Assembly (NCBI GenBank): GCA_012212665.1
Contig: GCA_012212665.1_4517.1
Length of the DNA stretch: 64,000 nt
Strand: one strand, 5' to 3'
Origin: a phage
The notes under the pieces are model-generated. The model saw only the letters and a list, made by a program, of their open reading frames with translations. It was not told the DNA's origin and did no database searches. Made by a program: the position numbers and the translations under genes. Positions within the stretch are counted from its first letter, which is position 1; every line of letters starts with the position of its first letter. Below are positions 1-64,000 of the stretch, in pieces.

Positions 1-657
1 ATTATTCGTGTAGGTAATCAGGAAAACGGTTACGACCCACAAGCTGTATATGAATTCCATCATAACGGTACTTTTTATGCTCCAAGCTTACTTAAGAGCA
101 GTAGAGTATCAGCTGGTGGTGGTGACCCTGCATGGGGCGGGCCGTGTATTGTACTTGGAGATAACGATACCGGTTTGCTTTGGGAAAACGATGGTATTTT
201 CAACGCATATGCAAACGGCCAAGGTGTGTTTAGTTTTAGACCTGGTTTAGCTCAGACATTCGGTGATGTTAACTTCCACTGTAATGCAGGTATGTATGTT
301 CGTGATAACATTGATGTTAACGACGTTTATATTCGTTCTGATATTCGTTGTAAGTCGGAAATTAAGCTTATTAAGAACGCTCAAGAGAAATCTAAACTAT
401 TGGGCGGTTATACTTATCTGCTTAAAAACTCTGTTACAGACGAAGTTAAACCGTCCGCAGGTTTAATTGCTCAGGAAGTTCAAGAAGTATTACCTGAACT
501 TGTTTCTGAAGATAAAGAGACCGGACTGCTTCGTTTGAACTATAACGGTATTATTGGTTTAAATACAGCTGCAATAAACGAGCATACAGATGAAATCAAG
601 GAATTGAAATCTGAAATTACCGAATTGAAAGCATTAATTAAATCATTGATAAAATAA
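1..657 (+). CDS. 37: Long tail fibre distal subunit gp37, C-terminal part (5' end lies upstream of the window)
   Basis: Frame 1 is open from base 1 to the stop at 657; C-terminal motif GLIAQEVQEVLPELV followed by a coiled coil resembles tail-fibre intramolecular chaperone domains; immediately precedes gene 38. Confidence 0.6.
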   Translation: MIRVGNQENGYDPQAVYEFHHNGTFYAPSLLKSSRVSAGGGDPAWGGPCIVLGDNDTGLLWENDGIFNAYANGQGVFSFRPGLAQTFGDVNFHCNAGMYVRDNIDVNDVYIRSDIRCKSEIKLIKNAQEKSKLLGGYTYLLKNSVTDEVKPSAGLIAQEVQEVLPELVSEDKETGLLRLNYNGIIGLNTAAINEHTDEIKELKSEITELKALIKSLIK

Positions 658-662
658 TAAAA

Positions 663-676
663 GGGCCTTCGGGCCC
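663..676 (+). other. GC-rich hairpin GGGCC-UUCG-GGCCC between genes 37 and 38
   Basis: Perfect 5-bp stem with UUCG tetraloop directly upstream of the gene 38 Shine-Dalgarno (GGAGG); no U-tract follows. Confidence 0.5.
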
Positions 677-687
677 TGGAGGTTTAT

Positions 688-1467
688 ATGGCAGTAGTAG
701 GAATCCCTGGTTGGATTGGGACTTCAGCCGTTGCTGAAACGGGACAAAGATGGATGACGGCTGCTTCAAGGGAACTTCGTTTAGGAAACCCTTCATGGAT
801 GTCCCAATTCGCGGGCCGTTCAAGAGAAATAATTCACACACTTGGAGCAGACCATAACTTCAACGGTCAATGGTTCCGAGATAGATGTTTTGAGGCAGGT
901 AGTGCACCTATAGTGTTTAATATCACCGGAAATTTGGTATCATATAGTAAAGATGTTCCATTATTCTTTATGTATGGCGATACGCCAAATGAATATGTTA
1001 CTTTGAATATTCATGGTGGAGTTCATATGTGGGGACGAGGTGGTAACGGTACTGTAAACGGAAACCCAGGCACTAATGGTGGCGATGTAATCCAAAATGA
1101 TATCGGCGGAAGACTTCGTATTTGGAACTATGGTGTTATTGCATCAGGCGGTGGCGGAGGTGGTGCAGTGTCATTACAGAATAGCTGGGCGCCAAATGCT
1201 ACAGCAGGTGGCGGTGGTGGTAGACCATTTGGCATCGGCGGAGGTGGCGTTAATTGGCCGGGTGGTAATGCTAGTTATGACGCCCCGGGCGGGGCCGGTT
1301 ACACTTCCCAATTCGGCGGAGGCAATGGCGGTGATGCTGGAGGTCGTGGCGGAGATGGATGGGGTAATCACTTATCTAGATCTGGCGGTGGTGCTCCTGG
1401 CAGAGCAGTATTCGGAAGTTCACCGTCATGGGGTGCTACAGGCACAATCTACGGCTCCTGGATTTAA
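688..1467 (+). CDS. 38: Tail-fibre adhesin gp38, T2-type receptor-recognition protein with glycine-rich motifs
   Basis: 259 aa with multiple poly-Gly blocks ([30 protein letters not shown]) typical of T2-like gp38 adhesins; follows gene 37; GGAGG Shine-Dalgarno. Confidence 0.65.
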
Positions 1468-1485
1468 ACGATAATACCTCTCAAT

Positions 1486-1493
1486 TATAAATA
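1486..1493 (+). promoter_or_regulatory. Late promoter (TATAAATA) upstream of holin t
   Basis: Exact TATAAATA about 20 nt upstream of the t start codon; T4 late promoter consensus recognised by gp55. Confidence 0.6.
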
Positions 1494-1512
1494 TTGATAA
1501 ATGGGAGGTAAT

Positions 1513-2172
1513 ATGGCAGCACCAAAAGTATCATTTTCGCCTAGTGATATTTTATTTGGGTTGCTAGACCGCATTTTCAAAGATAACGCCTCTGGAAATA
1601 TTCTTATTTCAAGAGTTGCTGTTGTAGTTCTTTTGTTCCTAATGGCACTAATATGGTACAAAGGGAATATTTTTATGGATTATTACGTGAGGTCGAAATA
1701 TGATACTTACACAGAAGTAATTCAAAAAGAAAGAAATACACGATTTGAATCTGCGGCTTTAGAACAACTACAAATAGTCCACGTCACATCAAGGGCGGAT
1801 TTTAGTTCGGTGTATTCTTTCAGACCTAAAAATCTAAATTATTTCGTCGACCTTATTGCGTATGAAGGTAAGTTACCTAGCACAGTAACTGAAAAATCTA
1901 TGGGAGGATTTCCTGTTGATAAAACGACAGCAGAATATTCGGTCCATTTAAGTGGACTTCACTTTACTTCTAAAACAGATTTTGCTTTCTTACCTACCAA
2001 ATCAAAAACTCCGGAACTGGCGTATATGTATAGTTGTCCTTACTTCAATTTGGATAACATATATGCGGGAACTGTTTCTATGTATTGGTATAAGGGATCG
2101 GATGTGCTAAATGAAGAACGCTTGGCTGCAATATGCAACCAAGCAGCAAGGATATTAGGGCGGGCTAAATAA
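1513..2172 (+). CDS. t: Holin t (lysis timing protein)
   Basis: Strong similarity to T4 holin T (MAAP..SFSPSDILFG..RVAVV..FRPKNLNYFVD..MYSCPYFNLDNIYAG); start taken at the second ATG, which has a GGGAGG Shine-Dalgarno. Confidence 0.9.
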   Translation: MAAPKVSFSPSDILFGLLDRIFKDNASGNILISRVAVVVLLFLMALIWYKGNIFMDYYVRSKYDTYTEVIQKERNTRFESAALEQLQIVHVTSRADFSSVYSFRPKNLNYFVDLIAYEGKLPSTVTEKSMGGFPVDKTTAEYSVHLSGLHFTSKTDFAFLPTKSKTPELAYMYSCPYFNLDNIYAGTVSMYWYKGSDVLNEERLAAICNQAARILGRAK

Positions 2173-2445
2173 TTAGTTGTTAGAATACATCGCTAAATGA
2201 CGATAAATATTTTCAAAACCTTCATTGAATTCACTAATCAGTGTTTTCTTTTCTTCGGCAGTTAAATTTGTAATTAGTTTTCTGAACGAATTCTGATTTA
2301 GCTGCCGACCATCTTTTTTAATTCCAATCTCATTCAAGAATCCGATGAAATTTGCTCGGTCTTCAACAATATCTTCCCTAGAGAATTTAATCAAAATAGA
2401 AGCAATAGTAATAATTTCACGTACGATTTCAATGTCTTTATTCAT
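2173..2445 (-). CDS. asiA: Anti-sigma-70 factor AsiA
   Basis: 90 aa, near-identical to T4 AsiA (MNK.I..VREIIT.ASILIKFSREDIVE.RANFI.FLNEIG...NEGFE). Confidence 0.9.
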   Translation of the reverse strand: MNKDIEIVREIITIASILIKFSREDIVEDRANFIGFLNEIGIKKDGRQLNQNSFRKLITNLTAEEKKTLISEFNEGFENIYRHLAMYSNN

Positions 2446-2491
2446 AACGTTTTATTCATTCCACTTAATTGTTAGGAGTATAGTACCATTA

Positions 2492-2707
2492 TCAGTGTTG
2501 ATTGTAAACGGCTTTTTCTACGCTTTTAACGTAATCAATGTAGTCTTCCTGTTCGTACGAGTGTAAGGCTAAGAACGAGGCCAATAGTTCATTATAGATT
2601 AAAGCCTCACGCTCACGTTCGGCCTCTACTACGTTCTGAAGATTATGACTCATATTGTTCCTTATAACTATCAATGTAGTCCTGTATGTCAAAGAACGAC
2701 ATTTCAT
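2492..2707 (-). CDS. Hypothetical small protein
   Basis: ORF of 71 aa in the asiA-motA interval; start uncertain; partly overlaps the neighbouring ORF. Confidence 0.3.
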   Translation of the reverse strand: MKCRSLTYRTTLIVIRNNMSHNLQNVVEAEREREALIYNELLASFLALHSYEQEDYIDYVKSVEKAVYNQH

Positions 2708-2942
2708 ATTCTAGGACATTAAGAGCCCGTTCTTCAGTATAGTCAGAACCAAAGACGATAGTGATTTCACCAGGCTTCATATGATTGAAATCAACGCTAA
2801 AAGGAATACGAGAACATACTTCGTCTGCCATATCTACGATAACACTACGATACACTTCTCGGTTAACCTGATAAAGCTCTGCAAGTTCTTCACATCGAAT
2901 AACAAGTTCAGTGGCAGGATTTTCTTTGATTTTAGTAAACAT
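2643..2942 (-). CDS. Hypothetical acidic protein, possibly Arn-like anti-restriction protein
   Basis: Position next to asiA as for T4 arn; acidic C-terminus (EYEMSFFDIQDYIDSYKEQYES); start taken at an internal Met. Confidence 0.35.
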   Translation of the reverse strand: MFTKIKENPATELVIRCEELAELYQVNREVYRSVIVDMADEVCSRIPFSVDFNHMKPGEITIVFGSDYTEERALNVLEYEMSFFDIQDYIDSYKEQYES

Positions 2943-3025
2943 AGTCTTTACCCTTATGTTTTTGTTTACGCTTAGATTGAAGTTCTGATTTCTTCTTGTC
3001 CTTATGGACAGAAGCCTTATTGAAA

Positions 3026-3244
3026 TCATGTTTTGCTACAAGATTGTTCATAATGATTTATAACCTCATTTAAACATTTATCGGTAAAAGAAAACTTTTT
3101 AGCCACAGAACATTCGATATTGTGTTCTTTCAAATCTTTAGAGTCAGTATAACCCATCTCAGTAATAAAGTGGCGAATTAAAGCTTTATTCTTATCATTA
3201 ACAGAATTAAAATAATCTGCTTTAGAATCAATTATTCTCATCAT
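3026..3244 (-). CDS. Hypothetical protein
   Basis: ORF of 72 aa, minus strand, tightly packed with neighbours. Confidence 0.4.
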   Translation of the reverse strand: MMRIIDSKADYFNSVNDKNKALIRHFITEMGYTDSKDLKEHNIECSVAKKFSFTDKCLNEVINHYEQSCSKT

Positions 3245-3509
3245 CTAATTTCCTTAATTGATATTGCAACGAGCTAATAATTTCTTCGTTCATTTTAATA
3301 TACATGTCACGCAAGAAAGGTTTTAACCCATCACGAATAATTGCTAACGTATCACCTTTACATAAATTAACCAAATAAGGATGGTCTAAAGCATCCCAAC
3401 CAGGCTGATTAGCATACATACCATAGTTTTCTTCCATCATATGATTAAGGCGTTTGATATCTTGGATACGTGATTCAATAGCATCTTTCTGGAGTTGTTT
3501 AATATTCAT
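3228..3509 (-). CDS. Hypothetical protein
   Basis: ORF of 93 aa, minus strand. Confidence 0.4.
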   Translation of the reverse strand: MNIKQLQKDAIESRIQDIKRLNHMMEENYGMYANQPGWDALDHPYLVNLCKGDTLAIIRDGLKPFLRDMYIKMNEEIISSLQYQLRKLDDENN

Positions 3510-3970
3510 TAATAAAGGTCCTCTGAATAAAGTTCTTTCTCACTTCCGCCACGTTCAATACGTACCTGTCCAGCATACGTTGCAATAATCATTGCTTCTT
3601 CCCGCGTCCAGTAATTAGAGTATTGGTCGATAAAGCCTTGGTCGTCACCACAAACTTGTTGCGAGACTAATTGAGGACCAACTATATCAAGTACTTCAGC
3701 CATATCTTTAGAGTAATGACGAACTCCAGGAATAACCAGAGTTCCACCGCTCTTCAATTTAAACCTATTAGCTGCACATACTATAACACGTTGAACTTTT
3801 TGGTCGTTATTCCAATAGCACGTTTGCCAACAGATTTCAGGAACTTCATTCATTATATCATCAGCAGAATAATTATAACCGTAGGACTGGAATTTTTCTG
3901 CTAGACTTTCAGGAGTCTCACGAGACAAGGCCAAATCTAATAGCTCTAAACGTTCTTTAAATGATTTCAT
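3509..3970 (-). CDS. Hypothetical protein
   Basis: ORF of 153 aa; stop/start overlap with flanking ORFs suggests translational coupling. Confidence 0.45.
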
Positions 3971-4296
3971 TTAAACCATTCCTTAATACGTTGCCAAATA
4001 GATTTTTGTGCTTGTTTATTTACACCAATCGAACGAATAACCGGTTGCGACTGCTGATATTCTTTATAATCTTCTTTATAGATTTCGTAAGCTGCATCAA
4101 CAAATGAACTGATCGCTGCCATGTAGTTTTTACGAAGGCCAAATGGCGCGTCATTATTTTCACGAATAACCGTATATTGGCCTGCTTTAATCTTTACAAT
4201 TGTCCCTAAATAAGCCCCGTGGTACCAAATATCCCATCCTTCCTGAGTAGGTTCTGCACATTTACGAAGTTCGTTAATAATATTCAGCTTATTCAT
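3967..4296 (-). CDS. Hypothetical protein (motA.1 position)
   Basis: ORF of 109 aa directly downstream of motA. Confidence 0.45.
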
Positions 4297-4306
4297 TATA
4301 TATTCC

Positions 4307-4939
4307 TCACAGTACGTTAGTTACAAGGGTAATGATTTCTTTGGACACATTAGGGAAGTCAATGTAAGTATATTTACCACCGATTTTAATCTTAACATCA
4401 TTTTCAAGAGAAGTAAACAGCTTTGATTCAGTTTCTGACATGTTGTATGCAAAGATTCTAAGAGCGCCATCTCGTCGAATTTCAATTTGGCGAATGCCTA
4501 GAACTCGTTTAGCGAATCGAACTTCTAAGTTACTACGGTTTTCACCAATTTCTTTAACTTCAACTTTATCTTTAATATTTTCAAAAACAAAGTTCGCTAG
4601 TTCATGCATTTCAGGAGTAACTCCACGTGCTTTTCTGGTGTTACGTTTCTGGAGAAGTTCTGGAGCATTTTCTTGAGCAAATAGGTCTGCAGCTTTTTGG
4701 ATAATATCCATTGCTTCGCCGGTTGCCACAAGTCCATCACCGGATTTTTCGACTAAACCTTTCTTAATCAATACACCAATGTTAGAGTTAACAACTGACG
4801 CATTGTATTCCGCTTCCAGAGCTTCACGGACATTGGCAGCAGTGGTGAAGTTGTTCTTAATGATATAAACCATTATTGCAGCAGTTTTTTCATTCAGAGC
4901 GTTTTCAGAAGCTTTGATGATGTAAGTAACTTTAGACAT
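4307..4939 (-). CDS. motA: Middle-transcription activator MotA
   Basis: 210 aa, N-terminus MSKVTYIIKAS..NEKTA and internal NSNIGVLIKKGLVEKSGDGL match T4 MotA; synteny with gene 52. Confidence 0.9.
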   Translation of the reverse strand: MSKVTYIIKASENALNEKTAAIMVYIIKNNFTTAANVREALEAEYNASVVNSNIGVLIKKGLVEKSGDGLVATGEAMDIIQKAADLFAQENAPELLQKRNTRKARGVTPEMHELANFVFENIKDKVEVKEIGENRSNLEVRFAKRVLGIRQIEIRRDGALRIFAYNMSETESKLFTSLENDVKIKIGGKYTYIDFPNVSKEIITLVTNVL

Positions 4940-4978
4940 TTTATTTCTCCAATTTGGTTGTTTTGTTTTGATAGGTCT

Positions 4979-5007
4979 ATAATATCATGTTTGAAGCACA
5001 TGTAAAC
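4979..5007 (-). promoter_or_regulatory. Early promoter (GTTTAC -35 / TATTAT -10) for motA
   Basis: Minus strand reads GTTTAC-17 nt-TATTAT about 40 nt upstream of the motA start. Confidence 0.55.
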
Positions 5008-5013
5008 TGTTTT

Positions 5014-5052
5014 GTGAGAAAAAAAAATGCACAAAAGGGAGCTTCGGCTCCC
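5014..5052 (-). terminator. Intrinsic terminator downstream of gene 52
   Basis: Minus-strand hairpin GGGAGC-CGAA-GCUCCC followed by UUUUGUGCAUUUUUUUUU. Confidence 0.65.
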
Positions 5053-5128
5053 TAATCATGTTTGTCTAACCAATACAGCCAAATCACTAGTGCAGCTATT
5101 GCACCGAGAAATCCTAAGGCTAGGGCAC

Positions 5129-6454
5129 TCAAAGTGCCTCCAAGTCTTTAGTGTACTCTGTCACAACATCAGTAGACTTCCAATACTCATTTTCTTCTTT
5201 CTTAGCTTTAGCTTCTTCTGCTAGTTTACGTGCTTCGTCAGAAGTGATATGGAAGATGTTAAGACCTACCAATTTATCGATATGTTCTTTATACATTTCG
5301 ATTTGTGCTAGCTCTTCAGTCAAAGCTTTACGAGTCTTGCCTTGAATCACAATTTCGCCACTGATAACTTTTTTGATGAAGTGTGCCTTAGCAAAAGCCA
5401 GTTTAAATGCTTTTTCAGATTCAATGATTTTGTTATCAATACGTTTCTGAACGTAAGTCTTACGGACTTCAACAAAATCTTTGATTAAGTCCACTACGTT
5501 ATCGTAGACCGTTAATTTACCCTTTTCATTAATCACTGTGATGTTTTGTGAACGACGTTCGATGAGACTAAAATCTTTCATGGTTTTTTCATGACGTAGC
5601 TCTTCATCATCAGGAAGCGAGTACTCTTTACGGAACTTCACCTTAAACCCAAAACCGTGTTCACCACAATCATCTTCCCATGAGATTAGACCTTTGTCTT
5701 CCAACGGGTCAAGAACCTTACTCACATACGTTTCACGGTCGAATTTATATGGGATTTCAGTTATCTGCATTTGAGTGCGAGATGTGAACTTATATGTTCC
5801 GTGAATCTCATAACGCCCATCAACTTCATGCACTTCACCGCGGAATTCCGGGAATTCAACTTTTGGTTTAGTGACATTTTTACCTTGAAGAGCTTGTAAT
5901 ACAGCCTTTTTGACCGATTTAAAACTATGAGGCAGAATATTTGTTGCGTAACCGGTTGCAATACCAGAGACACCGTTCAAAAGAACTGTCGGAATAATAG
6001 GAAGATAGAATTTTGGTGGAACGTGTTCTTTATCTTCATGAGCTGGAGCATATTCGGTATCTTTATAGACATTATAGAAATTTTTGCTTACACGAGCAAA
6101 AATATAACGAGATGCTGCAGCTTTTTGGACTGTTCGAGAACCAAAGTTGCCTTGACCATCTAATAGTGGATAGTTGTTATTCCATGTGTTAGCCATCAAT
6201 GCACCTGCATCTTGTGCAGAAGATTCACCATGGTGATAACCTAAATCTGCAACACCGCCTGCAATTGACGCAAGTTTATGAAATTTTTCTTTATTACCAC
6301 GAGCCAAATCTAATGCACGATGAACCACAAAACGTTGAACCGGCTTAAATCCATCAATCATGTTTGGGATTGCACGGTTTTCAACGGTGTACATAGCATA
6401 TGCTAAGGCTTCGTTATCAATAATACTTTTTAGATTACGAGAATTCAATTGCAT
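5129..6454 (-). CDS. 52: DNA topoisomerase II medium subunit gp52 (GyrA-like)
   Basis: 441 aa; topoisomerase II DNA-cleavage core similarity (GFKPVQRF.., LLDGQGNFGS, active-site region); T4 synteny motA-52. Confidence 0.9.
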   Translation of the reverse strand: MQLNSRNLKSIIDNEALAYAMYTVENRAIPNMIDGFKPVQRFVVHRALDLARGNKEKFHKLASIAGGVADLGYHHGESSAQDAGALMANTWNNNYPLLDGQGNFGSRTVQKAAASRYIFARVSKNFYNVYKDTEYAPAHEDKEHVPPKFYLPIIPTVLLNGVSGIATGYATNILPHSFKSVKKAVLQALQGKNVTKPKVEFPEFRGEVHEVDGRYEIHGTYKFTSRTQMQITEIPYKFDRETYVSKVLDPLEDKGLISWEDDCGEHGFGFKVKFRKEYSLPDDEELRHEKTMKDFSLIERRSQNITVINEKGKLTVYDNVVDLIKDFVEVRKTYVQKRIDNKIIESEKAFKLAFAKAHFIKKVISGEIVIQGKTRKALTEELAQIEMYKEHIDKLVGLNIFHITSDEARKLAEEAKAKKEENEYWKSTDVVTEYTKDLEAL

Positions 6455-6458
6455 ATTT

Positions 6459-6596
6459 TCACCATATTAATGAACGAATAACCATTATAACATCTGAAAT
6501 GAAAAGCACTACTTGGATTAGTCCAAACATCACACCGTAGTACAGAATCGTAAACAACAAGAGCCCGAAGGCTCCTGCTAAGATTTTCTTAATCAT
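6459..6596 (-). CDS. Small hydrophobic peptide (about 45 aa)
   Basis: Unannotated ORF below the 60-aa cut-off (MIKKILAGAFGLLLFTILYYGVMFGL...); occupies the T4 ac/stp position between gene 52 and ndd. Confidence 0.3.
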   Translation of the reverse strand: MIKKILAGAFGLLLFTILYYGVMFGLIQVVLFISDVIMVIRSLIW

Positions 6597-6734
6597 TACT
6601 CGCCTTTTAACACGTTAAGAAGAGCTAAGACCGCTAAGGTACCTTGTGATACGGCCTGTTGAAATACCGTTGTTTCGCCTGTAACTAAAGTGTTAACGAA
6701 TAAAAACGACCAACACAACAATGCAATAATCCAT
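6597..6734 (-). CDS. Small hydrophobic peptide (about 45 aa)
   Basis: Unannotated ORF (MVSWIIALLCWSFLFVNTLVTGE...), stop adjacent to the start of the next small ORF. Confidence 0.3.
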
Positions 6735-6794
6735 GATACCATTTTAATTACCTCACAAATAAATTAAAGGCCTAACTTAATAGGCCTGTATAAA

Positions 6795-7241
6795 TTAATA
6801 ACTCTGCAGAATGAATTTGAAATTATCAGCCAGAAGACGGTTCATTTCGGTGAGTGTTTGATATTCTGATGTATGATTGCGAGTGAATGCCAGAGCCAAT
6901 TGTCCTTTACCATAGCCAGTAGTCAGGGGTTTCATGTTCTTAGCTGCAACAAAGATTACATCGTATTCAATATTGTTAGTGCCCATGGTACGGGCGAGTT
7001 GTGAACGGCCTTGACGAATGTGAGAAAGAATTGCATCCAACCCTTGTTTAGAACGTTGACGACCTACAAAGAATCGTGCTGCCACTTGTCGCCAGTCAGA
7101 TGAACCTTTAACAAAGAAGTAAAAACCTTCACGAGAACGAAACTCTTTAGAAACTTCAGAACCGTATTCACCGTTACGAACTACTGCAACAACTTCACCG
7201 CCAACTGCCAGAAGGTCTTTACGAGTTAAATATTTGGACAT
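6795..7241 (-). CDS. ndd: Nucleoid disruption protein Ndd
   Basis: 148 aa; strong similarity to T4 Ndd (GFYF.V....RFYVGNQRSKQG..A.LSHIRQ.RSQLART...[41 protein letters not shown]). Confidence 0.85.
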
Positions 7242-7285
7242 GCTAATTTCCTCAATTGATTAATGTTTTTGTAATCCATGAGAGC

Positions 7286-7314
7286 ATTATACTCTGCTCT
7301 CAAGAGTTTGTACA
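7286..7314 (-). promoter_or_regulatory. Early promoter upstream of ndd
   Basis: Minus strand TGTACA-17 nt-TATAAT; a near-identical block recurs at 51952..51980. Confidence 0.45.
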
Positions 7315-7317
7315 ATT

Positions 7318-7518
7318 TTATTCGGCCATATCAGAACGTTCAAAAAGCTCTTCAACAGTTAAACATTCAGTGTCATCCTCGATAAAGAATCGGGTCCAAC
7401 ACGTTGGGGCGATGCAGTTATGAGTTTGTCCAGCTATAGAAGCTACACGAATAAGCTGCTGTCCATTATTCAGGACAAATTTTTCACCAATTTCAACATC
7501 TTTAAAAAGCTTAGCCAT
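7318..7518 (-). CDS. Hypothetical protein
   Basis: ORF of 71 aa; start placed at the second ATG, which has a GAGGAA Shine-Dalgarno; promoter immediately upstream. Confidence 0.4.
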   Translation of the reverse strand: MAKLFKDVEIGEKFVLNNGQQLIRVASIAGQTHNCIAPTCWTRFFIEDDTECLTVEELFERSDMAE

Positions 7519-7547
7519 TTTTGTATTCCTCATGTTTAAGTAGGACT

Positions 7548-7577
7548 ACTATACCATAATCCTACTGTGTTGTAAAC
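7548..7577 (-). promoter_or_regulatory. Early promoter, copy 1 of a perfectly duplicated 38-bp promoter block
   Basis: Minus strand GTTTAC-18 nt-TATAGT with TGG extended -10; block 7541..7578 is identical to 8053..8090. Confidence 0.55.
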
Positions 7578-7769
7578 AATTAAATTACATTAAAATATGT
7601 TAAAGCCAACCATGTTCCAGTGAACGAACATGCAATGTAAAAAACCGTATCACAAAATGTTCTTAGTACAATAAGAAGTGCATTTTTCATAAGTACCTCA
7701 ACACAATTGAAAATATTATACAAATCATTGGGATACTAAGCAACCATATTCCTATCCACATTTTAGAGC

Positions 7770-8033
7770 TCATATCTCAACTTCCGTGAGTTCCATATAT
7801 CCTTTGTTGATAACCTCTTTAAGGTCTTTAGAAAGAATAACACCAAAATGGTCGTTCATATGTCCATTAACTAAACGAGTTATTTCGGCTTCAGATGACA
7901 TATAAGGCACGTCTGAGTCCCAATGAGATAGACCTAAATGGGTATAAATCATCCCTTCGTCATCTGCCGTGTTGTACATTGAAACAAATTCGCCTGTTAC
8001 TTTATGTTTTGCGTAGAAAAATTTAAATTTCAT
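7770..8033 (-). CDS. Hypothetical protein
   Basis: ORF of 87 aa with AGAGGA Shine-Dalgarno; preceded by promoter copy 2. Confidence 0.45.
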   Translation of the reverse strand: MKFKFFYAKHKVTGEFVSMYNTADDEGMIYTHLGLSHWDSDVPYMSSEAEITRLVNGHMNDHFGVILSKDLKEVINKGYMELTEVEI

Positions 8034-8059
8034 GGTGTTATCCTCTTTTAGATAGGACT

Positions 8060-8089
8060 ACTATACCATAATCCTACTGTGTTGTAAAC
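8060..8089 (-). promoter_or_regulatory. Early promoter, copy 2 of the duplicated 38-bp block
   Basis: Identical to 7548..7577; GTTTAC -35 and TGgTATAGT -10. Confidence 0.55.
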
Positions 8090-8101
8090 ACTTTTATGAA
8101 A

Positions 8102-8659
8102 TTAAAGATGAAGATACCATCCGTTGTAGTTGCTCTTGCGGACGATTTTCTTTAGGTCTTCATGGTCTCCCACGAACTTTATAGAATAAGAGAAGACGTC
8201 AGGTGAGGTTTCTTTGACATTCAATATAATAATACAGTCAGCGACTCGATGATTCAGGAAGGGCCCTATGTTGATTCCGTTGCCGCCTGGATAATCACCA
8301 CTGTATCCTGTTGTAACAGAAATCCATTTAGAATCCATCTGATGTGTCTTGACTTCTACACGAATTCCACAATATTTGGGATGGGCTAACACATCCCATG
8401 CATATGTGTACGGGTCTTCTACGTCTTCATTACCTTTATTAACATATCCGTCTAGCCAATTTGCTACTACATACTCTGCAAAGACTGCAACCTTACAACG
8501 TCGAACTACATCTTCTTTGTTTTGGTCTGGATTTTGGCTCAGGGAATACCGAGCGGTGTCAGCAATCTTCACTTTCATTTCACTAGTCAAAAACTCATTC
8601 GACAGGATAAATGTCGGAAGATTCTTCAGTCTCAACAGTCCCAAGTTCGTCTTTACCAT
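8102..8659 (-). CDS. Hypothetical protein, possibly DenB-like (endonuclease IV position)
   Basis: ORF between ndd and rIIB as for T4 denB; start ambiguous (M1 at 8722, M22 at 8659, M49 at 8578); no motif confirmed. Confidence 0.35.
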   Translation of the reverse strand: MVKTNLGLLRLKNLPTFILSNEFLTSEMKVKIADTARYSLSQNPDQNKEDVVRRCKVAVFAEYVVANWLDGYVNKGNEDVEDPYTYAWDVLAHPKYCGIRVEVKTHQMDSKWISVTTGYSGDYPGGNGINIGPFLNHRVADCIIILNVKETSPDVFSYSIKFVGDHEDLKKIVRKSNYNGWYLHL

Positions 8660-8879
8660 AGATACCTCTGATGTGTAGTTCACCAAAATAAATGCGGTCT
8701 CCTTCTTCAAGATATTCTGCATCTACAGGTGGGATTTCAATAACAACTTCGTCGCATTCTAACCAGCCGTAGTGTGCATCACCAGGATGTTTTACCAATT
8801 TAGCACAATAAACTGATTTACACTTATGATGACCACGAAGATTAGCAATTTTGGATTCTGATACGTCAAATGGATGAAT
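8595..8879 (-). CDS. Hypothetical protein
   Basis: ORF in the rIIB-denB spacer; start placed at an internal Met; overlaps the preceding ORF depending on start choice. Confidence 0.35.
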   Translation of the reverse strand: MHPFDVSESKIANLRGHHKCKSVYCAKLVKHPGDAHYGWLECDEVVIEIPPVDAEYLEEGDRIYFGELHIRGIYGKDELGTVETEESSDIYPVE

Positions 8880-8894
8880 CATAATTACCCCTAA

Positions 8895-8919
8895 AGAAAA
8901 AAAGGGGACCGAAGTCACC
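8895..8919 (-). terminator. Putative weak terminator downstream of rIIB
   Basis: Imperfect UUCG-loop hairpin (GGUGAC-UUCG-GUCCCC, one mismatch) followed by a U7 run on the minus strand. Confidence 0.35.
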
Positions 8920-8924
8920 AATTA

Positions 8925-9860
8925 TTATTCTGCAAATAATTCAGTAACGTCTGAAATTACTTCATAACGACAAGTACGCATCTTAGCATCACCGTAGTCA
9001 ACCGGGATGGATACAACATCGCGTGGATGAACTTTAACTTTCACAACTTTATCTGAGCTTGAACCAAAGTGGCGAATATAAGATTTAGCACAAACGTGGA
9101 GACCGCGAGAACAGGTTTGAGTATCATCGTCGTTAACTCGAGTACGAGGCATTGAAACAACTTTACCTGGGGAGTTATCAAATGTACCACTATAGCAGTC
9201 TAAATAGTCTTTACGAACTACTTTCCACGCATAGAAATACCCATCTTCAGTGATTTCAATATCGTTTGCAACCAAGAAGTCGAATAAACGTTGTACAGCT
9301 TTTTCGCTTGGGTTTTCTAACAGGTTTTCAAGGAACGGCAGATAGAATTTAAAGTCTTCGCCTTTTTCCATAGAATCAATAATACGATTAACCAGTCCTG
9401 AACGAATTTCTATACCTTGATAAAATAAACTACCACCTTCAATAGTAACATTACCGTCAACAAACTTAGTAATAGCTTTCTTGATGTTAATAAGTTCGAC
9501 AGCTTTACTAAGGTTTCCTGCGACCAGATTAGCTTTAATTTCTTCAAAATTTGCATGACTTGATGGGGTCGCATTGTATGCTACGCGTCCTTCAATGATT
9601 GAAATAAATTTAGATGATGCGTTCCATACGATTTCTGGACGATGTCCGCCGATAATAGGTTCATTATTTTCTTGGACTTGTTCTTCGTCTTCAAATTCAG
9701 CGGCTTTCTCTTCGGCTTTAAAATTCTTAACAATCTTACGAAGAGTGTCAGTGGAAATATTGAAGTAATCAGCAATTTCCCGACGGGTCCATTGGCCTGA
9801 TTTAACCAGATCGTAAGCTTCTAACTGTTCTTCTTGAGACAAGCATTTAATATTGTACAT
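8925..9860 (-). CDS. rIIB: rIIB membrane-associated protein
   Basis: 311 aa; N-terminus MYNIKCL and C-terminal block RTRVNDDDTQTCSRGLHVC.KSYIRHFGSS.D.VVKVKVHPRDVVSIP.DYGDAKMRTC.YEVISDV match T4 rIIB. Confidence 0.9.
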   Translation of the reverse strand: MYNIKCLSQEEQLEAYDLVKSGQWTRREIADYFNISTDTLRKIVKNFKAEEKAAEFEDEEQVQENNEPIIGGHRPEIVWNASSKFISIIEGRVAYNATPSSHANFEEIKANLVAGNLSKAVELINIKKAITKFVDGNVTIEGGSLFYQGIEIRSGLVNRIIDSMEKGEDFKFYLPFLENLLENPSEKAVQRLFDFLVANDIEITEDGYFYAWKVVRKDYLDCYSGTFDNSPGKVVSMPRTRVNDDDTQTCSRGLHVCAKSYIRHFGSSSDKVVKVKVHPRDVVSIPVDYGDAKMRTCRYEVISDVTELFAE

Positions 9861-9869
9861 AATGTTTCC

Positions 9870-12083
9870 TTATTTGGCTGCTTCCACAGCCTTCATGAAT
9901 TTAACGATTTGAGCGACTTGTTCTTTAGAAAGAGTACCACGTCGTCCCATGTAGTCTGACACAATATGATAATTGGTTTCGAATTCAATAACCATTTTAT
10001 CATCATTATCGTAAGCATTATCTTTAAGCTTATCGAAAATTTTAGCACACAATTCTAACTTTTTATTCAGTTCTCTGTTAGTAGCACCTGAGAATCGATT
10101 CCATCCCCAACGATTATTTACTGTTGAGAGTTTTGCAAAATCTTTACTGATTTCTTTGTTTTTAGAGCTAAAATACTTACTAAGGAAGTTAAGCTCTTCA
10201 TTACGAGTAATATGATTCAAATAAGGCTGTGCTCTACGACTTGGTGATACATACTCATCATAATCCACTTTATCGATTAGCGTAATATAGTCATTAATTG
10301 ATTTTTCGAACAAGCATTCTACTTCACCAAGTTTACGAACTTTCTTAGCAATCTGTGGACGAACTACAGTGAACTCTTTAATACCTGACAAATCAGCAAT
10401 ACGGGTCAAGAAATTGGAGTCATAGTTCAACCAACCTTTATCTGCGTCAAGACATTCAGCATTAGAACGATTACGAACTATAGCATAACCTTGGATTTCA
10501 TCTGCTTCACTTGCCGGAATAAAGAGGTCTTCTGATACCCAAACATCGTTTTCATTCTTAAAGAATCGATGAGCACTTGGCGATTTAGGACGAGGCTCAT
10601 TAGTCCGTTTCCTGACTTCAATCCATGGCTTAACGATTTGTAAAAGCTCTGAAGTCTTGTACATGTTAATGTTGTCGCCATCAAAGATAACTTTAAGGCG
10701 TTCCAGAAGTTTCATTGCATCTTCGTCTGTAGGGTCAACGAATAGTACACTTTTACCAAAACCGCGTGGAACTTTACCAGTTAATTTAACCTCGTCTTTA
10801 GACATTTCAATTGAATTAAGAGCTCGCATTAATGGAACGCGTCCCTTAACGTCGTCAATAACAATTTCAACGTTTTTAATGTTAATGCCAATCAAACTGT
10901 TAATTGAAATGGTTGTCGTTGAGCTACCACTTTCACGAATACGACGAAGACGAGGGGATTCAACGATATCGTATACGACGCCAAGATTACACCACTCAGG
11001 CCCCATTTTAAAACGTTTGTACAACTCAGAATAAGTTAGTTGTTCTTTAGAGTATTTCAGTGATTCAATATTGGACCCGGCCTTTTCCATGTATTTACGA
11101 GCGGTATAGCCAAGAGAATCAATTTCACGGAACACATGGCGTGGGTATTTACAATCAATCCATTTCTTAGAATCTTCAGCGAACAATTTAGCATCGATTT
11201 CTGCAACACGTTTATGGATATTTGCTACTGTACGTTTATCAAATGACAATGCTTCACGAGACGGGGCTACATCTAGTTCACCCATAGGGAATTTAATATA
11301 AGCTGTAGTGCATCGCGTCATCATCCATGTTTGTTCTTTAATAACACTTCCGATCGGATATACAATACCGCCATAAACAGCCATGATATTACCACGTTCA
11401 CCCCATGGAGCTTCCTTGGCCAAATATACATCGTCAAATTCCGGGAAGTATTTGATATCTTTAACACCACGAACTTCTGCAATATCACCTAGAGGACGCA
11501 TAACATATGCAATTTCGGATGCAAACTTTTCAAAATCTTCCGGGTTAACCGGTACGACTACTTCTACACCCGTACGGTCATCAGGACCCATCTTATCTAC
11601 AAAGGTCGGCTTAATTTGTGGACCCGTGTCATCTTGGTAGATTACGTAACCACGAACTTCACCATTGTGATAAGACGTAAGGTTAAACGTATCGGTATAT
11701 GCTAGCGGAGCTTTAGAGCCGAGTCCGAATCCACCGATGAAATCGTTACTCGATGTTTTAGTTGAAGCAAAATATGAGTTATAGATTCCTGGCTCTTCGT
11801 CATTACCTCTAATGGTGAAATCACTCATACCAGGACCAAAGTCTCGAACTACAAAACGTGGGTCTAAACGACCTGGAGCCTGAACAATAAACTTATCAGT
11901 GCAACCGTTAAGAATTTGTCCATCGATACAGTTTGTAATTAATTCACGTACACAAGCCAATTCTTTGTTTGTATAAAGGTCATTAGACAAAATCTTATAA
12001 ACTTTGCTATTGCCTTGAATAGTGAATGCTGTGCTCTTACCGCCTGAACCAATAATCGTTTCTTTAGCCGTTTCAATAATCAT
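9870..12083 (-). CDS. rIIA: rIIA protein
   Basis: 737 aa; N-terminal region (LYTNK...VRELITN, PGRLDPRFV.RDFGPGMSDF, NDFIGGFGLGSK, GPQIKPTFV..MGPDD) matches T4 rIIA. Confidence 0.9.
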   Translation of the reverse strand: MIIETAKETIIGSGGKSTAFTIQGNSKVYKILSNDLYTNKELACVRELITNCIDGQILNGCTDKFIVQAPGRLDPRFVVRDFGPGMSDFTIRGNDEEPGIYNSYFASTKTSSNDFIGGFGLGSKAPLAYTDTFNLTSYHNGEVRGYVIYQDDTGPQIKPTFVDKMGPDDRTGVEVVVPVNPEDFEKFASEIAYVMRPLGDIAEVRGVKDIKYFPEFDDVYLAKEAPWGERGNIMAVYGGIVYPIGSVIKEQTWMMTRCTTAYIKFPMGELDVAPSREALSFDKRTVANIHKRVAEIDAKLFAEDSKKWIDCKYPRHVFREIDSLGYTARKYMEKAGSNIESLKYSKEQLTYSELYKRFKMGPEWCNLGVVYDIVESPRLRRIRESGSSTTTISINSLIGINIKNVEIVIDDVKGRVPLMRALNSIEMSKDEVKLTGKVPRGFGKSVLFVDPTDEDAMKLLERLKVIFDGDNINMYKTSELLQIVKPWIEVRKRTNEPRPKSPSAHRFFKNENDVWVSEDLFIPASEADEIQGYAIVRNRSNAECLDADKGWLNYDSNFLTRIADLSGIKEFTVVRPQIAKKVRKLGEVECLFEKSINDYITLIDKVDYDEYVSPSRRAQPYLNHITRNEELNFLSKYFSSKNKEISKDFAKLSTVNNRWGWNRFSGATNRELNKKLELCAKIFDKLKDNAYDNDDKMVIEFETNYHIVSDYMGRRGTLSKEQVAQIVKFMKAVEAAK

Positions 12084-12095
12084 ATTTTTCTCTCA

Positions 12096-12296
12096 TCACA
12101 AGTTACGTTTAAAAATTTCTGCTACTTCAAGAAGTTCTTCTTTAGTAGCTGTATCGGTTTGTATTTTATATCGAATTTCTTTAAAGCGTTCTTTAAAGGA
12201 CTCTGCTGATTCGATATCAAAAAATCTTTGGATAAGCCGGAATTCCCGGAGCACTGCTTTATCAAAAAGTTCCAAGTCCACGTTATACGTTCTCAT
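12096..12296 (-). CDS. Hypothetical protein (rIIA.1 position)
   Basis: ORF of 66 aa immediately upstream of rIIA. Confidence 0.5.
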   Translation of the reverse strand: MRTYNVDLELFDKAVLREFRLIQRFFDIESAESFKERFKEIRYKIQTDTATKEELLEVAEIFKRNL

Positions 12297-12321
12297 AATA
12301 TTCTCTTCAGTAGATTCCTAG

Positions 12322-12372
12322 GGCACTATTACTAAAGACCATATAATCTATCATCTTATGTGTAATAGTGCC
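12322..12372 (-). other. 11-bp perfect inverted repeat (GGCACTATTAC / GTAATAGTGCC) with 29-nt loop
   Basis: Located between the glycosyltransferase stop and the rIIA.1 start; loop contains a TATAAT-like element. Confidence 0.5.
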
Positions 12373-12388
12373 TCAGGCGATTCAGGAT

Positions 12389-13489
12389 TTACGCTGTGAA
12401 GATTTTATCCCACATCGCAACAACTGCATCTCGGTTATACTTCTTCCATACGGCTTCAGCACGTTTAACTCGAGCTTCGTATGTGTCAGTGAATTCTAAT
12501 ACAGCTTTTGTGTAAAGCGCAACTACTTCTTTCTTAGGAGTAGAGGAATCAATTTCTACACGCACAGTATCTGGGTCATATTCGAATGTCGCGTGCGGAT
12601 AATCCTTAAAAACTAACTGAATCACAGGGACACCTTTAGAGATGGCTTCAATAGAACTATTCTCTACCGTACCCGTGTCAGGACACGTATTGATAAGTGC
12701 TTTAGCTGTTTTAAGACGTTCCATGATTTCACTGTGTGGAGCATCAATAATAACAGGATACTTAGCCGGTGGTGCCCATTTACTAGGACAGTATCCTGCA
12801 CCATTTTCGCCTAGTGCTTTAATCGCTTCAAGAGCAACATCAGTACGACGCATTTTAGTGTCATAACGTTGTGCACTAATAATCAGATCAGTCGCCGGAA
12901 GAACTTCAGGTTTCTCATTCAAACAAATAACCGGATAATCTTCGGCTTCAAACAACGGATTTGCTCGCCAATAATCATAATCAATTTTGTCAGTCAGACC
13001 TGAAGTCATATAACAATATTTGCGTTCAAATTCACGGAAGGCTTTAGTAGGAGCATAACTCTTACCACCGTTCTTATGAATTTGAATAGTCTGGTCCCAA
13101 ATTTGAACAATGCCACGAGATACCGGTTCAAATGGTGTTGCCATAAAATTCTTATGAACTTTAGAGAGACCTGCGTCTTTAATTGCCTGAACGGTTAGTT
13201 TGGTCGGTTCCATTGTAACAACGAAATCGTACTCATTAATGCCGGCTAGTTCAACAATCTTACGAGCCATAGTATAACTCATACCTAGACTGAATTTAGT
13301 CAGATGACCAACAGGATGATGATTAACCTTCCAATCACCAAATGTGTCATTATCAAAACCGATATAATCAATATCGGCACCGATAGAAACTAAATATTTC
13401 AACACATTTAAATGTACTGCTTCAAGACCACCTTGTACACGTTCAGGATTAAATGGGACTGCACGAGATGGGATAAACATAACTTTCAT
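12389..13489 (-). CDS. GT-B fold glycosyltransferase (GT4-like), candidate DNA sugar transferase
   Basis: 366 aa; C-terminal motif TGTVENSSIEAISKGVPVI resembles the E-x7-E / EAxxxGxPVI signature of GT4 glycosyltransferases; lies between rIIA and gene 39. Confidence 0.6.
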   Translation of the reverse strand: MKVMFIPSRAVPFNPERVQGGLEAVHLNVLKYLVSIGADIDYIGFDNDTFGDWKVNHHPVGHLTKFSLGMSYTMARKIVELAGINEYDFVVTMEPTKLTVQAIKDAGLSKVHKNFMATPFEPVSRGIVQIWDQTIQIHKNGGKSYAPTKAFREFERKYCYMTSGLTDKIDYDYWRANPLFEAEDYPVICLNEKPEVLPATDLIISAQRYDTKMRRTDVALEAIKALGENGAGYCPSKWAPPAKYPVIIDAPHSEIMERLKTAKALINTCPDTGTVENSSIEAISKGVPVIQLVFKDYPHATFEYDPDTVRVEIDSSTPKKEVVALYTKAVLEFTDTYEARVKRAEAVWKKYNRDAVVAMWDKIFTA

Positions 13490-13500
13490 AATTAAGCCTT

Positions 13501-13533
13501 ATTAAAATTAAAATGAAGCTCCTAAAGGAGCTT
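13501..13533 (-). terminator. Terminator-like hairpin downstream of gene 39
   Basis: Minus-strand hairpin AAGCUCC-UUUA-GGAGCUU overlapping the gene 39 stop, followed by a U-rich tract. Confidence 0.45.
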
Positions 13534-15349
13534 AGGACATCCATTCTTTACGAAGTTCTGAATCATCACCCAACAACATTTCAAAGAGTTCTTTCCAATT
13601 TTCAGGAAGTTTAACTACGTCGTACACAGGGTTCTGAATCATTTCACGATACTCTGACTTTTCAAGGGAGCCTAATCCCTTGATGTATCGAATACTATGC
13701 TTAGGCAGTGTATCTTTAACTTCTTCATACTCAGCTACAGTATAAAACCATTTTTGAGTTTTGCCAATTTGTGCAATAATTACAGGTGTTTTAACAAAGC
13801 GAATACGTCCTTGTTCAAACAATTCAGGCCAATTACTAAAGAAAGCAAGCAAAGCCGGATAGATACTTCCAAGACCGTCATGATCGGCATCGGTCATAAT
13901 TGCAATATTACGATAGTTCGTATTCTCTGCCTTTTCACCAAGAATAAGACCTGTGATAGCACAGATATCGAATAACTCTTTGTTCTTCATCATATCAGCA
14001 TATGACATACCCCAGCTATTCATCACCTTACCACGTAATGGGAATCCACCGTGTAGTTCACGGTCACGAACATCAATGAGATATCCAATTGCCGAATCAC
14101 CTTCTGTTAAGAACAATGTCGTATCTGCATCTTTACCACATTGGTTAGCTTTAATATGCTTATGAACCTTAGCTTTAGTTGCCTTTTTAGCTGCTTTAGT
14201 TTCTGCAGCCTTTTCTGCTGCCAATTTACGAGCTAATGCTGCTTCAACAATAGGCATAATCAAGGCTTCGTTTTTAAGAAGTGCCTGGGCAATTTTCTTA
14301 GCATCTAATTGGATATGATTACGAATATCACCATACGTTGACGTTAAACGTTCTTTAGTCTGAGAATCAAAACGCATGTTGCTCATGTCTCGAATAAACA
14401 TCAACATTGTGAGGCATTCTTTAACACGAGCTTTAGTGACTTCAATACCCTTATATTTCTTTTTAATACCTGGCAAAAGATGTTCGCAGATATCATCCAT
14501 TACACATTCAACATGATGACCACCATTTTTAGTATGGATGTTATTCACATAAGTTAAATGACGGAAGCCATCTGGTGATGTTGTGAATGCTATAGAGACT
14601 TTATCATTTTCTTGAATGATGTTATCTTCACCAAATTGTTTAGCAAATCGTTTAAAATTACCATCGACCTTTTTACCATTAAATGTGAACTTGATATCAG
14701 GATAAACGACTGCCAATGTTTGAAGTCGATCTAAAGTAATATCTAAATAAATTTGAGATAAATTATGCTCTTCAAATGAAGTGAAATCAGGAGTGAAGAT
14801 TACTTTAGTGCCTTTACCTTTAGATTTCTTAGAAGACCATGATTTGTTTTCCATTCCGTTTGAACAGTTAACAGTGATTTCATTTTCGCCATCTGACGTG
14901 ATGCCTGTAAACAACGTAGAGAAGATATTAGTTAAACTACTCCCGACGCCGTTCATACCACCAGTCTTGCGTTCAGAGTCATCACCAAAGTTACCACCGG
15001 CCTTTGGAATAGTCCAGGCTGCTACAGGCCCAGGAATTTGTTCACCTGTTTGGTCGGTAACTAAACCTTGAGGAATACCACGTCCGTTATCTTCCACCGA
15101 AACTTGATTATTTTTAATTTGCACATCAATTTTATTTGCAAACTTAAATGATGTACGAATAGCTTCATCAACCGAGTTGTCAATAATCTCATCGATTAAT
15201 TTAACCAGGCCAGGAACATATTCAACTTGTTGATATTTACCAAACAAAAACCGCTCGTGGGCTTCTTTAGCAGAAGAACCAATATACATACCACTACGTT
15301 TCTTAATATGTTCTACATCTGACAATACCTTAATTTCATTTTTAATCAT
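13532..15349 (-). CDS. 39: DNA topoisomerase II large subunit, single fused polypeptide equivalent to T4 gp39 plus gp60
   Basis: 605 aa continuous ORF with GyrB-like ATPase (GHKL) and TOPRIM regions; T4 encodes this as gene 39 (516 aa) plus split gene 60. Confidence 0.9.
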   Translation of the reverse strand: MIKNEIKVLSDVEHIKKRSGMYIGSSAKEAHERFLFGKYQQVEYVPGLVKLIDEIIDNSVDEAIRTSFKFANKIDVQIKNNQVSVEDNGRGIPQGLVTDQTGEQIPGPVAAWTIPKAGGNFGDDSERKTGGMNGVGSSLTNIFSTLFTGITSDGENEITVNCSNGMENKSWSSKKSKGKGTKVIFTPDFTSFEEHNLSQIYLDITLDRLQTLAVVYPDIKFTFNGKKVDGNFKRFAKQFGEDNIIQENDKVSIAFTTSPDGFRHLTYVNNIHTKNGGHHVECVMDDICEHLLPGIKKKYKGIEVTKARVKECLTMLMFIRDMSNMRFDSQTKERLTSTYGDIRNHIQLDAKKIAQALLKNEALIMPIVEAALARKLAAEKAAETKAAKKATKAKVHKHIKANQCGKDADTTLFLTEGDSAIGYLIDVRDRELHGGFPLRGKVMNSWGMSYADMMKNKELFDICAITGLILGEKAENTNYRNIAIMTDADHDGLGSIYPALLAFFSNWPELFEQGRIRFVKTPVIIAQIGKTQKWFYTVAEYEEVKDTLPKHSIRYIKGLGSLEKSEYREMIQNPVYDVVKLPENWKELFEMLLGDDSELRKEWMS

Positions 15350-15371
15350 GTTGTCTCCTCGTTATGAAGGT

Positions 15372-15397
15372 ATTCTATCATCCGAAATCTAAAGCAA
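15372..15397 (-). promoter_or_regulatory. MotA-dependent middle promoter upstream of gene 39
   Basis: Minus strand TTGCTTTAG (MotA box) -12 nt- TAGAAT; same module as at 49498..49522. Confidence 0.6.
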
Positions 15398-15412
15398 AAA
15401 GGGCCGAAGCCC
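15391..15412 (-). terminator. Intrinsic terminator overlapping the MotA box
   Basis: Minus-strand hairpin GGGC-UUCG-GCCC followed by UUUUUUGCUUU, directly after the stop of the upstream ORF. Confidence 0.6.
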
Positions 15413-15835
15413 TTATTTAAATTTAATTTTCTGAAGTGCATCAATTGCAGCCAAACGCCCTTGTTCACTTTTAACCGTAATGACCACATCACCTGATACG
15501 ATCACTGAACCATCAACAAATTCTATAGAGCCTTTTTTGAAATCGACAGCTGTATCTGATTCCGGAACTTCTTCAAAGAATTTAAATTCTGCACCATAAA
15601 TCAGAATATCACCTTGCATACTAATGATTGTACGTCCAGGTCCATCGGTTTCAGCGGCAATCATTGAAACACCGTAGCCAATCATCTCTTCTACAATAAA
15701 ATCTCTTGATAATAAAACTGTATGCAGAGTAGTGTTAAGACGTTTACCAGTTGTATTAAGAATTCTCAAGAAATTATCTTCTTGGCCTTTGATAATACGA
15801 TATTTCTTACCAACTTCAAAACCTTTAAAAGCCAT
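15413..15835 (-). CDS. Hypothetical protein
   Basis: ORF of 140 aa upstream of gene 39. Confidence 0.5.
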   Translation of the reverse strand: MAFKGFEVGKKYRIIKGQEDNFLRILNTTGKRLNTTLHTVLLSRDFIVEEMIGYGVSMIAAETDGPGRTIISMQGDILIYGAEFKFFEEVPESDTAVDFKKGSIEFVDGSVIVSGDVVITVKSEQGRLAAIDALQKIKFK

Positions 15836-15837
15836 AA

Positions 15838-16017
15838 TTATCCCTTCTTAAGTAAGTCGTAAAAACCACCATTCACATGTTTAGGAGCAGAAACCCGACG
15901 AGTAGACAGACGATGACATTCAGGGCAAACATCGTTTTCTCGTTCAGAAATCCTTTTAATTTTTTCATATTCATGGCCACAATCTTCAGATTGACATTTA
16001 TAGTCGTATAACGGCAT
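15838..16017 (-). CDS. Small zinc-ribbon protein (FmdB-like CxxC...CxxC)
   Basis: Unannotated 59-aa ORF MPLYDYKCQSEDCGHEYEKIKRISERENDVCPECH..., two CxxC pairs; tightly packed between flanking genes. Confidence 0.45.
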   Translation of the reverse strand: MPLYDYKCQSEDCGHEYEKIKRISERENDVCPECHRLSTRRVSAPKHVNGGFYDLLKKG

Positions 16018-16019
16018 TA

Positions 16020-16442
16020 TTATTCCTTAAAATGTGCTTTCAACATTTGATACAAAGACCATGCCTGGTCGTTATTTTCGATAGTAACTTTCATTACTGG
16101 GAATTCTGTGAAATCTTCTATCTGTTCTTGCTCTTCAGATGCTTGATACGGATTTCCCACTTCATCAAAAAACTCTGCTTCACTAGTAGAGAGCCAGATA
16201 AAGTTTTCATCAAGAATATCACCGCCTGTTGCGTATCCAACCATGCCAGTAGATGTCACAATTTTAGTAGGACGACCAAGATGGTCAACATCTAATACTT
16301 TAAATGGTTCCAGGCCAAGACGTCGCGCATAAATCCCATTATCAGTGTGGTCTTTAATAAACTCTTCTTGGGCACGTTTATCTTTAAATTTGTACCATGA
16401 GTTAACGCGGAATTTATTAGCCATTAGTAAGTTTCCTTCCAA
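16020..16442 (-). CDS. Hypothetical protein
   Basis: ORF of 140 aa. Confidence 0.5.
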
Positions 16443-16651
16443 TAAGTTGTACCGTTTTCAGTGATTTCACGGAAGATACCATAGATAGGCATTTCATCAC
16501 CGAGTTTTTCGTAAACGTAAACCACTTCAGTGTAGCATAAAAATTCAGTCCAGTTTTTCTGTACAACAACTAAATCAGGATTAAACAGAACATCTTCAAA
16601 CTCATCGATGTTTGAATCAGTAGTTACGTTTTTAATGATTTGACGTTTCAT
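16424..16651 (-). CDS. Hypothetical protein
   Basis: ORF; start placed at the internal Met preceded by a GAGGAG Shine-Dalgarno. Confidence 0.4.
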
Positions 16652-16679
16652 AATATTCTCCTCTTGTTTTGATAGGTCT

Positions 16680-16708
16680 ATAGTATCATAGACCATAGTT
16701 GTTGTACA
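16680..16708 (-). promoter_or_regulatory. Early promoter
   Basis: Minus strand TGTACA-17 nt-TACTAT embedded in the GGTCTAT/ATAGACC inverted repeat. Confidence 0.45.
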
Positions 16709-17233
16709 TCATTTTAGCAAAATAAAATCAACTTGTTCTGCCAATGAACGTCTAAACATTAATTGACAACTTCCGAGGATGAAATCAGGTGCTTCATAGA
16801 CCGCGATGTAGTATCCTTTAGCTTTCAAGAGTTCAACATCTACCTGGTCATCAAACCATGCATAAACAGCGTCAACACTTTCAAATCCAAAATAGAACCC
16901 TTGAGCCCAATCTTCGTTCAATTCAAATGTGTGCTCAATTCTATAGTATCTTAAGATATTTTGTTCAAGGAGTTTGTCTTCATTTACTGTAGGACGATTA
17001 GGGACATTATAGTTGTCGCCGTGATGGTAGAAGTTACCTGAGAGTATTCCATGCTTATCAAGGAACTCCCATGTTTCTTCAGAGTTGTCGGTGCCTGACC
17101 AACCGTAAGGTGAGCGAGGTTCTTTATTCCAGGAGATTTCCCAAATTCTGACGGCTTTACCATCTTCGATAGCAACTCCTGGTAAAGATTCACGTTGGGT
17201 ACAAAAACTACGTTCTACGCGGTAAACTAACAT
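16709..17233 (-). CDS. Hypothetical protein
   Basis: ORF of 174 aa with AGAGGAG Shine-Dalgarno. Confidence 0.5.
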   Translation of the reverse strand: MLVYRVERSFCTQRESLPGVAIEDGKAVRIWEISWNKEPRSPYGWSGTDNSEETWEFLDKHGILSGNFYHHGDNYNVPNRPTVNEDKLLEQNILRYYRIEHTFELNEDWAQGFYFGFESVDAVYAWFDDQVDVELLKAKGYYIAVYEAPDFILGSCQLMFRRSLAEQVDFILLK

Positions 17234-17259
17234 ATTATTCTCCTCTAGTCGATAGATTT

Positions 17260-17288
17260 ATAGTATCAAAACTAGAGGAGAAGTAAAC
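17260..17288 (-). promoter_or_regulatory. Early promoter inside a Shine-Dalgarno-sequestering inverted repeat
   Basis: Minus strand GTTTAC-17 nt-TACTAT; 12-bp arms UUCUCCUCUAGU / ACUAGAGGAGAA flank the -10, and the 3' arm contains the Shine-Dalgarno of the downstream gene. Confidence 0.55.
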
Positions 17289-17292
17289 AACT

Positions 17293-17712
17293 TTATGCGA
17301 AAGCAGCTGGGCTATATTTTTTAATTTGGAATTCAGGAACTACCATGAACTGACCAGCGAAAACGATGTTATAAAGCTTAACACCATCTTCAACCCATTG
17401 GTCACTAATAAATCCGGCGATTTGCTTAGTTTTCCATGGCGTTCCATCAGTTGCCGCAGCAATAGTGAATTCATGGTCTTTTTCAACAGAAACTGATCTG
17501 CATAGTCCCCATTTGAACGCTTTTTCTTCTGGCTCAATGAACTGGCTTGAGACGTAGCCAATATTACCGTTAGCATCACGAACTTTAACTTGGTTACGAC
17601 CAAAAACCGGATCACTCACAGAAAGAACTTCAACCAACTTCCCGGCAACTTTAGAGCGAGAAGCAACAGATACATATACGTAATCACCTGTAGAGAGATT
17701 TACAATATTCAT
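17293..17712 (-). CDS. Hypothetical protein, member of a tandem paralogue family (shared C-terminal SDQWVEDG..LYNIVF motif)
   Basis: 139 aa; C-terminus GFISDQWVEDGVKLYNIVFAGQF.VV shared with the next two ORFs. Confidence 0.55.
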   Translation of the reverse strand: MNIVNLSTGDYVYVSVASRSKVAGKLVEVLSVSDPVFGRNQVKVRDANGNIGYVSSQFIEPEEKAFKWGLCRSVSVEKDHEFTIAAATDGTPWKTKQIAGFISDQWVEDGVKLYNIVFAGQFMVVPEFQIKKYSPAAFA

Positions 17713-17721
17713 AATAATTCC

Positions 17722-18207
17722 TTAAGCTTTACGAGGAGACACATAGCGAGTGATTTCAGATTCTTTAACAACTCGGAAGTCACCTAAGAATACGATATTG
17801 TATAACTTTTCACCATCTTCAACCCATTGGTCACTAATGAAGCCACACATAGTATCAGTTTTGTTTGGATAACCGTATTCATCGATGAAGTCAAATTCTT
17901 TATCAGTCTGGAATTCAACACCTTTACACAAGGCCCATTTGAACTGTGCATTAGGCTCTGTGGATTCAACTTTTTCTCTTGAAGCAAAAGCACCACTCAC
18001 AGGAGTTTCCAAGAACTTTGCACGAACATAAGCAAATTGGGTGTCCTGTGTCCCATGACTAGGAATAATACGAACTTTTACCTCAGAATCTTCATCTTTA
18101 ACGCCTTCTTTAAGTTGAATACTTACAACTTCGACCAATTTTCCTGCTGCTTTAGAACGAGATTTGTTAGATACGCGAACGATTTCACCAATAATACCAA
18201 GATTCAT
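17722..18207 (-). CDS. Hypothetical protein, tandem paralogue family member
   Basis: 161 aa; C-terminus GFISDQWVEDGEKLYNIVFLGDFRVV; N-terminal region also resembles the 17293..17712 product (KSRSKAAGKLVEV.S). Confidence 0.55.
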   Translation of the reverse strand: MNLGIIGEIVRVSNKSRSKAAGKLVEVVSIQLKEGVKDEDSEVKVRIIPSHGTQDTQFAYVRAKFLETPVSGAFASREKVESTEPNAQFKWALCKGVEFQTDKEFDFIDEYGYPNKTDTMCGFISDQWVEDGEKLYNIVFLGDFRVVKESEITRYVSPRKA

Positions 18208-18236
18208 AATTTTCTCTCTTTGTTTAAGTTGAATTC

Positions 18237-18266
18237 ATTATACTCCATCCGTCCTTGGATGTACAA
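18237..18266 (-). promoter_or_regulatory. Early promoter (variant of the TTATACTCCAACCATCCTTGGTTGTAAAC family)
   Basis: Minus strand TTGTAC-18 nt-TATAAT upstream of the 17722..18207 gene. Confidence 0.45.
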
Positions 18267-18268
18267 CA

Positions 18269-18763
18269 TTAATTAAGGATATTAACCACAGCACTACGTG
18301 GAACTACACTAAAATCACCTGCATGAACAACGTTCAGAAGTTCAACACCGTCTTCAATCCACTGGTCAGTTACCCATCCATTTACTGGACCTGCGAACGG
18401 GCGTCGAATTGAAACATATTTACACAACAAATCAGTAGGCTCAATAGGCTTAATCAGAGTACCGTACATACAAGCGATATCCATATCAATACAGATGTCT
18501 TTAACGGGTTCTACTTCTTCAATCAACAGTTCAAAGTCGGTGCTTGGAAGGGCGGTAGTAGAAATTGTACCATATGAATTTTTAATTTCTAAGAATAACC
18601 AAGGGCCTTCAGCTTGTTTGATGAAGTTAACAATAGTGAAACTATTGCCTTGAGTGGCACCTAAAATTTCACAAAACTTTTCGTAAGCTCGCACTGAAGC
18701 ACTGTACCAGTTGATTTGTTTTTCGTCTTTCAGGATGTAAGTAGCCGTAGTATTGATATTCAT
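18269..18763 (-). CDS. Hypothetical protein, divergent tandem paralogue family member
   Basis: 164 aa; C-terminus GWVTDQWIEDGVELLNVVHAGDFSVV. Confidence 0.5.
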   Translation of the reverse strand: MNINTTATYILKDEKQINWYSASVRAYEKFCEILGATQGNSFTIVNFIKQAEGPWLFLEIKNSYGTISTTALPSTDFELLIEEVEPVKDICIDMDIACMYGTLIKPIEPTDLLCKYVSIRRPFAGPVNGWVTDQWIEDGVELLNVVHAGDFSVVPRSAVVNILN

Positions 18764-18794
18764 AATGTTTTTCCTGTTTGGTTAAGATAGAAAG

Positions 18795-18824
18795 ATTATA
18801 CTCCAACCATCCTTGGTTGTAAAC
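18795..18824 (-). promoter_or_regulatory. Early promoter (conserved family block)
   Basis: Minus strand GTTTAC-18 nt-TATAAT; 30-bp block nearly identical to 60774..60803 and 61794..61822. Confidence 0.55.
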
Positions 18825-18829
18825 TGATT

Positions 18830-19507
18830 TTATCGCTGTTTTACACTTATCGGGTCAGGATTCTCAGGGACATCTTCAAGGCCAAGCGCATAACGCTGAG
18901 CATATTTTAACATCAAAATATCTTTAGCACAATCATGAACACTATCATGGGCAACGAATCCTTTTAGCGTACCCATCGGTAATGGACACATACTTAATCC
19001 TCGTGTCAACGAGTAAGCTTCGATTGCCGTACGAATATCGCGTTGAGCCCAGAATTTAACCGGTTCTAATTTATCAGTATCAATATCTGGTTCAAGAACA
19101 CCTTCATCACGATAGAGATCACGAATCAAATCGACCAATATCGGGAAGTCAAAGCTCATACCACGGCACCACATCTGTGATTTCCATTGGTCAACTTTAT
19201 TAGCTCGACAATAATCTAAAAAGATTTTAATGCCTTCAAGCGTAGTGACATCGTCTTCAGACGGGGCCAGGTTTTTACGTGCTTCTGCCGATTGTTCTTT
19301 CCACCATTTCATAGTGGATTTAGCGAAAACTCGCTTCCCTTTTTGAGAAGCTAAATTAAATTTAATTCGCTTACCTCGTTGAACAAGTTCTTCGAATGAT
19401 TCAACAACTTCAGGGTCTGAATTATATGCAATAACCGCAAGGTCAATAACAGCCGCTTTTGATGTATTGCCGAATGTTTCAAAATCTATAATAACATCAG
19501 TGCTCAT
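18830..19507 (-). CDS. dexA: Exonuclease A (DexA), DEDD-type 3'-5' exonuclease
   Basis: 225 aa; N-terminal D.E motif (VIIDFETFG); T4 synteny with dda. Confidence 0.8.
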   Translation of the reverse strand: MSTDVIIDFETFGNTSKAAVIDLAVIAYNSDPEVVESFEELVQRGKRIKFNLASQKGKRVFAKSTMKWWKEQSAEARKNLAPSEDDVTTLEGIKIFLDYCRANKVDQWKSQMWCRGMSFDFPILVDLIRDLYRDEGVLEPDIDTDKLEPVKFWAQRDIRTAIEAYSLTRGLSMCPLPMGTLKGFVAHDSVHDCAKDILMLKYAQRYALGLEDVPENPDPISVKQR

Positions 19508-19516
19508 AATTTTCTC

Positions 19517-20830
19517 TCAAATAAAATGGACGTCAAAACGACCACGAGTTGTGCCGACATACAATAACTGTTTAGCTAATTCTGAATCAGCATAATGGAT
19601 ACACGGTGTATAAACAAAGGCCGTGTCAACAGACATACCCTGGGCCTTATGGAAGGTTGATACTGGTAGTGCCTTTACCTTAGTGAACATACGTTTAGCA
19701 TCCCAGAATTCACTCCATGGAGCTTTACCACCTTTATTCCAGAATTTGTATGTTTCTGCAGTCTTAGCCAAAAACAAATTGAATTTATAAAGCTCTTCTT
19801 CAGAAGAAATAACCTTTATATCCTCGCGGACATATTCTTCGTCATCCCCATATGTTTCTACTGTAAGATTCCAGTATCGTATCATATATTCGCCTGAAAC
19901 ACCACGCGCTTTAACGAATGTAGTCGTTTCTACAGCATCTCGAATACGAACGAATTGCCCGTTATTGAAAAGCATTTCAGTCATATTTTTGCCATCTAGC
20001 TTATACGTCTTGGTAAACGGCTCTTGTAGAACAATGACTTCATCTTTAATAAATGGCTTTTCTGTTTCGAGAAGTTTTCGGCGAATAATTGAATTTAACT
20101 TGTCCACCGACTTATTTGTGAATGCCATCATTCGATTTTCGAAAAGGTCTTCAGGAGTTTTAACGACATTAAAATAGTTCATCATATACGATTTAAGGTC
20201 TGTATATCCATGAACACCATGCCCGTCAACTACTTTATCATAAATCCATTTGCCATTACGAATATCGGTCGCAACATCAATAATTGGTGCATTGCTACGT
20301 TTAACTTCTGTAAGGTCGCATTGCACGAAGTCTTTGTGCGTGAAGAAAGGACTTAGATACGCAGTGGATTCGCCGGGGTCGACCGGACGAATCTGACATC
20401 GGTCACCGATTCCAATTACTGTACACCATTTAGGGATACTAGCTAACATTATTTTAAACAGAGAACGGTCACACATTGACGCTTCATCAAATAACAGTAC
20501 ACGACACAAGGCTAAGTCGGGAACCTTTTTCTGTTCAAATAATACGTTTTCTTCGTATGTAGTTGGGTTGATTTTAAGAATGCTATGAATAGTCGATGCT
20601 TCTTGACCCGCAAGTTTGCTTAGAACCTTTTTAGCAGCATGTGTAGGGGCTGCTAAAATAATACCTGATTCTCCGGCGGAAATAAGAGCTTCAACGATGA
20701 ATCTAGTAAGAGTTGTTTTACCTGTACCAGCAGGCCCGTTAATAGTTACGTGATGTTTCTTTTCTTTAATAGCTTTCATAACAACGTTGAAGGCGTTTTT
20801 CTGGCCTTCGGTCAAATCATCAAATGTCAT
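19517..20830 (-). CDS. dda: Dda DNA helicase (SF1B)
   Basis: 437 aa; Walker A GPAGTGKTT and SF1 motifs; matches the T4 Dda N-terminus. Confidence 0.9.
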   Translation of the reverse strand: MTFDDLTEGQKNAFNVVMKAIKEKKHHVTINGPAGTGKTTLTRFIVEALISAGESGIILAAPTHAAKKVLSKLAGQEASTIHSILKINPTTYEENVLFEQKKVPDLALCRVLLFDEASMCDRSLFKIMLASIPKWCTVIGIGDRCQIRPVDPGESTAYLSPFFTHKDFVQCDLTEVKRSNAPIIDVATDIRNGKWIYDKVVDGHGVHGYTDLKSYMMNYFNVVKTPEDLFENRMMAFTNKSVDKLNSIIRRKLLETEKPFIKDEVIVLQEPFTKTYKLDGKNMTEMLFNNGQFVRIRDAVETTTFVKARGVSGEYMIRYWNLTVETYGDDEEYVREDIKVISSEEELYKFNLFLAKTAETYKFWNKGGKAPWSEFWDAKRMFTKVKALPVSTFHKAQGMSVDTAFVYTPCIHYADSELAKQLLYVGTTRGRFDVHFI

Positions 20831-21138
20831 CGTAAAGTCCCTGCAATTGGAATACTAACAATACGGCCAGTATCTAGAATTCGTTGATACAATCTTTGCG
20901 TCTCCGCATCTAGTTTAATGTGTTTCATTTCAAGCTTATTAAACCAGAACTTACGCGGAGTTTCGACCATTCTTAGAACTCCCATTTTTAAATCTGTTTT
21001 ATACTGTGTTTTCAAAGTATCGAAAACTTTATCTGCAATATCCTTTCTAAAAAATACTGCAGGACGATGTTCATCAAGTGGAACTGGGACAGTAAATCCT
21101 TCCATATCTCGATAAACTATTGCATATACATAAACCAT
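20827..21138 (-). CDS. Hypothetical protein (dda.1 position)
   Basis: ORF of 103 aa; ATGA-type overlap with the dda start. Confidence 0.5.
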   Translation of the reverse strand: MVYVYAIVYRDMEGFTVPVPLDEHRPAVFFRKDIADKVFDTLKTQYKTDLKMGVLRMVETPRKFWFNKLEMKHIKLDAETQRLYQRILDTGRIVSIPIAGTLR

Positions 21139-21140
21139 AA

Positions 21141-21887
21141 TTAACCTTTAATCAGTTGGAATAATGATGCGCTAAGTGGTAGGCCACGTTTCAATTTTAA
21201 TTTACCAATGAAACCAATCTTTTCAAAACGTTGCAAACCTTGGATAACTTTATCATATGTATCGAAAAGCGATTCAGCGTCAGTTAATTTAGTTTTAGTT
21301 TTCCAGTCAGAGCCTTTAAGAAGAACGTTGAGTTTAGTAAGTTCATGTCCTTCTGCTTGATGTGAGCCATTAATGCGTGCTTTCAAAGCAACAATTCTAA
21401 GTTTAGACTCGTTGGATAAAGGTTGATTTTTCATCATGTTCGCCATATGCTTAACACGATTTTCACGTTTTGCTCGGATTTTTAAAATAGTACCATAAAC
21501 CTTTTTAATTTGGGCCCATTTCTTCTCGTCGAGATTAAGTTTCTCTACTTTGCGGGCAGAAGGATTAGCGATACGTCTTGCAATGGCATCACGTTTCTCA
21601 ATAAGTTCTTCTAATGTTAAATCAGAACGAGCCGTGTTATATTTTTTCTTAACTGGGATAACATTACCTTTAATGTAGCCGATATCATTATTAAAACGTT
21701 CTAAGGATAATTTCTCACCTTCAACAGAGTTATTGAAAGATTCACCTGAGTAAGCGCAGACCTTTTGATCAAGAATGTTTTTAAGGTAATTAAAGTCTAA
21801 GTTAAAATCCTTAGAGCGCCTCTTCGCAGAAGCTCTGGTGTGGTCAAGACGACGATTGATTTTGTTAATTTTATTATTTGATACCAT
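21141..21887 (-). CDS. Hypothetical basic protein, possibly Srd-like (by position)
   Basis: 248 aa, Lys/Arg-rich; sits between dda and modA where T4 srd lies; no motif confirmed. Confidence 0.4.
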   Translation of the reverse strand: MVSNNKINKINRRLDHTRASAKRRSKDFNLDFNYLKNILDQKVCAYSGESFNNSVEGEKLSLERFNNDIGYIKGNVIPVKKKYNTARSDLTLEELIEKRDAIARRIANPSARKVEKLNLDEKKWAQIKKVYGTILKIRAKRENRVKHMANMMKNQPLSNESKLRIVALKARINGSHQAEGHELTKLNVLLKGSDWKTKTKLTDAESLFDTYDKVIQGLQRFEKIGFIGKLKLKRGLPLSASLFQLIKG

Positions 21888-21936
21888 AATATTTTCCTCT
21901 GTCTTACGGACGTTAGGTCATTTAGCTGATAAGTTT

Positions 21937-21965
21937 ATAATATCATGCCCTCAGGTAGTGTACAC
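21937..21965 (-). promoter_or_regulatory. Early promoter upstream of the 21141..21887 gene
   Basis: Minus strand GTGTAC-17 nt-TATTAT. Confidence 0.4.
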
Positions 21966-22039
21966 TCCTTTTTCATAAAATGCTTTAATTTTTTATGTGT
22001 TATAATGGTTCTGAGTTCCATCCGGTTATTCCAATCCAG

Positions 22040-22648
22040 TCAGTAACTGACAATAGTCAGATTCCAGATTGTATAATTTCCATCTTGAATAATAGAATCT
22101 ACACGCAGTGTAGTCCCTATAGGGAGCATAAATTCACATTCGTCAGATATAAGTCTAGCATTAGACCGTCTTGTCGCTTCAGGGAAAGCTCCATTGAACT
22201 CACAAGATGGCGCAGCCAGAATCATGTTAAGCATATGTTCACGGAAGTTGAAAGCAAACGGTGCATCTTTGATGCAGAACATATTAAATGTTCCATAAAA
22301 ATTATATGAAGCGAAGTTACGTGCTACACTGAACACCGGGCTGAAGCTCATTACTCTATCAAATTTAATAATACTACCAATGCCTTTATCATCGAGTGTG
22401 GTCATAGTTTTCTTAGAGATTCCACGATACATTGTCTCTGGAACTGAAGACGTCCAATTTCTACGAACAATTGCACTTAAATCTTGTTGAATGCTATCAG
22501 GCTTGTTTTCCATACATTGCCATAGTACACTTTGTTCAATGTCGCTGAATTGCTCATCGATTTTGTACTGAAGCATATCTTGATAATCTGGGCATTGAGC
22601 ACGACGAACCATTTCTTCAATTTCACACTCGTTATACGGCATAAACAT
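22040..22648 (-). CDS. modA: ADP-ribosyltransferase ModA-like
   Basis: 202 aa; R-S-E ADP-ribosyltransferase signature candidates (YRGIS, SFSP, ECEF); paralogue of the adjacent gene; T4 synteny srd-modA-modB. Confidence 0.65.
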   Translation of the reverse strand: MFMPYNECEIEEMVRRAQCPDYQDMLQYKIDEQFSDIEQSVLWQCMENKPDSIQQDLSAIVRRNWTSSVPETMYRGISKKTMTTLDDKGIGSIIKFDRVMSFSPVFSVARNFASYNFYGTFNMFCIKDAPFAFNFREHMLNMILAAPSCEFNGAFPEATRRSNARLISDECEFMLPIGTTLRVDSIIQDGNYTIWNLTIVSY

Positions 22649-22676
22649 TTAGGTTTCTCCTGTGGTTGATAAAGGT

Positions 22677-22705
22677 ATAGTATCATCATCGGAAGAGTTT
22701 GTACA
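22677..22705 (-). promoter_or_regulatory. Early promoter upstream of modA
   Basis: Minus strand TGTACA-17 nt-TACTAT. Confidence 0.4.
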
Positions 22706-23287
22706 CTAAAAATTCAACATTTTCAAATGAATGATTTTGTATAACCGAGATAAAGGGTCATATTCTAAGTCTTCAATTTCTACAATCTCAAATCTAGAGA
22801 TACTTGAGACCATGTATTCTTGTTCAGATTCAATCATATCTAGGACGTCAACACGTTTTTCTTCCATAACATGCTTAGGGTTCTTTCCGGCGAGTACAAT
22901 GTTAACCATGTTTTGGTAGTAATCGAAAATGAACGGAGCATTCCTGAGACTAAGAATAGTGTACGTTTGATATTCCCAACTCCCAGAGAACTGTCTGGCC
23001 GTACCAAAGTCTGTTGTAAACGATGTTACTCGTCCGGGAGACCAATGACATCCAACAGAAAGAAGGGAAAGACGTTCTACTTCTTCTGGAGTTACACCAC
23101 GGTAGAGTTCTACTGGTACTGTAGAAGTCATATGCTTACGAACAAGATGGTCTAATTCATAGTGGAAATCTGGGTCTTCCTTAGAATCAGTGCAAGCCCA
23201 GAGAATGTTTTGTTCTTGTTTAGTGAATTTATCATCAATTAGTGCTGCGAGATATTCGCGTTCTTGAAGTTCAGATTGACATGTCAT
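22706..23287 (-). CDS. modB: ADP-ribosyltransferase ModB-like
   Basis: 193 aa; shares architecture with ModA-like (NILWAC, LYRGV, SFTTDFG, E-rich C-terminal half). Confidence 0.65.
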   Translation of the reverse strand: MTCQSELQEREYLAALIDDKFTKQEQNILWACTDSKEDPDFHYELDHLVRKHMTSTVPVELYRGVTPEEVERLSLLSVGCHWSPGRVTSFTTDFGTARQFSGSWEYQTYTILSLRNAPFIFDYYQNMVNIVLAGKNPKHVMEEKRVDVLDMIESEQEYMVSSISRFEIVEIEDLEYDPLSRLYKIIHLKMLNF

Positions 23288-23342
23288 GATAGACCTCCAT
23301 TTAAAGATAAGCCTATCATAACACGAGAGGAGGGAATGTAAA

Positions 23343-23507
23343 CTACTTTTTAAGCTTTCCTACTAAAGGTCCATCAGGGCCAGGTTGTTCTAACATGAAT
23401 AACGATGCTTTAAAAAGCAATGTCAACCCTTTCACCATTCGATACCATGTCTCAAAGTCTTTTTCCTTGATTTCTAGTAAGAATTTCTCTTTAAATTTCT
23501 CTTTCAT
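23343..23507 (-). CDS. Small hypothetical protein (54 aa)
   Basis: Unannotated ORF whose ATG overlaps the TGA of the upstream gene (ATGA coupling). Confidence 0.3.
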   Translation of the reverse strand: MKEKFKEKFLLEIKEKDFETWYRMVKGLTLLFKASLFMLEQPGPDGPLVGKLKK

Positions 23508-23692
23508 TTCCAAGGACTCCATGGTGGAGGGTCGTCATAATAAGAGGCAAGGTCTTTCAGGGCTTCAACAGGTAAACTAAAGCCGTGTCGTTGTATAATA
23601 CTATCTAGTTCATCAACAAGTTCACTACGATGCACTTTAGGAGCCTTGACTTCAGGCTCATCAAACATACTCATAAGGTCCATATTATTCAC
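23504..23692 (-). CDS. Hypothetical acidic protein
   Basis: ORF of 62 aa. Confidence 0.45.
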   Translation of the reverse strand: MNNMDLMSMFDEPEVKAPKVHRSELVDELDSIIQRHGFSLPVEALKDLASYYDDPPPWSPWK

Positions 23693-24149
23693 CTAAATAA
23701 AAACTAGCAGGTTCAGAGAATGTTTCTAGTGCTACACCTTTTGTCTTAAAAAATTTCCAAATAGCTCGTTGCAAATGGATTAAATCTGCTAATGATGTAA
23801 TAAAGTATTTTTTGGCAAAATACGTATGGTCTCGCTTTTCAAACAGGTCTAAACGCTTTTCAGGATTCACATAAACAGCATTTTCTGTAGATTCATAACC
23901 TAAGTCCTTTATGCCTTCTTCAAGACTAAACGGAGAATTTTTAGAATGAGTAATAGCTCCAACTCGCTCTACACGAATTTTGTAACCTTTAGGAATCTGC
24001 AATTTGCAGAATTCTTCTACGATATATTGCGGATTATTTAGACTTTTGTTAATGAGAATAGCTATTTCTAGTGGAGTCTTATCTTCTACTGGTATATGTT
24101 TAAATGACTTGGCTTCAAGCAAATACATTTTAAATAACATAGCATCCAT
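23685..24149 (-). CDS. Hypothetical protein
   Basis: ORF of 154 aa. Confidence 0.5.
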   Translation of the reverse strand: MDAMLFKMYLLEAKSFKHIPVEDKTPLEIAILINKSLNNPQYIVEEFCKLQIPKGYKIRVERVGAITHSKNSPFSLEEGIKDLGYESTENAVYVNPEKRLDLFEKRDHTYFAKKYFITSLADLIHLQRAIWKFFKTKGVALETFSEPASFYLGE

Positions 24150-24355
24150 TATAATTTCCTCGATGGTTCACCCATATAAAGTTTTACAATACGTTCGCCT
24201 TCATCTTCGACGAGCTTTTCTTCATGTTTCTGGAATTCTTTAGCCATATTCTCTTCAAGAACATCTAACCAATCTTCTGGACCGACACCATCGTCCCAGC
24301 TTTTAAACCATTTAACTATCTTGTTCATTCGCAGCTCCCTGAGCTTGAACCACAA
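24149..24355 (-). CDS. Hypothetical protein
   Basis: ORF of 68 aa; start overlaps the stop of the upstream ORF. Confidence 0.45.
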   Translation of the reverse strand: MWFKLRELRMNKIVKWFKSWDDGVGPEDWLDVLEENMAKEFQKHEEKLVEDEGERIVKLYMGEPSRKL

Positions 24356-24513
24356 TCAGAATAACTTGACCCGGAATCACCAGGCCAAGACGATACGTAT
24401 GAATGATTATAACTTGAAGAGCTTGAAGCAGACTTAGGACGAATAACTTCTTCCATCATGCCGTCACCAATGTATTCCCAACTTTTTTCGTGTGTATCAG
24501 GAATAGGCATCAT
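24325..24513 (-). CDS. Hypothetical Ser-rich protein
   Basis: ORF with Ser/Gly/Cys-rich C-terminus (SSSSSYNHSYVSSWPGDSGSSYSDCGSSSGSCE); start placed at an internal Met to avoid overlap. Confidence 0.3.
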   Translation of the reverse strand: MMPIPDTHEKSWEYIGDGMMEEVIRPKSASSSSSYNHSYVSSWPGDSGSSYSDCGSSSGSCE

Positions 24514-24526
24514 ACCTTCGCCTGGT

Positions 24527-24754
24527 TTAACAGCAAATAACTTCTTCAGTATCGTAAGCATTAATTGTTCCTCGAACAAAACGAACACCACCATCATCCC
24601 AACGGATTTCGGCATTAAATTTGACGTCTTCACCATCCATCATGAATGAGTGTACGACTACGTCATCATAATATCCAAGTCCGTATTTCAACGAAACTTC
24701 TTGTGCAATCAAAGCGCCTAATGTGTTATTAGGTTTAATCCAACGATTTAACAT
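24527..24754 (-). CDS. Hypothetical protein
   Basis: ORF of 75 aa with GAGGAG Shine-Dalgarno, promoter upstream. Confidence 0.45.
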   Translation of the reverse strand: MLNRWIKPNNTLGALIAQEVSLKYGLGYYDDVVVHSFMMDGEDVKFNAEIRWDDGGVRFVRGTINAYDTEEVICC

Positions 24755-24782
24755 AATGTTCTCCTCTTGAGTAAGTAAGAAT

Positions 24783-24812
24783 ATCTTAACATAGTTTTTA
24801 GTGGATGTAAAC
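24783..24812 (-). promoter_or_regulatory. Early promoter
   Basis: Minus strand GTTTACATCC-...-TAAGAT; same GTTTACATCC start as the promoters at 30411..30440 and 53380..53408. Confidence 0.45.
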
Positions 24813-24820
24813 TCTAGAAA

Positions 24821-24846
24821 CGAAAAAAGGAATCCCGAAGGATTCC
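24821..24846 (-). terminator. Intrinsic terminator downstream of soc
   Basis: Minus-strand hairpin GGAAUCC-UUCG-GGAUUCC followed by UUUUUUCG. Confidence 0.65.
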
Positions 24847-24855
24847 TTAAATTAT

Positions 24856-25092
24856 TTAACCACTTACTGGTGTAGGGGTAAACATTGCAGCGTTCTTAGT
24901 ACGCCAATCTGCTGCGTCAGTCACCACAGTAGTGTAAGCAGCTTTTTCAGACGGGAAAGTCTGATAATGAGAATCTGCAATCCGATGTTCGTTTGAATAA
25001 ATCTCAAACGGAACAGAAACTTCCATACCTTTAACTTCTTTGCCTTCACCAGCAGGATGCGTAAAGGTTTTGATGTTTACATAACCACCCAT
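24856..25092 (-). CDS. soc: Small outer capsid protein Soc
   Basis: 78 aa; matches T4 Soc (GYVNIKTF, HYQTFPSEKAAY.TV). Confidence 0.85.
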   Translation of the reverse strand: MGGYVNIKTFTHPAGEGKEVKGMEVSVPFEIYSNEHRIADSHYQTFPSEKAAYTTVVTDAADWRTKNAAMFTPTPVSG

Positions 25093-25123
25093 AATTAACT
25101 CCTTTGTTGTTTAATTACAGGTG

Positions 25124-25131
25124 TATTTATA
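25124..25131 (-). promoter_or_regulatory. Late promoter (TATAAATA) upstream of soc
   Basis: Exact TATAAATA on the minus strand about 30 nt upstream of the soc start; soc is a late capsid gene. Confidence 0.6.
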
Positions 25132-25137
25132 ACTTAA

Positions 25138-25659
25138 TTAGTAACCATTATCCTGACGTTCAAAGTTGTGTTGGTTTTTCAAGTAGTAAAGTTTAAAGAT
25201 TTCTTCAGCAGAAAGACCAAGACCTTGGAACATATTTAGAACGAAATGCAGAATATCAATCATTTCAAATTTAATTTCAAGCTGGTCTTCAGGAGACAGT
25301 TCATCGATACGACGATTTCGATATTCAGCATGTTGTGCTTTCCATGGCTTCCATACACTGCTAGCGGCTTTTTCACCATTGCTCATACCACCAAGTGAAG
25401 TCAGCAGTTCACGGAATTCATCATCAATATAATCTTTCTGATTACGCAGCCAATCAACAACATCACCAGCAGTAGCCAATTCATCAGGATGTTTGTTATG
25501 TTCAGGCTTGTCATTTGCCAGACGAACCTGTAAAGATTTCTGCATATCAAGCATTACCTGCAGTGGGTCTTTATCTTCGTGAATCAGAGCATTAAAATAA
25601 GCTTCTTCTGCTTTATCAACACCAGAAATAAGTTGTGAACATTCATTAAAGTGCGCCAT
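25138..25659 (-). CDS. 56: dCTP pyrophosphatase gp56 (MazG-like dCTPase/dUTPase)
   Basis: Near-identical blocks to T4 gp56 (MAHFNEC, DPLQVMLDMQ, ETAGDVV.W.R.QKD.IDDEFRELLTSLG, SPEDQLEIKFE..DI.HFVLNMF.GLG); start at MAHF. Confidence 0.9.
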   Translation of the reverse strand: MAHFNECSQLISGVDKAEEAYFNALIHEDKDPLQVMLDMQKSLQVRLANDKPEHNKHPDELATAGDVVDWLRNQKDYIDDEFRELLTSLGGMSNGEKAASSVWKPWKAQHAEYRNRRIDELSPEDQLEIKFEMIDILHFVLNMFQGLGLSAEEIFKLYYLKNQHNFERQDNGY

Positions 25660-25747
25660 TATTTTTCCTTTCAATTCAGTATAAGAGAGTTAATTCTAAT
25701 ATTAATTTTATAAAGCGTAATAAATAATAGGTAACTAAGGAGATATT

Positions 25748-25945
25748 ATGTTTAAACTTCCATCGTTAATCAACGCTATTAAAGGCAATAAAAAGAAAAC
25801 TGCTATCGCCGCAATAGTTGTAGGTGGCATTATTTCATGGAACTTCGGGATTGCACCATTGTTAGTTGCCCATGGTATTATAGTTCCTTCTGTTCCATTG
25901 GATACTGTAGTTGATTTGGCCTTTGCTATTATAGGGCTTGTTTAA
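25748..25945 (+). CDS. Small membrane protein (plus strand)
   Basis: 65 aa, two predicted TM segments, strong AAGGAG Shine-Dalgarno 7 nt upstream of the ATG; convergent with gene 61. Confidence 0.45.
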   Translation: MFKLPSLINAIKGNKKKTAIAAIVVGGIISWNFGIAPLLVAHGIIVPSVPLDTVVDLAFAIIGLV

Positions 25946-26964
25946 ATCTTCGAATAACGAGATAATCTCATTTTAGCATGCAACCCACTTGAAATATTCT
26001 GTTTCATATATTCTAAAATTTCTTGTGGTGTTGCATTTTCTTTCATTACCATATCATTCACATCCTTTGAACTCCATGGAGCTCGGTCCCAGAACATAAC
26101 ACGTTCGCCTGCATCTACTAATCGCTTCATACGAGCTATAGTATCCGGATGCCTAGGTTCATTATCCATCACCCATACCCGACGTTCTTTAAATGGTACC
26201 ACATCTAAATCTATTGAACCGCCTGTAATAGCGATTGCATTGGGTATGAATAAACTATCAATAGGGCCTTCCATTACCCAGACGTCTCCTTCCTTAACAC
26301 GTTCAACACCATAAATTTTTGTTGCAGACTCAAACGCTTTAATAGTTATATATTTCTGAGGAGCATCTTTGCGAAGTGCACGTCCTTGAAATGACTCAGC
26401 CTTCCCGTCTTTATTAAAAATAGGAATCACTAAACGCGGTTCTGGAATCTCTTTCTTATACGTGCCTGGTTGAATCTTGTTGACCAATTTAGGCCATTCT
26501 AATGTGAACCATAATCTGTTCCACGATTCTTTAGGAATACACCGAGACTTAACATATTTCACAATAGGATGCTCTTCAGGCAACTTGTCCAGACGAGAAC
26601 AAGACGGCAAAGAATTTATAGTCTTTTTCTCCGGTTCTGGTTTATGTTCAGGAACCTTTTCAATCTTTGGTTCCATTCTAGCTTTTTCTTTACGAACTTC
26701 CATTAGATATTCACGATAAAGCTCTTCGTCATACTCTTTTAAGTATCCGGAAATCGTATTATGATATTGACAGTTATAGCAATGCACATTACCTGGAGTA
26801 CCGCCATAATACCATCCGCGGGCTTTCATTGCATCTGTCTGAGAGTCGCCACAAACTGGACAACGAAACGTTAATTTAAATGTGCTTGAATTATTGATTT
26901 GTCTAAAACGAGGGAGGTGAGAAAACGCACGATAAGCAAATTCATTATCTATCCATTCAGCCAT
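25942..26964 (-). CDS. 61: DNA primase gp61
   Basis: 340 aa; N-terminal zinc ribbon CPVCGDS...CYNC and TOPRIM-like core; T4 synteny 61-41. Confidence 0.9.
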   Translation of the reverse strand: MAEWIDNEFAYRAFSHLPRFRQINNSSTFKLTFRCPVCGDSQTDAMKARGWYYGGTPGNVHCYNCQYHNTISGYLKEYDEELYREYLMEVRKEKARMEPKIEKVPEHKPEPEKKTINSLPSCSRLDKLPEEHPIVKYVKSRCIPKESWNRLWFTLEWPKLVNKIQPGTYKKEIPEPRLVIPIFNKDGKAESFQGRALRKDAPQKYITIKAFESATKIYGVERVKEGDVWVMEGPIDSLFIPNAIAITGGSIDLDVVPFKERRVWVMDNEPRHPDTIARMKRLVDAGERVMFWDRAPWSSKDVNDMVMKENATPQEILEYMKQNISSGLHAKMRLSRYSKI

Positions 26965-27003
26965 AGTATTCTCCAGAGGCCTTAAATTAATAAGGCCATC
27001 ATA

Positions 27004-27498
27004 TCACAACTTATTGATATTTACTTTAATTCGCTTTCTTTTCTTGGAAGGAATTTGTTCTGGACCTTTATTTACGACTGCACCTGTAGTTGTTCCTGAT
27101 GCAATAGCTTGAGGGCTGCCACCTGAATCACCGGCCACCATATCCTCAAATAAAGGGAGTTCTTTAAATATTTCTTTCTGCTGTTCTTCCGTAATGTTAT
27201 AGCGTGAAGCTACAGCACTCCAGGCAGACATCATTGAGGCCATTCCATTAAGACCTGGAACAGTACTCATCATTCGCTTCATTGAACGAACTGAAGCGTG
27301 AAAAGGTGTATAAGCCGCTTTCTCTTCGGGAGTAGAAGGACGTTTAAGAACACTTCCACGTTCGTCGATTATTTTGGCTTCGTACGCTTTCCATTCGGTA
27401 AAAGGTTTTTGCATTAGTCGAATAAACTTATATGCGTAAACAGAATCTATTGCAGTGTTAATAATACCCATAGGTACCTCCTGAGTATATTTAATCAA
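27004..27498 (-). CDS. Hypothetical protein (61.1 position)
   Basis: ORF of 164 aa with basic C-terminal tail. Confidence 0.5.
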   Translation of the reverse strand: MIKYTQEVPMGIINTAIDSVYAYKFIRLMQKPFTEWKAYEAKIIDERGSVLKRPSTPEEKAAYTPFHASVRSMKRMMSTVPGLNGMASMMSAWSAVASRYNITEEQQKEIFKELPLFEDMVAGDSGGSPQAIASGTTTGAVVNKGPEQIPSKKRKRIKVNINKL

Positions 27499-27688
27499 TC
27501 ACAAAGATCGCTTTATCACCGTTCGCATCTGTGACTTCATATGTAGTGTCTTCATAGTGTGGAATATTCCAAATTACACCATCATTAGCTTTTACGCTAA
27601 TATGGTATTGGTGTTTTGAAACAACTTCATAATCTTCAAAACTTGTAAAAACACTAATTTTAGAACCAGTGCAAATTGCAGTAGTCAT
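27491..27688 (-). CDS. Hypothetical protein
   Basis: ORF of 65 aa. Confidence 0.4.
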   Translation of the reverse strand: MTTAICTGSKISVFTSFEDYEVVSKHQYHISVKANDGVIWNIPHYEDTTYEVTDANGDKAIFVID

Positions 27689-27689
27689 T

Positions 27690-28349
27690 TTAACCTCGAT
27701 TCATAAATGCATTAAATATTTGGTCATCAACAGAAATTTCTAATTCGGCTTCAATTGCTTCAGCCTTTTCTTCAGGTGGTAATTCGTATCCACACACTAC
27801 AATTTTTTCATCGATATCAAAATATACAGAAGCAATACGATTAATGTTACTTTCAGTTAAGTCTAAATCAACATCAACATCTTTTTGACCTACACTTAAA
27901 GGATAACTAATACGGGTTATTTTATTATCTTTAACAAAGAGTCCACCAACATACTCTGTACTACGTTTGAAGTTTACACGTTTCCGAATTGAAAGATATG
28001 ATACATCTTTACCGTGAGCTCGGCTCATAGGACATAATGAATAGCTAGAATAAGAGATGTCAAATCCTACACCTTCAATATGAGCCAACGTGTCATGAGT
28101 AAACCAATTATAATCATATGCCAAATCCATTAAATTATAATATGTGAAAGGCACTGGATTAACATCATATGTTGTACCTTTAAAATCAGCCCAGGCAACG
28201 ATTTCGTTATCTTTAACAATTACAAAAATTACACCAATATGGTATCCGTTATTATTTTCATTCGGCGTTATATTATAACATTGTGCATTAGGAAATTTAC
28301 CATATTTAAATGGTGCGTTTTTGTGCATGTAATAAATCATATTATTCAC
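27690..28349 (-). CDS. Hypothetical protein
   Basis: ORF of 219 aa. Confidence 0.5.
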   Translation of the reverse strand: MNNMIYYMHKNAPFKYGKFPNAQCYNITPNENNNGYHIGVIFVIVKDNEIVAWADFKGTTYDVNPVPFTYYNLMDLAYDYNWFTHDTLAHIEGVGFDISYSSYSLCPMSRAHGKDVSYLSIRKRVNFKRSTEYVGGLFVKDNKITRISYPLSVGQKDVDVDLDLTESNINRIASVYFDIDEKIVVCGYELPPEEKAEAIEAELEISVDDQIFNAFMNRG

Positions 28350-28635
28350 CTGTGATTTCGGTTACGATATCTTTGTTATCGAAATTAGGGTCACAATACA
28401 AAACATAGTTGTACTGCATGATACCGCCAGACTTAAGTTGTTCAACAACTTTATTAACCATATTAGGACGGTCTCGTTTAGTGATGTTCATGATATCAGA
28501 GAAGATTTGTTGTTCAACATCTTCTTGATTTGCAGTCATTGACCACTCACAGAGGTCTTTATCATAACCTGCTGTAACTGGAGCTGGTGCACATGATACT
28601 GCGAGTAAGATTGCTGCCAATGATAACTTTTTCAT
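28342..28635 (-). CDS. sp: Spackle periplasmic protein (superinfection exclusion, lysozyme inhibitor)
   Basis: 97 aa with signal peptide; GYDKDLCEWSMTA and KSGG.MQYNYVLYCD match T4 Sp (gene 61.3). Confidence 0.8.
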   Translation of the reverse strand: MKKLSLAAILLAVSCAPAPVTAGYDKDLCEWSMTANQEDVEQQIFSDIMNITKRDRPNMVNKVVEQLKSGGIMQYNYVLYCDPNFDNKDIVTEITGE

Positions 28636-28663
28636 TTTAACTCCTTAGTTGATTTGATAGGAC

Positions 28664-28694
28664 TACTATACCATAGTCCATCTATAATGTAAAC
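28664..28694 (-). promoter_or_regulatory. Early promoter upstream of sp
   Basis: Minus strand GTTTAC...TGGTATAGT; shares the GGACTACTATACCATA block with 7541 and 8053. Confidence 0.5.
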
Positions 28695-28698
28695 AAGT

Positions 28699-28947
28699 TT
28701 ATTCTTTTTCGCGAATAATAATTACTTGTTGAGGCTGCTGAGCAGATTTCTTTTCGGCAACGATAGACCAAATTAAAGTTCCAATCCAACCAACCATCGT
28801 CCAGTTAAAGAGTAAAGATACAAAGAAGATTGCTGTTGTGCTTTTTGTGCCACGAATAAGTGCGATTACCCAAGGCAACATGTAAATGATGATCGAACCA
28901 ATACCTGCGATTAAAACTGCTACTGAACTAGCTACGAATAATTCCAT
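28699..28947 (-). CDS. Small membrane protein, superinfection-immunity-like
   Basis: 82 aa with two TM helices; motif WVIALIRG resembles the superinfection immunity protein family. Confidence 0.45.
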   Translation of the reverse strand: MELFVASSVAVLIAGIGSIIIYMLPWVIALIRGTKSTTAIFFVSLLFNWTMVGWIGTLIWSIVAEKKSAQQPQQVIIIREKE

Positions 28948-29008
28948 GTTAATTTCCTCTTGATTTGTTATGTTTATAGTATCTTGTTTTAACTTTGGCG
29001 TAAACCAA

Positions 29009-29377
29009 TTAATTAAATTTGTTTAAACGTTCAATACACTGGACGTAGTTATTCGCGATTTGTTTCTGGGTAGGCTCTTTACCAGTTGTTTCAACATAGC
29101 GAATGAATGCGATTTCAGTAGCCTGTAAGCAATGTTCTTTAACGCGTTGTTCTTTTGACAATGCTACAGTATCAGAGTCACGATAACGTTGAGCATGGGC
29201 ATCAGCTTGAATCATTCGATTACCTACAGTAACCGGGTCTTCTACTTCAACTTTAGGTTGGTTGTACTGTTTAACATTCGGGTTATAAATCAATTGGCCA
29301 ACATTATTAGGGATAAAGCCGTGAGCACCACATCCAGTTAATCCAAATACCATTGCTAAAGCGATTAATTTTTTCAT
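29009..29377 (-). CDS. Putative lipoprotein
   Basis: 122 aa; signal peptide with lipobox LTGC. Confidence 0.5.
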   Translation of the reverse strand: MKKLIALAMVFGLTGCGAHGFIPNNVGQLIYNPNVKQYNQPKVEVEDPVTVGNRMIQADAHAQRYRDSDTVALSKEQRVKEHCLQATEIAFIRYVETTGKEPTQKQIANNYVQCIERLNKFN

Positions 29378-29448
29378 TTCAATTTCCTCTGTAGTTGATA
29401 GAAAGATAGTAACACAGTATGCGGTGCTTGTAAACAGTTATTTTAAAA

Positions 29449-29637
29449 TTATCGAAAATCTGCTTCGAAAACTTTCTCGTCATTAATAAATGCTTTAACT
29501 AATGCATTGTTCACTTCAGCAAGTTGTACCGTAACCCACTCGATTTCTTCGCGATCACCTGATAATATGATATCTTTAGTGAACATCTCGCCGCTTTTAA
29601 ACCAGCCAATAAAAGTAACTTTAGTTAATTTGCTCAT
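29449..29637 (-). CDS. dmd: Dmd antitoxin (inhibitor of host RnlA/LsoA toxins)
   Basis: About 62 aa; matches T4 Dmd (V.F.GWFK...MFTK.I......V....AEVN.ALVKAFI.D.KV.E.D.R). Confidence 0.75.
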   Translation of the reverse strand: MSKLTKVTFIGWFKSGEMFTKDIILSGDREEIEWVTVQLAEVNNALVKAFINDEKVFEADFR

Positions 29638-29951
29638 ATTTCCTCGCAAAATGCCCATTCAGCATGATAAACTGTAGCACCTTTAGTATCATTCATTTGA
29701 ACTACATCTACCGGAGAAATTACTCGATAGAGACGTGGTTCACCTCCATAAGAGCGTGCTGCTCGTCCTGCGTAAATCTTTGCTAAACCGATATCTTCAG
29801 TAAAGAATACACGATTCAAGTTTTTCTTACGTCCGGTTTCAGACAGAACTCCTGTTTCTTCAGGAGGACAAAGCATGTTTTCGATTTTAGCTGAACTACT
29901 TGAACCGTGATAAAAAATCTTAAATTCTGCTTTACAATCGATGGTTTTCAT
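29634..29951 (-). CDS. Hypothetical protein
   Basis: ORF of 105 aa with GGAGAA Shine-Dalgarno. Confidence 0.5.
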   Translation of the reverse strand: MKTIDCKAEFKIFYHGSSSSAKIENMLCPPEETGVLSETGRKKNLNRVFFTEDIGLAKIYAGRAARSYGGEPRLYRVISPVDVVQMNDTKGATVYHAEWAFCEEI

Positions 29952-29978
29952 TTTGTTCTCCAGTAGTTGATAGGTCTA

Positions 29979-30006
29979 TAATAACACAACTACTGGAGAA
30001 GTAAAC
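29979..30006 (-). promoter_or_regulatory. Early promoter inside a Shine-Dalgarno-sequestering inverted repeat
   Basis: Minus strand GTTTAC-17 nt-TATTAT; 12-bp arms CUCCAGUAGUUG / CAACUACUGGAG flank the -10 and the 3' arm carries the Shine-Dalgarno. Confidence 0.55.
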
Positions 30007-30381
30007 TTAAAAACGTAATTTAGATATATCTGCGTTGATTTCGTTTTGGTTTGCGTCGTATGCAATTAAACGAACCGCTTTAGATGGGTCATTCAATGCA
30101 TAGAAATGATGGAACATTGCTCGAACGATATCACCATTTACGAGTTCTACCTGGATAGGAGAACCTTTTTCGAGTTGGAAATGTTCATAAGCTTTGATGG
30201 TTCGCAGATAATCAAGTTTTTGATTTCCAGCTCCAACTATTTGTACGATACGTTTGCCCATGTTTTCCATACGAGATACAATAGTTTTAGGAGCAAGAAT
30301 AACGTAGGTTGCCAGTGGAGAAACTACTTCAACAGTTGTGTTTTCGGTGATTGCAGTAAAAATTGCTTGAGACATATTCAT
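30007..30381 (-). CDS. Hypothetical protein
   Basis: ORF of 124 aa. Confidence 0.5.
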   Translation of the reverse strand: MNMSQAIFTAITENTTVEVVSPLATYVILAPKTIVSRMENMGKRIVQIVGAGNQKLDYLRTIKAYEHFQLEKGSPIQVELVNGDIVRAMFHHFYALNDPSKAVRLIAYDANQNEINADISKLRF

Positions 30382-30410
30382 AATGTTTTCCTCTTGGTTG
30401 GTGTAAGTTC

Positions 30411-30440
30411 ATCATATCATGCCTAGAGGAAGATGTAAAC
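30411..30440 (-). promoter_or_regulatory. Early promoter
   Basis: Minus strand GTTTACATC-...-TGATATGAT. Confidence 0.45.
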
Positions 30441-30447
30441 CCCGAAA

Positions 30448-30463
30448 GGAGACCGAAGTCTCC
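30448..30463. terminator. UUCG-tetraloop hairpin downstream of gene 41 (terminator-like, strand ambiguous)
   Basis: GGAGAC-CGAA-GUCUCC; a T-run follows on the plus strand and UUUCGGGG on the minus strand. Confidence 0.4.
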
Positions 30464-30469
30464 TTTTTA

Positions 30470-31912
30470 TTAAAATTTTAACTCATTGGCTAAGCTATCT
30501 AGGTCCGCCCGTGTTGCTTTGGCTTTACCTACGCGTTCCGTGCGATTCACCTCTGCCTGACGCATCTGAGCACCTGCGTTTTCATTTACCGTGTTAGGTG
30601 TGTTCATGCCTTCTTGCTCAATCTCAACCCATTTCTGATTGCCTTTACGTACACCCATCAAGAACTTGTTCCACTTATTCTTATCACCGTATCGTGATTT
30701 GATTTGTTTGATAAGTTGTTGTTCAGCTTGTGCAAGTTCTTCGGTTTCAATTACAGCCAACATGAAATCTGCCGTTGCTGGTAAACCTGCTGATTCTGCG
30801 ATATCACTCATGTTCATGTCTGAAGCATCCCATGCTGCACGTCCTACTTGAGCTGCAGTCCATAGAACTGTTTCAGATTCTACTGCTAATGCACGAAGTT
30901 CTTCTGCGATAGCTTTAACTAATGTGTAGCTATTTTCAGTGTAAACTCTGATACGACAAGACCCACAAATACCTAAGTAATCGACTATGATTACAGACGG
31001 CACAAAGTTCTTCTTGAGTTTCAATTCATTAAGCAATGCACGGAATGTATTAGCATTAGCTCCACCAGTAGGATACTGTTTGACTACTAAACGTCCTAAT
31101 GTTGATTTTGAACGCCATTTTTCCATCTTGGCTTTATATTCAGCATAAGATACATTACCATCATCGATATCATCGAGTGATACGTCAAGCATGTTTGCAT
31201 CTATACGCTTAGCACAAACTTCTTCAGCCATTTCCATGGAAATATAAAGAACATTATGTCCTGTTTGAAGATAATCTGCAGCAAGTGAACAAAGGCCTAA
31301 AGATTTACCAACGTTAACACCGGCCATTAAAACGTTCAGTGTACCTGTTTCTGCACCGCCTTTGGTGATTTTATTCAAAATGTTTAATTTGAACGGGACC
31401 TTACGTGCTTTATTTAGATAAGAAAGCCAGCGTGCTTCATAGTCTTCCATCCAGTCATGACCAACATAACTATCAAACGAAATTGAAAGTGCTTGACGCA
31501 TAATATCAGGAATAGCTCCTACGTCAGGCATTTTCTTGTTACGTTGTTCTGGAGGTAGTTCAGCATTAGACTGAATCTCAATGATTTTGGATGTAGCATT
31601 ATACATCGCTTTTTGCTGAACATATTTCTCAGTTTCTTTAACCAACCATTCATGGTCTTCAGGAGTGTCAGCCAATTTTTCAATTAGGTCTGAAGTTCCT
31701 TTATATTCGGCTTCAGTTAAAGAACTGTTATCTAAAGCCACCTTTAATGCATTGATAGATGGCATTGCATTATATTCGTTAACGTGGCTCTTTATAATTT
31801 TAAAGACATTTTTTGCCGGTCCACGCTCAAAATACTCAGAATCCATATAAGGCCAGACCTTAGAAAAATAAGCCTGGTCATATACGAGATGAGACAAAAT
31901 AATTTCTACCAC
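30470..31912 (-). CDS. 41: Replicative DNA helicase gp41 (DnaB-like)
   Basis: 480 aa; Walker A GVNVGKS and DnaB-family motifs; T4 synteny. Confidence 0.9.
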   Translation of the reverse strand: MVEIILSHLVYDQAYFSKVWPYMDSEYFERGPAKNVFKIIKSHVNEYNAMPSINALKVALDNSSLTEAEYKGTSDLIEKLADTPEDHEWLVKETEKYVQQKAMYNATSKIIEIQSNAELPPEQRNKKMPDVGAIPDIMRQALSISFDSYVGHDWMEDYEARWLSYLNKARKVPFKLNILNKITKGGAETGTLNVLMAGVNVGKSLGLCSLAADYLQTGHNVLYISMEMAEEVCAKRIDANMLDVSLDDIDDGNVSYAEYKAKMEKWRSKSTLGRLVVKQYPTGGANANTFRALLNELKLKKNFVPSVIIVDYLGICGSCRIRVYTENSYTLVKAIAEELRALAVESETVLWTAAQVGRAAWDASDMNMSDIAESAGLPATADFMLAVIETEELAQAEQQLIKQIKSRYGDKNKWNKFLMGVRKGNQKWVEIEQEGMNTPNTVNENAGAQMRQAEVNRTERVGKAKATRADLDSLANELKF

Positions 31913-31921
31913 GATAACTCC

Positions 31922-32263
31922 TTAAAAGAATTTAAATTTTTTCTTGGTTCGTTCATTAAAAGCTTGTTGTACCTGCATTGTAACACATTTTTCAACATGT
32001 GGTGCAAGTTCTGCTTTTCTGTCCTGGTCAAGAACTGCAAAGTCCATTACGATTTTACCATCAACCCAATCTAGTTTTGTAATATAGACTATATGATGGG
32101 AACCATCTTCAAGTGTAATCAGAATCTCTTGAATGACATTTTCCATTGCTGAACGGATAATTTTAAGAGATTCATTAAACACTCGTTCTTTGCGAATGTC
32201 TTCCCCTTCCGAAGAAGGGGATTCATCAACGATTTCTAGATTTAAATCATCGAGATTATTCAT
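31922..32263 (-). CDS. 40: Head vertex assembly protein gp40
   Basis: About 113 aa from internal Met MNNLDDLNLEIVDES; position between 41 and uvsX. Confidence 0.55.
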   Translation of the reverse strand: MNNLDDLNLEIVDESPSSEGEDIRKERVFNESLKIIRSAMENVIQEILITLEDGSHHIVYITKLDWVDGKIVMDFAVLDQDRKAELAPHVEKCVTMQVQQAFNERTKKKFKFF

Positions 32264-33428
32264 CGAAATCTTCCATTTCGTCAAGGTCGTTTTCAATATC
32301 TGCTGCAGACGGAGCATCAGAAGCTTTAACCGGAACTTTAGTTGTTGCTTTGCAATTAATAAGGTCGTTAACAGCGTCATCAACTTCTTTAATAGAAGAG
32401 ATAGCGCCTAGTTTATATTTAGTTTCAATTGCATCTCGGAAAGGTTTGTGTTTAAACAACGGTCCCCAGAATTCTACACAATCAGTAGCTTTAGCACGCC
32501 ATGATTTCTCTTCACGAACCATTTCGCCTGTTTCTTCGTCAAGAAATTCGCGAGCATACCAACCGGCTTTAGGTTTAACTACAAAACCAATTTCAGTTGC
32601 CATTTCTAGCAAGCCACTGAATGGGTCAATACCGCCATCAAAATTAACCGTGATCGGGAAAGTAGATTTCTCTTTAACTGTACGAGATTTTTCTGCTTTC
32701 AACGTGAAGTCATAACCGGTCAATTCTGTACCTTCTTTAACCTGACGTTTAGAGATAAAGAATACAGTGTTAGCAGAGTAAAGAATACCTGTACCACCAC
32801 CCATAATCTCTTTAGGATATAGTCCGCCGATTTCCATTGCTGTATGGTTGATTGCAACACATGGAATATCTTTAATAGTCAGATACGGGGTTACAATACG
32901 GAAAAGAGATTTAAGTGCCTTAGCACGAGACATATCACCTACGACTTTCTCGTTCAATGCATCTTCGGTTTCTTTCTTAGATGCAGTATTACCGATTGAA
33001 TCGATAAAGATAATAACTTTATCACCGCGTTCAATAGCGTCAAGCTGATTAGTCATATCAACTTTAAGTTGTTCGACGGACTGAATTGGTGTGTGAACTA
33101 CACGGTCTAAATCAACACCCATTGAACGAAAATAAGATTCTGAAGCACCAAATTCCGAGTCATAAAACAAACAGATTGCATCTTTATATTTCTTCATATA
33201 CGCTGCAACCATAGTCAGCCCAAACAATGTTTTAAAATGTTTAGAAGGTGCAGCAAAAATAGTCAAGCCTGATTGCAATCCTGCATTCAGAGCACCACCT
33301 AGTGCGATATTCAACATCGGAATACGAGTAGGGACTTCATCACGATTATTAAACAGCTTAGACTTAGTCAAGTCTGCAGTCATTTTAGAAGTAGAAGCTT
33401 TAATCAGACGAGATTTTAAATCAGACAT
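32256..33428 (-). CDS. uvsX: Recombinase UvsX (RecA-like)
   Basis: 390 aa; RecA-fold Walker A (AAPSKHFKT) and T4 UvsX N-terminus MSDLKSRLIKASTSK. Confidence 0.9.
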   Translation of the reverse strand: MSDLKSRLIKASTSKMTADLTKSKLFNNRDEVPTRIPMLNIALGGALNAGLQSGLTIFAAPSKHFKTLFGLTMVAAYMKKYKDAICLFYDSEFGASESYFRSMGVDLDRVVHTPIQSVEQLKVDMTNQLDAIERGDKVIIFIDSIGNTASKKETEDALNEKVVGDMSRAKALKSLFRIVTPYLTIKDIPCVAINHTAMEIGGLYPKEIMGGGTGILYSANTVFFISKRQVKEGTELTGYDFTLKAEKSRTVKEKSTFPITVNFDGGIDPFSGLLEMATEIGFVVKPKAGWYAREFLDEETGEMVREEKSWRAKATDCVEFWGPLFKHKPFRDAIETKYKLGAISSIKEVDDAVNDLINCKATTKVPVKASDAPSAADIENDLDEMEDFDE

Positions 33429-33526
33429 TGTATTTTTCCATAGGCATCATTATATTTTACTCATGTTTAAAAGATAAGACGATTATATACTAAGGGTTAT
33501 ACAGCATTTAAAACTTTAAATGGCTC

Positions 33527-34075
33527 TTAACGAGCCCATTTGATGATTTCTGTAATCAAACCATTACGTTCGCTTGCATTAAATCCTATAACTTTGTTAG
33601 CACCATCATGATTAAGTAATTGATATGTTTGGATTTTGTTATGAATTGCAAACTCTTCAAAATGTGAAATGACTGTATTAAAACCGAATGAAGACAAAGT
33701 AATAAGGTCGTCTTCAAAACTTTCAGTCATTTCATTACGTGTTAAAATAATTGTGAACACATCATGGTTTTGGCAAAGACGAACATAGTCCTGTTCATAA
33801 ACGTCAAGAACCGAGTCCGCATCTTGTCGAATACGTCCATAAACCCAGTTACTAATATATCCACGGTCTAACAGATAAATCTTAGTAGGGTCTAAATAAT
33901 TCAACATCGTTTCGAAACAGCCAACTTCATTTCGAGACTTAACATCGAAACGTCCATCAACTGTTCGTTTAGGGAAATCAATCTTTACATATCTTTCACT
34001 AATTTCCATTATGTCATTAATGAAAGTTGTTTTACCAGCATTATCTGGGCCGTCTACTAAAATAATTTTAGCCAT
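33527..34075 (-). CDS. P-loop nucleotide/nucleoside kinase-like protein (thymidylate kinase / dNK fold)
   Basis: 182 aa; Walker A GPDNAGKTT and LLDRGYIS (DRY/DRH-like) motif; part of the uvsX-43 insertion. Confidence 0.5.
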   Translation of the reverse strand: MAKIILVDGPDNAGKTTFINDIMEISERYVKIDFPKRTVDGRFDVKSRNEVGCFETMLNYLDPTKIYLLDRGYISNWVYGRIRQDADSVLDVYEQDYVRLCQNHDVFTIILTRNEMTESFEDDLITLSSFGFNTVISHFEEFAIHNKIQTYQLLNHDGANKVIGFNASERNGLITEIIKWAR

Positions 34076-34076
34076 T

Positions 34077-34976
34077 TTATTCCTCGATTACGACATCTTC
34101 GTATTTAGGTATATTATACGGTGAAGAAATTAAAGCATTAAAGTAGATGAACTCACCAAGACCTGGATGGAATACTTCTTCAGGATTTTCGAAATATTGA
34201 ATCTTCGGACGTCCTTTAAGAATTTGATAGTACTCAGTTTTAGTTGGATTAAAAATTCGAATCAGCGCTTCTTCAGGATACTTATTTCTGTCGAAGCTAT
34301 TATTTGGATCGGTTATATAAAGCGGTTGACCTAATTGAATTGCACATTCAACCACTTGTTCAAAACGATAACATGGGTCACTAATTCGAAATGGATGAAA
34401 AATACCATCTAGATGAATAGGAGCCAAATCACCTACAAGACGCTGCATGATGGAAGGACGTATAACTTTCTGAGTTACGATAATCTTATTACCATCTGCA
34501 CCTGCGTTAACCAGCACTTCCTTTTGACGTTCATTCAACACAGTAGTTTGAAGTGAACGATTAACTGACAACATATCGGTTTTTAAGAATTCATCAATAT
34601 AAAAGCGTGGTTTATTAGGGTCTGCAGTGATATTGAAATTGAATTCTACGTCAAAAGCGCCATCATATCCAGTGATATCTGTGATTAGAAAATCACAATC
34701 ATAATAAGCAATTAATGAATCAACAACAAATTCATTTTCAGACCAGAAATATTTACGAGTGTTATACGCGTTATCTTTATACCATAATGGAACAAACTTA
34801 AATTCTGGGAAAAGACGTTCACATTCTTTAATATCAGATGCATTACGTGGATATGTAATCACATCACCCGGATTAGCACGGTGCAAATGAAGTTGGAAGT
34901 TGCCATCCTTAAGGATAGCATACTGTCCAGTTTCATAAGACCGCATACTCAAGATTGGTACGCGGAAAATAGCCAT
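34077..34976 (-). CDS. Hypothetical protein at the T4 beta-gt locus; candidate modification transferase
   Basis: 299 aa, no recognisable motif; occupies the position of beta-glucosyltransferase between uvsX and gene 42. Confidence 0.4.
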   Translation of the reverse strand: MAIFRVPILSMRSYETGQYAILKDGNFQLHLHRANPGDVITYPRNASDIKECERLFPEFKFVPLWYKDNAYNTRKYFWSENEFVVDSLIAYYDCDFLITDITGYDGAFDVEFNFNITADPNKPRFYIDEFLKTDMLSVNRSLQTTVLNERQKEVLVNAGADGNKIIVTQKVIRPSIMQRLVGDLAPIHLDGIFHPFRISDPCYRFEQVVECAIQLGQPLYITDPNNSFDRNKYPEEALIRIFNPTKTEYYQILKGRPKIQYFENPEEVFHPGLGEFIYFNALISSPYNIPKYEDVVIEE

Positions 34977-35692
34977 TAGTCAAGGAATCCTTTAACATAA
35001 TCAAAATCACGTTCAAACACATGGGCACTTACCATGGTATGAGTATAATCACCAACTTCTACACCGCATTCGTTAGCGATATAATGAAGTAATTTTCCTT
35101 GGAGATAAAAATCCAACTGCATAACAACAGCACAGTTCTGAGAACGCATATGGCAGTGGGTATAAAGCTTACCATCACGAATATAATAAGTCACTGAGTC
35201 AGTACATGGATATTCAAGTGTTTCGTCCGAATCAAGCAAAGCCTGATCAGAACTTTCTAGAATTTGGAACACAACTCTTCGAGAGTTAGGTTTCTCTTTA
35301 AGTTCTTTTAGAAGAGCTGGTAATTGGGCCGCAATGCGAGGACCATAGAAAGTGTTGAAGTTCGCCGGCAAAGCGTCTGATTTAGGTTTAGAAATAAATT
35401 TAGCGACATTAGGATATGCCTTAAACGCTTCTTCTGCATCAGTACCACCAGAAATCATAAACTTCCAGAAGTCTTCGGCATATTCATAAGAGATGCGGTT
35501 AATACGTGGGTCGGTCATTTTGAATGATGATGGATTGTCAACAACTACTGTCATGGACCCAATTTCATTACAACGTCCAATACGAGAATCAGTTACGAAT
35601 TCAGGGTTTTCTAAAATTTCACGATTGACTGCTTTAAATGCGGTTTGAAAATCTGCGGCTTTGATATATTTCATTGTGTTATGTTTTCCCAT
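34976..35692 (-). CDS. 42: dCMP hydroxymethylase gp42 (thymidylate synthase family)
   Basis: 238 aa; active-site region YPCTDSVTYYIRDGKL...HMRSQN aligns with T4 gp42 (FMCTNTVQYLIRD...NMRSND). Confidence 0.85.
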   Translation of the reverse strand: MGKHNTMKYIKAADFQTAFKAVNREILENPEFVTDSRIGRCNEIGSMTVVVDNPSSFKMTDPRINRISYEYAEDFWKFMISGGTDAEEAFKAYPNVAKFISKPKSDALPANFNTFYGPRIAAQLPALLKELKEKPNSRRVVFQILESSDQALLDSDETLEYPCTDSVTYYIRDGKLYTHCHMRSQNCAVVMQLDFYLQGKLLHYIANECGVEVGDYTHTMVSAHVFERDFDYVKGFLD

Positions 35693-35734
35693 GTTTACCT
35701 CAATACAATTTATTATATACTCAATTCATAAAGC

Positions 35735-35974
35735 TTATTTGAATTTCTTGGCAATGTTGATATAACGTAAAGCTTCAGAATCTATACTTCCAAGAACACT
35801 ATGAAGGAATGCATCAGTGTAGTATTCCAATTGAACAGGTTCTTTAATCACTTTAGCCGCTTTGGTTTCAAACAGGCCCATAAGGGCCTTTTTAAGAATT
35901 TGTTCGTTAGTGTTCAGTTTCATAGTCAAAATCTCTTCGTTAAGTTTATAATTAAAACTTTTTCTAGAAATCAT
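35735..35974 (-). CDS. Hypothetical protein (imm position, but not hydrophobic)
   Basis: ORF of 79 aa between gene 42 and the Cys-rich protein. Confidence 0.4.
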   Translation of the reverse strand: MISRKSFNYKLNEEILTMKLNTNEQILKKALMGLFETKAAKVIKEPVQLEYYTDAFLHSVLGSIDSEALRYINIAKKFK

Positions 35975-37131
35975 TCCGGGTACCTCAAAGCGTCATCAGA
36001 GTTAGTTATATCAATAATAGATATGGAGTTTTCTGCTAACCCGTTTTTAGATAATTGACGTTTATAATACCTTTCACAATATGTACACGTTGACCCACAG
36101 ATTTCATTAGCACAATCAAAATCTGGGTGTCTGAACCACCTTTTTTCTAAAAAGCCATCTAACAAAGAGGTTTCAATATTTACTGTATGTGAAAACTCAG
36201 TCTCATTTTCAAGAGTGAAAATAGTCTCTAAAGGCTTCCACAGTTCTAACAAATTACCTTCAAACTTTTCAGAAGCGTATGCTTCAAGAACTTTCAAAAT
36301 GTAGTCTGTGCTACCTGTACGTCCTGAAACTTTGAATTGAGTGATACCAATATCATTATAAAGTTTCAAATCTTGAGGACGAACAAAACGAGTTCTCAAC
36401 CAGTTAAATGGGTCTGTATCACGAGCTTTAATACAGTGCTGCATAGGATATCCATTTAAGGATTTAGCATCGTCAGCGGTAACATCAGTACTATGGAAAA
36501 TATAGCAAGAGTCACGATAGCTACAATGTGTTGTATACCCTTTACCAGCATTAGAACAGAACTCATTTACAAGAACTTCAAATATTATATTGTTCTTATT
36601 GCAAAACTCTGCTGCACGCTTCAGGAAAGAAACTGAACGGTTCTTATGAATTCCGCAGCAGACCTTTTTGATGTTATATTGGTCATGTAAGTATTTGATT
36701 TGAGTTACAGCATCGACATGTAGAATTGTTGAAACTTCAATCTCAATATCTTTATTGACTTCACGAACAATTTCCATAACAACAGGGTTAGCGATAGTAA
36801 TACGCCATACGCCTATTGACCAAAGATACTGAACATAATCCTGAATAGCTTTCTTCTTCCACTCAACTAGTTCTCTTTTTGAACCAGGATTTATCGTGTT
36901 GAGTGTATAGTTAAAGCAAATACCTAATTCGTTACAACGTTTAACGTAGTCTTCTAACATCTTTTTGTCAACGTCAGGAAGCCTAAAATCAGGTCTGGCT
37001 GCTACAAAAGCCATTTCTCTTGTAGAGCCATATACTTCGTTTATCAAGCTATTAGGATAGGTTTTATTGAGCTCTACGATTTTATCAAGAAGAGCTAAAT
37101 CAAAATTCGTTCCGATTTTAAAAGTATTCAT
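35971..37131 (-). CDS. Cys-rich putative metalloenzyme (possible peptidase U32-like / Fe-S protein)
   Basis: 386 aa; C-terminal CANEICGSTCTYC cluster (C-x4-C-x3-C-x2-C) and EVLVNEFCSNAGKG block loosely resembling the U32 family signature; assignment tentative. Confidence 0.45.
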   Translation of the reverse strand: MNTFKIGTNFDLALLDKIVELNKTYPNSLINEVYGSTREMAFVAARPDFRLPDVDKKMLEDYVKRCNELGICFNYTLNTINPGSKRELVEWKKKAIQDYVQYLWSIGVWRITIANPVVMEIVREVNKDIEIEVSTILHVDAVTQIKYLHDQYNIKKVCCGIHKNRSVSFLKRAAEFCNKNNIIFEVLVNEFCSNAGKGYTTHCSYRDSCYIFHSTDVTADDAKSLNGYPMQHCIKARDTDPFNWLRTRFVRPQDLKLYNDIGITQFKVSGRTGSTDYILKVLEAYASEKFEGNLLELWKPLETIFTLENETEFSHTVNIETSLLDGFLEKRWFRHPDFDCANEICGSTCTYCERYYKRQLSKNGLAENSISIIDITNSDDALRYPE

Positions 37132-37191
37132 TTTTTTTGCATCTCGCGTTAATTGATGCGATGGTTTTTTTTGCAGGTCTTACTTAAATTA

Positions 37192-37593
37192 TTATAGATT
37201 CGGTTTATACGATTTAAATGTTTCGAATTCGCCTTTATTCATAAGAGCTTTGAATTCGTCAGGACGCATAGCTTTGTCGTCGATAATCCAATCATATACT
37301 GGTTTATGTGTTAGCAAATTATGGTACTTCAAGCCAATGTTTGCCAAGTTCTGAATCAGACTTGGGAGAATGTCAATTGCTATACGACCAGGACCTACTG
37401 ACTTCATACCGCGAGCAGTGTAAAGCGTTATGGTATGCCCTGCATCATACAGGGCATTAATGGCGGTCACCATTTCGACGTCTGGTTTGAAGTTCACATA
37501 ATCACGATTGTTATTCCACTCTGTTATACAATCATCGACATCAAAACAAAGATTAAGCATGTTTTCTACACGGTGCATTAGATTCGTTCCCAT
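37192..37593 (-). CDS. HAD-superfamily phosphatase (KdsC-like small sugar-phosphate phosphatase)
   Basis: 133 aa; motif I FDVDDCIT (DxDx[TV]) near the N-terminus. Confidence 0.55.
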   Translation of the reverse strand: MGTNLMHRVENMLNLCFDVDDCITEWNNNRDYVNFKPDVEMVTAINALYDAGHTITLYTARGMKSVGPGRIAIDILPSLIQNLANIGLKYHNLLTHKPVYDWIIDDKAMRPDEFKALMNKGEFETFKSYKPNL

Positions 37594-39266
37594 TGATGAG
37601 TGATATCGCCACCGATTGGACGATAGGAAACACCAGTTTCTTTATCAGTTAGTACCCATTTACCAGGATTTTTTGTAATCAGAGTAGCCGTTACAGGTTC
37701 TGCTACGTCATAACTAATAGAGCCGTCTTGAAGTACACGGCCCATGTTACGTAATTGCTTAGTCAGAAGTTCCATACCTTTATAATATGCGGCAACCGCT
37801 TTAAGTGGATTATTCTTGAAATAACCACCTAATGCAATCCAGATAATTGCTACTGCCAAATGATGATACTCGTTAAACGAACTCATCTTTCCATATTTGT
37901 AAACTAATGGATTGATGTTAATAGTCACATTACAAGTTGTTTCATCAATAGTAAACTGACCCCAGGTCGGATTAGCATTGAATTCATCATAACCTGAAAC
38001 AGCATAAAGCACTTTAGCTTCATCATACAATTTTGGCCCGTAAATCTTGGTTTCACCAAAATATCCACGAGGGTCGATAAACTTGACTTCGCCGTTATCG
38101 GTAATCATAGTATTACTGAAGTTCGGGTCACCATGAATAACAGAGTACTGTCCCTGAGAACGGTTATGATAACGAATAAGATGTTCTAAAGCTTGTTTCA
38201 ACATTGGCTTCAGACGTCCAATCTTAGTGTAGTTCACATGTGTGATTTTACCAAATGAATCAATCAATGGCTGAATGCTTTCACAACGATCAATAACTTT
38301 CGTATAGAACTCTTTAGTGAAATCACGGCGAACAGTTTCAGGACTTACAAAATAAGTGTCCGTGCTGAATTTCAGTGCATCTAAAATTGCATCAACAATT
38401 TGTGGACGAGCAAGACTTGATTTGGATTTAATATATTCAAATGCCGGCTTACCTTTAATGCGTTCCATAATAAAGTGGCCGCCAGGATGATAACTTACAA
38501 TCCGTGGAACTGAATCTGATTTAACTTTCTTATACCAATTGACTTCATCTTTTTGAAGTGCAACGCCCTGTTCTGTTAAAGCAATCTTTGTTACAGTTTC
38601 TTCGCCAATTTCAACTGCATTAAAACTACGATTCAGTTCACGAACTTCATGAGCCTTTTCAAGTTTAGGCATATCACCTAAATCAATTAGATTCATAAGC
38701 TCTGATTTATTGAATGCACTGCCGTAAAGGAATTCTACGAAATCACGACCTTTGCAGTATTCGTGAATTTCCTCATCAGTAGAACCCATGTAGAATTCCC
38801 AGTCTTTGAACTGATAAATTCCTACAACATTACCACCTGTTGAACCTACGTTAGTGATATTTTCACCATCGAAATTATATCGACATTCATCACCCTTAAC
38901 ATAGATTGCGTTAACATTCCAAGACCATGAACCAAAGTCAGGAATAATATCACACCAGTTAACAATTACGTTATGGCCATCTAAATCTTTGTATAATTTA
39001 GCAAGAGCATAAGCAGAACCATACGCTTCATCAACTGTACGAATAGTCACATTGAACCCTTCTTGCTCGCAATAAGCTCGAACAGTTTCAGCAAATTTTG
39101 AATGAACTACTACAATAATTTCATCTGCGCCAAGGTCAGAATAAATTGTATACAAATTGCTCAGAATAGTGTCTTGTTTATAGTTAACAAGCACCTTAGG
39201 AATATGGTGCGTTATTGGATACAAACGAGTTGCCAGTCCAGCACCAAGAATAACAGCTTTTTTCAT
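37578..39266 (-). CDS. Bifunctional sugar-1-phosphate nucleotidyltransferase / anomeric sugar kinase (APH/choline-kinase fold)
   Basis: 562 aa; N-terminus KAVILGAGLATRLYPIT (G-x-G-T-R-L nucleotidyltransferase); C-terminus VIHGDPNFSN...FIDPRGYFG (APH/ChoK catalytic motifs). Confidence 0.7.
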   Translation of the reverse strand: MKKAVILGAGLATRLYPITHHIPKVLVNYKQDTILSNLYTIYSDLGADEIIVVVHSKFAETVRAYCEQEGFNVTIRTVDEAYGSAYALAKLYKDLDGHNVIVNWCDIIPDFGSWSWNVNAIYVKGDECRYNFDGENITNVGSTGGNVVGIYQFKDWEFYMGSTDEEIHEYCKGRDFVEFLYGSAFNKSELMNLIDLGDMPKLEKAHEVRELNRSFNAVEIGEETVTKIALTEQGVALQKDEVNWYKKVKSDSVPRIVSYHPGGHFIMERIKGKPAFEYIKSKSSLARPQIVDAILDALKFSTDTYFVSPETVRRDFTKEFYTKVIDRCESIQPLIDSFGKITHVNYTKIGRLKPMLKQALEHLIRYHNRSQGQYSVIHGDPNFSNTMITDNGEVKFIDPRGYFGETKIYGPKLYDEAKVLYAVSGYDEFNANPTWGQFTIDETTCNVTININPLVYKYGKMSSFNEYHHLAVAIIWIALGGYFKNNPLKAVAAYYKGMELLTKQLRNMGRVLQDGSISYDVAEPVTATLITKNPGKWVLTDKETGVSYRPIGGDITHQWERI

Positions 39267-39307
39267 GTTGTGGTCCTCATTGGTAAGTAGGTGTATCGTA
39301 CACTATT

Positions 39308-39451
39308 CTAGTTAAAGCATTCATACTTTGCTTGTAGTCCAATCATAATCCATCCGATTATAAGAGTCGGAATCATTACTGGAGCCGTTAAGCTCCAGTA
39401 GATAGTCATGACAAGCATCAATAGTAAAAGTCCTATTGTTATTGCTTTCAT
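39308..39451 (-). CDS. Small hydrophobic peptide (47 aa)
   Basis: Unannotated ORF MKAITIGLLLLMLVMTIYWSL...; its ATG overlaps the TGA of the SIS gene (ATGA). Confidence 0.3.
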   Translation of the reverse strand: MKAITIGLLLLMLVMTIYWSLTAPVMIPTLIIGWIMIGLQAKYECFN

Positions 39452-40083
39452 TGTTCGCCTCGTAACATGGCACCTAGTGCACCACCAGGGTGGAACTTAA
39501 GGAAGTCATTAGAGGTAAATCCACGTTCAGACGAAAGGTTGATAGCAAACGTATCGATAAGCGCTAACAACAATGTAGTGGACATGGTCGGAGCCAGAGA
39601 ATTCTCATCAACCTCTACCGCGATGCCTGTACAGAACGTATAATCAAAAAGAGCTTCGTATTCTTGCGGAATGTCAGGGTTACAATGTAACAGAATCTGT
39701 TTAACCTGAGGACGAATCATACGAAGATGTTTAGCAACACCTATCATTTCTTCAGTCTTACCAGAACGACTGATGTGAACTAATACATCATTAGGCGCAA
39801 TGAATCCTGCATCACCGTGAGAATAATGCCCGGTGTTCAAATACATGCTAGGAATACCTAGTGAAGCAAAAGTCTCGGAAGCTTTAGTTGCGATATTAGC
39901 GTTCTTACCAACACCTGTAATAATTACTCGGCTTTCATAATTACTCAGTCCAGGGCGACGAAGAGTTTCAAGAATAGCATTATATCGGGCAGAGTTTTGA
40001 CTAATTACTTTAGCCATAGTGGCAAGAGATGAAGCTTGTTTTACGATTGCGTCAATAGCGATAGTGATTGGTGTAGTTTTCAT
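39448..40083 (-). CDS. SIS-domain sugar-phosphate isomerase, arabinose-5-phosphate isomerase (KdsD/GutQ)-like
   Basis: 211 aa; motifs ITGVGKNANIA, HGDAG, SRSGKTEE, APTMSTT, FHPGGALG align with the KdsD SIS domain; no CBS domains. Confidence 0.75.
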   Translation of the reverse strand: MKTTPITIAIDAIVKQASSLATMAKVISQNSARYNAILETLRRPGLSNYESRVIITGVGKNANIATKASETFASLGIPSMYLNTGHYSHGDAGFIAPNDVLVHISRSGKTEEMIGVAKHLRMIRPQVKQILLHCNPDIPQEYEALFDYTFCTGIAVEVDENSLAPTMSTTLLLALIDTFAINLSSERGFTSNDFLKFHPGGALGAMLRGEQ

Positions 40084-40123
40084 ATTTCTCTCATTTAATT
40101 AGTTTACCGTCCATGGCATTATA

Positions 40124-42835
40124 TCAAAAATCGAACATATCGAACAGAGATGCTTTCTTCTCGTAATCGAGTTTCGCTGCTGATGTGAATCCTTCAAGTG
40201 GTTTAATAAATGTCTTCTCAAGGAGAACAGTGTAGTCCATCCAATGAAGTACGTCGTCTTTAATTAAATCTGTGATTTCAGTACCAGAAGGCCATGCGAT
40301 ACATTTATCACCGAATGGGTTTCCTTCACGTAAAGGCAGAACATATACTTTTTCACCTTCTACAACTTGTGGAGCATCAATATTACCTTTGATAGCTCTG
40401 TTATATGTCAGAATTCCACGAATATGGAACGGGCATTTAGGACCAGGGAATCCACCAACGTCGTATTTAGCAATGTTATTCGCAGAAGATACTGACGCGA
40501 TGCTAATATAATTCAATTGACGGAATTCTTTTTCAAACTCTTTAAAATATTCTTGTAATGATTCTTCACCTTCCTGAAGCATACGACGAATACATTCCTT
40601 AAGAGCTTTCTGTACTGCTTTAGGAGTCGAAGATTTCTGTGTTTCGAGACCCATGATTTTGAGTTTAGGCTCAGCGTAACGAGTACCTTCCATATCCCAC
40701 ACGTTTAATGCATAACGTTTCTTACCTGTCCAAAATCCGCCAATACCTTTAGAACCAAGCGGAGGACCAGCGATAGCTTCTCGGTCCATGAACATTAAGT
40801 GTTGTTTATTGTTCATGTATTCACACATTTCACAGAAACCTCTATCAATAGCTGGTTCCATACGTTCACGTGCAAACTTATCTAAGAAGTCTACCCAATG
40901 GTTGGTATCACGGAATTTAGATTCACCAACCTTATCGATAATTTTATCAGCAGATACGTAAATAGAGTCTGTATCACCATAAAGAACGAAAGCTTCACCT
41001 TCTGTACCGCAAACTTCGTTCAGATATTCATTAACTTTACGTTCAATCCACTGTAAAGCCATTTGCCCGAATGTTGTGATTGCAGTTGCATTACGCAAAT
41101 CATAATAACGGAACCAAACGTTTCCAAGTGCACCATAAAGCGAGTTGATGAGCAATTTACGGTTAATCTGTGCAGTCATACCTGCAACTTCAGTACGTTG
41201 AGCTCTAAACAACATTTCATTAAGAGATTTAGCAGACAACTTTTTAATCTTTTCTTTAATCTCATCACTGAAGTCAAAACGATAATCAACGTCTAATGGT
41301 TCATCAACAGAAAGATTAGGATTATGTAAGGCTTCTTTAATTATTTCACCATTACGTTGAGCTGCAAGCATGTAACCTTTATGTTCTTTACGTTGATTAA
41401 AGACCTTAGTGATTTCAGTTGGAACTACACCATCACGGTCTTTATAATACATCATGCCGTTAGGAGAGCAACTGTACACATCTGAAGGACGTTCAGCGAT
41501 TGCGTTAATATAATCATGCAATGGAGCTACTTTAAACGTTCCTGCTATTGTTTCTGGGCTAATATTCACTTGGCGAATAATACTTGGATACAGAGATGTA
41601 AGGTCGAAACTCATTACATATTTGTATCGATTTGGAATAGGTTCCTTAACAAAAGCGCCAGGATAAGGTTGAACCGGGTGAGAACGACCTTGTGGAATCA
41701 CCTTGTTCTGCTCTTTAAGGCTATTAAAAATAATAGCATCCCATGTTTTAATTGGACTGAACACGGATTGAATCTGAATTTTAGCATAATAACCCATGTC
41801 CAAACTCAAGTTAATGAACTGGCGTTTAGCATCAATTTGCAATACACGATATACGTCGATGATGTTATAAGAAATATATCGTTGATGATTGCTTTCACGA
41901 AGTTTAGAAATAGGACCGTCATATTTCAGTTTACCAACGTTCAATTCAAATTCTGAAATGTAATCCAGAGAATATGACGGTTGGTTCGTGAAAGAGAACT
42001 TTTTGTAAAGGTCAATATAATCAAGAACAGAGATACCAAACAATGTAATGATTTCACGAGAACCATACATGTTTTCGATAACTTTAACACGAGTTTTACG
42101 ATGTGGTGATAAACGTTTCGCAGTAGATTCGCCAAAAATATTCTTGATTCGGTTATACACATATGGAATATCAAATGACTCAACGTTCCATCCAGTCAAA
42201 ATGACAGGAGTTTTCTGTTGCCAGAAGTTGAGATATTCCATCAACAATTCTTTTTCATTATCGAATGGCATATAAATGATTTTATCGATAATTTCGGATG
42301 GAACTTCATCACCACCTTGTTCTTGAAGCTTAGCCGCAATTTCGATAGACCATTCTTCCACATTACCGTATGGAGAATTCAATAGATCAAATACGTAGAA
42401 CCTGTCGTCAATTGAGTCATAATGGGTGATAGCATCAATCGGATGTTTTGCTTGTGACGGCTCAGGGAACCCATCCGGAGATGTTACTTCGATGTCGAAG
42501 TTAGCCACACGAATTTTTGTATGGTCGTATTTGATTTCATAGTTATAAGTGTCAGACAAATACGCCAATTTGAAATCGTCCATGCCAAGTGCTTCAAGTC
42601 CGATATCTTCCATGCGTTTAATCCATTGGGAGGCATCACGCATATTAGCGAACAACTTACGAGTACACGGTTTACCGTAGATATCGAAATATTTCGTAGC
42701 CTGGCTTTCTGGACAATGAGCAAACAGTGATGGTTTATATTCTACTTCACGAGTACGTTCACGACCATTAGAATCGATGTAACGTTCAAAAATTGAATCA
42801 CCAATCTGTTCAACCGTTAAGTAAAATTCTTTCAT
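40124..42835 (-). CDS. 43: DNA polymerase gp43 (family B)
   Basis: 903 aa; exonuclease and polymerase motifs (FDIE, YGDTDS, K.KK.YA); T4 synteny regA-43. Confidence 0.95.
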   Translation of the reverse strand: MKEFYLTVEQIGDSIFERYIDSNGRERTREVEYKPSLFAHCPESQATKYFDIYGKPCTRKLFANMRDASQWIKRMEDIGLEALGMDDFKLAYLSDTYNYEIKYDHTKIRVANFDIEVTSPDGFPEPSQAKHPIDAITHYDSIDDRFYVFDLLNSPYGNVEEWSIEIAAKLQEQGGDEVPSEIIDKIIYMPFDNEKELLMEYLNFWQQKTPVILTGWNVESFDIPYVYNRIKNIFGESTAKRLSPHRKTRVKVIENMYGSREIITLFGISVLDYIDLYKKFSFTNQPSYSLDYISEFELNVGKLKYDGPISKLRESNHQRYISYNIIDVYRVLQIDAKRQFINLSLDMGYYAKIQIQSVFSPIKTWDAIIFNSLKEQNKVIPQGRSHPVQPYPGAFVKEPIPNRYKYVMSFDLTSLYPSIIRQVNISPETIAGTFKVAPLHDYINAIAERPSDVYSCSPNGMMYYKDRDGVVPTEITKVFNQRKEHKGYMLAAQRNGEIIKEALHNPNLSVDEPLDVDYRFDFSDEIKEKIKKLSAKSLNEMLFRAQRTEVAGMTAQINRKLLINSLYGALGNVWFRYYDLRNATAITTFGQMALQWIERKVNEYLNEVCGTEGEAFVLYGDTDSIYVSADKIIDKVGESKFRDTNHWVDFLDKFARERMEPAIDRGFCEMCEYMNNKQHLMFMDREAIAGPPLGSKGIGGFWTGKKRYALNVWDMEGTRYAEPKLKIMGLETQKSSTPKAVQKALKECIRRMLQEGEESLQEYFKEFEKEFRQLNYISIASVSSANNIAKYDVGGFPGPKCPFHIRGILTYNRAIKGNIDAPQVVEGEKVYVLPLREGNPFGDKCIAWPSGTEITDLIKDDVLHWMDYTVLLEKTFIKPLEGFTSAAKLDYEKKASLFDMFDF

Positions 42836-42889
42836 TTAATTTCCTTTAGACGAGTTATTGTCTTTTGTTTGTTGATGAACTTATTATAC

Positions 42890-42907
42890 TCCAAATGGGA
42901 CCGAAGT
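42890..42907 (-). promoter_or_regulatory. Hairpin upstream of gene 43 (candidate translational operator)
   Basis: Minus-strand AUGGGAC-UUCG-GUCCCAU, about 55 nt upstream of the gene 43 ATG, between regA and 43. Confidence 0.35.
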
Positions 42908-42916
42908 CCCATTGCT

Positions 42917-43285
42917 TTAATTACCAATTGTATATTTTGCTTTCAAAGTCCAGTCATCTTTCTGTTTAAAAGAGATAACACGGAAGTTATTAGTCAGGCC
43001 AAACAGATCTTCACGAGCAGAGTCTTCAATAACAATCAATCCCCAGTCTTCAAGCAACTGAGCAATCGAATCACGTCGCTGATAGTCTTCACCGTCAATA
43101 TCAACCTGACGTCCGTCCATACGCAGCATTTCTTTAAAGTGGACGATGTAATATTTACCTTGCTTTTGGAGGATATGACAGGACTGATAAAGAACTTTAT
43201 CCTTGTTATTAGCGATGCCCATACGGGTTAGAGTCTCTTTGACTTTCAGAAAATCTTCGGGGTTCTTCAATTTAATTTCGATCAT
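42917..43285 (-). CDS. regA: Translational repressor RegA
   Basis: About 122 aa from MIEIKLKNPEDFLKVKETLTRMGIANNKDKVLYQSCHILQK; matches T4 RegA. Confidence 0.85.
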   Translation of the reverse strand: MIEIKLKNPEDFLKVKETLTRMGIANNKDKVLYQSCHILQKQGKYYIVHFKEMLRMDGRQVDIDGEDYQRRDSIAQLLEDWGLIVIEDSAREDLFGLTNNFRVISFKQKDDWTLKAKYTIGN

Positions 43286-43287
43286 TT

Positions 43288-43851
43288 TTACCATTCCAAT
43301 GCTAATTTTTTAAATTGTTTTTGTTCTTTCACGTTTTTGGTAACTTCTTTGAGAAATTCATCAGTGACCATGGCCTTCAGTTCTTTAAGGACTATTGGCA
43401 GCTTGTTATTTTTTTCAAGGAGCCGCTTATACTCAGTAGCATCATTCATGTCGATTGTGTAATGTTTCATCAACAGTTTGATAACTAGTAACTCTGAAGT
43501 GTCTTCGACTAGTTTAGCCCATTTAGAGAATCGACGACCACGAGGAATTGCCGCCATCATATAGTTGAAGTGCGCTTCATCACTTAATTCAGAACCGACT
43601 AAGTTCATCATGTAAACAGCTGGCATACATTCTGGGAACTGGGATAATGAGTTCTCAACCATAAATTTTGAGTAGTCGACCTGAGCAATTGACATAGATT
43701 TCTTTTCATTAATAGCATTAATGATTTTAAAGAATTCATTCTCAGGTTTTTCTTTAAACATATCAGCACATTTTTGAATCGCATCGGCGTCATTAGACTT
43801 CCATGCAATTTGGTGCTCGTTAAGCTGGACGTCATCATCAAATAAGTTCAT
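43288..43851 (-). CDS. 62: Clamp loader small subunit gp62
   Basis: 187 aa; blocks [29 protein letters not shown] and VKEQKQ.KKLALEW match T4 gp62. Confidence 0.9.
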
Positions 43852-43852
43852 A

Positions 43853-44815
43853 TTATTTCCAAGTCAGTTCGCAGGTCAGTTGAAGAAGCATATACATAAC
43901 ATGTAATTCAATATTACTTGCTAATCCATGAAACTTATTATTTTCGCCTGCGATTTCATAAAGCGAAATAATACTTTTACCAGGTGCAACTTGGTCATAA
44001 CATTCTGAAACTAATTTATCGATGAACCATGAATAATCTGCGGCATATTTTGGAGCTAATGCACGAAGCTGTTTGATATCTTTGTTCTTCATTGCTTCGA
44101 TAACATCAGAGACTGTGCCACGGTCATTAGTTACGATAGACAAAATACCCGCATCAAGAACACCTTTAGACGAGTACTGGTCTAATTGACCAATTGTACG
44201 ACGAAAGTCCGGGAAGTTCTTTTTAACCAGAGCTGCAACAACTTTCATATCAGCGATTTCGATATTTTCGTTCTTACAGATTTCAACCATACGATGAATC
44301 ATTTTCTTCATCATCGAGATTTTATCTTCTTCGGTTGGACGTCCGAATTCGATAACTCGACAACGACTACGTAATGGTTCAATAATTCCATCGATGTTGT
44401 TAGCAGTAATAACAATAGAGCAGTTACTAGAGAATTCTTCCATAAACGTACGAAGATGGCGTTGTGATTCGGCGAGGCCACTACGGTCGAATTCATCAAT
44501 AACAATAACTTTAGGCTTGCCTTCCATTGAGACCGAACGAGCGAATGCAGTTAACGGACCACGCACAAAATCAATCTTACAATCAGAACCGTTGACGAAC
44601 ATCATTTCGGCATTGATATCATTACATAGTGCTTTTGCTACGGTTGTTTTACCTGTACCAGGAGAAGGAGAGTGCAAAATAATATGAGGAAGTTTTCCTT
44701 TAGATACTAAAGACTTGAATGTTTCATGGTCATACGCAGGCAGAATACATTCGTCAATGGAAGAAGGACGATATTTCTGTTCTAGAATGTGTTCTTTGGA
44801 ATTGATAGTAATCAT
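43853..44815 (-). CDS. 44: Clamp loader large subunit gp44 (AAA+ ATPase)
   Basis: 320 aa; Walker [11 protein letters not shown], Walker B VIVIDEFD. Confidence 0.9.
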
Positions 44816-44841
44816 GTAATTTTCCTCATTATCATTAAACT

Positions 44842-44857
44842 GGAGGATTTCTCCTCC
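44842..44857 (-). other. Hairpin GGAGGA-UUUC-UCCUCC in the 45-44 intergenic region
   Basis: Perfect 6-bp stem about 27 nt upstream of the gene 44 ATG. Confidence 0.45.
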
Positions 44858-44890
44858 ATAATCGTACTACATTAAACGTAAAGCTTTGAC

Positions 44891-45577
44891 TTAGAAGTCG
44901 TGGGTAGAATCGGCTTCCATCGCAATAACATAACTTACTTGAGAGCTTTCAAACTTGGCTGCAACTTTATCACCAGCTCCCCACAACATTACTTTATAGT
45001 TACCTGGCTGGATTTTCATATTAGCCATATTGATTACGAAGTTAAAGTTGTTAGAACCATCATAATCGGTAAGAGTCAAAGAGTACTTAGGACGAGTTAG
45101 TCCAGAATCTTCAACTTTATTATAGCCATTGATAACAATTTTACCATCTTTATTTGTAATAGCAATTGTATCAATCTGAAGACCACGTGAAACTCGAAGC
45201 AATTGTTGAAGGTCTTCAGCTTTAATTTCAGTAATCACAGAAGCCACTGGGAATTGAATTGGCTTATTAGGAAAAACAATGGTGCTCTTGTCGGCAGCAG
45301 GCCAATAAACTGTGGAACGTGTATCTGCAATTTTAATATTGCCATCAGTGTGCATTGAAATTTCAGCATCATCAGACACTAGACTCAAAATGCTTAAGAA
45401 GCTATTCAAATCATAAAGTGCTACGTCAAAATCAATTTCATCAGAGATATTTGCTTCCGCATAAGTGGTGCCATTAACTGCACGGGTCATAATAAATTTA
45501 CCTTGACTCAGCAGAATACCGGAGTTAATAGAGGCAAAGTTTTTCAGAATAGCGATAGTATCTTTAGACAGTTTCAT
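44891..45577 (-). CDS. 45: Sliding clamp gp45
   Basis: 228 aa from MKLSKDTIAILKNFASINSGILL; matches T4 gp45. Confidence 0.9.
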   Translation of the reverse strand: MKLSKDTIAILKNFASINSGILLSQGKFIMTRAVNGTTYAEANISDEIDFDVALYDLNSFLSILSLVSDDAEISMHTDGNIKIADTRSTVYWPAADKSTIVFPNKPIQFPVASVITEIKAEDLQQLLRVSRGLQIDTIAITNKDGKIVINGYNKVEDSGLTRPKYSLTLTDYDGSNNFNFVINMANMKIQPGNYKVMLWGAGDKVAAKFESSQVSYVIAMEADSTHDF

Positions 45578-45617
45578 TTTATTTCCTTTCAAGACAATTC
45601 AAAGTATAACAAATTTA

Positions 45618-46034
45618 TTACGCAGCAACCATCTGCTTTTTAATAGCTTCAGGCAGCGATTCAATATATTCTGGAATTTTAGAAGCAACAATTTCGCCGG
45701 CTGCAATTAATTGTTCGTCGGCATCAACACAGTAGAAATCTTCCAGACGCTCAGAACCATCTTTATCAAGAACGATTTTTCCACCAGCTTCAATAGAATC
45801 TTTATAGTGCTTACGCATCAGATGAATCCACATATCAGATACATCGTTATCAATAAAACCATAAATCATAAAACGAGTTTCTTGTGGCAAAGATTGAAGC
45901 TTTTTAGCACTTGCGTCATCACAATGCAGGACCCATGCTTTACGAACACGATTATGGTTATGTGGGTTAGCGTCAGTACGGATAGAAGTAACTTTCAGAT
46001 CAGCAGCAGTGAAACCTTTAGCAGTAGTAAACAT
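45618..46034 (-). CDS. rpbA: RNA polymerase-binding protein RpbA
   Basis: 138 aa; position between 46 and 45 as in T4. Confidence 0.6.
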   Translation of the reverse strand: MFTTAKGFTAADLKVTSIRTDANPHNHNRVRKAWVLHCDDASAKKLQSLPQETRFMIYGFIDNDVSDMWIHLMRKHYKDSIEAGGKIVLDKDGSERLEDFYCVDADEQLIAAGEIVASKIPEYIESLPEAIKKQMVAA

Positions 46035-46046
46035 ATTATTTCTCTC

Positions 46047-46247
46047 TTATTCGTAGAAGTCAGTAACTGTCCATGCGGAATTGCGATTAGACATTATTTT
46101 ATTATACTCATCTTTAAAAGCAGATTTGAGCATTTGTTCAGTAACAATATGTTCTTCACCTGAAAACGTATTGGTCAAAACATATTTTTTAATTTCAGGG
46201 ACAACGAGAAGATGTTGACCGGTTGAATACTCCATGTTGTTCTCCAT
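46047..46247 (-). CDS. Hypothetical protein
   Basis: ORF of 66 aa. Confidence 0.45.
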   Translation of the reverse strand: MENNMEYSTGQHLLVVPEIKKYVLTNTFSGEEHIVTEQMLKSAFKDEYNKIMSNRNSAWTVTDFYE

Positions 46248-46289
46248 TTAATTTGATGTGGTCATTATAACCACATCGTGTTAAAGCGT

Positions 46290-47978
46290 TTATGAAACAG
46301 ACATTACAGTAAATCGTCCAACTTTACTCATCTGAAGATGTTGTCCATAAGCTTGTGGGTCATGGTCTCTGTGACTAATTATAAACACGTTTGCATCGGT
46401 TAGAGAGTTAAGAATTGTTGAAATAGCTTTAATACCTTCAGAATCAGTCGCGGAATCCATGACTTCGTCCATAATTAATGTATTGATTCTAACACCAGAG
46501 ACCTTTTCAGCAATATCTCGCCATGTAAACAACAATGCGATATCGATACGTGCCTTTTCACCTTGACTAAATGAAGCATAACTAAAATCTTCACGACCAC
46601 GTGATTTTATAGATTCATTGAATTCTTCATCAATAGAAAACACGTAATCGGCTTCCATGATTTTAAGATAATGGTTAATCTGCTTGTTGAACAGAGGCAC
46701 ATATTTTTTAATGATAGCACCTTTAATACCAGAATCTTTTAACATATCTGTGATAATACCACGATGGTATTTTTCAAGAACGATATCTGATTTTGTTTTA
46801 ATGATTTTATCAAGTTCTTTTTGAAGCAAAGCTATCTCATCGGCATGGTCGATAAATTCCGCCGAGGCTTGCTCTATTGCAGCTTTAACTTTCTTAGCTT
46901 TATCAATAGTGGCAATCATTGCTTGTTTCTTGGTACGGATATCGGATGCAAGGTCCTGTTTAGTCTTAACATTAGCTCGATATTCGTCCACTAGGACACT
47001 CAGATTATCTCTGTGGCAGGTAAGTTGCTCGAATGAGTGATTACATTCATGAAGCTTATCGGTAATCTTAGAGACAATAGGGTCACCCTGGTGCAACTGT
47101 GATGCGCAAGTAGGACATGTACCGCCATCATGATACATCTTAATAACTTTGTTATATGAGTCAATTTTAGATTTAATCAAGAATGCTTCTTGTCCGATCT
47201 TGTTGAATGCCTCAGTAGGGTCTTCGTCAAGAACGATATTAAGTAGACGCTCGTTAGCTTCTTCAATTTCTGCTTTTAATGAACGAGCTTCTTTGGCTAG
47301 GTCGTCATACATATTCTGTAGACGCGCTACATTATCGCCAGATAATTTCTTTTGACGTTCGATATTCTCGTTATAAATCTTAATTTGTTGGATAATACCA
47401 TCTTTCTTGGCATCGAGAACTTGTCCCTGGGAATTAAGTTCTCGAACTTGAGACTTATTGATTTTATCCATTTCAGCTAGTGTTCCAACTTCTAATAAGT
47501 CTTCAACAAGCTTTCTGCGAGCAGGGGTGCTAAGAGCCATGAAAGGGGTATACCCTGCCGTCCCAAGCACAACGATTTGTTTAAAAGACGCGTATGACAT
47601 TCCGATGCTACGTTCAAATTCTTCTTGGAAGTCCCGACTGCTGGCAGATTCATCAAGACGAACACCGTCAACGGAGATTTCGAAAATATTGGGCTTTTGG
47701 CCGCGTTTAATGAAGTATTTTTTACCATCGAATTCCATCCAAAGCTCAACTAAGAGCTCTTTCTTGTTCGTGCTATTAATGATTTGTCCTTTCTTAACAT
47801 CACGAAATGGTTTACCGAAAAGTCCGAAAGTAATGGCTTCTAACATCGTAGATTTACCACCACCATTTTTACCAGTGATTAATGTCTTTTGGACTTTATC
47901 TAATTGGATATCAATAGGATTCCCACCTACCGACATGATGTTTTGATAACGAACACGATTTAATTTAAATGATTTCAT
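46290..47978 (-). CDS. 46: Recombination nuclease subunit gp46 (Rad50/SbcC-like ATPase)
   Basis: 562 aa; Walker A GKNGGGKST, coiled-coil middle with CxxC hook (CPTC), signature/Walker B near the C-terminus. Confidence 0.9.
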   Translation of the reverse strand: MKSFKLNRVRYQNIMSVGGNPIDIQLDKVQKTLITGKNGGGKSTMLEAITFGLFGKPFRDVKKGQIINSTNKKELLVELWMEFDGKKYFIKRGQKPNIFEISVDGVRLDESASSRDFQEEFERSIGMSYASFKQIVVLGTAGYTPFMALSTPARRKLVEDLLEVGTLAEMDKINKSQVRELNSQGQVLDAKKDGIIQQIKIYNENIERQKKLSGDNVARLQNMYDDLAKEARSLKAEIEEANERLLNIVLDEDPTEAFNKIGQEAFLIKSKIDSYNKVIKMYHDGGTCPTCASQLHQGDPIVSKITDKLHECNHSFEQLTCHRDNLSVLVDEYRANVKTKQDLASDIRTKKQAMIATIDKAKKVKAAIEQASAEFIDHADEIALLQKELDKIIKTKSDIVLEKYHRGIITDMLKDSGIKGAIIKKYVPLFNKQINHYLKIMEADYVFSIDEEFNESIKSRGREDFSYASFSQGEKARIDIALLFTWRDIAEKVSGVRINTLIMDEVMDSATDSEGIKAISTILNSLTDANVFIISHRDHDPQAYGQHLQMSKVGRFTVMSVS

Positions 47979-48229
47979 ATGTATTCTCTTCGAATGAAGT
48001 CCTCTACATATTTTAACATGTCATCCCTATCAGCAAAATATTCATCTAGTTCTGCATACATAACAACACCTGGTGCGTACTCACAGGTAACATACATTGT
48101 TCCAAAGAAACGAGGAGTTGATTCCTCGTAATTCTCAGTCCATTCAACGATACCAATATAACCGTCACCAATACTAAATTCGTGACGATGGATTTCATAG
48201 TCAGTCTTCGTTATTATACGCATCCTCAA
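47975..48229 (-). CDS. Hypothetical protein
   Basis: ORF of 84 aa between 47 and 46. Confidence 0.45.
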   Translation of the reverse strand: MRMRIITKTDYEIHRHEFSIGDGYIGIVEWTENYEESTPRFFGTMYVTCEYAPGVVMYAELDEYFADRDDMLKYVEDFIRREYI

Positions 48230-48458
48230 TACACGCTTCAGCCATTTTAAGAATAGAGCCAGGAGTATCGTTGTCCATTATATTAAAGCTAAATTCAATA
48301 GCCCAGTCGGTACAGACATGAACGGCTTTAACTTCATTGCCTTCAACGCGTAACGGCTCAATCCAATACTTGATAGTGTTCTCGAATCCATCATCATCTT
48401 TAACGTCTATTTCAACTTCAAGCCCAAGCCCAGCATTGTTAAATTCATCTAAAGTCAT
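48201..48458 (-). CDS. Hypothetical acidic protein
   Basis: ORF of 85 aa. Confidence 0.45.
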   Translation of the reverse strand: MTLDEFNNAGLGLEVEIDVKDDDGFENTIKYWIEPLRVEGNEVKAVHVCTDWAIEFSFNIMDNDTPGSILKMAEACIEDAYNNED

Positions 48459-49474
48459 TGTGTTGCCTCAATATAAAGTTCGTTGGAATATTTGACCAGC
48501 GCTTCTCTGTCTTCGTCTGAGATATCTGGAATCGCGTCAATATATTCTTTAATGATATCTTGAAGTGATTTAATCTCGATTTCCTGGTCGTCATCAGATT
48601 CAACACTGTTATCAACTTTAGAAACCATACGAAGAGAGTGAACTACTTTTTCAAGTTCAGATTCAAACTTAGTCAACTCTGAATCAATTTCTGATACTAT
48701 AACACGTACGGCTAGATTAGTATAATCAGAATAATTGATTTTGCCTTTAAATGGATAAGTGATTCGTCGATGCCATGTCGTTTCATTAGGAATAAATTCC
48801 ATACGTTCAACATCAGTGTCAAATACCCAGAATCCACGTGGGTCGTTCTCGTCACCTGCAGTAAGGGTCCATGGTGTCCCAATATATTTGACGTTAGCAG
48901 CTTCAGAGATTGTGTGGAAGTGGCCGGACCAGACTTGTTTATAGGTCTTTAAGAAATCAGGTTCAAGCCCATGAGACTTCATTCCTTTATAGAAATAAAA
49001 GCCATTCAGTTCCCAGTGCCCAACACAATACGCAGCAGAAGAAGTCTTGATATGCTCTAAGATTTCACCTGTATTTTCTTCACACATCCATGGAACGATA
49101 TCAATCAGACATCCATCAAAATCTACAGTAGTTGGATGTTCGTAAATAGTAAAGTTTTCAAATTGAGTTAACAATTCAGAAACAGTGTTAGGTGTTATTG
49201 TATTCTTAAACGCCATGTCATGGTTTCCTATCGTGACATGAACGTGAATGCCTGCTTTAGAAATCATATCAACGATTTCACGATTGAATTCCATTGTACG
49301 ATGTGTTATTGCTTTACGGACGTCGAACCAATCACCGTACTGAATCCAAGTTTTAATCCCGTGTTTCTTAGAGTATTCAATTGCTTGACGAATACCATCA
49401 CGTTGAATATCTTGAACCCATGGGTCATCTTGTTTGACTCCGATATGGAAGTCTCCTAAGTGCAAAATTTTCAT
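48455..49474 (-). CDS. 47: Recombination nuclease subunit gp47 (Mre11/SbcD-like phosphoesterase)
   Basis: 339 aa; calcineurin-like motifs (HLGDFH, GNHD, GHFH). Confidence 0.9.
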   Translation of the reverse strand: MKILHLGDFHIGVKQDDPWVQDIQRDGIRQAIEYSKKHGIKTWIQYGDWFDVRKAITHRTMEFNREIVDMISKAGIHVHVTIGNHDMAFKNTITPNTVSELLTQFENFTIYEHPTTVDFDGCLIDIVPWMCEENTGEILEHIKTSSAAYCVGHWELNGFYFYKGMKSHGLEPDFLKTYKQVWSGHFHTISEAANVKYIGTPWTLTAGDENDPRGFWVFDTDVERMEFIPNETTWHRRITYPFKGKINYSDYTNLAVRVIVSEIDSELTKFESELEKVVHSLRMVSKVDNSVESDDDQEIEIKSLQDIIKEYIDAIPDISDEDREALVKYSNELYIEATQ

Positions 49475-49497
49475 ATTATTTCCTCATTAGTTAATTC

Positions 49498-49522
49498 ATT
49501 CTATCATCCGTTTATAAAGCAA
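49498..49522 (-). promoter_or_regulatory. MotA-dependent middle promoter upstream of gene 47
   Basis: Minus strand TTGCTTTAT (MotA box) -11 nt- TAGAAT; GGATGATAGAAT identical to the gene 39 middle promoter. Confidence 0.6.
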
Positions 49523-49544
49523 AAAAGGAACTCCGAAGAGTTCC
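49513..49544 (-). terminator. Intrinsic terminator overlapping the MotA box
   Basis: Minus-strand hairpin GGAACUC-UUCG-GAGUUCC followed by UUUUUUGCUUU. Confidence 0.6.
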
Positions 49545-49717
49545 TATCCACATAGTACACCGTACAGAGGCTCATTTGGACTTTTAAATCGAATGGGCTT
49601 GTACGTAATAGTTCCTTCGGCTTTAGCTTTATCATAAGACTCTTTAAAACGTCTCATTCTTTCTGCTTTGCCTTTACGGATTTTATCGAAATTTTCAGAA
49701 GTCGGGATGTTCATCAT
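49544..49717 (-). CDS. Small hypothetical basic protein (57 aa)
   Basis: Unannotated ORF with GAGAGGTG Shine-Dalgarno-like sequence; its stop abuts the terminator hairpin. Confidence 0.3.
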   Translation of the reverse strand: MMNIPTSENFDKIRKGKAERMRRFKESYDKAKAEGTITYKPIRFKSPNEPLYGVLCG

Positions 49718-49756
49718 GCATAAGCACCTCTCGGAAAATGCCTAAATCGATTTCTC

Positions 49757-49978
49757 TCATCGTTTCCACCATTTCTTAACTTGAAATGAATCAACCCACA
49801 CGAGTTGTTTTGGGTCTGCCTTTACAATAGGCGGACAAATTTCTGTAATAGAACCGTCGTGATATTCCTTTTCAGAAATTTTAACACAAAGAGGACCACC
49901 CAATTTAACGGTGAACCCTGCGTTCAGCTTCAGACGTTTAAACTTTGTTTGAACTAGCGCCATTAATGATGTCCTCAA
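49757..49978 (-). CDS. Hypothetical protein
   Basis: ORF of 73 aa in the interval where T4 carries alpha-gt. Confidence 0.4.
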   Translation of the reverse strand: MRTSLMALVQTKFKRLKLNAGFTVKLGGPLCVKISEKEYHDGSITEICPPIVKADPKQLVWVDSFQVKKWWKR

Positions 49979-50261
49979 TAGCCTGACGAGTAGTAACCCA
50001 CTGGATTTTAATTAACTTGTCATTATATGGTTGTCGTAGAATATCCCGAGATTTCTTAATAGCGTATTCGTAAGCTTCGAAGTTGTTTTGAATTGCTGCT
50101 TCTTGAGCATGAGCATAAAGACGGTTTAGTTCAAAACGATTCTTTTTAAGAATCTTTTCGGATTTTTTACGTGCTTCAGCTTCGTTTTTCTTTTGGATTT
50201 CTTGTAGCATTTTAGCTACTGCATCTTCTGCTTCTTTATTTTCAATAATCTCGGTAGTCAT
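49938..50261 (-). CDS. Hypothetical protein
   Basis: ORF of 107 aa, Lys/Glu-rich, in the alpha-gt interval. Confidence 0.45.
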   Translation of the reverse strand: MTTEIIENKEAEDAVAKMLQEIQKKNEAEARKKSEKILKKNRFELNRLYAHAQEAAIQNNFEAYEYAIKKSRDILRQPYNDKLIKIQWVTTRQAIEDIINGASSNKV

Positions 50262-50262
50262 A

Positions 50263-50478
50263 TTATCTCATTAAATTAAAATAAAAACGTCCGTCCTCTT
50301 CAATACAGAACTCGTACTCAACTGGAGTCCCATTTATCGAAAATGACACGTCATGTGGGTTCAAAGGGTCGATGTCAAAATTAATTTTAAATTCTCGGCC
50401 CAACAGTTTTACCAAATAAGGGATTGCTTCGTCAAAAGGTTCTTCTAAGTAGTTAGAGATGTCAATTGTCATCCTCAT
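50263..50478 (-). CDS. Hypothetical protein
   Basis: ORF immediately downstream of gene 55; start placed at an internal Met to limit overlap. Confidence 0.4.
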
Positions 50479-51037
50479 ATAAAAAATCCAAACTAGGTGA
50501 ATCGCTAACAACTTCCTTCTTTTCAGCCCCAGGAGCTTTATAAGCGGATTCTTCATAATGCGTCATTTTATCGTAGATGTCTTGAATAAACGTTTCATCT
50601 ACCAACGCTACCATATCATCGTCATGACTGTCGTAGACATTATGAACGAAGTAACTATATTTCTTTGCAACTTCCTTACGTTCTTTTTTGATACGTTGGA
50701 CAAAAGCATTAAAACAAGCTCGAGTTATGTATGCATGTGGGTTATTGTACTTAGTTTCGTCGAAATTATGAAGTCCCTTAATAGAGGCTTCAATCCCATC
50801 TGCAATCATCTCCTGCTTCCAAGACTGGGTATATCCTGAAAAGTTGAAACGTTTGGACAGGCCTTCGGCGATAAGCATAATTGCTAAACCGATGGTATCA
50901 TTCTGACGAATAATTTTGTTTGGGTCTTTATTATTTAAGAGCTCCTTTTTCCACTCGATTATAGCAGCGAGAAGCTCTTTATTATTCACATAGTTATTTT
51001 TAGGTTTTTGTTCAGTCATAAGTACCTCTTGGCTCAA
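50462..51037 (-). CDS. 55: Late sigma factor gp55
   Basis: 191 aa; long identical blocks to T4 gp55 ([77 protein letters not shown]). Confidence 0.92.
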
Positions 51038-51091
51038 TTCATAGGTCTATTATATCATAATATTTAGAGACCTATCTTAAAGCACGAGATA

Positions 51092-51361
51092 CTATCGGAG
51101 CAAACAATAAGCCTGAAACACTTTTTCCATTAAACGTTTGAACTCATGGATATCGATATAAAGCTCAGTAAGACCGGCGTTATAAAGAAAATCTAAAAAG
51201 TTCTCATGTGTTTCGTTATAGTCGCCTTCGTTTAATTGAGATACATGAGATTCCCAAAAACCGACACCTTTAACAAATGGAAAATACGTAACTTTCATAA
51301 AGTTGTCGACGTAAAATTCGCCCAGCTTTTCTTCAGTTATACTGATTCGAGTTAATTTCAT
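51092..51361 (-). CDS. Hypothetical protein (55.x)
   Basis: ORF of 89 aa. Confidence 0.45.
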   Translation of the reverse strand: MKLTRISITEEKLGEFYVDNFMKVTYFPFVKGVGFWESHVSQLNEGDYNETHENFLDFLYNAGLTELYIDIHEFKRLMEKVFQAYCLLR

Positions 51362-51585
51362 TCTAGTTCCTTTGCTGCAAATAAGGCAGCATCCAATGAA
51401 TCAAATTGGTCAACGAAATCAATATTCAACGCATCGTCAACCGTAGCATATAACCACCATTGTTTGAATTCGTATTCTAGAATAAATCCAGGACCTTCAA
51501 TCTGAGGAAGACCTAGGCTATTTGTACCAACTTCGTAACCAGCTAGACGCAGGTCATTAATCAAAGTTTCTGTTAATACGCTCAT
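51358..51585 (-). CDS. Hypothetical protein (55.x)
   Basis: ORF of 75 aa; ATGA overlap with its neighbour. Confidence 0.45.
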   Translation of the reverse strand: MSVLTETLINDLRLAGYEVGTNSLGLPQIEGPGFILEYEFKQWWLYATVDDALNIDFVDQFDSLDAALFAAKELE

Positions 51586-51914
51586 TTTACCGCCTTAACA
51601 ATTTTCAGGTCAACGAATTTTTTCTTACGTTGATTTTTCATACGACGGATAGTCTTTTCAGAGATTTCATGTTTCTGATAAGCTTTAGATTCAACACCAA
51701 ATGCAGCAACGTCAAATTCAGAAAGAATATATTGTACTAGAATTTCGCGAATAGAATTACGTCCAATTTTCTGGTCGTGTTTTTGCATGATTTCATAAAG
51801 ACGGAATTCCCACGCGTCAAGAACTTGAGGAGTAACAATATTGCCGGATTCCAGAAGAGCAACAACTTTATCGAAAGCGAAAGAATTAACTACGTTTTTG
51901 ATTTTAGTAGACAT
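51582..51914 (-). CDS. Hypothetical protein (55.x)
   Basis: ORF; start placed at the internal Met preceded by a GAGGAAA Shine-Dalgarno. Confidence 0.45.
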   Translation of the reverse strand: MSTKIKNVVNSFAFDKVVALLESGNIVTPQVLDAWEFRLYEIMQKHDQKIGRNSIREILVQYILSEFDVAAFGVESKAYQKHEISEKTIRRMKNQRKKKFVDLKIVKAVK

Positions 51915-51951
51915 ATTATTTTCCTCGGTTATTTTATTATCCAATGAGAGA

Positions 51952-51980
51952 ATTATACTCATCTCTCAAGAGTTTGTATA
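51952..51980 (-). promoter_or_regulatory. Early promoter (copy of the ndd-type promoter block)
   Basis: GAGAATTATACTCATCTCTCAAGAGTTTGTA closely matches 7281..7315. Confidence 0.45.
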
Positions 51981-52220
51981 TTATTTTTTAAGCATGAAAA
52001 GTAAGTAATTTGTATCACGTGGAGTAATATCAACACCCATATCAAAGATGCCTTTATAGATTGGGTATTTGTTTTCGGTTGTATCGAAGCTGAAACTATT
52101 TCCATCACAACTAACAGTAATAGCATCTGTTAAAATGTCATACTCAATCCTAACAATTGAATTACCAATTTTAACGTCGAGGTGTTTTTTGAATTTGATA
52201 AAATCTAATTCTTGGGCCAT
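51981..52220 (-). CDS. Hypothetical protein (55.x)
   Basis: ORF of 79 aa. Confidence 0.45.
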   Translation of the reverse strand: MAQELDFIKFKKHLDVKIGNSIVRIEYDILTDAITVSCDGNSFSFDTTENKYPIYKGIFDMGVDITPRDTNYLLFMLKK

Positions 52221-52283
52221 GATATTTTCCTCATTTTAAGACGATAGGAAGATAATAACATGTCTTCCTATCGTTGTACATTA

Positions 52284-52496
52284 TTAACCGAACTTTTTAG
52301 CGCCTTTCCAGCCTTCGTACATAGTTGCGCAAGTCAATAGCACAGCATGTTGACATTCTTTGTATTTGTAAATCCAGAACCAACGTAAAAAGTCTTCATC
52401 CTCAACACCGTTGAGTTTCATATTGGCAAAGAATTCGGCACGTTCTTCACGAAGTTGCCATGACACAATATTTTCAGGATTCATTTTGTGTTCCAC
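52284..52496 (-). CDS. Hypothetical protein (55.x)
   Basis: ORF of 70 aa. Confidence 0.4.
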   Translation of the reverse strand: MEHKMNPENIVSWQLREERAEFFANMKLNGVEDEDFLRWFWIYKYKECQHAVLLTCATMYEGWKGAKKFG

Positions 52497-52615
52497 GCCC
52501 CGTTTTCGTCGATGAACTTAATCCAGTCATTTACAGACCATTTAGTTGTATCACCCTTTGGATTAGCATTTAAAGTATATAATCCCTGCTTAAAAAGCAT
52601 TCGTTTGATATTCAT
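52481..52615 (-). CDS. Hypothetical small protein
   Basis: Start placed at the internal Met with a GAGGAAA Shine-Dalgarno; the longer ORF would overlap its neighbour. Confidence 0.35.
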   Translation of the reverse strand: MNIKRMLFKQGLYTLNANPKGDTTKWSVNDWIKFIDENGAWNTK

Positions 52616-52622
52616 AATTTCC

Positions 52623-52916
52623 TCAACTATAACGATAACATTCATTAGCTTTACGTTTGGCTTCAGTATGAGAAGTATTATAATCATAATCTTCTTTACT
52701 GTAAACATCTTTTTTCAACTTACGAACTTCTTTGCGGAGTTGTCGATTCATTTCGTTCTTGACTTCGGAATCAACGCCTTTCATACGTTTCCATTTATCT
52801 GAGCGGAAAATGTTTTCAACCATGTCTTTGTGGCTAACACCGTCAGGAGCTTTACGTTTACCAAAATAGTCGTAATCACGAACTTTCAAATCTTTACGAC
52901 GATACGTTTTACCCAT
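52623..52916 (-). CDS. Hypothetical basic protein
   Basis: Lys/Arg-rich ORF; start placed at an internal Met. Confidence 0.4.
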   Translation of the reverse strand: MGKTYRRKDLKVRDYDYFGKRKAPDGVSHKDMVENIFRSDKWKRMKGVDSEVKNEMNRQLRKEVRKLKKDVYSKEDYDYNTSHTEAKRKANECYRYS

Positions 52917-52923
52917 AAGTACC

Positions 52924-53172
52924 TCAGAGGTTGATTGATACGACACGTTTGATAAAATTCACTTCACTTACTGAAAGGTCTTTGAGACCGATTGATTCTA
53001 AACGCTGAGTAAGCGTCAACATCGGGATATAATCCCATTGTGTTTTAGTCGTTTGATAAGTACGGACGCCATTAGCAATTTCAACATGTAAATCGGAAAT
53101 GGTAATGAATACCAGTCGCTCGTCATTAACTTTAAGGGTTAGAACAACTTTCTTTGAATCTAAACTAATCAT
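52924..53172 (-). CDS. Hypothetical protein (55.x)
   Basis: ORF of 82 aa. Confidence 0.45.
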   Translation of the reverse strand: MISLDSKKVVLTLKVNDERLVFITISDLHVEIANGVRTYQTTKTQWDYIPMLTLTQRLESIGLKDLSVSEVNFIKRVVSINL

Positions 53173-53351
53173 GGCTTAATTTCCTTCGCAATTGAACAAA
53201 AGATACCACGGTCACAAAGCATTTCACCAATTTCTGGATATTTGATTGAACGGTACCAAACATCCAGGCTTGAAACTCTGGTTATCTGTACTGCATTACC
53301 GTTGACAGAATAGTACTGGTCAACCTTAATTTCTTTATCTTCAATTGTCAT
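53169..53351 (-). CDS. Hypothetical protein
   Basis: Start placed at the internal Met with a GAGGAAAA Shine-Dalgarno downstream of a promoter. Confidence 0.4.
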   Translation of the reverse strand: MTIEDKEIKVDQYYSVNGNAVQITRVSSLDVWYRSIKYPEIGEMLCDRGIFCSIAKEIKP

Positions 53352-53379
53352 TTTATTTTCCTCTATAGTAGATGGTTTA

Positions 53380-53408
53380 ATCTTAACACATCTATTGAGG
53401 ATGTAAAC
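53380..53408 (-). promoter_or_regulatory. Early promoter
   Basis: Minus strand GTTTACATCC-17 nt-TAAGAT. Confidence 0.45.
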
Positions 53409-53485
53409 TGTTTTATGAAAATATTTTTGATTTGAGAGGGGCACAAGGAGATAGTGAAGTGAAGATTCCAATGGATTATATTAGA

Positions 53486-53518
53486 AATGAGATAAAGAAG
53501 ACCAGGCGGCACCTGGTC
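53486..53518 (-). terminator. Terminator-like hairpin downstream of the nrdH-like gene
   Basis: Minus-strand GACCAGG-UGCCG-CCUGGUC overlapping the stop codon, followed by a U-rich tract. Confidence 0.45.
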
Positions 53519-53840
53519 AATCTTCTATGATATCGGAGTCATATCCTAATGAAATCAAGGACTTTTTAAACTCTGCAATATTCTTTTGTTTCTTATCATT
53601 TAAAAATATGACAGGATAACGAATATTAAGTGAAGTGAATCCTGCACGTTTAGCAAGAGATACGATTAAAGGACGGTCATATTCAATCTTACCATTATTA
53701 GTGAGGACTTTATAAAATGTATAAGGAGCATTGAGCTCCTTTAAAAGTTTTGTAACAGTATAACATCCCGGACAACGTCCTACTTCTTCAGGGATGCCAT
53801 AAATTTCAATCTTGTTCTTTAAGTTCGAGTTTTGTTCCAC
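53517..53840 (-). CDS. nrdH: NrdH/glutaredoxin-like small redoxin (CPGC motif), probable GTG start
   Basis: KIEIYGIPEEVGRCPGCY...GKIEYDRPLIVSLAKRAGFTSLNIRYPVIF; no in-frame ATG near the N-terminus, but a GTG with AAGGAA 9 nt upstream. Confidence 0.5.
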   Translation of the reverse strand: MEQNSNLKNKIEIYGIPEEVGRCPGCYTVTKLLKELNAPYTFYKVLTNNGKIEYDRPLIVSLAKRAGFTSLNIRYPVIFLNDKKQKNIAEFKKSLISLGYDSDIIED

Positions 53841-54123
53841 GAGAAATAATTCCTTGGTAAGCCCAATAAGGAGGATTAACAGAATCCTCGCCAGAGTTTT
53901 CTTCAGGAAAATAAACCTGGATAACAAATCCAGATTCATCAAAGGTAAAATAAACTGTAGGCAGTTCACCTAACAATTCGGCACGAGCATTAATTTCTTC
54001 GAGATCTCGTTCACGTCCAGCCCAAAAACTAGGATTTAGACTACATTCGTAAAAATAATAGTCATTACCGAACATATCAAACCCCTTCCAACTCTCTACC
54101 ACATACCGCTCAAAACTAATCAT
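53806..54123 (-). CDS. Hypothetical acidic protein
   Basis: ORF of 105 aa; its 3' end overlaps the 5' end of the nrdH-like gene in another frame. Confidence 0.45.
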   Translation of the reverse strand: MISFERYVVESWKGFDMFGNDYYFYECSLNPSFWAGRERDLEEINARAELLGELPTVYFTFDESGFVIQVYFPEENSGEDSVNPPYWAYQGIISRGTKLELKEQD

Positions 54124-54125
54124 AA

Positions 54126-54365
54126 TTAAGCCTTTTTATCAAGAACAGAATTCAGTTTATTAGTAATTTTGTCCAAACGTTCATTGAATTCGCTGGAGGA
54201 TAAACCCTTTTCCGGAGAAATTAAACTAATCACGAAAAATACAACAGTAAAAGGAATAAGAAAAATAGCTCCAACTGCCATAAACAAAAAGAACGTTACA
54301 GTTGTAAGAAAATCAGCTAAACCTTTACGAAATTTATACATATTTACCCTTAATTGGTTAACCAA
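54126..54365 (-). CDS. Small membrane protein
   Basis: 79 aa with a hydrophobic central segment. Confidence 0.45.
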   Translation of the reverse strand: MVNQLRVNMYKFRKGLADFLTTVTFFLFMAVGAIFLIPFTVVFFVISLISPEKGLSSSEFNERLDKITNKLNSVLDKKA

Positions 54366-54455
54366 GCATTGATAAGCACTAAACTACACTGTGAATAAAA
54401 TTCTGGACCAAAATGAAAAATCATATCATTTATAGTATCCATAATATAATTCAAT

Positions 54456-54926
54456 TTAATCATGTTTCCACACCCCATCGGTATTTGACCAAAGTCGCTG
54501 ATTATCTGATCCTCGCCACAACTTTTTGGTCGGAAGATTTTTCTCATACTTCCCATCAATAATAACATCAACATATTTAAGCATTTCTAGTTGTTTAATA
54601 TCTTCAAACTTATATCCTGTCCACAACCAAATGCTTTTATTGGGATAAAGATTTTTAATAGTTTGTACCACAGAGTGAATCACGTCTCTGTTATCAGGAT
54701 AAAGAGGGTCACCTCCAGTTATAGTTAATCCTTCTATATAATCATTATTCAAACATTCAATTAATTGTTCTAGTGTTTCACCAGTGAATGGAATACCATT
54801 TCTAGCATTCCATGTTGATTTATTATAACACCCTTCGCATTTATGCAAACAACCTGTAACGAAAAGAACGACCCTGCAACCAGGGCCATTCACAAAATCA
54901 CAAGGATAAAATCTATCATAATTCAT
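54456..54926 (-). CDS. nrdG: Anaerobic ribonucleotide reductase activating protein NrdG (radical SAM)
   Basis: 156 aa; N-terminal Cys cluster (CRVVLFVTGCLHKCEGC) typical of NrdG; T4 synteny. Confidence 0.9.
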   Translation of the reverse strand: MNYDRFYPCDFVNGPGCRVVLFVTGCLHKCEGCYNKSTWNARNGIPFTGETLEQLIECLNNDYIEGLTITGGDPLYPDNRDVIHSVVQTIKNLYPNKSIWLWTGYKFEDIKQLEMLKYVDVIIDGKYEKNLPTKKLWRGSDNQRLWSNTDGVWKHD

Positions 54927-56740
54927 TGGTGTTTAACCCTATGCATTATTTCTTTATTTTTACCGAGATTAAATCCGCGTTCGTTCGGATTTCCCAGATA
55001 GCCGCATGTTCTTCTTATTGTGTTCATCTTTTTAGGATCAGTTTCTCCACAAACTGAACAAACAAATCCATTTTCAGTAGGAGTCATTTCATGGGTACTT
55101 CCGCATGTAAAACATTTATCTACTGGCATATTAACACCAAAATAATCTAAATGCTGTGCAGCATAATCCCATACAGCCTCAAGTCCCTTTAAGTTATTTT
55201 TCATATCAGGAAGTTCAACATAAGAAATGTGACCACCCGTCGCAATGAAATGATATGGCGCTTCACGAGAAATTTTTTCAAACGGAGTGATATTTTCTTC
55301 TACTGAAACGTGGAAACTGTTAGTGTACCATCCTTTATCAGTAACATCCTTTACACTTCCATATTTTTCAGTATCGAGTTTACAGAAACGATAACACAAG
55401 TTTTCAGCAGGAGTAGAATACAAGCTAAAAGCAAATCCGGTTCTTTCTGTCCACTGTTTAAGACGGGCATTCATTTTAGTTAAAATTTCTTGTCCGATAT
55501 CACGACCAACAAGAATATTCAATTCGTGAATACCAATGTATCCTAAGGACACTGAACTTCTGCCGTTTTTAAATAACTCAATTATATCGTCATCGGGTTT
55601 AAGACGAACCCCGAATGCACCTTCTTGGTAAAGAATAGGAGCAACAGTCGCTTTAACTCCTTTTAAGGAACTAATTCTACACATCAATGCTTCAAAACAC
55701 AAATCCATTCGTTCATTGAACAATTCAACAAATTTCTGTTCGTTAAATTGTGTTCCAACATAAGAATCTAACGCAATTCGAGGAAGATTCAGCGTTACAA
55801 CACCAAGATTATTACGTCCATCAAGAATTTCATTACCAGTCGAATCTTTCCATACGCTCAAGAAACTACGGCAACCCATCGGAGAAACAGGAATAGATGA
55901 ACCAGTGATAGCTTTATTATTCTTAACTGAAATAATATCAGGATACATCCTTTTACTTGCACACTCTAGAGCAAGCTGCTTAATATCATAGTTCGGGTCG
56001 TCTTTATAAAGATTAACACCTTCTTCAACGAACATGACAAGCTTAGGAAAAATAGGAGTTATCCCATCACGGCCAAGACCTTTAATACGATTTTTCAGAA
56101 TTGCTTTCTGAATCATTCGCTCGGCCCAGTCAGTTCCCGTACCAAATGTAATCGTTACAAAAGGCGTTTGCCCGTTTGAACTAAAGAGAGTATTTACTTC
56201 ATATTCATAAGCTTGGAATGCATCATATACATCTTTTTCTGTTTTAGATTGAGCATAATTCAGTGCATCAGCGATTTGCCATTTTTCCGCGTCCTCGATA
56301 TGTTTTGCATAGGTGCGTTTAACATAAGGAGAAAGTACTTTATCTACATTCGCAAAAGTCGTTCCGCCGTATTGATGAGAAGCAACTTGCGCAGTAATTT
56401 GTGCCATAATTGCAGTAGCAACACCGATTGATTTAGGTGTTTCAATCTGCGCATTACCAAGCTTAAACCCGTTCTCAAGCATTCCTTTTAAATCTACTAA
56501 ACAGCAATTAGTAAACGGAAGAGCAGGAGAATAATCAATATCGTGGAAATGGATAATTCCGCTTTCATGCGCTTTCATAATAAAAGACGGGACCATATTT
56601 TTGGCAATGTGTTTAGACACAATACCAGCCATAAGGTCCCGTTGAGTTGGAAAAACACGAGAATCTTTATTAGCATTCTCGTTCAAAAGATCTTTATTAG
56701 TTTTACGAATTAATCCTTCAATTTCTTTTTCAATTTTCAT
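54923..56740 (-). CDS. nrdD: Anaerobic ribonucleoside-triphosphate reductase NrdD (intronless)
   Basis: 605 aa continuous ORF; C-terminal zinc ribbon (CFTCGSTH...CSVCG) and glycyl-radical motif RRTCGYLG. Confidence 0.92.
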   Translation of the reverse strand: MKIEKEIEGLIRKTNKDLLNENANKDSRVFPTQRDLMAGIVSKHIAKNMVPSFIMKAHESGIIHFHDIDYSPALPFTNCCLVDLKGMLENGFKLGNAQIETPKSIGVATAIMAQITAQVASHQYGGTTFANVDKVLSPYVKRTYAKHIEDAEKWQIADALNYAQSKTEKDVYDAFQAYEYEVNTLFSSNGQTPFVTITFGTGTDWAERMIQKAILKNRIKGLGRDGITPIFPKLVMFVEEGVNLYKDDPNYDIKQLALECASKRMYPDIISVKNNKAITGSSIPVSPMGCRSFLSVWKDSTGNEILDGRNNLGVVTLNLPRIALDSYVGTQFNEQKFVELFNERMDLCFEALMCRISSLKGVKATVAPILYQEGAFGVRLKPDDDIIELFKNGRSSVSLGYIGIHELNILVGRDIGQEILTKMNARLKQWTERTGFAFSLYSTPAENLCYRFCKLDTEKYGSVKDVTDKGWYTNSFHVSVEENITPFEKISREAPYHFIATGGHISYVELPDMKNNLKGLEAVWDYAAQHLDYFGVNMPVDKCFTCGSTHEMTPTENGFVCSVCGETDPKKMNTIRRTCGYLGNPNERGFNLGKNKEIMHRVKHQ

Positions 56741-57210
56741 TTTAAACTCTTTCTAAGCTGCTTTTTGAATGAAGCTATTAATTGTGTTTTAGTATCAGAT
56801 TCATTATATTCAAATCCTCTTTGAAGCATCTCGGCCATCATTTCATCTTTACCTAGTCTTGAGAACTCTTTAGTTTTGTCTGGAACAAAATTAGGATGGA
56901 TATTATTATCAGAATAATCTTGTTTCAAATAATCAAGAAGAGATTCAAGCCATTCTAGGTAGTCAACGTTTTGACCTTTCAAACCGGAACGGTTGAACTT
57001 ATGCTTCATTTGACCTTCTGCTGCGTTGCACAGATTACAGAGTAATCCACGAACTCTACCGGCTTTTGGCCCATTTAATTCGTGGTCATGGTCAAGATGG
57101 TTACCTTGAACATCAGGGTCTAATTCACGGTGGCAAATAGGACACTTACCGTTCTGTGCATCATAAAATTTTTGTTTTTCTTCTTTATATTTTGCGCCTG
57201 ATAATAACAT
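56737..57210 (-). CDS. 49: Recombination endonuclease VII gp49 (Holliday junction resolvase)
   Basis: 157 aa; near-identical to T4 endo VII (KYKEEKQKFYDAQNGKC.IC.REL.PDVQ.NHLDHDHELNGPKAG.VRGLLCNLCNAAEGQMKHKFNRSGLKGQ). Confidence 0.92.
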   Translation of the reverse strand: MLLSGAKYKEEKQKFYDAQNGKCPICHRELDPDVQGNHLDHDHELNGPKAGRVRGLLCNLCNAAEGQMKHKFNRSGLKGQNVDYLEWLESLLDYLKQDYSDNNIHPNFVPDKTKEFSRLGKDEMMAEMLQRGFEYNESDTKTQLIASFKKQLRKSLK

Positions 57211-57239
57211 GATAAACCCTTACCTTAAATAGATAAGGG

Positions 57240-57247
57240 TATTTATA
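57240..57247 (-). promoter_or_regulatory. Late promoter (TATAAATA) upstream of gene 49
   Basis: Exact TATAAATA on the minus strand about 30 nt upstream of the gene 49 ATG; T4 gene 49 is known to have a late promoter. Confidence 0.55.
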
Positions 57248-57248
57248 A

Positions 57249-57428
57249 TTTAGTAAACGTTATAAAAGTCTCGATGGAAACGCTTATACTGTCGAATCAT
57301 TCTTTTAGTAGGACGAGTTTCTGAAATAATTGAAGTCCTCATATTTGGATTGTTTGGGGCCCCAATCATAATAAATTTCCAGGATTTTTGCCCATTTTTT
57401 CTTTCACCATAAAATAATTCAGTTTTCA
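57249..57428 (-). CDS. Small basic protein (59 aa), paralogue of 57854..58051
   Basis: Unannotated ORF; C-terminus SETRPTKRMIRQYKRFHRDFYNVY parallels FTVRPTKRQLRKAKRSHRNFYRGY. Confidence 0.35.
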
Positions 57429-57438
57429 TAATAAACCT

Positions 57439-57852
57439 TTAACTTAAACGTCTTTCTAAATATTCAATGTATTCCGCTGCGGCTTGCATCAGATTACCTT
57501 CATAGCCATCGTTATTTTCTTGTCCAGCTAATTTAGCTAACGCATAAGAAATACGTTCACCTTCGAATTCGCCAAGTCCACCATCACAAACTACTCGGTC
57601 AATTTCTTCGAGTTCATCTATTGAATGGGATTCCCAGAAGCACCAAAGAGAAGTATCACGGTCATAGATGCAAAGTTTCTCACCTGTGTTCAACATCACT
57701 TCGATAATGCCATGGTCGCCATAACCATCTTCGGTAGTAGTACCAATTACCTTGATGATCGTATCTTTCTTTAATTCAGGAAACTTGTCTTGTAGTTCTT
57801 CATCTTCTTTAACAATCTTGAACCATTTACCGCGAGTTTCAGAAATATTCAT
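57439..57852 (-). CDS. Hypothetical acidic protein (pin-region)
   Basis: Start placed at internal Met MNISETRGKWFK; the upstream part of the ORF looks like non-coding read-through. Confidence 0.4.
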   Translation of the reverse strand: MNISETRGKWFKIVKEDEELQDKFPELKKDTIIKVIGTTTEDGYGDHGIIEVMLNTGEKLCIYDRDTSLWCFWESHSIDELEEIDRVVCDGGLGEFEGERISYALAKLAGQENNDGYEGNLMQAAAEYIEYLERRLS

Positions 57853-57853
57853 A

Positions 57854-58051
57854 TCAATATCCTCTATAAAAGTTACGATGAGAACGTTTAGCTTTGCGAA
57901 GCTGACGTTTAGTAGGACGAACTGTAAATGGTTGCCCAGAGAAAAAATTCGGATCGGTTTTAATAAGCAAATACCAATCATGTTTGCCATTTTTTAATAA
58001 ACGGTACAATAATTTAACTTGCATAATAATCTCTTCCAATTTCCATATCAA
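57854..58051 (-). CDS. Small basic protein, paralogue of 57249..57428
   Basis: 65 aa; shared C-terminal RPTKR...R.HR.FY..Y motif. Confidence 0.4.
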   Translation of the reverse strand: MIWKLEEIIMQVKLLYRLLKNGKHDWYLLIKTDPNFFSGQPFTVRPTKRQLRKAKRSHRNFYRGY

Positions 58052-58152
58052 TTAATTCATTTATTGAAGGTTCATCATAACATGGTTCTTCGTCGTTGTA
58101 AACCGTTTCGACGTCTGGCTCGACAGTCTCCCATCGAGCAGAATACCACGGT

Positions 58153-58509
58153 TTAACCCCGGAGTTTATTGAGCTCTTCATAATCAATCCAGGATTCTAG
58201 CCCTGACGGCAGGTCACATTCAATGTTCCACAGAAGCTCTTCAATGGCTTGCAGGCGATTATATTCTTCAACGGTAATGGTAACCATTGGTGCAACCGGT
58301 TCTGCCTTTTTAACAATCATATCGTTCATCAGGATGTAAAGGTCATCACGAACGACAGTGTCGTTCCATCCCCATGATTTGGCTTCGTAAGCTAATGTTG
58401 AAGGTAGCACATTTAAAACTTCAATAATAGTTGGAGCATCAGGACCAAGTTCATTGGCACAAACTTCGTATACATCCTGGAAATCTTTAAGATTTAATGA
58501 ATATGTCAT
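58153..58509 (-). CDS. Hypothetical acidic protein
   Basis: ORF of 118 aa. Confidence 0.5.
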   Translation of the reverse strand: MTYSLNLKDFQDVYEVCANELGPDAPTIIEVLNVLPSTLAYEAKSWGWNDTVVRDDLYILMNDMIVKKAEPVAPMVTITVEEYNRLQAIEELLWNIECDLPSGLESWIDYEELNKLRG

Positions 58510-58527
58510 TTAAAATTTTCTCGCAGG

Positions 58528-58824
58528 TTATTGTTCTACCCATGAACAAGAGACTTCAAAATCAGGACCACCGTATTCCCAGTGATATTCACCAACAGGA
58601 ATCCAGTCACCGTGCTCGTTTTCTTCATAGTCCTCAGGCTCAAGGCCAACGAATCGCCATTGGACACCGATGATTCGATTACCCATCATTACTCGAAATT
58701 CGCCCCATGGATTATCGATAGCATACTGAATATCGTTCTTGGCACGAGAGCACATTTCTTGATATAATAAAGCTTCTAATTCACCCTGGTCATAAGGGCC
58801 AGGGAAAGTTAAATCAATACTCAT
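58528..58824 (-). CDS. Hypothetical acidic protein
   Basis: ORF of 98 aa. Confidence 0.5.
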   Translation of the reverse strand: MSIDLTFPGPYDQGELEALLYQEMCSRAKNDIQYAIDNPWGEFRVMMGNRIIGVQWRFVGLEPEDYEENEHGDWIPVGEYHWEYGGPDFEVSCSWVEQ

Positions 58825-59084
58825 TTAAAATATTCTCGTAGTTGGTCAAATCCACCAATGTGACTTCCGTCAGGAGCAAACACCTGAGGCATCGTCAATC
58901 CAACATGTGTTTCACGTCCAAGCTTAGCCAGAAGCTCAGCAATTTTCTCATCATCAAAAACACCTTTTTCCGGCATAACATTAATGAATTCGAATGGCTG
59001 TTTCTTAACAGTCAGCAATCGTTTCGCATTATCGCAATAAATGCATTTATGAATAGTAGAGTCGTACCCGTACACTTTAAACAT
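58821..59084 (-). CDS. nrdC: Thioredoxin/glutaredoxin NrdC
   Basis: About 87 aa from MFKVYGYD; CIYC active site; near-identical to T4 NrdC (KRLLTVKKQPFEFIN.MPEKGVFDDEKIAELL.KLGR.T..GLTMPQVFAPDGSHIGGFDQLREYFK). Confidence 0.88.
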   Translation of the reverse strand: MFKVYGYDSTIHKCIYCDNAKRLLTVKKQPFEFINVMPEKGVFDDEKIAELLAKLGRETHVGLTMPQVFAPDGSHIGGFDQLREYFK

Positions 59085-59490
59085 TATTTTTCCTTTCATC
59101 GATTAAATATGCAACGCCAAATACAATACATGTAATAAAACCTGTGATACAGATAGAAACCAACAACACTGTACCAAAGAACCAAATCAAGTTATCTTTA
59201 GTAGTTTGTTTGATATCCATCTCACGAATTTCTATAGCTATCGTATCACCTTTATTCAGAAGCGTATAAAACGACGGTGATACACGCCTGTCAAAAACTC
59301 GTCCTTGCTCATCTTTATAGACTGCAATAAATTCCAATTTAGAATATTTTCCTGTAGATTGTCCTGAGATTAATTCCACTACCTCCACAGGAATTACTTT
59401 AGTTTCCATGTAAGTATTCTGGCTGTTCCAAATGAATGGAATAATAGCAAAAACTAAAGCTGCGATAAAACAACGAAGGCTATATCTCAT
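59077..59490 (-). CDS. Membrane protein
   Basis: 137 aa; N- and C-terminal hydrophobic helices. Confidence 0.5.
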   Translation of the reverse strand: MRYSLRCFIAALVFAIIPFIWNSQNTYMETKVIPVEVVELISGQSTGKYSKLEFIAVYKDEQGRVFDRRVSPSFYTLLNKGDTIAIEIREMDIKQTTKDNLIWFFGTVLLVSICITGFITCIVFGVAYLIDERKNNV

Positions 59491-59795
59491 TATAATGTTC
59501 TCTCAAAATTGTGGAAGCATTTACGGCATTTCAATTTCAAGTTATCAGTGGTCCAGTTAACCAGTTGGACTTGGATAGTTCCACATTCCGGACATGGGTG
59601 TTTTGCTGCCGATTTGGCAGCATTTTCACGTCGTTCAACCATTTTCATGATTTCGTTCCATGCTGGAGGAACGAACTCTTCTTCACCGTGGATTTTATCT
59701 CGCTGAACAAATTCAATCTTTGAACTATCGTCAATAAACTTAACCAAGCTGTGATTAGTGTTCATATCAATATCCTCTAAAAGACGTAGTTTCAT
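59490..59795 (-). CDS. Hypothetical protein with C-terminal zinc ribbon
   Basis: 101 aa; CPECG...CRKC. Confidence 0.5.
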   Translation of the reverse strand: MKLRLLEDIDMNTNHSLVKFIDDSSKIEFVQRDKIHGEEEFVPPAWNEIMKMVERRENAAKSAAKHPCPECGTIQVQLVNWTTDNLKLKCRKCFHNFERTL

Positions 59796-60745
59796 TATAA
59801 AACCTCAATGGCATTTCGTAAACCATCCGCTTTCGCATTCAGAGCTTTTAACGATTTAGTTTGTTCTGCAATCTGGGCTTCGACTTCTTTCAGACGAGAT
59901 TTGAGATATTCGCGTTCTTCTCTTAAGTTATCAACTTTTTCTGCTTTAGGCTCTTTAATAGTCTTAAGTTTATACTCGTTAGGGGACTTCAGCTTAATTC
60001 GGGTACGAGAACTGTATAACATTGAACCGTTATCTTCGGATTCGTCGAACGTTTCAACAACATCCATAGTCTCTAACAATGTAATAAGTTTATAAGACAA
60101 CGAACGAACGGTTTTGTTATGCTTATTAATTTCTTCAGCTTTCATGGTACCGAGATTACGTGAGTAGTAATAAGGAACCTGGATATCAATTGATAATGAT
60201 GCGTTACCATTACCGGTTGGTTTGAATACTGCAGTAACCCAATCTTTAACATGAACTTTATTTGTACGACCATCGCCACCTGTGAATAATTTACGAGAAT
60301 GTTTAAAAAGCATATTCACTTGGTTATTGAATTCACAAGCAAATTTATCAGCAAATTTAGTTTCAGGAATGGTAGATAACCAATCAGCCAAATGAGTCTT
60401 TTTAACATCATTAACAATAGTGAATTCAACCAAATCGGTTTTAGATGTCACAGATTTAATAAAGCTCGGCTTCATAAAGTTTTTGATGTTATCACGAGCT
60501 ACAGTAGAAGATAATAAACGAGAACGTTTGAACCATTGAAGCAGTGTCCCTAATGAATGAGAATATGCATTTTGAGTATCTTTACAGATATGATTTTCTT
60601 GGCCTGTGTATGTACCAAAATCGCGAAGAATACCACTTACTACATCTCGGTGTGGAACATCAAATCCTAGTGCACCAGAAGCGCGCTGAGCATGAACGTT
60701 AGCGATAAGACCGGCAAAGTATTCAATGTAATGTGAACGTGTCAT
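59795..60745 (-). CDS. Hypothetical protein with C-terminal coiled coil
   Basis: 316 aa; C-terminus LREEREYLKSRLKEVEAQIAEQTKSLKALNAKADGLRNAIEVL; own conserved early promoter. Confidence 0.5.
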   Translation of the reverse strand: MTRSHYIEYFAGLIANVHAQRASGALGFDVPHRDVVSGILRDFGTYTGQENHICKDTQNAYSHSLGTLLQWFKRSRLLSSTVARDNIKNFMKPSFIKSVTSKTDLVEFTIVNDVKKTHLADWLSTIPETKFADKFACEFNNQVNMLFKHSRKLFTGGDGRTNKVHVKDWVTAVFKPTGNGNASLSIDIQVPYYYSRNLGTMKAEEINKHNKTVRSLSYKLITLLETMDVVETFDESEDNGSMLYSSRTRIKLKSPNEYKLKTIKEPKAEKVDNLREEREYLKSRLKEVEAQIAEQTKSLKALNAKADGLRNAIEVL

Positions 60746-60773
60746 AATATTTTCCTCTCGTTAAGATAGGTTC

Positions 60774-60803
60774 ATTATACTCCAACCATCCTTGGTTGTA
60801 AAC
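60774..60803 (-). promoter_or_regulatory. Early promoter (conserved family block)
   Basis: TTATACTCCAACCATCCTTGGTTGTAAAC on the forward strand, i.e. GTTTAC-18 nt-TATAAT on the minus strand; near-identical to 18795..18824. Confidence 0.55.
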
Positions 60804-60807
60804 TGAT

Positions 60808-61767
60808 TTATGATTTTAACGCATTCATTGCGTTAAAAAGTTTAGAGTACTGCAACTGGAGCTTAGTAACTACTTGTTGAGCATCACGAAGCTTAGCTTG
60901 TGCTTTGTCAAGTTCAACAGACAGTTGGTCCATAGTGGCCTTGATTTGATTGTAATGGTAATCTTCGACCGGAAGAAGGTCATTAGAAACATTTAGTTTT
61001 ACTGCAGACAGTTTGCACACATTTGGCAAACCTTTAAACATTGATTTACCCGAAGTAGAATAAGCACTTAGGACTTCGGCCTGTTCAATTGGGGTCCCAG
61101 TAAGCGATGCTTCAAACAATGCATTTTCCTTTTTAAGATTTTGATAATATTCGGAGTCTTTGTGCCACCATGGCGCAGGAACCTTTTTACCAATAGATAC
61201 ACGAGCCTGGATAGCGATATGGCCCTTATTCTTGATAGGGTCGATAATATTAAGCTCACGAGAATAAATTGCTTTAATCTGGTGGATATTATCACCTAAC
61301 ACTTCCAACGCTTGGTGGAATACACGAGCAACGTTATCATTCTTAGGTTTATACGTAAGAGTGAACTCATTCTCACTGATAACCATGATTTCCAACTTAT
61401 CGTAAGTATATTTCAAATGTTTCATGTTAATTGCTTGAGGACGAATACGAGAAGCAATGGCCATCAGATTGTTAAGGTTATTCCGGAACTGCTTAGCGAA
61501 ATATTGTCCTTCACCGCCAATACAAAAATTACGAAGTTTCTGTTTGGCTAATAAACGGCTGAACTCACCATTTTTAATGAACTCTTTAACGGGTGTGTTA
61601 GTAACGCATTCAAATTGGGTAAACATACGAGAAGTAATCCCATAATATGAACAGATTTCCTCAATCTCTTCAGGAGTCTTTACAGGCATACGGATAGGAT
61701 TAGGTCCTGGAGTATATGCGTTCGAGGTAAATTCTTTGATAAGTTCTCTACGTGTAATAAAAGCCAT
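60808..61767 (-). CDS. Hypothetical protein with C-terminal coiled coil
   Basis: 319 aa; C-terminus QLSVELDKAQAKLRDAQQVVTKLQLQYSKLFNAMNALKS. Confidence 0.5.
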   Translation of the reverse strand: MAFITRRELIKEFTSNAYTPGPNPIRMPVKTPEEIEEICSYYGITSRMFTQFECVTNTPVKEFIKNGEFSRLLAKQKLRNFCIGGEGQYFAKQFRNNLNNLMAIASRIRPQAINMKHLKYTYDKLEIMVISENEFTLTYKPKNDNVARVFHQALEVLGDNIHQIKAIYSRELNIIDPIKNKGHIAIQARVSIGKKVPAPWWHKDSEYYQNLKKENALFEASLTGTPIEQAEVLSAYSTSGKSMFKGLPNVCKLSAVKLNVSNDLLPVEDYHYNQIKATMDQLSVELDKAQAKLRDAQQVVTKLQLQYSKLFNAMNALKS

Positions 61768-61793
61768 TTTATATTCCTCATGTTGAAAAATTT

Positions 61794-61822
61794 ATTATAC
61801 TCCAACCATCCTTGGTTGTACA
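61794..61822 (-). promoter_or_regulatory. Early promoter (conserved family block, -35 variant TGTACA)
   Basis: TTATACTCCAACCATCCTTGGTTGTACA block upstream of the 60808..61767 gene. Confidence 0.5.
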
Positions 61823-62818
61823 TCATTCCTTAAGAAGTTTTACTACCTGAATAAGATTAGCTCGTTCTGTTTTATTTTTACCATTTAAGCCTGCTAATCG
61901 TGAGATTTCATCGTCAGTCTGTTGAATAGTTACATTAAGTTCATTAATCAAAGCTTCAAAGTATTTGATTTGCTCAGCATGTTTTGATTCAAATTTCTGA
62001 ACCGGAATAACGTCTTGGTTTAGTTCGTCAATAAGGTCTTTAAGAGCATCTTCTTGGTTGATATCATATTCAACTTCTTTTATTTCTTCAACGAGCTCGT
62101 CTTTATATCTAACGTCTTTTAGTCCTGGTGCTGGTCCTGAAATCTCTTCTTTAAGAGTACAAACATACCCAATACGGTATCCAATGCCGTCTCGCTTAAT
62201 ATCAACTTCGTCGATAAATCCACAATGTTTAAGACCAGAGCCGATTATGTCAAAATATCCTTGACGTCGTCCTTCAAACGTTACACGAACTACTAAGACA
62301 GTTTTGCCACCAACCTTTTGAAGCTCACATTTATAAAAGTCTGTTGAACCTGAATAACGTGGATGAGTTTTAAAGTTCATCTGACGATCTAGGCCCATTT
62401 GTAAACGTGCTGTTACGGCCATAAAACGTGTTTGGTTCTCGTTAAGATGAGCAACAATCCATTTCAAAGGCATTTTACACTGTTCACGACCGAACAAATC
62501 AGTACGTCCTAGATTACGCAGGATATTGTTAGAGTTAATCATCGACAGAACGTTAAGTTTATTCAGCGCGCTGAAGATTCCATCAGCCATTGATTTTCCA
62601 TAACCTTTACACGCTTTAATAAGTGCTCGCGGCAGATTAGTATAGATTTCAGACGGCATATGAAAATCAAATTTACTAGTCAGTAATTGATGAACTTGGA
62701 TAGCAATTTGCTCATAATTAAGTGCTCTGCGATCGTTATGGTCTTTAAACCACACTTTAATCTGTGAAGCACATAAACCGTTAATTTCATGTTTTACCGC
62801 ATCAGATGTAATGCTCAT
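61823..62818 (-). CDS. Hypothetical protein with acidic region and C-terminal coiled coil
   Basis: 331 aa. Confidence 0.5.
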   Translation of the reverse strand: MSITSDAVKHEINGLCASQIKVWFKDHNDRRALNYEQIAIQVHQLLTSKFDFHMPSEIYTNLPRALIKACKGYGKSMADGIFSALNKLNVLSMINSNNILRNLGRTDLFGREQCKMPLKWIVAHLNENQTRFMAVTARLQMGLDRQMNFKTHPRYSGSTDFYKCELQKVGGKTVLVVRVTFEGRRQGYFDIIGSGLKHCGFIDEVDIKRDGIGYRIGYVCTLKEEISGPAPGLKDVRYKDELVEEIKEVEYDINQEDALKDLIDELNQDVIPVQKFESKHAEQIKYFEALINELNVTIQQTDDEISRLAGLNGKNKTERANLIQVVKLLKE

Positions 62819-62880
62819 AACTATTTCCTCAGATTGAATTGGAACTCAAAACCATTATAACCCGTCCTTGGGTAAAGCGT

Positions 62881-63408
62881 TTATGCGTGAACCGTCTTTA
62901 AACGTTCTTCAAATTTCCGAAGAGTACTAATACGTTCTGCTTTCTGTTTTGTATAGTTTGCAATACGTTCTGAAGTGAGAGCGTATCGTTCGTTTACTGT
63001 TTCTTTCATGAAGTCAGGGATTTCACGAGAAGCTTTAATTTCATCAAACTTGTCGAGTACTGCCTGGTCTTCAGCGATTAAATTTTCATACATCTCGATA
63101 TCTTTCTTGATAAACTCGATATCTTCCTGGGTTACTTTGGATAAACGAGACGCTTTATCCTTTTTGTACTGCTCGTTAGTTTCACGAGACCAGAATAATG
63201 TACGTTTTTTGTTAGTGTTTTTGTAGACTTCCACAATTCCAACTGAATCGATGATAACAATCCAATTCCAGCGAGATTTGAAAATCTGACCTCCGTCAAC
63301 GGTAATCTCGTTATCATAAGCAACGTCATTAAAGAACTTGCTTTGTGCTTCAGATTTAAATTTACCGTCGTTATAATTTACCAGGTTGAAAATATCTTTA
63401 GCGTTCAT
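62881..63408 (-). CDS. Hypothetical protein
   Basis: 175 aa with GGAGGT Shine-Dalgarno and upstream early promoter. Confidence 0.5.
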   Translation of the reverse strand: MNAKDIFNLVNYNDGKFKSEAQSKFFNDVAYDNEITVDGGQIFKSRWNWIVIIDSVGIVEVYKNTNKKRTLFWSRETNEQYKKDKASRLSKVTQEDIEFIKKDIEMYENLIAEDQAVLDKFDEIKASREIPDFMKETVNERYALTSERIANYTKQKAERISTLRKFEERLKTVHA

Positions 63409-63435
63409 GTTTTACCTCCAGTAGTTGATAGGTCT

Positions 63436-63464
63436 ATAATAACATAACCATAGACCTTGTAAAC
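63436..63464 (-). promoter_or_regulatory. Early promoter
   Basis: Minus strand GTTTAC-17 nt-TATTAT with the GGTCTATAATA block shared with 4971 and 29971. Confidence 0.5.
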
Positions 63465-63466
63465 AA

Positions 63467-63754
63467 CTAAAAGAAACTTTTTTCAGTATTTTTTCCACTG
63501 AACCAAACAGACTTCGGGATTTTTTGTAATTTTTCAGATTTAAGTTTCTCTTCCTGTTCTTTCTTATATACACTCTTGTCGTACTGGAGCATCTCTATGG
63601 CATTCTTTTGCAAATGATCTAAGGTAATTAAGGCTTTAGTTTTTCCTTTCAAGGAAGAGTCCTGGCGAACTTCCTCGCTATATTGCATCGTAGAACTAAC
63701 CATACGATGTGCATACAGTTCGACTGCGGCTTTGATTTTTTGCATAAAATCCAT
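63467..63754 (-). CDS. Hypothetical protein
   Basis: ORF of 95 aa. Confidence 0.45.
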   Translation of the reverse strand: MDFMQKIKAAVELYAHRMVSSTMQYSEEVRQDSSLKGKTKALITLDHLQKNAIEMLQYDKSVYKKEQEEKLKSEKLQKIPKSVWFSGKNTEKSFF

Positions 63755-64000
63755 AACATATCCTCTTTGATTTGTACATCATTATTTTTAAATATTTCTA
63801 TGCCCTCAGTAGGTTCCTAGTGTCCTTCTTTGAGGTAAGCCATATGATTATTCATCTTTATGGCTTTTGTTACCTCAGGACTTCCTGTAAGCTTATTTCA
63901 GTAAAGTTACTTCAGAGATTTCCTCCCAACCATCTTTATCAGTTGAAATAAAATCTGCTACATAAAGAGCCGTACGTAATGATACATTGCGAAGACGAGA

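Follow-up and report, generated by a model that had tools for sequence, protein, structure and literature searches.

The window analysed here, a stretch of 64,000 nt of phage DNA, contains a DNA-modification module with genes for a SIS isomerase, a nucleotidyltransferase-kinase, a HAD phosphatase, a U32-family protein, the product of orf79, a ThyA homolog, a glycosyltransferase (GT) and a kinase (Table 1). The U32 gene is located between DNA polymerase and uvsX, within the syntenic cluster for arabinosyl-5-hydroxycytosine (ara-5-hydroxy-C), which corresponds to gp45-gp55 of RB69 and gp76-83 of DLP3. Both the gene set and the synteny agree with the original prediction, which had placed this gene inside a DNA-modification module. 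The coordinates and the length of 386 aa given there were also correct, but the coding strand is the minus strand, on which the ORF runs from ATG to stop; the plus-strand frame is riddled with stops. The presence of nrdD and nrdG in the window means that the phage is equipped for replication without O2. A scan for promoters and terminators revealed no enrichment over shuffles (19 found vs 26.6 expected).

Table 1. Features of the modification module, of the U32 protein and of the anaerobic reductase genes in the window.
Feature	Position (nt)	Strand	Remarks
Tmk-like nucleotide kinase, RB69 gp45 family	33527..34075	(-)	Family accompanies U32 in distant phages
Glycosyltransferase (GT), RB69 gp46:47 family, 'arabinosyltransferase 1'	34077..34976	(-)	Family accompanies U32 in distant phages
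ThyA-homolog 5-hydroxy-dCMP synthase	34976..35692	(-)	Pfam Thymidylat_synt; homolog of RB69 gp48 with 99.6% identity; hydroxylase dependent on flavin and O2
orf79 (RB69ORF049c, phrog_8601)	35735..35974	(-)	Start overlaps the U32 stop (ATGA)
U32-family protein, 386 aa	35971..37131	(-)	RB69 gp50 / NP_861740 homolog; phrog_5757; proposed O2-independent, prephenate-dependent pyrimidine C5-hydroxylase
C-terminal C340-x4-C345-x3-C349-x2-C352	36076..36114	(-)	May form a second Fe-S cluster or a Zn site; motif taken from the sequence itself
U32 core domain, aa 94-286, part of TIM-barrel	36274..36852	(-)	
Central Cys motif, aa 190-233	36433..36564	(-)	Candidate [4Fe-4S] ligands; all invariant
HAD-type phosphatase, sugar-activation arm	37192..37593	(-)	RB69 gp51 / HY126 AfhF homolog
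Bifunctional nucleotidyltransferase/kinase, single intact 562-aa ORF	37578..39266	(-)	Pfam NTP_transferase and weak kinase-family matches; RB69 gp52:53 / AfhE homolog
SIS-domain arabinose-5-phosphate isomerase	39448..40083	(-)	Pfam SIS; RB69 gp55 homolog
nrdG, radical-SAM activase	54456..54926	(-)	Fer4_12 166 bits, Radical_SAM 32.5 bits
nrdD, class III anaerobic ribonucleotide reductase	54923..56740	(-)	Pfam NRDD 573 bits, Gly_radical

The U32 protein of the window is 99.2% identical to its RB69 counterpart. A loose likeness of its middle region, EVLVNEFCSNAGKG..., to the U32 signature had been noticed by eye, and the search with Pfam PF01136 (Peptidase_U32) turned it into a statistically supported match (42.2 bits at a gathering cutoff of 22.4, E 7.3e-11, aa 94-286); U32 homologs in other phages score 45-46 bits. 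Searches of the PDB by sequence, both with the single sequence and with a profile, returned only chance matches, so a fold comparison was required; by this comparison the protein has the same TIM-barrel fold as Mk0906 (5d88), a U32 protein of solved structure. The domain scan found PF01136 alone in the phage protein. The accessory domains DUF3656 of RlhA and Peptidase_U32_C of TrhP, which the same scan detected in the E. coli proteins, are absent from it, and its score with the NCBIfam UbiU equivalog NF047963 (18.5 bits) is below the cutoff of 440. A search of a plasmid collection retrieved only distant cellular U32 proteins with less than 28% identity. The U32 gene is under the strongest purifying selection in the module, with a mean dN of 0.124 vs 0.223 for the DNA polymerase (Nei-Gojobori, synonymous sites being saturated).

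GenBank and PHROGs annotate such proteins as peptidases or collagenases. It is extremely improbable that the protein is a genuine protease, an idea drawn from database names alone: the name stems from the historical label of the U32 family, the characterised members of which are all tied to hydroxylation and not to proteolysis (PMC10990095). Proteolysis would also be an ill fit with the invariant Fe-S-type cysteines, the linkage to chorismate mutase (CM) and the nucleotide-metabolism context described below.

An alignment of 37 homologs, with identity down to 47% and a mean column identity of 55%, contains ten invariant cysteines (full-length numbering, i.e., alignment position plus one). Six of them, C158, C177, C192, C203, C209 and C233, precede the remaining four, C340, C345, C349 and C352, which constitute the motif CANEICGSTCTYC. 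A Cys cluster of this spacing had been predicted to end the protein; the cluster does exist, but it belongs to the C-terminal region and 34 residues follow it. The motif is not a chance arrangement, because all four cysteines are invariant across the 37 homologs, and the region was modelled at a pLDDT of about 88-95. The central motif has the layout E190-F191-C192 ... C203-x5-C209-Y-I-x-H ... G-Y-P-M-Q-H-C233. The known U32 hydroxylases bind a [4Fe-4S] cluster through four cysteines, arranged as C-x6-C ... C-x3-C or in the variant of UbiU. Comparison by hhalign pairs C203 and C209 with C169 and C176 of RlhA, the canonical first pair of Fe-S cysteines. The third and fourth canonical cysteines (C-x3-C) are missing from the phage protein, and therefore C192 and the invariant C233, which lies in a sequence GYPMQHC233 resembling GYPTLC232 of UbiU, would have to stand in as candidate ligands. 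The invariant cysteines suggest the metal or Fe-S character that had been predicted, and the protein probably binds an Fe-S cluster.

The spacing of the last three cysteines, C345-x3-C349-x2-C352, with an aromatic residue before the last one (CGSTCTYC), fits the canonical radical-SAM motif, and membership in this superfamily had been put forward as one possibility. However, the Pfam model Radical_SAM (PF04055) gave no match to the protein up to E 0.1, although it does recognise the NrdG encoded in the window, the positive control. The motif is situated C-terminally to a complete U32 barrel instead of following the first strand, as it would in a radical-SAM barrel, and the fourth invariant cysteine, C340, argues for a fully ligated site. 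There is hardly any likelihood left that these cysteines serve a radical-SAM enzyme, and this assignment was rejected on the negative profile result and the positive NrdG control.

The grouping with the pyrimidine C5-hydroxylases RlhA and TrhP, suggested initially, is supported, RlhA giving the best match among the E. coli paralogs (hhalign E 3.9e-5 over 202 columns). RlhA (YdcP) is the U32 protein on which the formation of 5-hydroxycytidine at C2501 of E. coli 23S rRNA depends. The two proteins have in common the U32 barrel, the signature motif and the C...C-Y-I-x-H segment, and would share their chemistry, the proposed hydroxylation of the cytosine ring at C5, with the dependence on prephenate and Fe-S reported for the family (PMC10990095). 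They differ in length (386 aa vs 653 aa in RlhA), in the absence from the phage protein of DUF3656, of the long C-terminal region and of the third and fourth canonical cysteines (C192-x3-C196 in RlhA), and in the proposed substrate, a deoxynucleotide for DNA instead of rRNA. The similarity to TrhP, which possesses Peptidase_U32_C and acts on tRNA uridine, is weak (E 2e-3, probability 13%).

UbiU and UbiV are O2-independent ubiquinone hydroxylases using prephenate as the oxygen donor, and the chorismate-mutase domain of PheA restores their function in vivo (PMC10990095). Like the phage protein, they consist of the U32 domain only, and they act on a small molecule; the fourth ligand of UbiU is C232 of the GYPTLC segment mentioned above. 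The similarity is nevertheless very weak (hhalign probability 5% for UbiU and none for UbiV), the phage protein is a single polypeptide with ten conserved cysteines, whereas UbiU and UbiV form a heterodimer with one cluster each, and it has no UbiT-like partner.

The neighbouring gene, predicted to encode a dCMP hydroxymethylase, encodes instead a gp48-type 5-hydroxy-dCMP synthase, a flavin- and O2-dependent enzyme that takes its oxygen atom from O2 (Lee et al. 2026, PMC13326640). In the DNA of RB69 all cytosine is replaced by arabinosyl-5-hydroxy-C, gp48 is the only known hydroxylase, gp48 with a dNMP kinase is sufficient in E. coli, and gp50, the U32 protein, is labelled a 'sugar or heterocycle reductase' in Table 1 of that work and is otherwise unexplained (Lee et al. 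2026, PMC13326640). The gp48-type enzymes (RB69 gp48, DLP3 gp80 and the ThyA homolog of HY126) would make the same product in the same pathway as proposed for the U32 protein; they are encoded two genes from U32 and have the same GT and kinase partners. In contrast, they have the fold of the thymidylate-synthase superfamily, unrelated to U32, use a flavin cofactor and O2, and occur in phages that infect strict aerobes and have no U32 gene. The Acinetobacter phage DLP3, which is devoid of U32, forms the same base and attaches more arabinose to it, giving tri-arabinosyl-5-hydroxy-C. The idea that the U32 enzyme adds a modification step not present in T4 thus needs revision: since DLP3 produces the base of RB69 without it, a second, O2-independent route is more likely than an extra chemical step.

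The reductase label of gp50 could also point to an accessory role, either as a flavin reductase serving gp48 or as an enzyme altering the arabinose. An Fe-S protein may transfer electrons, and the TIM-barrel fold is common to many sugar-phosphate enzymes. Such a role is nonetheless quite improbable, as the UDP-arabinofuranose route is complete without U32 and both the sufficiency of gp48 with the kinase and the tri-arabinosylated base of DLP3 speak against it. Besides, many phages possess U32 without a ThyA-type partner in the flanks examined, and an accessory role leaves the recurrent linkage to CM and DAHP synthase unaccounted for.

The product of chorismate mutase is prephenate. An AroQ-type CM gene lies just downstream of U32 in 14 of the 17 T4-like loci carrying U32; in nine of these loci CM and the U32 stop share 4 nt, and in five CM is found 167-369 nt away, beyond a small ORF. 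A tblastn search with the T4-like CM gave matches in 54 of 50,697 phage records, all of them T4-like phages of Enterobacterales or Shewanella, and most of the CM matches listed have the ThyA homolog and/or a U32 'peptidase' in the annotation under the match. Altogether, CM genes adjoin U32 in 25 of 55 loci belonging to at least five contexts, and apart from the T4-like phages a mutase is found beside U32 in four or more phage contexts unrelated to each other. These include an independent CM immediately downstream of U32 in a group of jumbo phages, another next to U32 in locus L051, and DAHP-synthase-CM fusions next to U32 in loci L038 and L054. The mutases of these non-T4-like phages score 46.7-71.8 bits with Pfam CM_2 (cutoff 27). 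The catalytic residues R11, R28, K39, S84 and Q88 of CM are conserved. As prephenate is the oxygen donor linked to U32 hydroxylases (PMC10990095), the linkage to CM is indirect support for the proposed use of prephenate by the phage U32 protein.

No CM was found by tblastn anywhere in the window, the lineage of which lacks this gene. In relatives, orf79 lies between U32 and CM. The product of orf79 was considered as a divergent CM and rejected: it has no similarity to CM, and four related phages (L015, L022, L024 and L028) carry both orf79 and a separate CM.

We found the U32 gene in 222 phage records, and in every case the host belongs to Enterobacterales or Shewanella. The ThyA homolog is present in 378, including 57 Acinetobacter and 22 Rhizobium phages, and no phage of these two hosts is among the 222 U32 records. 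A complete Acinetobacter phage genome encodes the ThyA homolog and lacks U32, CM, NrdD and NrdG. The U32 gene is absent from Acinetobacter phage AB-Navy97 and from the E. coli Dhakavirus CLB_P2 and is unlisted for the DLP3 cluster. This pattern suggests that U32 is restricted to phages of facultative or strict anaerobes, a correlation that draws on a small number of independent phage lineages. Some 40 records of Escherichia phages (e.g., Dhakavirus CLB_P2, L003) have the ThyA-type pathway without U32 in a facultatively anaerobic host, so phages of this sort do not depend on U32. Rather than a core gene of the ara-5-hydroxy-C cluster, U32 is an accessory cassette, which may or may not include orf79 and CM.

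The gp46:47-family GT and the gp45-family kinase are found with the ThyA homolog only (L002 and L003), with both the ThyA homolog and U32 (the T4-like phages of Enterobacterales) and with U32 only, the last combination occurring in many uncultured phages. Loci of the last kind have a contiguous kinase-GT-U32 arrangement in six cases, U32-CM-GT in seven and CM-kinase-GT in L051. The flanks (up to 6 kb on each side) of the 37 non-T4-like U32 loci contained no ThyA-like ORF. Other U32 relatives adjoin genes for dCMP deaminase, thymidylate kinase, dNK, NT5C and deoxyribosyltransferase.

On balance, the window U32 protein is probably an O2-independent, prephenate-dependent deoxycytidylate C5-hydroxylase of the Fe-S type, as judged from its sequence and gene neighbourhood. 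The enzyme would hydroxylate C5 of deoxycytidylate without O2, prephenate serving as the oxygen donor, and would do under anoxia what the 5-hydroxy-dCMP synthase encoded close by does with flavin and O2. The analysis establishes the family and fold of the protein, the conservation of its cysteines, the gene linkage, the distribution among phages and the purifying selection; its Fe-S binding, use of prephenate, hydroxylase activity, substrate and independence of oxygen are inferred by comparison. The direct hydroxylase activity of the founding U32 members has not been reconstituted in vitro (PMC10990095). The 5-hydroxy-dCMP formed would be phosphorylated and incorporated at replication, and the glycosyltransferases encoded nearby would then add arabinose to it on the DNA. 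Prephenate would come from the CM encoded downstream of U32 in most related phages; the Mosigvirus lineage of the window has lost CM and would rely on PheA and TyrA of the host. The phage appears to need such an enzyme, as it carries the anaerobic NrdDG, yet gp48, the only known hydroxylase, draws on O2.

By analogy, the pairing of U32 with gp48 would mirror those of TrhP with TrhO and of UbiUV with UbiHIF, and that of NrdDG with NrdAB in the phage itself. TrhP and TrhO are the paradigm of a prephenate-dependent U32 route and an O2-dependent route to the same tRNA nucleoside, ho5U34 (PMC10990095). UbiU and UbiV are an anaerobic backup to the flavin- and O2-dependent UbiI/H/F, which is the logic proposed for gp50 versus gp48. 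NrdDG and NrdAB of T4 set a precedent for separate anoxic and oxic phage enzymes for one step of nucleotide metabolism, and the Acinetobacter phage tested has neither NrdD nor NrdG, just as it has no U32; with another reaction and other enzyme families involved, this analogy is one of logic only.

The substrate is most likely the mononucleotide dCMP and less likely cytosine already present in DNA. The hydroxylation of cytosine in phage DNA after replication would be in line with the action of RlhA and TrhP, the closest characterised relatives by sequence, on polynucleotides, and the invariant C-terminal Cys4 site could be a nucleic-acid-binding zinc module. We consider modification at the polymer level unlikely: the accessory domains of RlhA and TrhP are absent from the phage protein, and relatives are surrounded by enzymes that act on mononucleotides (dCMP deaminase, Tmk-like kinases, dNK, NT5C). 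The dCTPase of T4-like phages destroys dCTP (established T4 biology; Lee et al. 2026, PMC13326640), and therefore a cytosine-containing DNA substrate should not accumulate.

RNA itself might be the target, either tRNA (ho5U34) or rRNA (ho5C2501) of the host or the phage, the enzyme tuning translation and having nothing to do with DNA modification. For the nearest paralogs, RlhA and TrhP, no biological role other than RNA hydroxylation has been demonstrated, and T4-like phages encode tRNAs. This role is very improbable, given that all 17 U32 loci examined in cultured T4-like phages also carry the 5-hydroxy-C gene cluster and that U32 of distant phages is contiguous with DNA-type glycosyltransferases and nucleotide kinases. 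The domains accessory to the RNA enzymes are missing, and the host already has its own RlhA and TrhP.

The assignment of the phage protein as a deoxycytidylate hydroxylase can be extended more tentatively. It is quite possible, if somewhat doubtful, that the protein is the first cultured representative of a viral U32 clade of prephenate-consuming deoxypyrimidine C5-hydroxylases. In gut jumbo phages and other phages whose hosts are strict anaerobes, such an enzyme would be the sole hydroxylase for a widespread, not yet described family of O-glycosylated 5-hydroxypyrimidine DNAs. If this is true, one prephenate would be spent per modified base, or ~6x10^4 per genome of RB69 size (167,560 bp, ~37% G+C), and because of this cost the phage CMs and DAHP-synthase fusions would rewire the shikimate pathway of the host as a supply. 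Phage aromatic-pathway genes of the CM and DAHP synthase kind would thereby gain their first metabolic role. The protein would also be the first U32 enzyme acting on DNA precursors, extending prephenate-dependent U32 chemistry beyond RNA and quinones, and, being small and soluble, could serve as a model for a family in which reconstitution of the activity has never been achieved. In the literature we found no earlier functional assignment of a phage U32 protein or of a phage CM in this pathway, although an earlier mention is possible.

Phages of the RB69 type are common coliphages of the gut and candidates for therapy, and their DNA is protected by arabinosylated 5-hydroxycytosine. The gut is largely devoid of O2, and an O2-independent isozyme, if confirmed, would explain how the modification, and hence the resistance to restriction and CRISPR, is kept up in the natural habitat. 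The combination of U32, GT and Tmk-like kinase, with or without CM, would then be a genomic marker for new hypermodified DNAs in anaerobic viromes. In practical terms, the widespread misannotation of phage U32 genes as 'peptidase' is corrected.

The source of the window is a Mosigvirus, a T4-like phage in the RB69 group, and the 6.6-kb stretch around the U32 gene shares 98% identity with Escherichia phages FP43 and p000v. The U32 ORF is real, reading from ATG to stop, and its product shows 99.2% identity to RB69 gp50 (RB69p050, NP_861740), labelled 'peptidase'. As indicated by ORF and Pfam reading, the gene is part of a tightly packed array with all genes in the same direction.

Features of the window (the array from gp43 to UvsX in gene order) and of three U32 loci fetched with their flanks
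Feature	Coordinates	Strand	Remarks
DNA polymerase gp43			first member of the array
SIS isomerase	39448..40083	-	Pfam/ORF reading
nucleotidyltransferase-kinase	37578..39266	-	562 aa, one intact ORF; Pfam/ORF reading
HAD phosphatase	37192..37593	-	next to the U32 gene
hairpin	37144-37161		7-bp stem, TCGCGTTAATTGATGCGA on the + strand; in the 60-nt gap between HAD gene and U32 start
U32 gene	35971..37131	-	386 aa
orf79 (RB69ORF049c, phrog_8601)	35735..35974	-	start overlaps the U32 stop as ATGA
ThyA homolog	34976..35692	-	Pfam/ORF reading
glycosyltransferase	34077..34976	-	299 aa, one intact ORF; Pfam/ORF reading
Tmk-like kinase	33527..34075	-	Pfam/ORF reading
UvsX			last member of the array
AdfA	27690-28349	-	219 aa
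nrdG, nrdD, endonuclease VII	54456-57210	-	156, 605 and 157 aa, contiguous
L036, IS605/TnpB-type gene	4689-5948		directly upstream of U32
L038, DAHP-synthase-chorismate-mutase fusion	4411-5433		562 nt upstream of U32; DAHP_synth_1 88.7 bits, mutase 71.8 bits
L054, DAHP-synthase-chorismate-mutase fusion	4928-5956		42 nt upstream of U32; DAHP_synth_1 112.7 bits, mutase 67.3 bits

The gene product has the U32 fold and ten invariant cysteines, and the gene lies inside the 5-hydroxycytosine module. The peptidase-U32 likeness of the original prediction, judged by eye, was borne out by Pfam (PF01136, 42.2 bits, gathering score 22.4) and PHROG 5757 ('peptidase', 885 bits). The suggested relation to radical-SAM enzymes found no support, as PF04055 gave no match even at E 0.1, though the same model recognises NrdG within the window. 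The predicted cysteine cluster CANEICGSTCTYC is present at C340, C345, C349 and C352; in an alignment of 37 homologs (identity down to 47%) these residues are invariant, together with C158, C177, C192, C203, C209 and C233. The mean column identity is 55%, and the conservation of ten cysteines is therefore functional rather than due to chance.

The profile of the phage U32 family was compared by hhalign with four E. coli paralogs, and matched RlhA, the 23S rRNA 5-hydroxycytidine C2501 synthase (E 3.9e-5, probability 70%, 202 columns), TrhP (E 2e-3) and UbiU (E 7e-3), with no meaningful match to UbiV. The phage signature EFCSNAGKGYTTHCSYRDSCYIFHS is aligned opposite RlhA EFFIHGALCVAYSGQCYISHA, so C203 and C209 correspond to RlhA C169 and C176, the leading two ligands of the cluster. 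The phage family lacks the canonical C-x3-C pair and has invariant C192 and C233 in its place; C233 in 'GYPMQHC' recalls the fourth UbiU ligand in 'GYPTLC232'. Unlike RlhA and TrhP, the phage protein has neither DUF3656 nor Peptidase_U32_C, resembling UbiU and UbiV in this respect. The oxygen donor of UbiUV is prephenate, and the pathway is restored by the chorismate-mutase domain of PheA; RlhA and TrhP have also been connected to O2-independent hydroxylation and Fe-S clusters, while direct catalysis by any U32 hydroxylase is yet to be demonstrated (PMC10990095).

RB69 DNA contains 5-hydroxycytosine with one or two arabinoses, not hydroxymethylcytosine, and 5-hydroxy-dCMP is made by the ThyA homolog gp48, encoded next to the U32 gene, which binds flavin and derives the hydroxyl oxygen from 18O2 (Lee et al., NAR 2026, PMC13326640). 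According to that paper, O2 as the source of the hydroxyl was confirmed in vitro by He et al. (2026). The UDP-arabinofuranose route was assigned to gp55, gp52:53 and gp51, the glycosyltransferases were likewise assigned, and Acinetobacter phage DLP3, with tri-arabinosyl-5-hydroxycytosine, has a gene cluster without U32 (PMC13326640). In the same paper, gp50 appears in Table 1 only, as a 'sugar or heterocycle reductase' with structural match 5d88, and the Discussion names pyrimidine hydroxylation by RlhA/TrhP without connection to gp50. Lee et al. regard the gp46/47 and gp52/53 splits of the RB69 reference as sequencing artefacts, which is supported by the intact glycosyltransferase and nucleotidyltransferase-kinase ORFs of the window.

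The U32 gene is confined to phages whose hosts can live without oxygen. The protein was found in 222 phage records, every match being at least 82% identical, and among the matches listed the hosts were Escherichia, Shigella, Klebsiella, Serratia, Proteus, Yersinia, Enterobacter, Providencia, Edwardsiella, Pectobacterium and Shewanella. All eleven genera are facultative anaerobes. The ThyA-type hydroxylase was found in 378 phage records, with 57 from Acinetobacter phages and 22 from Rhizobium phages among them, and neither host occurs among the 222 U32-matching records. In the Acinetobacter locus the HAD phosphatase is directly followed by the ThyA homolog, and E. coli Dhakavirus CLB_P2, with HAD, kinase and ThyA homolog in succession, matches the Marfavirus layout except that the cassette of U32 and chorismate mutase is absent. 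Acinetobacter phage AB-Navy97, whose genome is complete, encodes the ThyA homolog, gp43 and endonuclease VII, and a search of the genome found no U32, mutase, NrdD or NrdG; both NrdD (573 bits) and NrdG are encoded in the window. In the slot beside endonuclease VII that nrdG and nrdD take in the window, AB-Navy97 has just a 93-aa 'nucleotide reductase' and one short hypothetical ORF. A weak point of the pattern is about 40 Escherichia phage records with the ThyA homolog and without U32. In GTDB, ~185,000 species genomes gave only 10 loci of this U32 clade; the bins concerned belong to Phocaeicola, Romboutsia, Gastranaerophilaceae, Erysipelotrichales, Clostridium and a few environmental lineages. 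The U32 clade is essentially virus-borne and tied to anaerobes.

When nine genes of the window were compared with 11 T4-like relatives, U32 ranked first in mean identity (85.0%) and had the smallest dN (0.124, against 0.223 for DNA polymerase, 0.165 for UvsX and 0.175 for the ThyA homolog); synonymous sites are saturated (pS 0.77). This indicates long-standing purifying selection rather than recent transfer or decay.

A tight evolutionary linkage connects the U32 gene with prephenate-forming enzymes, a DNA-type glycosyltransferase and a nucleotide kinase. In Klebsiella phage PWKp16, the U32 gene end is overlapped by 4 nt by a gene for a chorismate mutase of the AroQ type, 81 aa long (Pfam CM_2, 39.5 bits, cutoff 27). 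Used as a tblastn query, this mutase matched only 54 of the 50,697 phage records, every one from a T4-like phage infecting Enterobacterales or Shewanella, and most of the matches listed are annotated with the ThyA homolog and/or the U32 'peptidase'. Among the fetched T4-like U32 loci, 14 of 17 have the mutase just downstream of U32. An HMM search extended the linkage to unrelated contexts, with the mutase immediately downstream of U32 in phage contigs of 194-294 kb (L041, L043, L045-L048) and two Romboutsia bins (L057, L058), 2.2 kb downstream in L051, and fused to a DAHP synthase upstream of U32 in L038 and L054. The CM_2 scores of mutases from non-T4-like contexts are 46.7-71.8 bits. Altogether, 25 of 55 U32 loci, in at least five distinct genomic arrangements, have a mutase within 2.2 kb, and R11, R28, K39, S84 and Q88 of the E. 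coli PheA mutase active site are kept in 11/11 aligned phage mutases. The DAHP_synth_1 family also includes KDO8P synthase, a user of arabinose-5-phosphate, so the substrate of the N-terminal domain of the fusions deserves a check.

The small ORF following U32 in the window, orf79, was considered as a degenerate mutase, and this was rejected, since four of the 14 T4-like loci carry an orf79 homolog between U32 and a separate mutase; the mutase was simply lost in the Mosigvirus lineage of the window. Translationally coupled to U32, orf79 has no cysteines or Pfam matches, has counterparts of 43-55% identity in some Yersinia and Pectobacterium-type phages, encoded there between U32 and the mutase, and is shortened to 40 aa in HY126 (L004) and 57 aa in L015. 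The product may act as an accessory factor, or orf79 may be dispensable.

Metagenomic U32 homologs with 45-58% identity lie on phage contigs amid deoxynucleotide genes, such as thymidylate kinase, UDG, PolIII-alpha and dCMP deaminase before U32 (L005, L008) or NT5C, an NMN transporter and dNK after it (L006). In iterative searches, glycosyltransferases of the gp46:47 family and kinases of the gp45 family accompanied U32 in many of these loci: kinase, glycosyltransferase and U32 are contiguous in six (L030, L034, L035, L039, L040, L049), the order U32, mutase, glycosyltransferase occurs in seven, and the order mutase, kinase, glycosyltransferase in L051; a kinase-glycosyltransferase fusion follows U32 in L054. 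Complete sugar-activation sets (SIS, nucleotidyltransferase-kinase, HAD) occur in L036, L038 and L042, and the gene after U32 in L035 has a weak likeness, below the Pfam gathering threshold, to TET-associated and HMC glucosyltransferases. The ThyA HMM (E up to 1) found no ThyA-like ORF within the fetched flanks (up to 6 kb each side) of 37 non-T4-like loci; a canonical thymidylate synthase is present in L029. Since one glycosyltransferase and kinase pair accompanies only the ThyA-type hydroxylase, only U32 or the two together, the hydroxylase and U32 appear as non-homologous enzymes filling one step.

All functional statements on the U32 protein come from comparison. It is fairly probable that the protein is an O2-independent, prephenate-dependent C5-hydroxylase for DNA modification. 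By analogy with the proposal for UbiUV (PMC10990095), the enzyme would oxidise the cytosine ring of dCMP, and the intermediate would be quenched by a hydroxyl from prephenate, giving 5-hydroxy-dCMP and phenylpyruvate. One or two Fe-S clusters would be bound, by C192/C203/C209/C233 and C340/C345/C349/C352. For such a hydroxylase, action on dCMP is favoured over action on DNA, because kinases, deaminases and nucleotidases adjoin the gene, the architecture is compact and UbiU/V-like, and T4-like phages remove dCTP. An RB69-size genome (167,560 bp, 37.2% G+C) has, by rough estimate, ~62,000 cytosines, and therefore millions of prephenate molecules would be consumed per burst, with the burst size assumed. 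This cost would give phages a reason to carry chorismate mutases and DAHP synthase fusions, presumably unregulated.

The U32 hydroxylase family and the U32 gene, widely misannotated as a peptidase, are already known. In the literature other than He et al. (2026) and Mahler et al. (2025), no link of U32 or chorismate mutase with these phages was found. Relative to the accessible literature, the assignment of an oxygen-independent route to 5-hydroxycytosine DNA to gp50, the U32-chorismate mutase cassette and the module of U32, glycosyltransferase and kinase in uncultured phages of anaerobes appear to be new. In well over 100 GenBank phage records the U32 protein is still named peptidase, collagenase or protease and the ThyA homolog dCMP hydroxymethylase or thymidylate synthase; both namings are misleading given the 2026 data. 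In Escherichia phage OLB35 (MH992122.1), the annotation splits U32 into two 'peptidase' ORFs (269 and 108 aa; BFVD A0A3G3MCS7 and A0A3G3MCT7), reflecting either a sequencing frameshift or a true disruption in a laboratory-propagated phage.

The hairpin before the U32 start, followed by GCAAAAAAAATG on the coding (-) strand, could affect translation or transcription of the gene; promoter-like hexamers at 37218-37191 (-) are without statistical meaning. The IS605/TnpB-type gene of L036 (Cas12f1-like TNB, OrfB_IS605) is inserted within a phage DNA-modification cluster. The L006/L007 contig, with Dockerin and GH43 genes, bears besides U32, NT5C, the NMN transporter and dNK a radical-SAM/SPASM protein, a second faint U32 homolog and a nucleoside deoxyribosyltransferase-like gene, and may be a separate nucleotide-modification island. 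The window also contains a counter-defence gene, encoding anti-DarT factor A (Pfam AdfA, 395 bits).

Follow-up and report, generated by a model that had tools for sequence, protein, structure and literature searches.

The window analysed here is a 64,000-nt stretch of phage DNA (GenBank assembly GCA_012212665.1), in which positions 49475–50461 separate genes 55 and 47. This interval is 987 nt long, equal in length to the RB69 interval and ~97% identical to it in nucleotide sequence, and over the 2.7-kb stretch spanning the locus (48400–51100) the window shows 99.9% identity to the Mosigvirus phage ATK47. The features of the locus are as follows.

48455–49474, minus strand: gene 47, SbcD-like subunit of the gp46/47 recombination nuclease (PHROG 100, E 1.6e-135)
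49498–49524, minus strand: MotA-dependent middle-promoter-like element, with a TTT-TGCTTTA Mot box (49524–49515), an 11-nt spacer and TAGAAT (49503–49498)
49526–49545, minus strand: hairpin with a cUUCGg tetraloop and an 8-bp stem, AGGAACTC-TTCG-GAGTTCCT, then TTTTT
49544–49717, minus strand: a-gt.2 orthologue, 57 aa (74% identity to T4 a-gt.2, tblastn E 1.4e-23)
49757–49963, minus strand: a-gt.3 orthologue, 68 aa (71% identity to T4 a-gt.3, E 2e-29; PHROG 1648)
49938–50261, minus strand: a-gt.4 orthologue, 107 aa (58% identity to T4 a-gt.4, tblastn E 2.5e-32)
50263–50478, minus strand: a-gt.5 orthologue, 71 aa (47% identity to T4 a-gt.5, tblastn E 1e-14)
50462–51019, minus strand: gene 55, late sigma factor, the upstream boundary (PHROG 234, E 3.9e-68)

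Gene 47 encodes a 339-aa product with 76% identity to T4 gp47 and forms the downstream boundary of the interval in the direction of transcription, while the product of gene 55, whose mechanical ORF extends to 51037, is 89% identical to T4 gp55. A first-pass annotation had described an interval of about 1 kb with four short ORFs and a hairpin/middle-promoter module but no alpha-gt, and this description is borne out by the sequence. The composition profile gave a G+C of 0.34–0.40 for the interval, matching the flanks and revealing no compositional anomaly against them, and an Rfam scan of 49300–50700 at E up to 1 returned no match.

By sequence similarity, and by an order and orientation between genes 55 and 47 that agree with T4, the four small ORFs are shown to be orthologues of T4 a-gt.2, a-gt.3, a-gt.4 and a-gt.5. 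Three of the four proteins score above the Pfam gathering cut-offs, namely those of a-gt.2 (DUF5486, E 5e-27), a-gt.4 (DUF2654, E 1e-27) and a-gt.5 (DUF5491, E 5e-13). All four names, a-gt.2 to a-gt.5, are in use in the RB69 record. The mechanical ORF of a-gt.3 begins at a TTG and gives 73 aa (49757–49978), and the 68-aa start used here is that of the RB69 and ATK47 annotations; a-gt.4 overlaps the start of a-gt.3, likewise in T4. For a-gt.5, the start aligned to residue 1 of the T4 protein places the first 17 nt within the 3′ end of gene 55, an overlap that T4 shares, and the RB69 annotation gives a 69-aa form. In T4-type genomes a-gt.2 to a-gt.5 were found to adjoin alpha-gt. The earlier idea that small ORFs had replaced alpha-gt is thus corrected: the small genes are conserved neighbours that T4 has too, in the same order, and nothing fills the place of alpha-gt. 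Because these genes persist in at least five lineages that lack alpha-gt, their names have no functional meaning and are positional only. A literature search found no functional study of a-gt.2 to a-gt.5.

The T4 interval between 47 and 55 measures ~3.15 kb rather than 1.2 kb, because 47.1, mobB and the four small genes lie there too, the order being 47, 47.1, a-gt, mobB, a-gt.2, a-gt.3, a-gt.4, a-gt.5, 55. In most Tequatroviruses alpha-gt lies 68–69 nt from a-gt.2 and mobB is absent (coordinates from RB18, KNP5, teqskov and ESh28). The gene occupies the position between the a-gt.2 module and gene 47 in Tequatrovirus, in the Klebsiella phage Roth79 and in the Erwinia phage Cronus, and the order without alpha-gt is found also in Gaprivervirus, Dhakavirus, Kanagawavirus and a Klebsiella phage.

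The first-pass annotation had called the interval a hyperplastic region, with small ORFs in the place of alpha-gt, and had proposed an alignment across related genomes. A comparison of such genomes upholds it on one point, as the alpha-gt slot does vary between genera, and fails it on the rest, as the remaining order is constant: at least five lineages without alpha-gt preserve 55, a-gt.5, a-gt.4, a-gt.3, a-gt.2, 47. An interval shorter than that of T4 and holding only short ORFs, with gene content differing between genera at one point, is what such a region might look like, but every ORF has a T4 orthologue in order and belongs to Pfam or PHROG families common to T4-like phages, there is no indel relative to RB69, and the G+C is that of the flanks. 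Moreover, in ~147 Mosigvirus-type records a single collinear piece matches at least 80% of the 2.7-kb query spanning the 47–55 locus, nearly always with 95–99% identity. We therefore consider a hyperplastic region extremely improbable, and its core element, the replacement of alpha-gt by novel ORFs, is refuted by their orthology to a-gt.2 to a-gt.5. The variable element is a single indel slot between a-gt.2 and gene 47.

At the junction of a-gt.2 and gene 47, the hairpin stem starts within the a-gt.2 stop codon, and the T run that follows it (49525–49521) extends into the Mot box. The RNA fold of the hairpin has −13.9 kcal/mol (z = −4.0; 0 of 200 shuffles fold as well), suggesting a terminator-like or an RNA-stabilising element. 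The promoter-like element matches the pattern TGCTTTA-N11-TAGAAT at 49521–49498 on the minus strand, and downstream of it come a GAGGA Shine–Dalgarno sequence (49485–49481, minus strand) and the ATG of gene 47. The window holds 14 copies of the MotA-box pattern where 3.4 would be expected, a number that 0 of 100 shuffles reach; a generic sigma-70 scan, which has little bearing on a MotA-type promoter, gave 8 sites against 5.6 expected. The hairpin corresponds to the RB69 TransTerm terminator ‘47<--a-gt.2’ at 40044–40061, where a terminator is annotated in ATK47 as well, and the promoter-like element to ‘Pm:40046’ of RB69. Both were predicted for RB69 in 2006 (Nolan et al. 2006), and RB69 encodes orthologues of motA and asiA and shows a Mot-box consensus. 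The terminator and middle-promoter module proposed earlier is, by its fold statistics and pattern match, real at the sequence level, and from these features together with the RB69 data we infer that hairpin and promoter are active in vivo. On the minus strand, a-gt.2 to a-gt.5 are transcribed along with gene 55; the cUUCGg hairpin and U run would then probably end or stabilise this upstream transcript, and the MotA-box middle promoter, overlapping the U run, would restart transcription into genes 47 and 46.

The module also has the sequence make-up of a promoter-middle stem-loop (PmSL), which is defined by a stable stem-loop that immediately precedes a Mot box (TGCTT), a −10-like hexamer 11–13 nt downstream, then a Shine–Dalgarno sequence and a gene (PMC4122927), all of which are present at the a-gt.2/47 junction. 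Hairpin, T run, TGCTTTA, N11–12 and TAnAAT align after a-gt.2 in T4, SP18, CLB_P2, Q7622, Biddle, Roth79 and Cronus, so that the module at this position is conserved in eight phages of seven lineages and in every genus examined. In T4 and Roth79 a second copy follows alpha-gt. Where alpha-gt is present, a hairpin lies on both sides of the gene; a Mot box does so in T4 and Roth79 but not in Cronus, where the hairpin that follows alpha-gt is a different one and a clear Mot box is lacking there, and flanking repeats are therefore not universal. No statement that PmSL- or PeSL-type modules flank alpha-gt was found in a literature search.

The spacer between a-gt.2 and gene 47 is 69 nt and contains no alpha-gt remnant. 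No match to T4 alpha-gt, beta-gt, 47.1 or mobB was obtained by tblastn in the window (best E-value 0.28), and a ~400-aa protein resembling T4 a-gt was not found directly upstream of gene 47 (best tblastn E in the window 2.4). Over the window and the remainder of ATK47, the queries alpha-gt, beta-gt and beta-alpha-gt (RB32/T2 ba-gt) found no homologue, with best E-values of 0.054, 6.3 and 1.1, respectively. The window end joins ATK47 in this combined search, but window positions 1–3000 have no ATK47 match, probably owing to a divergent tail-fibre region, so the first ~1.5 kb (tail-fibre genes) is an unjoined junction. The weak alpha-gt match (L012 40515–40694, E 0.054, 69 aa) was rejected as a remnant, as it lies inside an unrelated T4-conserved ORF. 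Both alpha-gt, at this locus, and beta-gt are thus missing, as the first reading had held, and their absence from RB69-like phages was noted by 2010 (Petrov 2010). Among 50,697 phage records, alpha-gt matches fell into ~504 at ≥80% identity, 143 at 60–80% (Klebsiella 136, Raoultella 4) and 10 weaker, which leaves no room for the ~145 Mosigvirus records found with a-gt.2.

The DNA-modification genes of the phage lie elsewhere in the window.

12389–13489, minus strand: GT4-like GT-B glycosyltransferase, orthologue of RB69 gp3 (ORF003c), 99% identity to RB69 p003
33527–34075, minus strand: thymidylate-kinase-like nucleotide kinase of the modification cluster, homologue of RB69 p045 (PHROG 761, E 5.7e-45)
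34077–34976, minus strand: GT-B-fold glycosyltransferase, 299 aa, orthologue of RB69 gp46:47, its translation equal to RB69 p047 and p046 joined
34976–35692, minus strand: thymidylate-synthase-family enzyme in the T4 gene 42 position, orthologue of RB69 gp48 (Pfam PF00303)
35971–40083, minus strand: proposed UDP-arabinose supply genes, ordered as RB69 p050–p055
35971–37131, minus strand: U32-family protein (Pfam U32)
37192–37593, minus strand: phosphatase-like protein
37578–39266, minus strand: nucleotidyltransferase and kinase fusion (Pfam NTP_transferase)
39448–40083, minus strand: arabinose-5-phosphate isomerase (Pfam SIS; PHROG arabinose 5-phosphate isomerase, E 2e-116)

The thymidylate-synthase-family product shares 237 of 238 residues with RB69 p048 and only 25% identity with T4 gp42, and RB69 gp48 was shown experimentally to make 5-hydroxy-dCMP (PMC13326640). 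The 299-aa glycosyltransferase gene occupies the T4 beta-gt position, beside the gene 42 homologue, and that of the gp3 orthologue lies between rIIA and gene 39. Pfam assigned neither of the two enzymes to a family. The product of 12389–13489 is ~98% identical to PDB 9iqz/9ir0, deposited as ‘Glycosyltransferase subfamily 4-like’, for which no paper was found in a literature search. For the 299-aa family, a sequence-profile search against the PDB gave chance matches only (E ~0.5), and its fold was therefore tested by AF2 and Foldseek. The AF2 model (pLDDT 94.7) has a predicted GT-B fold, and Foldseek matched it to MshA (3c4q), sucrose-phosphate synthase (6kih) and UDP-GlcNAc 2-epimerases at E ~1e-6.

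RB69 virion DNA carries mono- and di-arabosylated (arabinosylated) 5-hydroxycytosine instead of cytosine (PMC13326640), gp46:47 being the proposed first and gp3 the proposed second arabinosyltransferase (PMC13326640; for gp3 also PMC6024577). As a counterpoint, in vitro assays of single DLP3 glycosyltransferases on 5hoC DNA detected no activity. A non-glucose modification had been proposed from the missing genes. The proposal is strengthened, as the RB69 system is present, with orthologues of gp48, gp46:47 and gp3 and the sugar genes, and the chemistry can be named as arabosyl, i.e. arabinosylated 5-hydroxycytosine. Taking the chemistry from the RB69 literature, the DNA of the window phage, judged from its genes and the RB69 data, would be of the RB69 arabinosyl-5-hydroxycytosine type. 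The phage, having no need of alpha-gt, would make 5-hydroxy-dCMP rather than 5-hydroxymethyl-dCMP via the ThyA-family enzyme, and the two GT-B enzymes, one encoded in the beta-gt position and the other between rIIA and gene 39, would arabinosylate 5-hydroxycytosine alongside the UDP-arabinose supply cluster.

A glucosyltransferase homologue elsewhere in the genome was the finding that the first-pass annotation had named as fatal to its proposal. No sequence homologue is detectable in the searched DNA, though remote relatives with the GT-B fold do, at 12389–13489 and 34077–34976; as their RB69 orthologues are proposed arabinosyltransferases, the two enzymes support rather than refute a non-glucose modification. 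One could still suppose that a functional glucosyltransferase too diverged to detect is encoded, for example a GT-B enzyme using UDP-glucose, given that two GT-B-fold enzymes are present and that the sugar specificity of RB69 gp3 and gp46:47 is a proposal. However, both enzymes are ~98–99% identical to counterparts in RB69, whose virion DNA has arabosylated bases in cytosine's place, and a full arabinose-nucleotide supply cluster accompanies them, which makes a hidden glucosyltransferase highly unlikely. The small ORFs were likewise rejected as cryptic glucosyltransferases, as 57–107 aa is far under the 280–400 aa of known enzymes. Taken together, the interval is with high confidence a normal gene 55-to-47 segment of an RB69-like Mosigvirus, with the alpha-gt slot unoccupied and arabinose chemistry provided by other genes; alpha-gt is missing because RB69-like phages decorate their DNA with arabinose through those genes.

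Whether the slot was emptied or never filled is a separate question. In a neighbour-joining tree of gp46, gp47 and gp55, T4 and the window phage are sisters (100% bootstrap), with Roth79 and Cronus outside the pair; this tree has eight taxa, uses the three flanking proteins only, is midpoint-rooted and has deeper nodes at 55% bootstrap. On it, three losses and three gains are equally parsimonious. We lean slightly towards a loss of alpha-gt by the Mosigvirus lineage after its split from that of T4, over a lineage that never carried the gene. The closest relative of the Mosigvirus flanks is T4, a carrier of the gene, and alpha-gt sits in an identical slot in three lineages with a divergence roughly in step with that of gp47: identities for T4–Roth79, T4–Cronus and Roth79–Cronus are 66, 56.5 and 59% for alpha-gt and 70, 65 and 69% for gp47, a parallel in the sequences that is as expected under vertical descent. 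Both observations speak against an ancestral arrangement for the Tevenvirinae of a-gt.2, one PmSL and gene 47 without alpha-gt, into which the gene was inserted independently at the PmSL, or spread by recombination through the conserved flanks, the recipients being Tequatrovirus, Roth79-like Klebsiella phages and Cronus. Nevertheless, we give such an always-empty Mosigvirus slot a probability not far short of one half. Five of the eight sampled lineages lack alpha-gt in otherwise identical synteny, the 69-nt spacer holds no gene remnant, and PmSL and PeSL modules have been proposed as insertion and exchange points (PMC4122927). In addition, Biddle (without alpha-gt) and Roth79 (with it) are sisters at 99% bootstrap, and the presence of the gene therefore flips between close relatives.

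If alpha-gt was lost, its loss may have gone through recombination between the flanking hairpin/promoter repeats, a route that we infer only tentatively. In at least T4 and Roth79, alpha-gt would be a one-gene cassette bracketed by directly repeated PmSLs, which by recombining with each other would take it out or bring it in cleanly. A switch of cytosine from 5-hydroxymethyl to 5-hydroxy would have removed the acceptor of alpha-gt, and Mosigvirus would have dropped the cassette. As a whole, a cassette dropped through its PmSL repeats at the switch of chemistry, next to a-gt.2 to a-gt.5 genes unrelated to glucosylation, is a conjecture that we think could be right but would not bet on. If true, a-gt.2 to a-gt.5 would work for the 55/47/46 transcription unit or have some other early role.

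The discovery value of these results is small, since the locus, the missing glucosyltransferases and the arabinose chemistry of RB69-like phages have all been published. The 47–55 locus of RB69 has been annotated in its GenBank record since at least 2006, by which time its small genes, terminator and middle promoter were annotated or predicted, and the alternative sugar of RB69-like phages was identified in 2018 (Thomas et al. 2018, PMC6024577), followed by the base and pathway in 2026 (Lee et al. 2026, PMC13326640). The RB69 locus (RB69p066–p071, NC_004928) has the same genes 47, a-gt.2 to a-gt.5 and 55 in the same order over 987 nt. Its hairpin is identical to that of the window, its promoter module differs by one base in the −10 hexamer, and the two intervals differ by point substitutions only, clustered at the start of a-gt.2 and in the a-gt.3/a-gt.2 spacer. 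The likeness to the RB69/DLP3 system extends to every listed RB69 component from this part of the genome, with homologues of gp3, gp45, gp46:47, gp48, gp50, gp51, gp52:53 and gp55, at 98–99% where compared, whereas the RB69 reference record splits the first glycosyltransferase into p046 and p047 and the window has one intact 299-aa ORF. T4 shares the orthologous flanks, a-gt.2 to a-gt.5 and the same hairpin and Mot-box module after a-gt.2, but carries ~2.2 kb more, made up of 47.1, alpha-gt, another hairpin/Mot-box module and mobB, which encodes an HNH homing endonuclease. A single variable slot beside a conserved hairpin/middle-promoter module fits the published cassette-shuffling model for T4-like genomes. 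As in the PmSL/PeSL cassettes of that literature (Arbiol et al. 2010, PMC2839356; Comeau et al. 2014, PMC4122927), a stem-loop lies directly upstream of a promoter, followed by a Shine–Dalgarno sequence and a gene, and the module marks a place where related genomes differ by an indel; the published descriptions concern Vibrio phage nt-1 in the case of PmSLs, and the RB49/phi1 and PST/T4 pairs in that of PeSLs.

Megablast with window positions 48400-51100 matched 707 phage records, with Enterobacteria phage ATK47 (Mosigvirus atk47) ranking first (full-length match, 99.9% identity); 147 records matched in one collinear place over at least 80% of the query, nearly all at 95-99% identity. The first-pass annotation had placed genes and ORF sizes correctly: the interval between genes 47 and 55 is 987 nt long and contains four minus-strand ORFs, and the RB69 interval aligns to it without gaps at ~97% identity. 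T4 proteins used as tblastn queries were placed exactly on the four ORFs.

Features of the gene 47-gene 55 interval (window coordinates)
48455-49474, minus: gene 47, 76% identical to T4 gp47; one boundary of the interval
49521-49498, minus: Mot-box/-10 element TGCTTTA-N11-TAGAAT, matching the T4/RB69 middle-promoter consensus
49545-49526, minus: hairpin AGGAACTC-TTCG-GAGTTCCT, -13.9 kcal/mol, z = -4.0; begins within the a-gt.2 stop codon
49544-49717, minus: a-gt.2 orthologue, 57 aa, 74% identity to T4 a-gt.2, E 1e-23
49757-49963, minus: a-gt.3 orthologue, 68 aa (73 aa if read from TTG at 49978), 71% identity to T4 a-gt.3, E 2e-29
49938-50261, minus: a-gt.4 orthologue, 107 aa, 58% identity to T4 a-gt.4, E 2e-32
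50263-50478, minus: a-gt.5 orthologue, 71 aa, 47% identity to T4 a-gt.5, E 1e-14
50462-51019, minus: gene 55; other boundary of the interval

As proposed, alpha-gt is absent between genes 47 and 55, where only these orthologues are found. The small ORFs had been read as its replacement; since all four have T4 orthologues (47-74% identity), they are conserved neighbours of alpha-gt and not substitutes. Three of them pass the Pfam gathering thresholds for DUF5486, DUF2654, and DUF5491, and the names a-gt.2 to a-gt.5 already stand in the RB69 GenBank record. The order in the T4 record is 47, 47.1, a-gt, mobB, a-gt.2, a-gt.3, a-gt.4, a-gt.5, 55, so that three T4 genes, 47.1, alpha-gt, and mobB (~2.2 kb), are missing from the window. 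Most Tequatroviruses carry alpha-gt 68-69 nt from a-gt.2 without mobB, and compared with these the window is short of essentially one gene and one regulatory module.

Two annotation problems were seen among these genes. ATK47 RefSeq NC_055708 has no CDS for a-gt.4 (4565-4863 of retrieved locus L001, equivalent to window 49938-50261) and skips gp158 in its locus-tag numbering; in the window this 107-aa ORF is intact, with matches to T4 a-gt.4 and DUF2654. Some Klebsiella phage records (retrieved locus L007, 3420-3605), like PHROG 17354, label a-gt.2 homologues 'head maturation protease'; this looks like a propagated misannotation because the match spans only ~34 residues of the 57-aa protein.

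A tblastn search with the window a-gt.2 matched 811 records. Among the representatives inspected, the order 55, a-gt.5, a-gt.4, a-gt.3, a-gt.2, 47 without alpha-gt recurs in Gaprivervirus SP18, Dhakavirus CLB_P2, Kanagawavirus Q7622, and Klebsiella phage Biddle_MM4. A small 47.1-like ORF, absent from Mosigvirus, is additionally present in Dhaka and Gapriver phages; that of SP18 (MELFLGYVVLFMAFYTFTRACWIGFFSTPDGF..., ~3745-3866, upstream of L004 3863) lies unannotated between a-gt.2 and gene 47. The ORFs at the same position in SP18 and CLB_P2 suggest that 47.1 may be more widespread than annotated. T4 alpha-gt matched 657 records, ~504 at ≥80% identity (Tequatrovirus-type hosts), 143 at 60-80% (136 Klebsiella, 4 Raoultella), and 10 more weakly. 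In Klebsiella phage Roth79 (66%) and Erwinia phage Cronus (56.5%), alpha-gt occupies the same slot as in T4, directly upstream of gene 47. Variation is thus limited to a single-slot indel, the remainder keeps its gene order from genus to genus and hardly changes within the genus, and the term 'hyperplastic region' overstates it.

The putative terminator and middle-promoter module noted in the first pass is present in the sequence. The T run of the hairpin runs directly into TGCTTTA, and TAGAAT is followed by GAGGA and the gene 47 ATG. Both elements were predicted in RB69 by Nolan et al. 2006, as middle promoter Pm:40046 (equivalent to window 49490-49529) and TransTerm terminator '47<--a-gt.2' (40044-40061; window 49527-49544); the study also reports orthologues of motA and asiA in RB69 and a consensus for its Mot boxes. 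Matches to the Mot-box pattern number 14 in the window, four-fold more than the 3.4 that chance would give, and 10 of these lie on the transcribed minus strand. The gene 39 homologue is preceded by one such site, 15372-15396 (minus), whose spacer and -10 hardly differ from those of the gene 47 promoter (TGCTTTAGATTTCGGATGATAGAAT). In the junction alignment, hairpin, T run, TGCTTTA, and TAnAAT follow a-gt.2 in every phage; a second hairpin/Mot-box copy follows alpha-gt in T4 and Roth79, and the element downstream of alpha-gt in Cronus is a different hairpin. By sequence, the module after a-gt.2 matches the promoter-middle stem-loop (PmSL) class described by Comeau et al. 2014 (PMC4122927) and linked there to indels in T4-like genomes.

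In a neighbour-joining tree for a small taxon set, built on concatenated gp46, gp47, and gp55, T4 and the window phage come out as sister taxa (100% bootstrap), Biddle groups with Roth79 (99%), and Cronus is outermost. Pairwise identities among T4, Roth79, and Cronus run in parallel for alpha-gt (66, 56.5, and 59%) and gp47 (70, 65, and 69%), which, with the shared slot, favours an old, vertically inherited alpha-gt and several losses. Independent gains would be equally parsimonious on the small tree (three against three losses), its deep nodes are weak, and the locus retains no alpha-gt remnant. On balance, we lean towards alpha-gt having been lost in Mosigvirus, as one of several such lineages. 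If it was lost, PmSL-mediated excision is a tentative explanation, which we hold with some doubt.

For glucosyltransferases elsewhere, the tblastn target was the window joined to the remainder of the ATK47 genome at the window end; at the window start, in tail-fibre genes, positions 1-3000 had no ATK47 match and the junction was not joined. This stretch gave no hit by blastn (E 1e-20) when compared with ATK47 from position 13000 on; elsewhere in the window, identity is 98-99.9% where checked. The stretch carries plus-strand ORFs (160, 259, and 223 aa) that occupy the place of the tail-fibre adhesin and holin genes. Mosaicism in host-range genes could explain the mismatch, but part of the stretch maps below ATK47 position 13000. 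Outside the window, ATK47 38226-39218 (L011 25227-26219) encodes an AroG-like phospho-2-dehydro-3-deoxyheptonate aldolase adjoining dCMP deaminase; such a host-like metabolic gene is unusual in a T4-like phage.

In this target no homologue was found of T4 alpha-gt (best E 0.054), T4 beta-gt (6.3), or RB32/T2-type beta-alpha-gt (1.1), in agreement with the beta-gt absence claimed earlier and with Petrov et al. 2010 and Thomas et al. 2018 (PMC6024577) on RB69. The E 0.054 match (69 aa) was rejected, as it sits inside an unrelated conserved ORF. The genome does hold remote, fold-level GT-B relatives of glucosyltransferases, which are proposed arabinosyltransferases.

Modification genes in the window
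12389-13489, minus: ORF003c/gp3 homologue, 99% identical to RB69 ORF003c/gp3
34077-34976, minus: glycosyltransferase with predicted GT-B fold, 299 aa, adjoining the gene 42 homologue, in the position of T4 beta-gt
34976-35692, minus: gp48 homologue, ThyA family, 237/238 identical to RB69 gp48 and 25% identical to T4 gp42

The first product is ~98% identical to PDB 9iqz and 9ir0 ('Glycosyltransferase subfamily 4-like N-terminal domain-containing protein'), for which no describing paper was found in the literature searched. An AF2 model of the second (44-sequence alignment, pLDDT 94.7) matches GT-B enzymes in Foldseek, including MshA (3c4q) and sucrose-phosphate synthase (6kih), the same top structures as for RB69 gp46:47 in Lee et al. 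2026 (PMC13326640). According to that study, cytosine in RB69 DNA is replaced by mono- and di-arabinosylated 5-hydroxycytosine, and 5-hydroxy-dCMP is made by the ThyA homologue gp48. The near-identical gp48 and neighbouring genes that fit the proposed UDP-arabinose pathway (kinase, U32 protein, phosphatase, nucleotidyltransferase-kinase, and arabinose-5-phosphate isomerase) bear out the suggested non-glucose modification system. The 'gene 42 orthologue' label of older annotations and reviews would mislead for this ThyA-family protein, which shares only 25% identity with T4 dCMP hydroxymethylase. T4 alpha-gt glucosylates hmC at its hydroxymethyl group (PMC6024577); in a phage without hmC the enzyme would have no acceptor and its gene would be dispensable.

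In summary, the observation stands and its interpretation holds in part. All essentials of the finding were known before; the corrections gained concern the identity of the ORFs as T4 orthologues, the locus as a single-slot indel, and the GT-B relatives as proposed arabinosyltransferases. The RB69 reference record differs in splitting the second glycosyltransferase into p047 (182 aa) and p046, a sequencing error according to Lee et al. 2026 (PMC13326640); in the window (also L010 24597-25497, a retrieved comparison locus) the two correspond to one intact 299-aa ORF, which lends that reading independent support.

Follow-up and report, generated by a model that had tools for sequence, protein, structure and literature searches.

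The nrdH gene of this phage very probably starts at a GTG codon (53840-53838) that lies inside the gene upstream of it, and the evidence for this start is all comparative, from related T4-type phages. All the genes of the region are on the minus strand of the window, by which we mean the whole 64,000-nucleotide stretch that was analysed. In the list of window ORFs, they form the T-even block nrdD-nrdG-55.8-ORF-X-nrdH, in which ORF-X is the gene that overlaps nrdH. The features used below, each with its basis in brackets, are as follows:

54923-56740, minus strand: nrdD (window ORFs against T4 and RB69 annotation)
54456-54926, minus strand: nrdG (window ORFs against T4 and RB69 annotation)
54126-54341, minus strand: homologue of gene 55.8, 71 aa, a predicted membrane protein, directly 5' of ORF-X (phrog_1930, E=5.8e-36; RB69 annotation)
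53806-54123, minus strand: ORF-X, 105 aa, PHROG 2749, RB69ORF082c; its last 35 nt overlap nrdH (phrog_2749, E=1.3e-49)
53517-53840, minus strand: nrdH coding sequence, 107 codons and TGA, glutaredoxin-like T4 NrdH orthologue with a probable GTG start (translation; identity to T4)
53838-53840, minus strand: probable GTG start codon of nrdH (constant across the aligned junctions)
53850-53855, minus strand: Shine-Dalgarno (SD)-like AAGGAA within the Q-G codons of ORF-X, 9 nt 5' of GTG (AAGG core constant between genera)
53806-53840, minus strand: 35-nt dual-coding overlap, read in frame 0 for the ORF-X tail and in frame +1 for the N-terminal tail of NrdH (ORF coordinates)
53763-53774, minus strand: CPGC active-site motif, residues 23-26 (both cysteines constant in 13 homologues)
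53500-53518, minus strand: terminator-like hairpin GACCAGGTGCCGCCTGGTC with a T-rich tail, beginning in the nrdH stop codon (terminator scan)
53937-53939, minus strand: first in-frame ATG, rejected as the start of a 140-aa product (used in few annotations)
53808-53810, minus strand: ATT codon of Ile11, rejected as a start, overlapping the ORF-X stop as ATTGA (sequence reading)

When window ORFs were set against the RB69 and T4 annotations, the synteny of nrdH was that of T4-type NrdH, which is 3' of nrdD-nrdG-55.8 and 5' of 55.6/55.5. A 1-kb query over the region matched 677 phage records, 419 of which cover at least 80% of the query. The best matches were Mosigvirus (RB69-like) phages, with 98-98.6% identity.

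The nrdH frame is open from 53969 down to its stop codon at 53517-53519. The redoxin domain starts KIEIYGIPEEVGRCPGCY, and the Ile codon of its KIEIYG motif is the ATT at 53810-53808. Counting 5' from this codon, the in-frame ATG, GTG and TTG codons are GTG at 10 codons, TTG at 39, ATG at 43, TTG at 44 and GTG at 53. A sequence-only reading had found no in-frame ATG within about 45 codons of the domain, which is approximately right, and had put the first ATG deep inside the overlapping 105-aa gene. This sole in-frame ATG (53939-53937) is indeed 134 nt inside ORF-X. A GTG was said to be 35 nt inside the upstream ORF and preceded by AAGGAA, and we find the same arrangement: the GTG lies 35 nt inside ORF-X if the stop codon is counted, and AAGGAA (53855-53850) is separated from it by a 9-nt spacer. 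A 9-nt spacer between SD and start is among the longest that are still efficient. The nrdH frame is +1 relative to ORF-X, whose TGA (53808-53806) has its T in common with the ATT. The two strands of the 64-kb window together contain only 7 instances of AAGGA followed by GTG after 5-10 nt, with no excess over shuffled sequences. By our estimate, the chance that such a motif falls in frame just before the domain is roughly 0.3%, which makes coincidence unlikely. The main weight for the GTG start comes from conservation in the compared sequences, not from the rarity of the motif.

The homologous GTG is annotated as the nrdH start in T4 (NP_049686), RB69 (AAP75983), VIPECOMC06, PST, ECML-359 and UP19. 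In an alignment of six junctions from five genera, both AAGG and GTG are constant columns; the alignment covers Mosigvirus, Tequatrovirus with and without ORF-X, Gaprivervirus, Dhakavirus and Kanagawavirus. GTG is constant in four further junctions outside this alignment, and the AV-type and phi25-307 types have both AAGG and GTG. Three phages have a junction as in the window and are annotated from its GTG: RB69, VIPECOMC06 and PST, the last being a Yersinia phage of the genus Tequatrovirus with ORF-X. In ECML-359 (Gaprivervirus) and UP19 (Dhakavirus), the ORF-X homologues contain AAGGAG, 9 nt and then GTG, and ECML-359 has an in-frame TGA directly 5' of GTG. Kanagawavirus Q7622 keeps the GTG and has an additional ATG six codons further 5'. 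The phi25-307-type Mosigvirus junction, which belongs to a different ORF-X allele, reads AAGGGGTAATTTCCTGTG, with an in-frame TAA two codons 5' of the GTG start.

The conservation of AAGG and GTG in genomes that carry ORF-X is confounded, because ORF-X is itself under coding constraint there. Genomes without ORF-X, namely T4 and the AV-type, retain AAGGAA, at a 5-nt spacing, and GTG. T4 nrdH (NC_000866 41805-42113; NP_049686 / AAD42635, "NrdH glutaredoxin", 102 aa) is annotated from GTG, and its junction reads ...AGTAAGGAATAGTTGTGAAACAAAATAAGATTGAA. Like the window gene, it follows nrdD-nrdG-55.8 and has GTG with an AAGGAA SD; unlike the window, T4 has no ORF-X, its GTG comes 2 nt after the 55.8 stop, the SD spacer is 5 nt and an in-frame TAA lies three codons 5' of GTG. 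The AV-type Mosigvirus junction, also without ORF-X, reads ...GGCAAGGAATAATTGTGGAACACAAC and starts at GTG. The distance from GTG to KIEIYG differs between the window and its relatives by multiples of three (15 nt against T4; 9 nt against ECML-359, UP19 and Q7622), and T4 has the same first nrdH codons, GTG-RAA-CAA-AAY. In T4, ECML-359 and phi25-307, an in-frame stop 2-3 codons 5' of GTG makes GTG the only canonical start (ATG, GTG or TTG) left in the open stretch. GTG initiation, which the sequence-only reading had considered probable, is therefore backed by orthologue annotations, by the constant AAGG and GTG and by these three independent junction types in which no other canonical start is left.

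The same junctions bear on the idea that NrdH is made as an ORF-X fusion through a programmed +1 ribosomal frameshift in the overlap. In the window genome, the nrdH frame is open for 43 codons 5' of GTG and is +1 relative to ORF-X, which speaks for a frameshift. In T4 and AV-type genomes, however, ORF-X is absent and NrdH is encoded as a free-standing protein from the same GTG. The stop just before GTG in the nrdH frame of ECML-359 and phi25-307 means that any frameshift would be confined to about 20-30 nt. The overlaps of the different genera have no common slippery or stimulatory motif, and the nrdH frame 5' of GTG is without coding constraint. We regard a frameshift as exceedingly improbable.

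To locate where coding constraint on the nrdH frame begins, substitutions were counted between the window and relatives that are 86-96% identical to it over the ORF-X/nrdH stretch:

5' of GTG: 19-23 substitutions, of which 16-18 are synonymous in the ORF-X frame and 1 in the nrdH frame
35-nt overlap: 1 substitution, 0 synonymous in the ORF-X frame (the change gives ORF-X an earlier stop) and 1 synonymous in the nrdH frame
3' of the ORF-X stop: 56 (or 5) substitutions, ORF-X frame not applicable, 34 (or 5) synonymous in the nrdH frame

Against divergent relatives, the density of substitutions was 1/35 nt in the overlap, 22/283 upstream and 56/289 downstream. Synonymous changes thus switch from the ORF-X frame to the nrdH frame, which indicates that the nrdH frame is protein-coding from GTG and not before. 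Judged from the changes relative to T4-like alleles, 34/56 of which are synonymous, nrdH is under purifying selection.

These counts also bear on the upstream ATG at 53939, from which translation would give a 140-aa protein with a hydrophobic N-terminal extension (MNLDLLSRFIFLKK...). It is the first ATG of the open frame, and MZ234025, PhAPEC2 and ST2 annotate a 140-aa nrdH from this ATG or its equivalent. These records omit ORF-X, however, although it belongs to a family with a PHROG match of E=1e-49. No SD is visible 5' of this ATG. The extension lies in an alternative frame of a conserved gene, with only 0-1 synonymous substitutions in the nrdH frame, and it is either broken by stops or lacking altogether in T4, ECML-359, phi25-307 and AV-type genomes. 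Among public contigs, 249 carry the exact 107-aa GTG product, whereas 1 has the exact 140-aa ATG form that was queried; the cluster contains two further 140-aa variants, each on 1-2 contigs. Initiation at this ATG is highly improbable.

The ATT (53810-53808), which overlaps the stop codon of ORF-X, is very unlikely to be the start. Ribosomes reinitiating there would make a 97-residue protein that begins at strand beta-1. The ATTGA overlap is similar to coupling junctions of the ATGA type, and distant orthologues begin only 1-2 residues ahead of IEIYG. An N-terminus at this position would also be structurally tolerable, as Met1 of T4 NrdC aligns with NrdH residue 10. There is, however, no SD-like sequence within 5-13 nt 5' of the ATT, and initiation at ATT in E. 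coli has about 1% or less of the efficiency of ATG. ATT-GAA encodes the conserved I-E of KIEIYG in all homologues, including T4 and the AV-type, where no gene ends at this point. The GTG, the SD and the codon-phased indels between GTG and KIEIYG are kept even without ORF-X, which also argues against the ATT. A minor product from the ATT is nevertheless conceivable.

A sequencing indel or a decaying gene would be another way to explain the missing ATG. The RB69 reference nrdH has a 2-nt indel elsewhere in the gene, which cuts the product to 90 aa, so errors or lesions do occur in nrdH. Against this explanation, the junction is the same, or almost the same, in many genomes that were sequenced independently (the 419 records mentioned above), and the full-length nrdH frame is intact in the window and under purifying selection. 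We consider an error or a decaying gene hardly credible as the reason for the missing ATG. The ATT start, the frameshift and the indel had all been listed as alternatives in the sequence-only reading, and each is contradicted or made unnecessary by the comparative data.

Comparison with orthologues had been proposed as a check that might reveal a conserved ATG disrupted in this genome. The clade instead has the upstream GTG. Distant genera (Jiaodavirus, Karamvirus, Krischvirus, Pseudotevenvirus, Lazarusvirus, Gelderlandvirus and others) start at an ATG about 1-7 codons before the strand, near IEIYG, so GTG is a trait of one clade and not of the whole family. In the sequences compared, the GTG start is clade-wide in Tequatrovirus, Mosigvirus, Gaprivervirus, Dhakavirus and Kanagawavirus, and it is neither an error nor the mark of a pseudogene. 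IMG/VR scans with NNN at the position of GTG gave 3 and 5 true junctions, all with GTG, as well as two unrelated matches, which is too few for a census. An ATG or TTG in place of GTG, the classic signature of a start codon, was seen in none of the IMG/VR junctions found.

Taken with initiation at GTG, the sequence suggests how nrdH may be translated. Ordinary SD-directed initiation at GUG has the best support, with ribosomes that would bind directly to the AAGGAA site. The product would be a 107-residue protein of the glutaredoxin fold, in which strand beta-1 (KIEIYG) is preceded by a variable tail made up of the first 9 residues, M-EQNSNLKN. SD and GTG both fall within the last 50 nt of ORF-X and are written into its conserved C-terminal motif. 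This motif is Y-Q-G-I-I-S-R-G in the window and W-x-Y-Q/E-G-(I/V/G)-I-(S/T)-(R/C)-G across homologues. AAGG falls in the Q/E-G codons, and GTG is formed by the R/C-G codons (xGT-GGx). GTG is preserved even where the ORF-X Arg codon (CGT) is replaced by Cys (TGT). Judging by these alignments, the dual-coding start is common to a whole clade of T-even phages. GTG may be used instead of ATG because the ORF-X overlap constrains the codon. Ribosomes that translate ORF-X and terminate 32 nt 3' of GTG probably assist initiation through translational coupling.

A stronger dependence on ORF-X can be imagined, in which NrdH synthesis would be obligatorily dependent on ORF-X translation and terminating ribosomes would reach back to GUG or restart at AUU. 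ORF-X would then be a mobile cassette that both carries the nrdH ribosome-binding site and sets its level, and the use of GTG would be a frozen consequence of dual coding with the conserved R/C-G dipeptide. We think this version unlikely. RNA folding of the initiation region gave no significant structure over the site (z = 0.78), and a mechanism gated by a hairpin, or one in which coupling acts by unfolding, is therefore without support. In the literature searched, neither an experimentally mapped N-terminus of T4 NrdH nor a map of initiating ribosomes for the mRNA of a T4-type phage was found.

A downstream SD and start inside the upstream ORF are common in compact phage and bacterial operons; PMC2784483 is one paper that discusses this. 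ORF-X and nrdH resemble coupled, overlapping co-directional genes in that the upstream ORF ends shortly 3' of the downstream start. Their overlap is 35 nt, in contrast to the usual 1-4 nt (ATGA or TAATG) of coupled genes.

Downstream of nrdH, the hairpin GACCAGGTGCCGCCTGGTC is GC-rich, has a terminator-like score on both strands and has a T-rich tail on each side. As it begins in the nrdH stop codon, nrdH appears to close the transcription unit. The hairpin is kept in RB69 and VIPECOMC06, and an analogous one can be read from the T4 sequence 3' of the stop. About 45 nt separate the hairpin (53500-53518) from the next minus-strand ORF. A promoter scan of the region found sites no more numerous than in shuffled sequence, and no dedicated nrdH promoter is claimed.

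ORF-X homologues occur at the same position with a similar overlap in Mosigvirus, some Tequatrovirus, Gaprivervirus, Dhakavirus and Kanagawavirus. Both Mosigvirus and Tequatrovirus include genomes with and without ORF-X, and the gene has at least two divergent alleles. From this distribution, ORF-X behaves as a mosaic cassette that carries the putative ribosome-binding site of nrdH. Between PST and the window, ORF-X differs at 3/283 nt and the nrdH body at 55/289 nt, the PST nrdH body being T4-like. The breakpoint in PST is at the KIE codons, which means that ORF-X brings along the SD, the GTG and the first 9 codons of nrdH. The sequences are consistent with a loss of ORF-X from T4 by deletion across an AAGG microhomology, after which T4 would have kept GTG as a relic.

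The NrdH protein is 86% identical to T4 NrdH over residues 8-107 and matches phrog_22 (PHROG 22; E=1.2e-15). Homologues of it occur in roughly 1,350 phage records. It shares with T4 NrdH the CPGC motif, the C-terminal ...GYD.DIIED and a terminator-like hairpin after the stop. The match to Pfam Glutaredoxin PF00462 is marginal: 21.0 bits, below the gathering cut-off of 22.9, with E=3.8e-4 and covering residues 22-57 only. A profile built from 13 homologues matched T4 NrdC glutaredoxin (PDB 1AAZ, 1ABA) at E=2e-9, followed by other glutaredoxins. T4 NrdC, or "T4 thioredoxin", is the closest solved structure by profile, over nearly the whole domain, and its CxxC likewise follows beta-1. It is only a distant paralogue of NrdH, however, with a single-sequence E of 0.01. 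Its motif is CVYC and its ATG start lies directly at beta-1, whereas NrdH, with CPGC, is longer at both ends, by an N-terminal tail and by about 15 C-terminal residues. Single-sequence AlphaFold2 models were of low confidence (pLDDT 47 for NrdH and 51 for ORF-X). The T4 and RB69 records carry the note "has glutaredoxin activity", which is annotation text only.

The sequence-only reading had called the gene nrdH-like. This is right in the sense of T4 naming, but the bacterial NrdH-redoxin family was not matched. A scan of NCBIfam at E<=1 found no NrdH model and only a weak match to a YruB family (13.6 bits against a cut-off of 88.6), and a PDB profile search at E<=0.01 returned no bacterial NrdH-redoxin structure. 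Because the profile matches NrdC and neither NCBIfam nor PDB gave an NrdH-redoxin, the protein is predicted to be a glutaredoxin-fold protein of the T4 NrdC type with a CPGC site. "NrdH" is then a historical T4 gene name and does not stand for membership of the bacterial NrdH family. Bacterial NrdH-redoxin (TIGR02194 type; E. coli NrdH, in class Ib nrdHIEF) bears the same gene name and is, like the phage protein, a small CxxC protein encoded beside ribonucleotide reductase genes; it has the glutaredoxin fold, which is predicted for the phage protein. The neighbours of phage nrdH are the class III genes nrdD and nrdG, not class Ib nrdEF, and the active site of bacterial NrdH-redoxin is C-V/M-Q-C in contrast to CPGC.

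Among close relatives, the NrdH tail before beta-1 varies (MEQNSNLKN-K, MKQN-K, MEHN-K, MGQN-L, MGQNST-K and MDQKLT-K). The T4 tail is 5 codons shorter than that of the window (VKQN-K against VEQNSNLKN-K, with the start codon read as V). Since both length and sequence of the tail are variable, residues 1-10 of NrdH seem to be under little constraint besides the ORF-X overlap.

The GTG start is already known, both from the long-standing T4 and RB69 annotations and from the majority of public records. Most public records call the 107-aa GTG product, a few call the 140-aa form and some call nothing at the site. This disagreement arises because the start is a GTG inside another gene. The MZ234025 annotation starts at the counterpart of the ATG at window 53939, and HX01 (JX536493) leaves nrdH without any annotated feature. 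The comparative evidence settles the correct nrdH call, and its value is mainly for annotation quality. The locus is also a small example of a ribosome-binding site within the conserved C-terminus of a horizontally exchanged upstream gene, and it raises no new question.

RB69 (AY303349; AAP75983, AAP75984) is of the same genus-level lineage as the window, with 97.9% DNA identity. It has the identical ORF-X/nrdH overlap, and its nrdH is annotated from the GTG 35 nt inside ORF082c. RB69ORF082c is annotated from a later start than ORF-X, which gives it 270 nt instead of the 318 nt of the window. The 2-nt nrdH deletion in the RB69 reference (AY303349 / NC_004928) reads AAACAAA--GATATT against AAACAAAAGAATATT and leads to the 90-aa product with an aberrant C-terminus. 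It reflects either a sequencing error or a true lesion of the stock that was sequenced. Upstream of ORF-X, the 55.8 gene of the window ends ...AAAAAGGCTTAA (54126-54145). The T4 55.8/nrdH junction (...AGTAAGGAATAGTTGTGAAACAAAAT) has AAGGAAT and GTGRAACAAAAY in common with the ORF-X tail (window 53830-53860).
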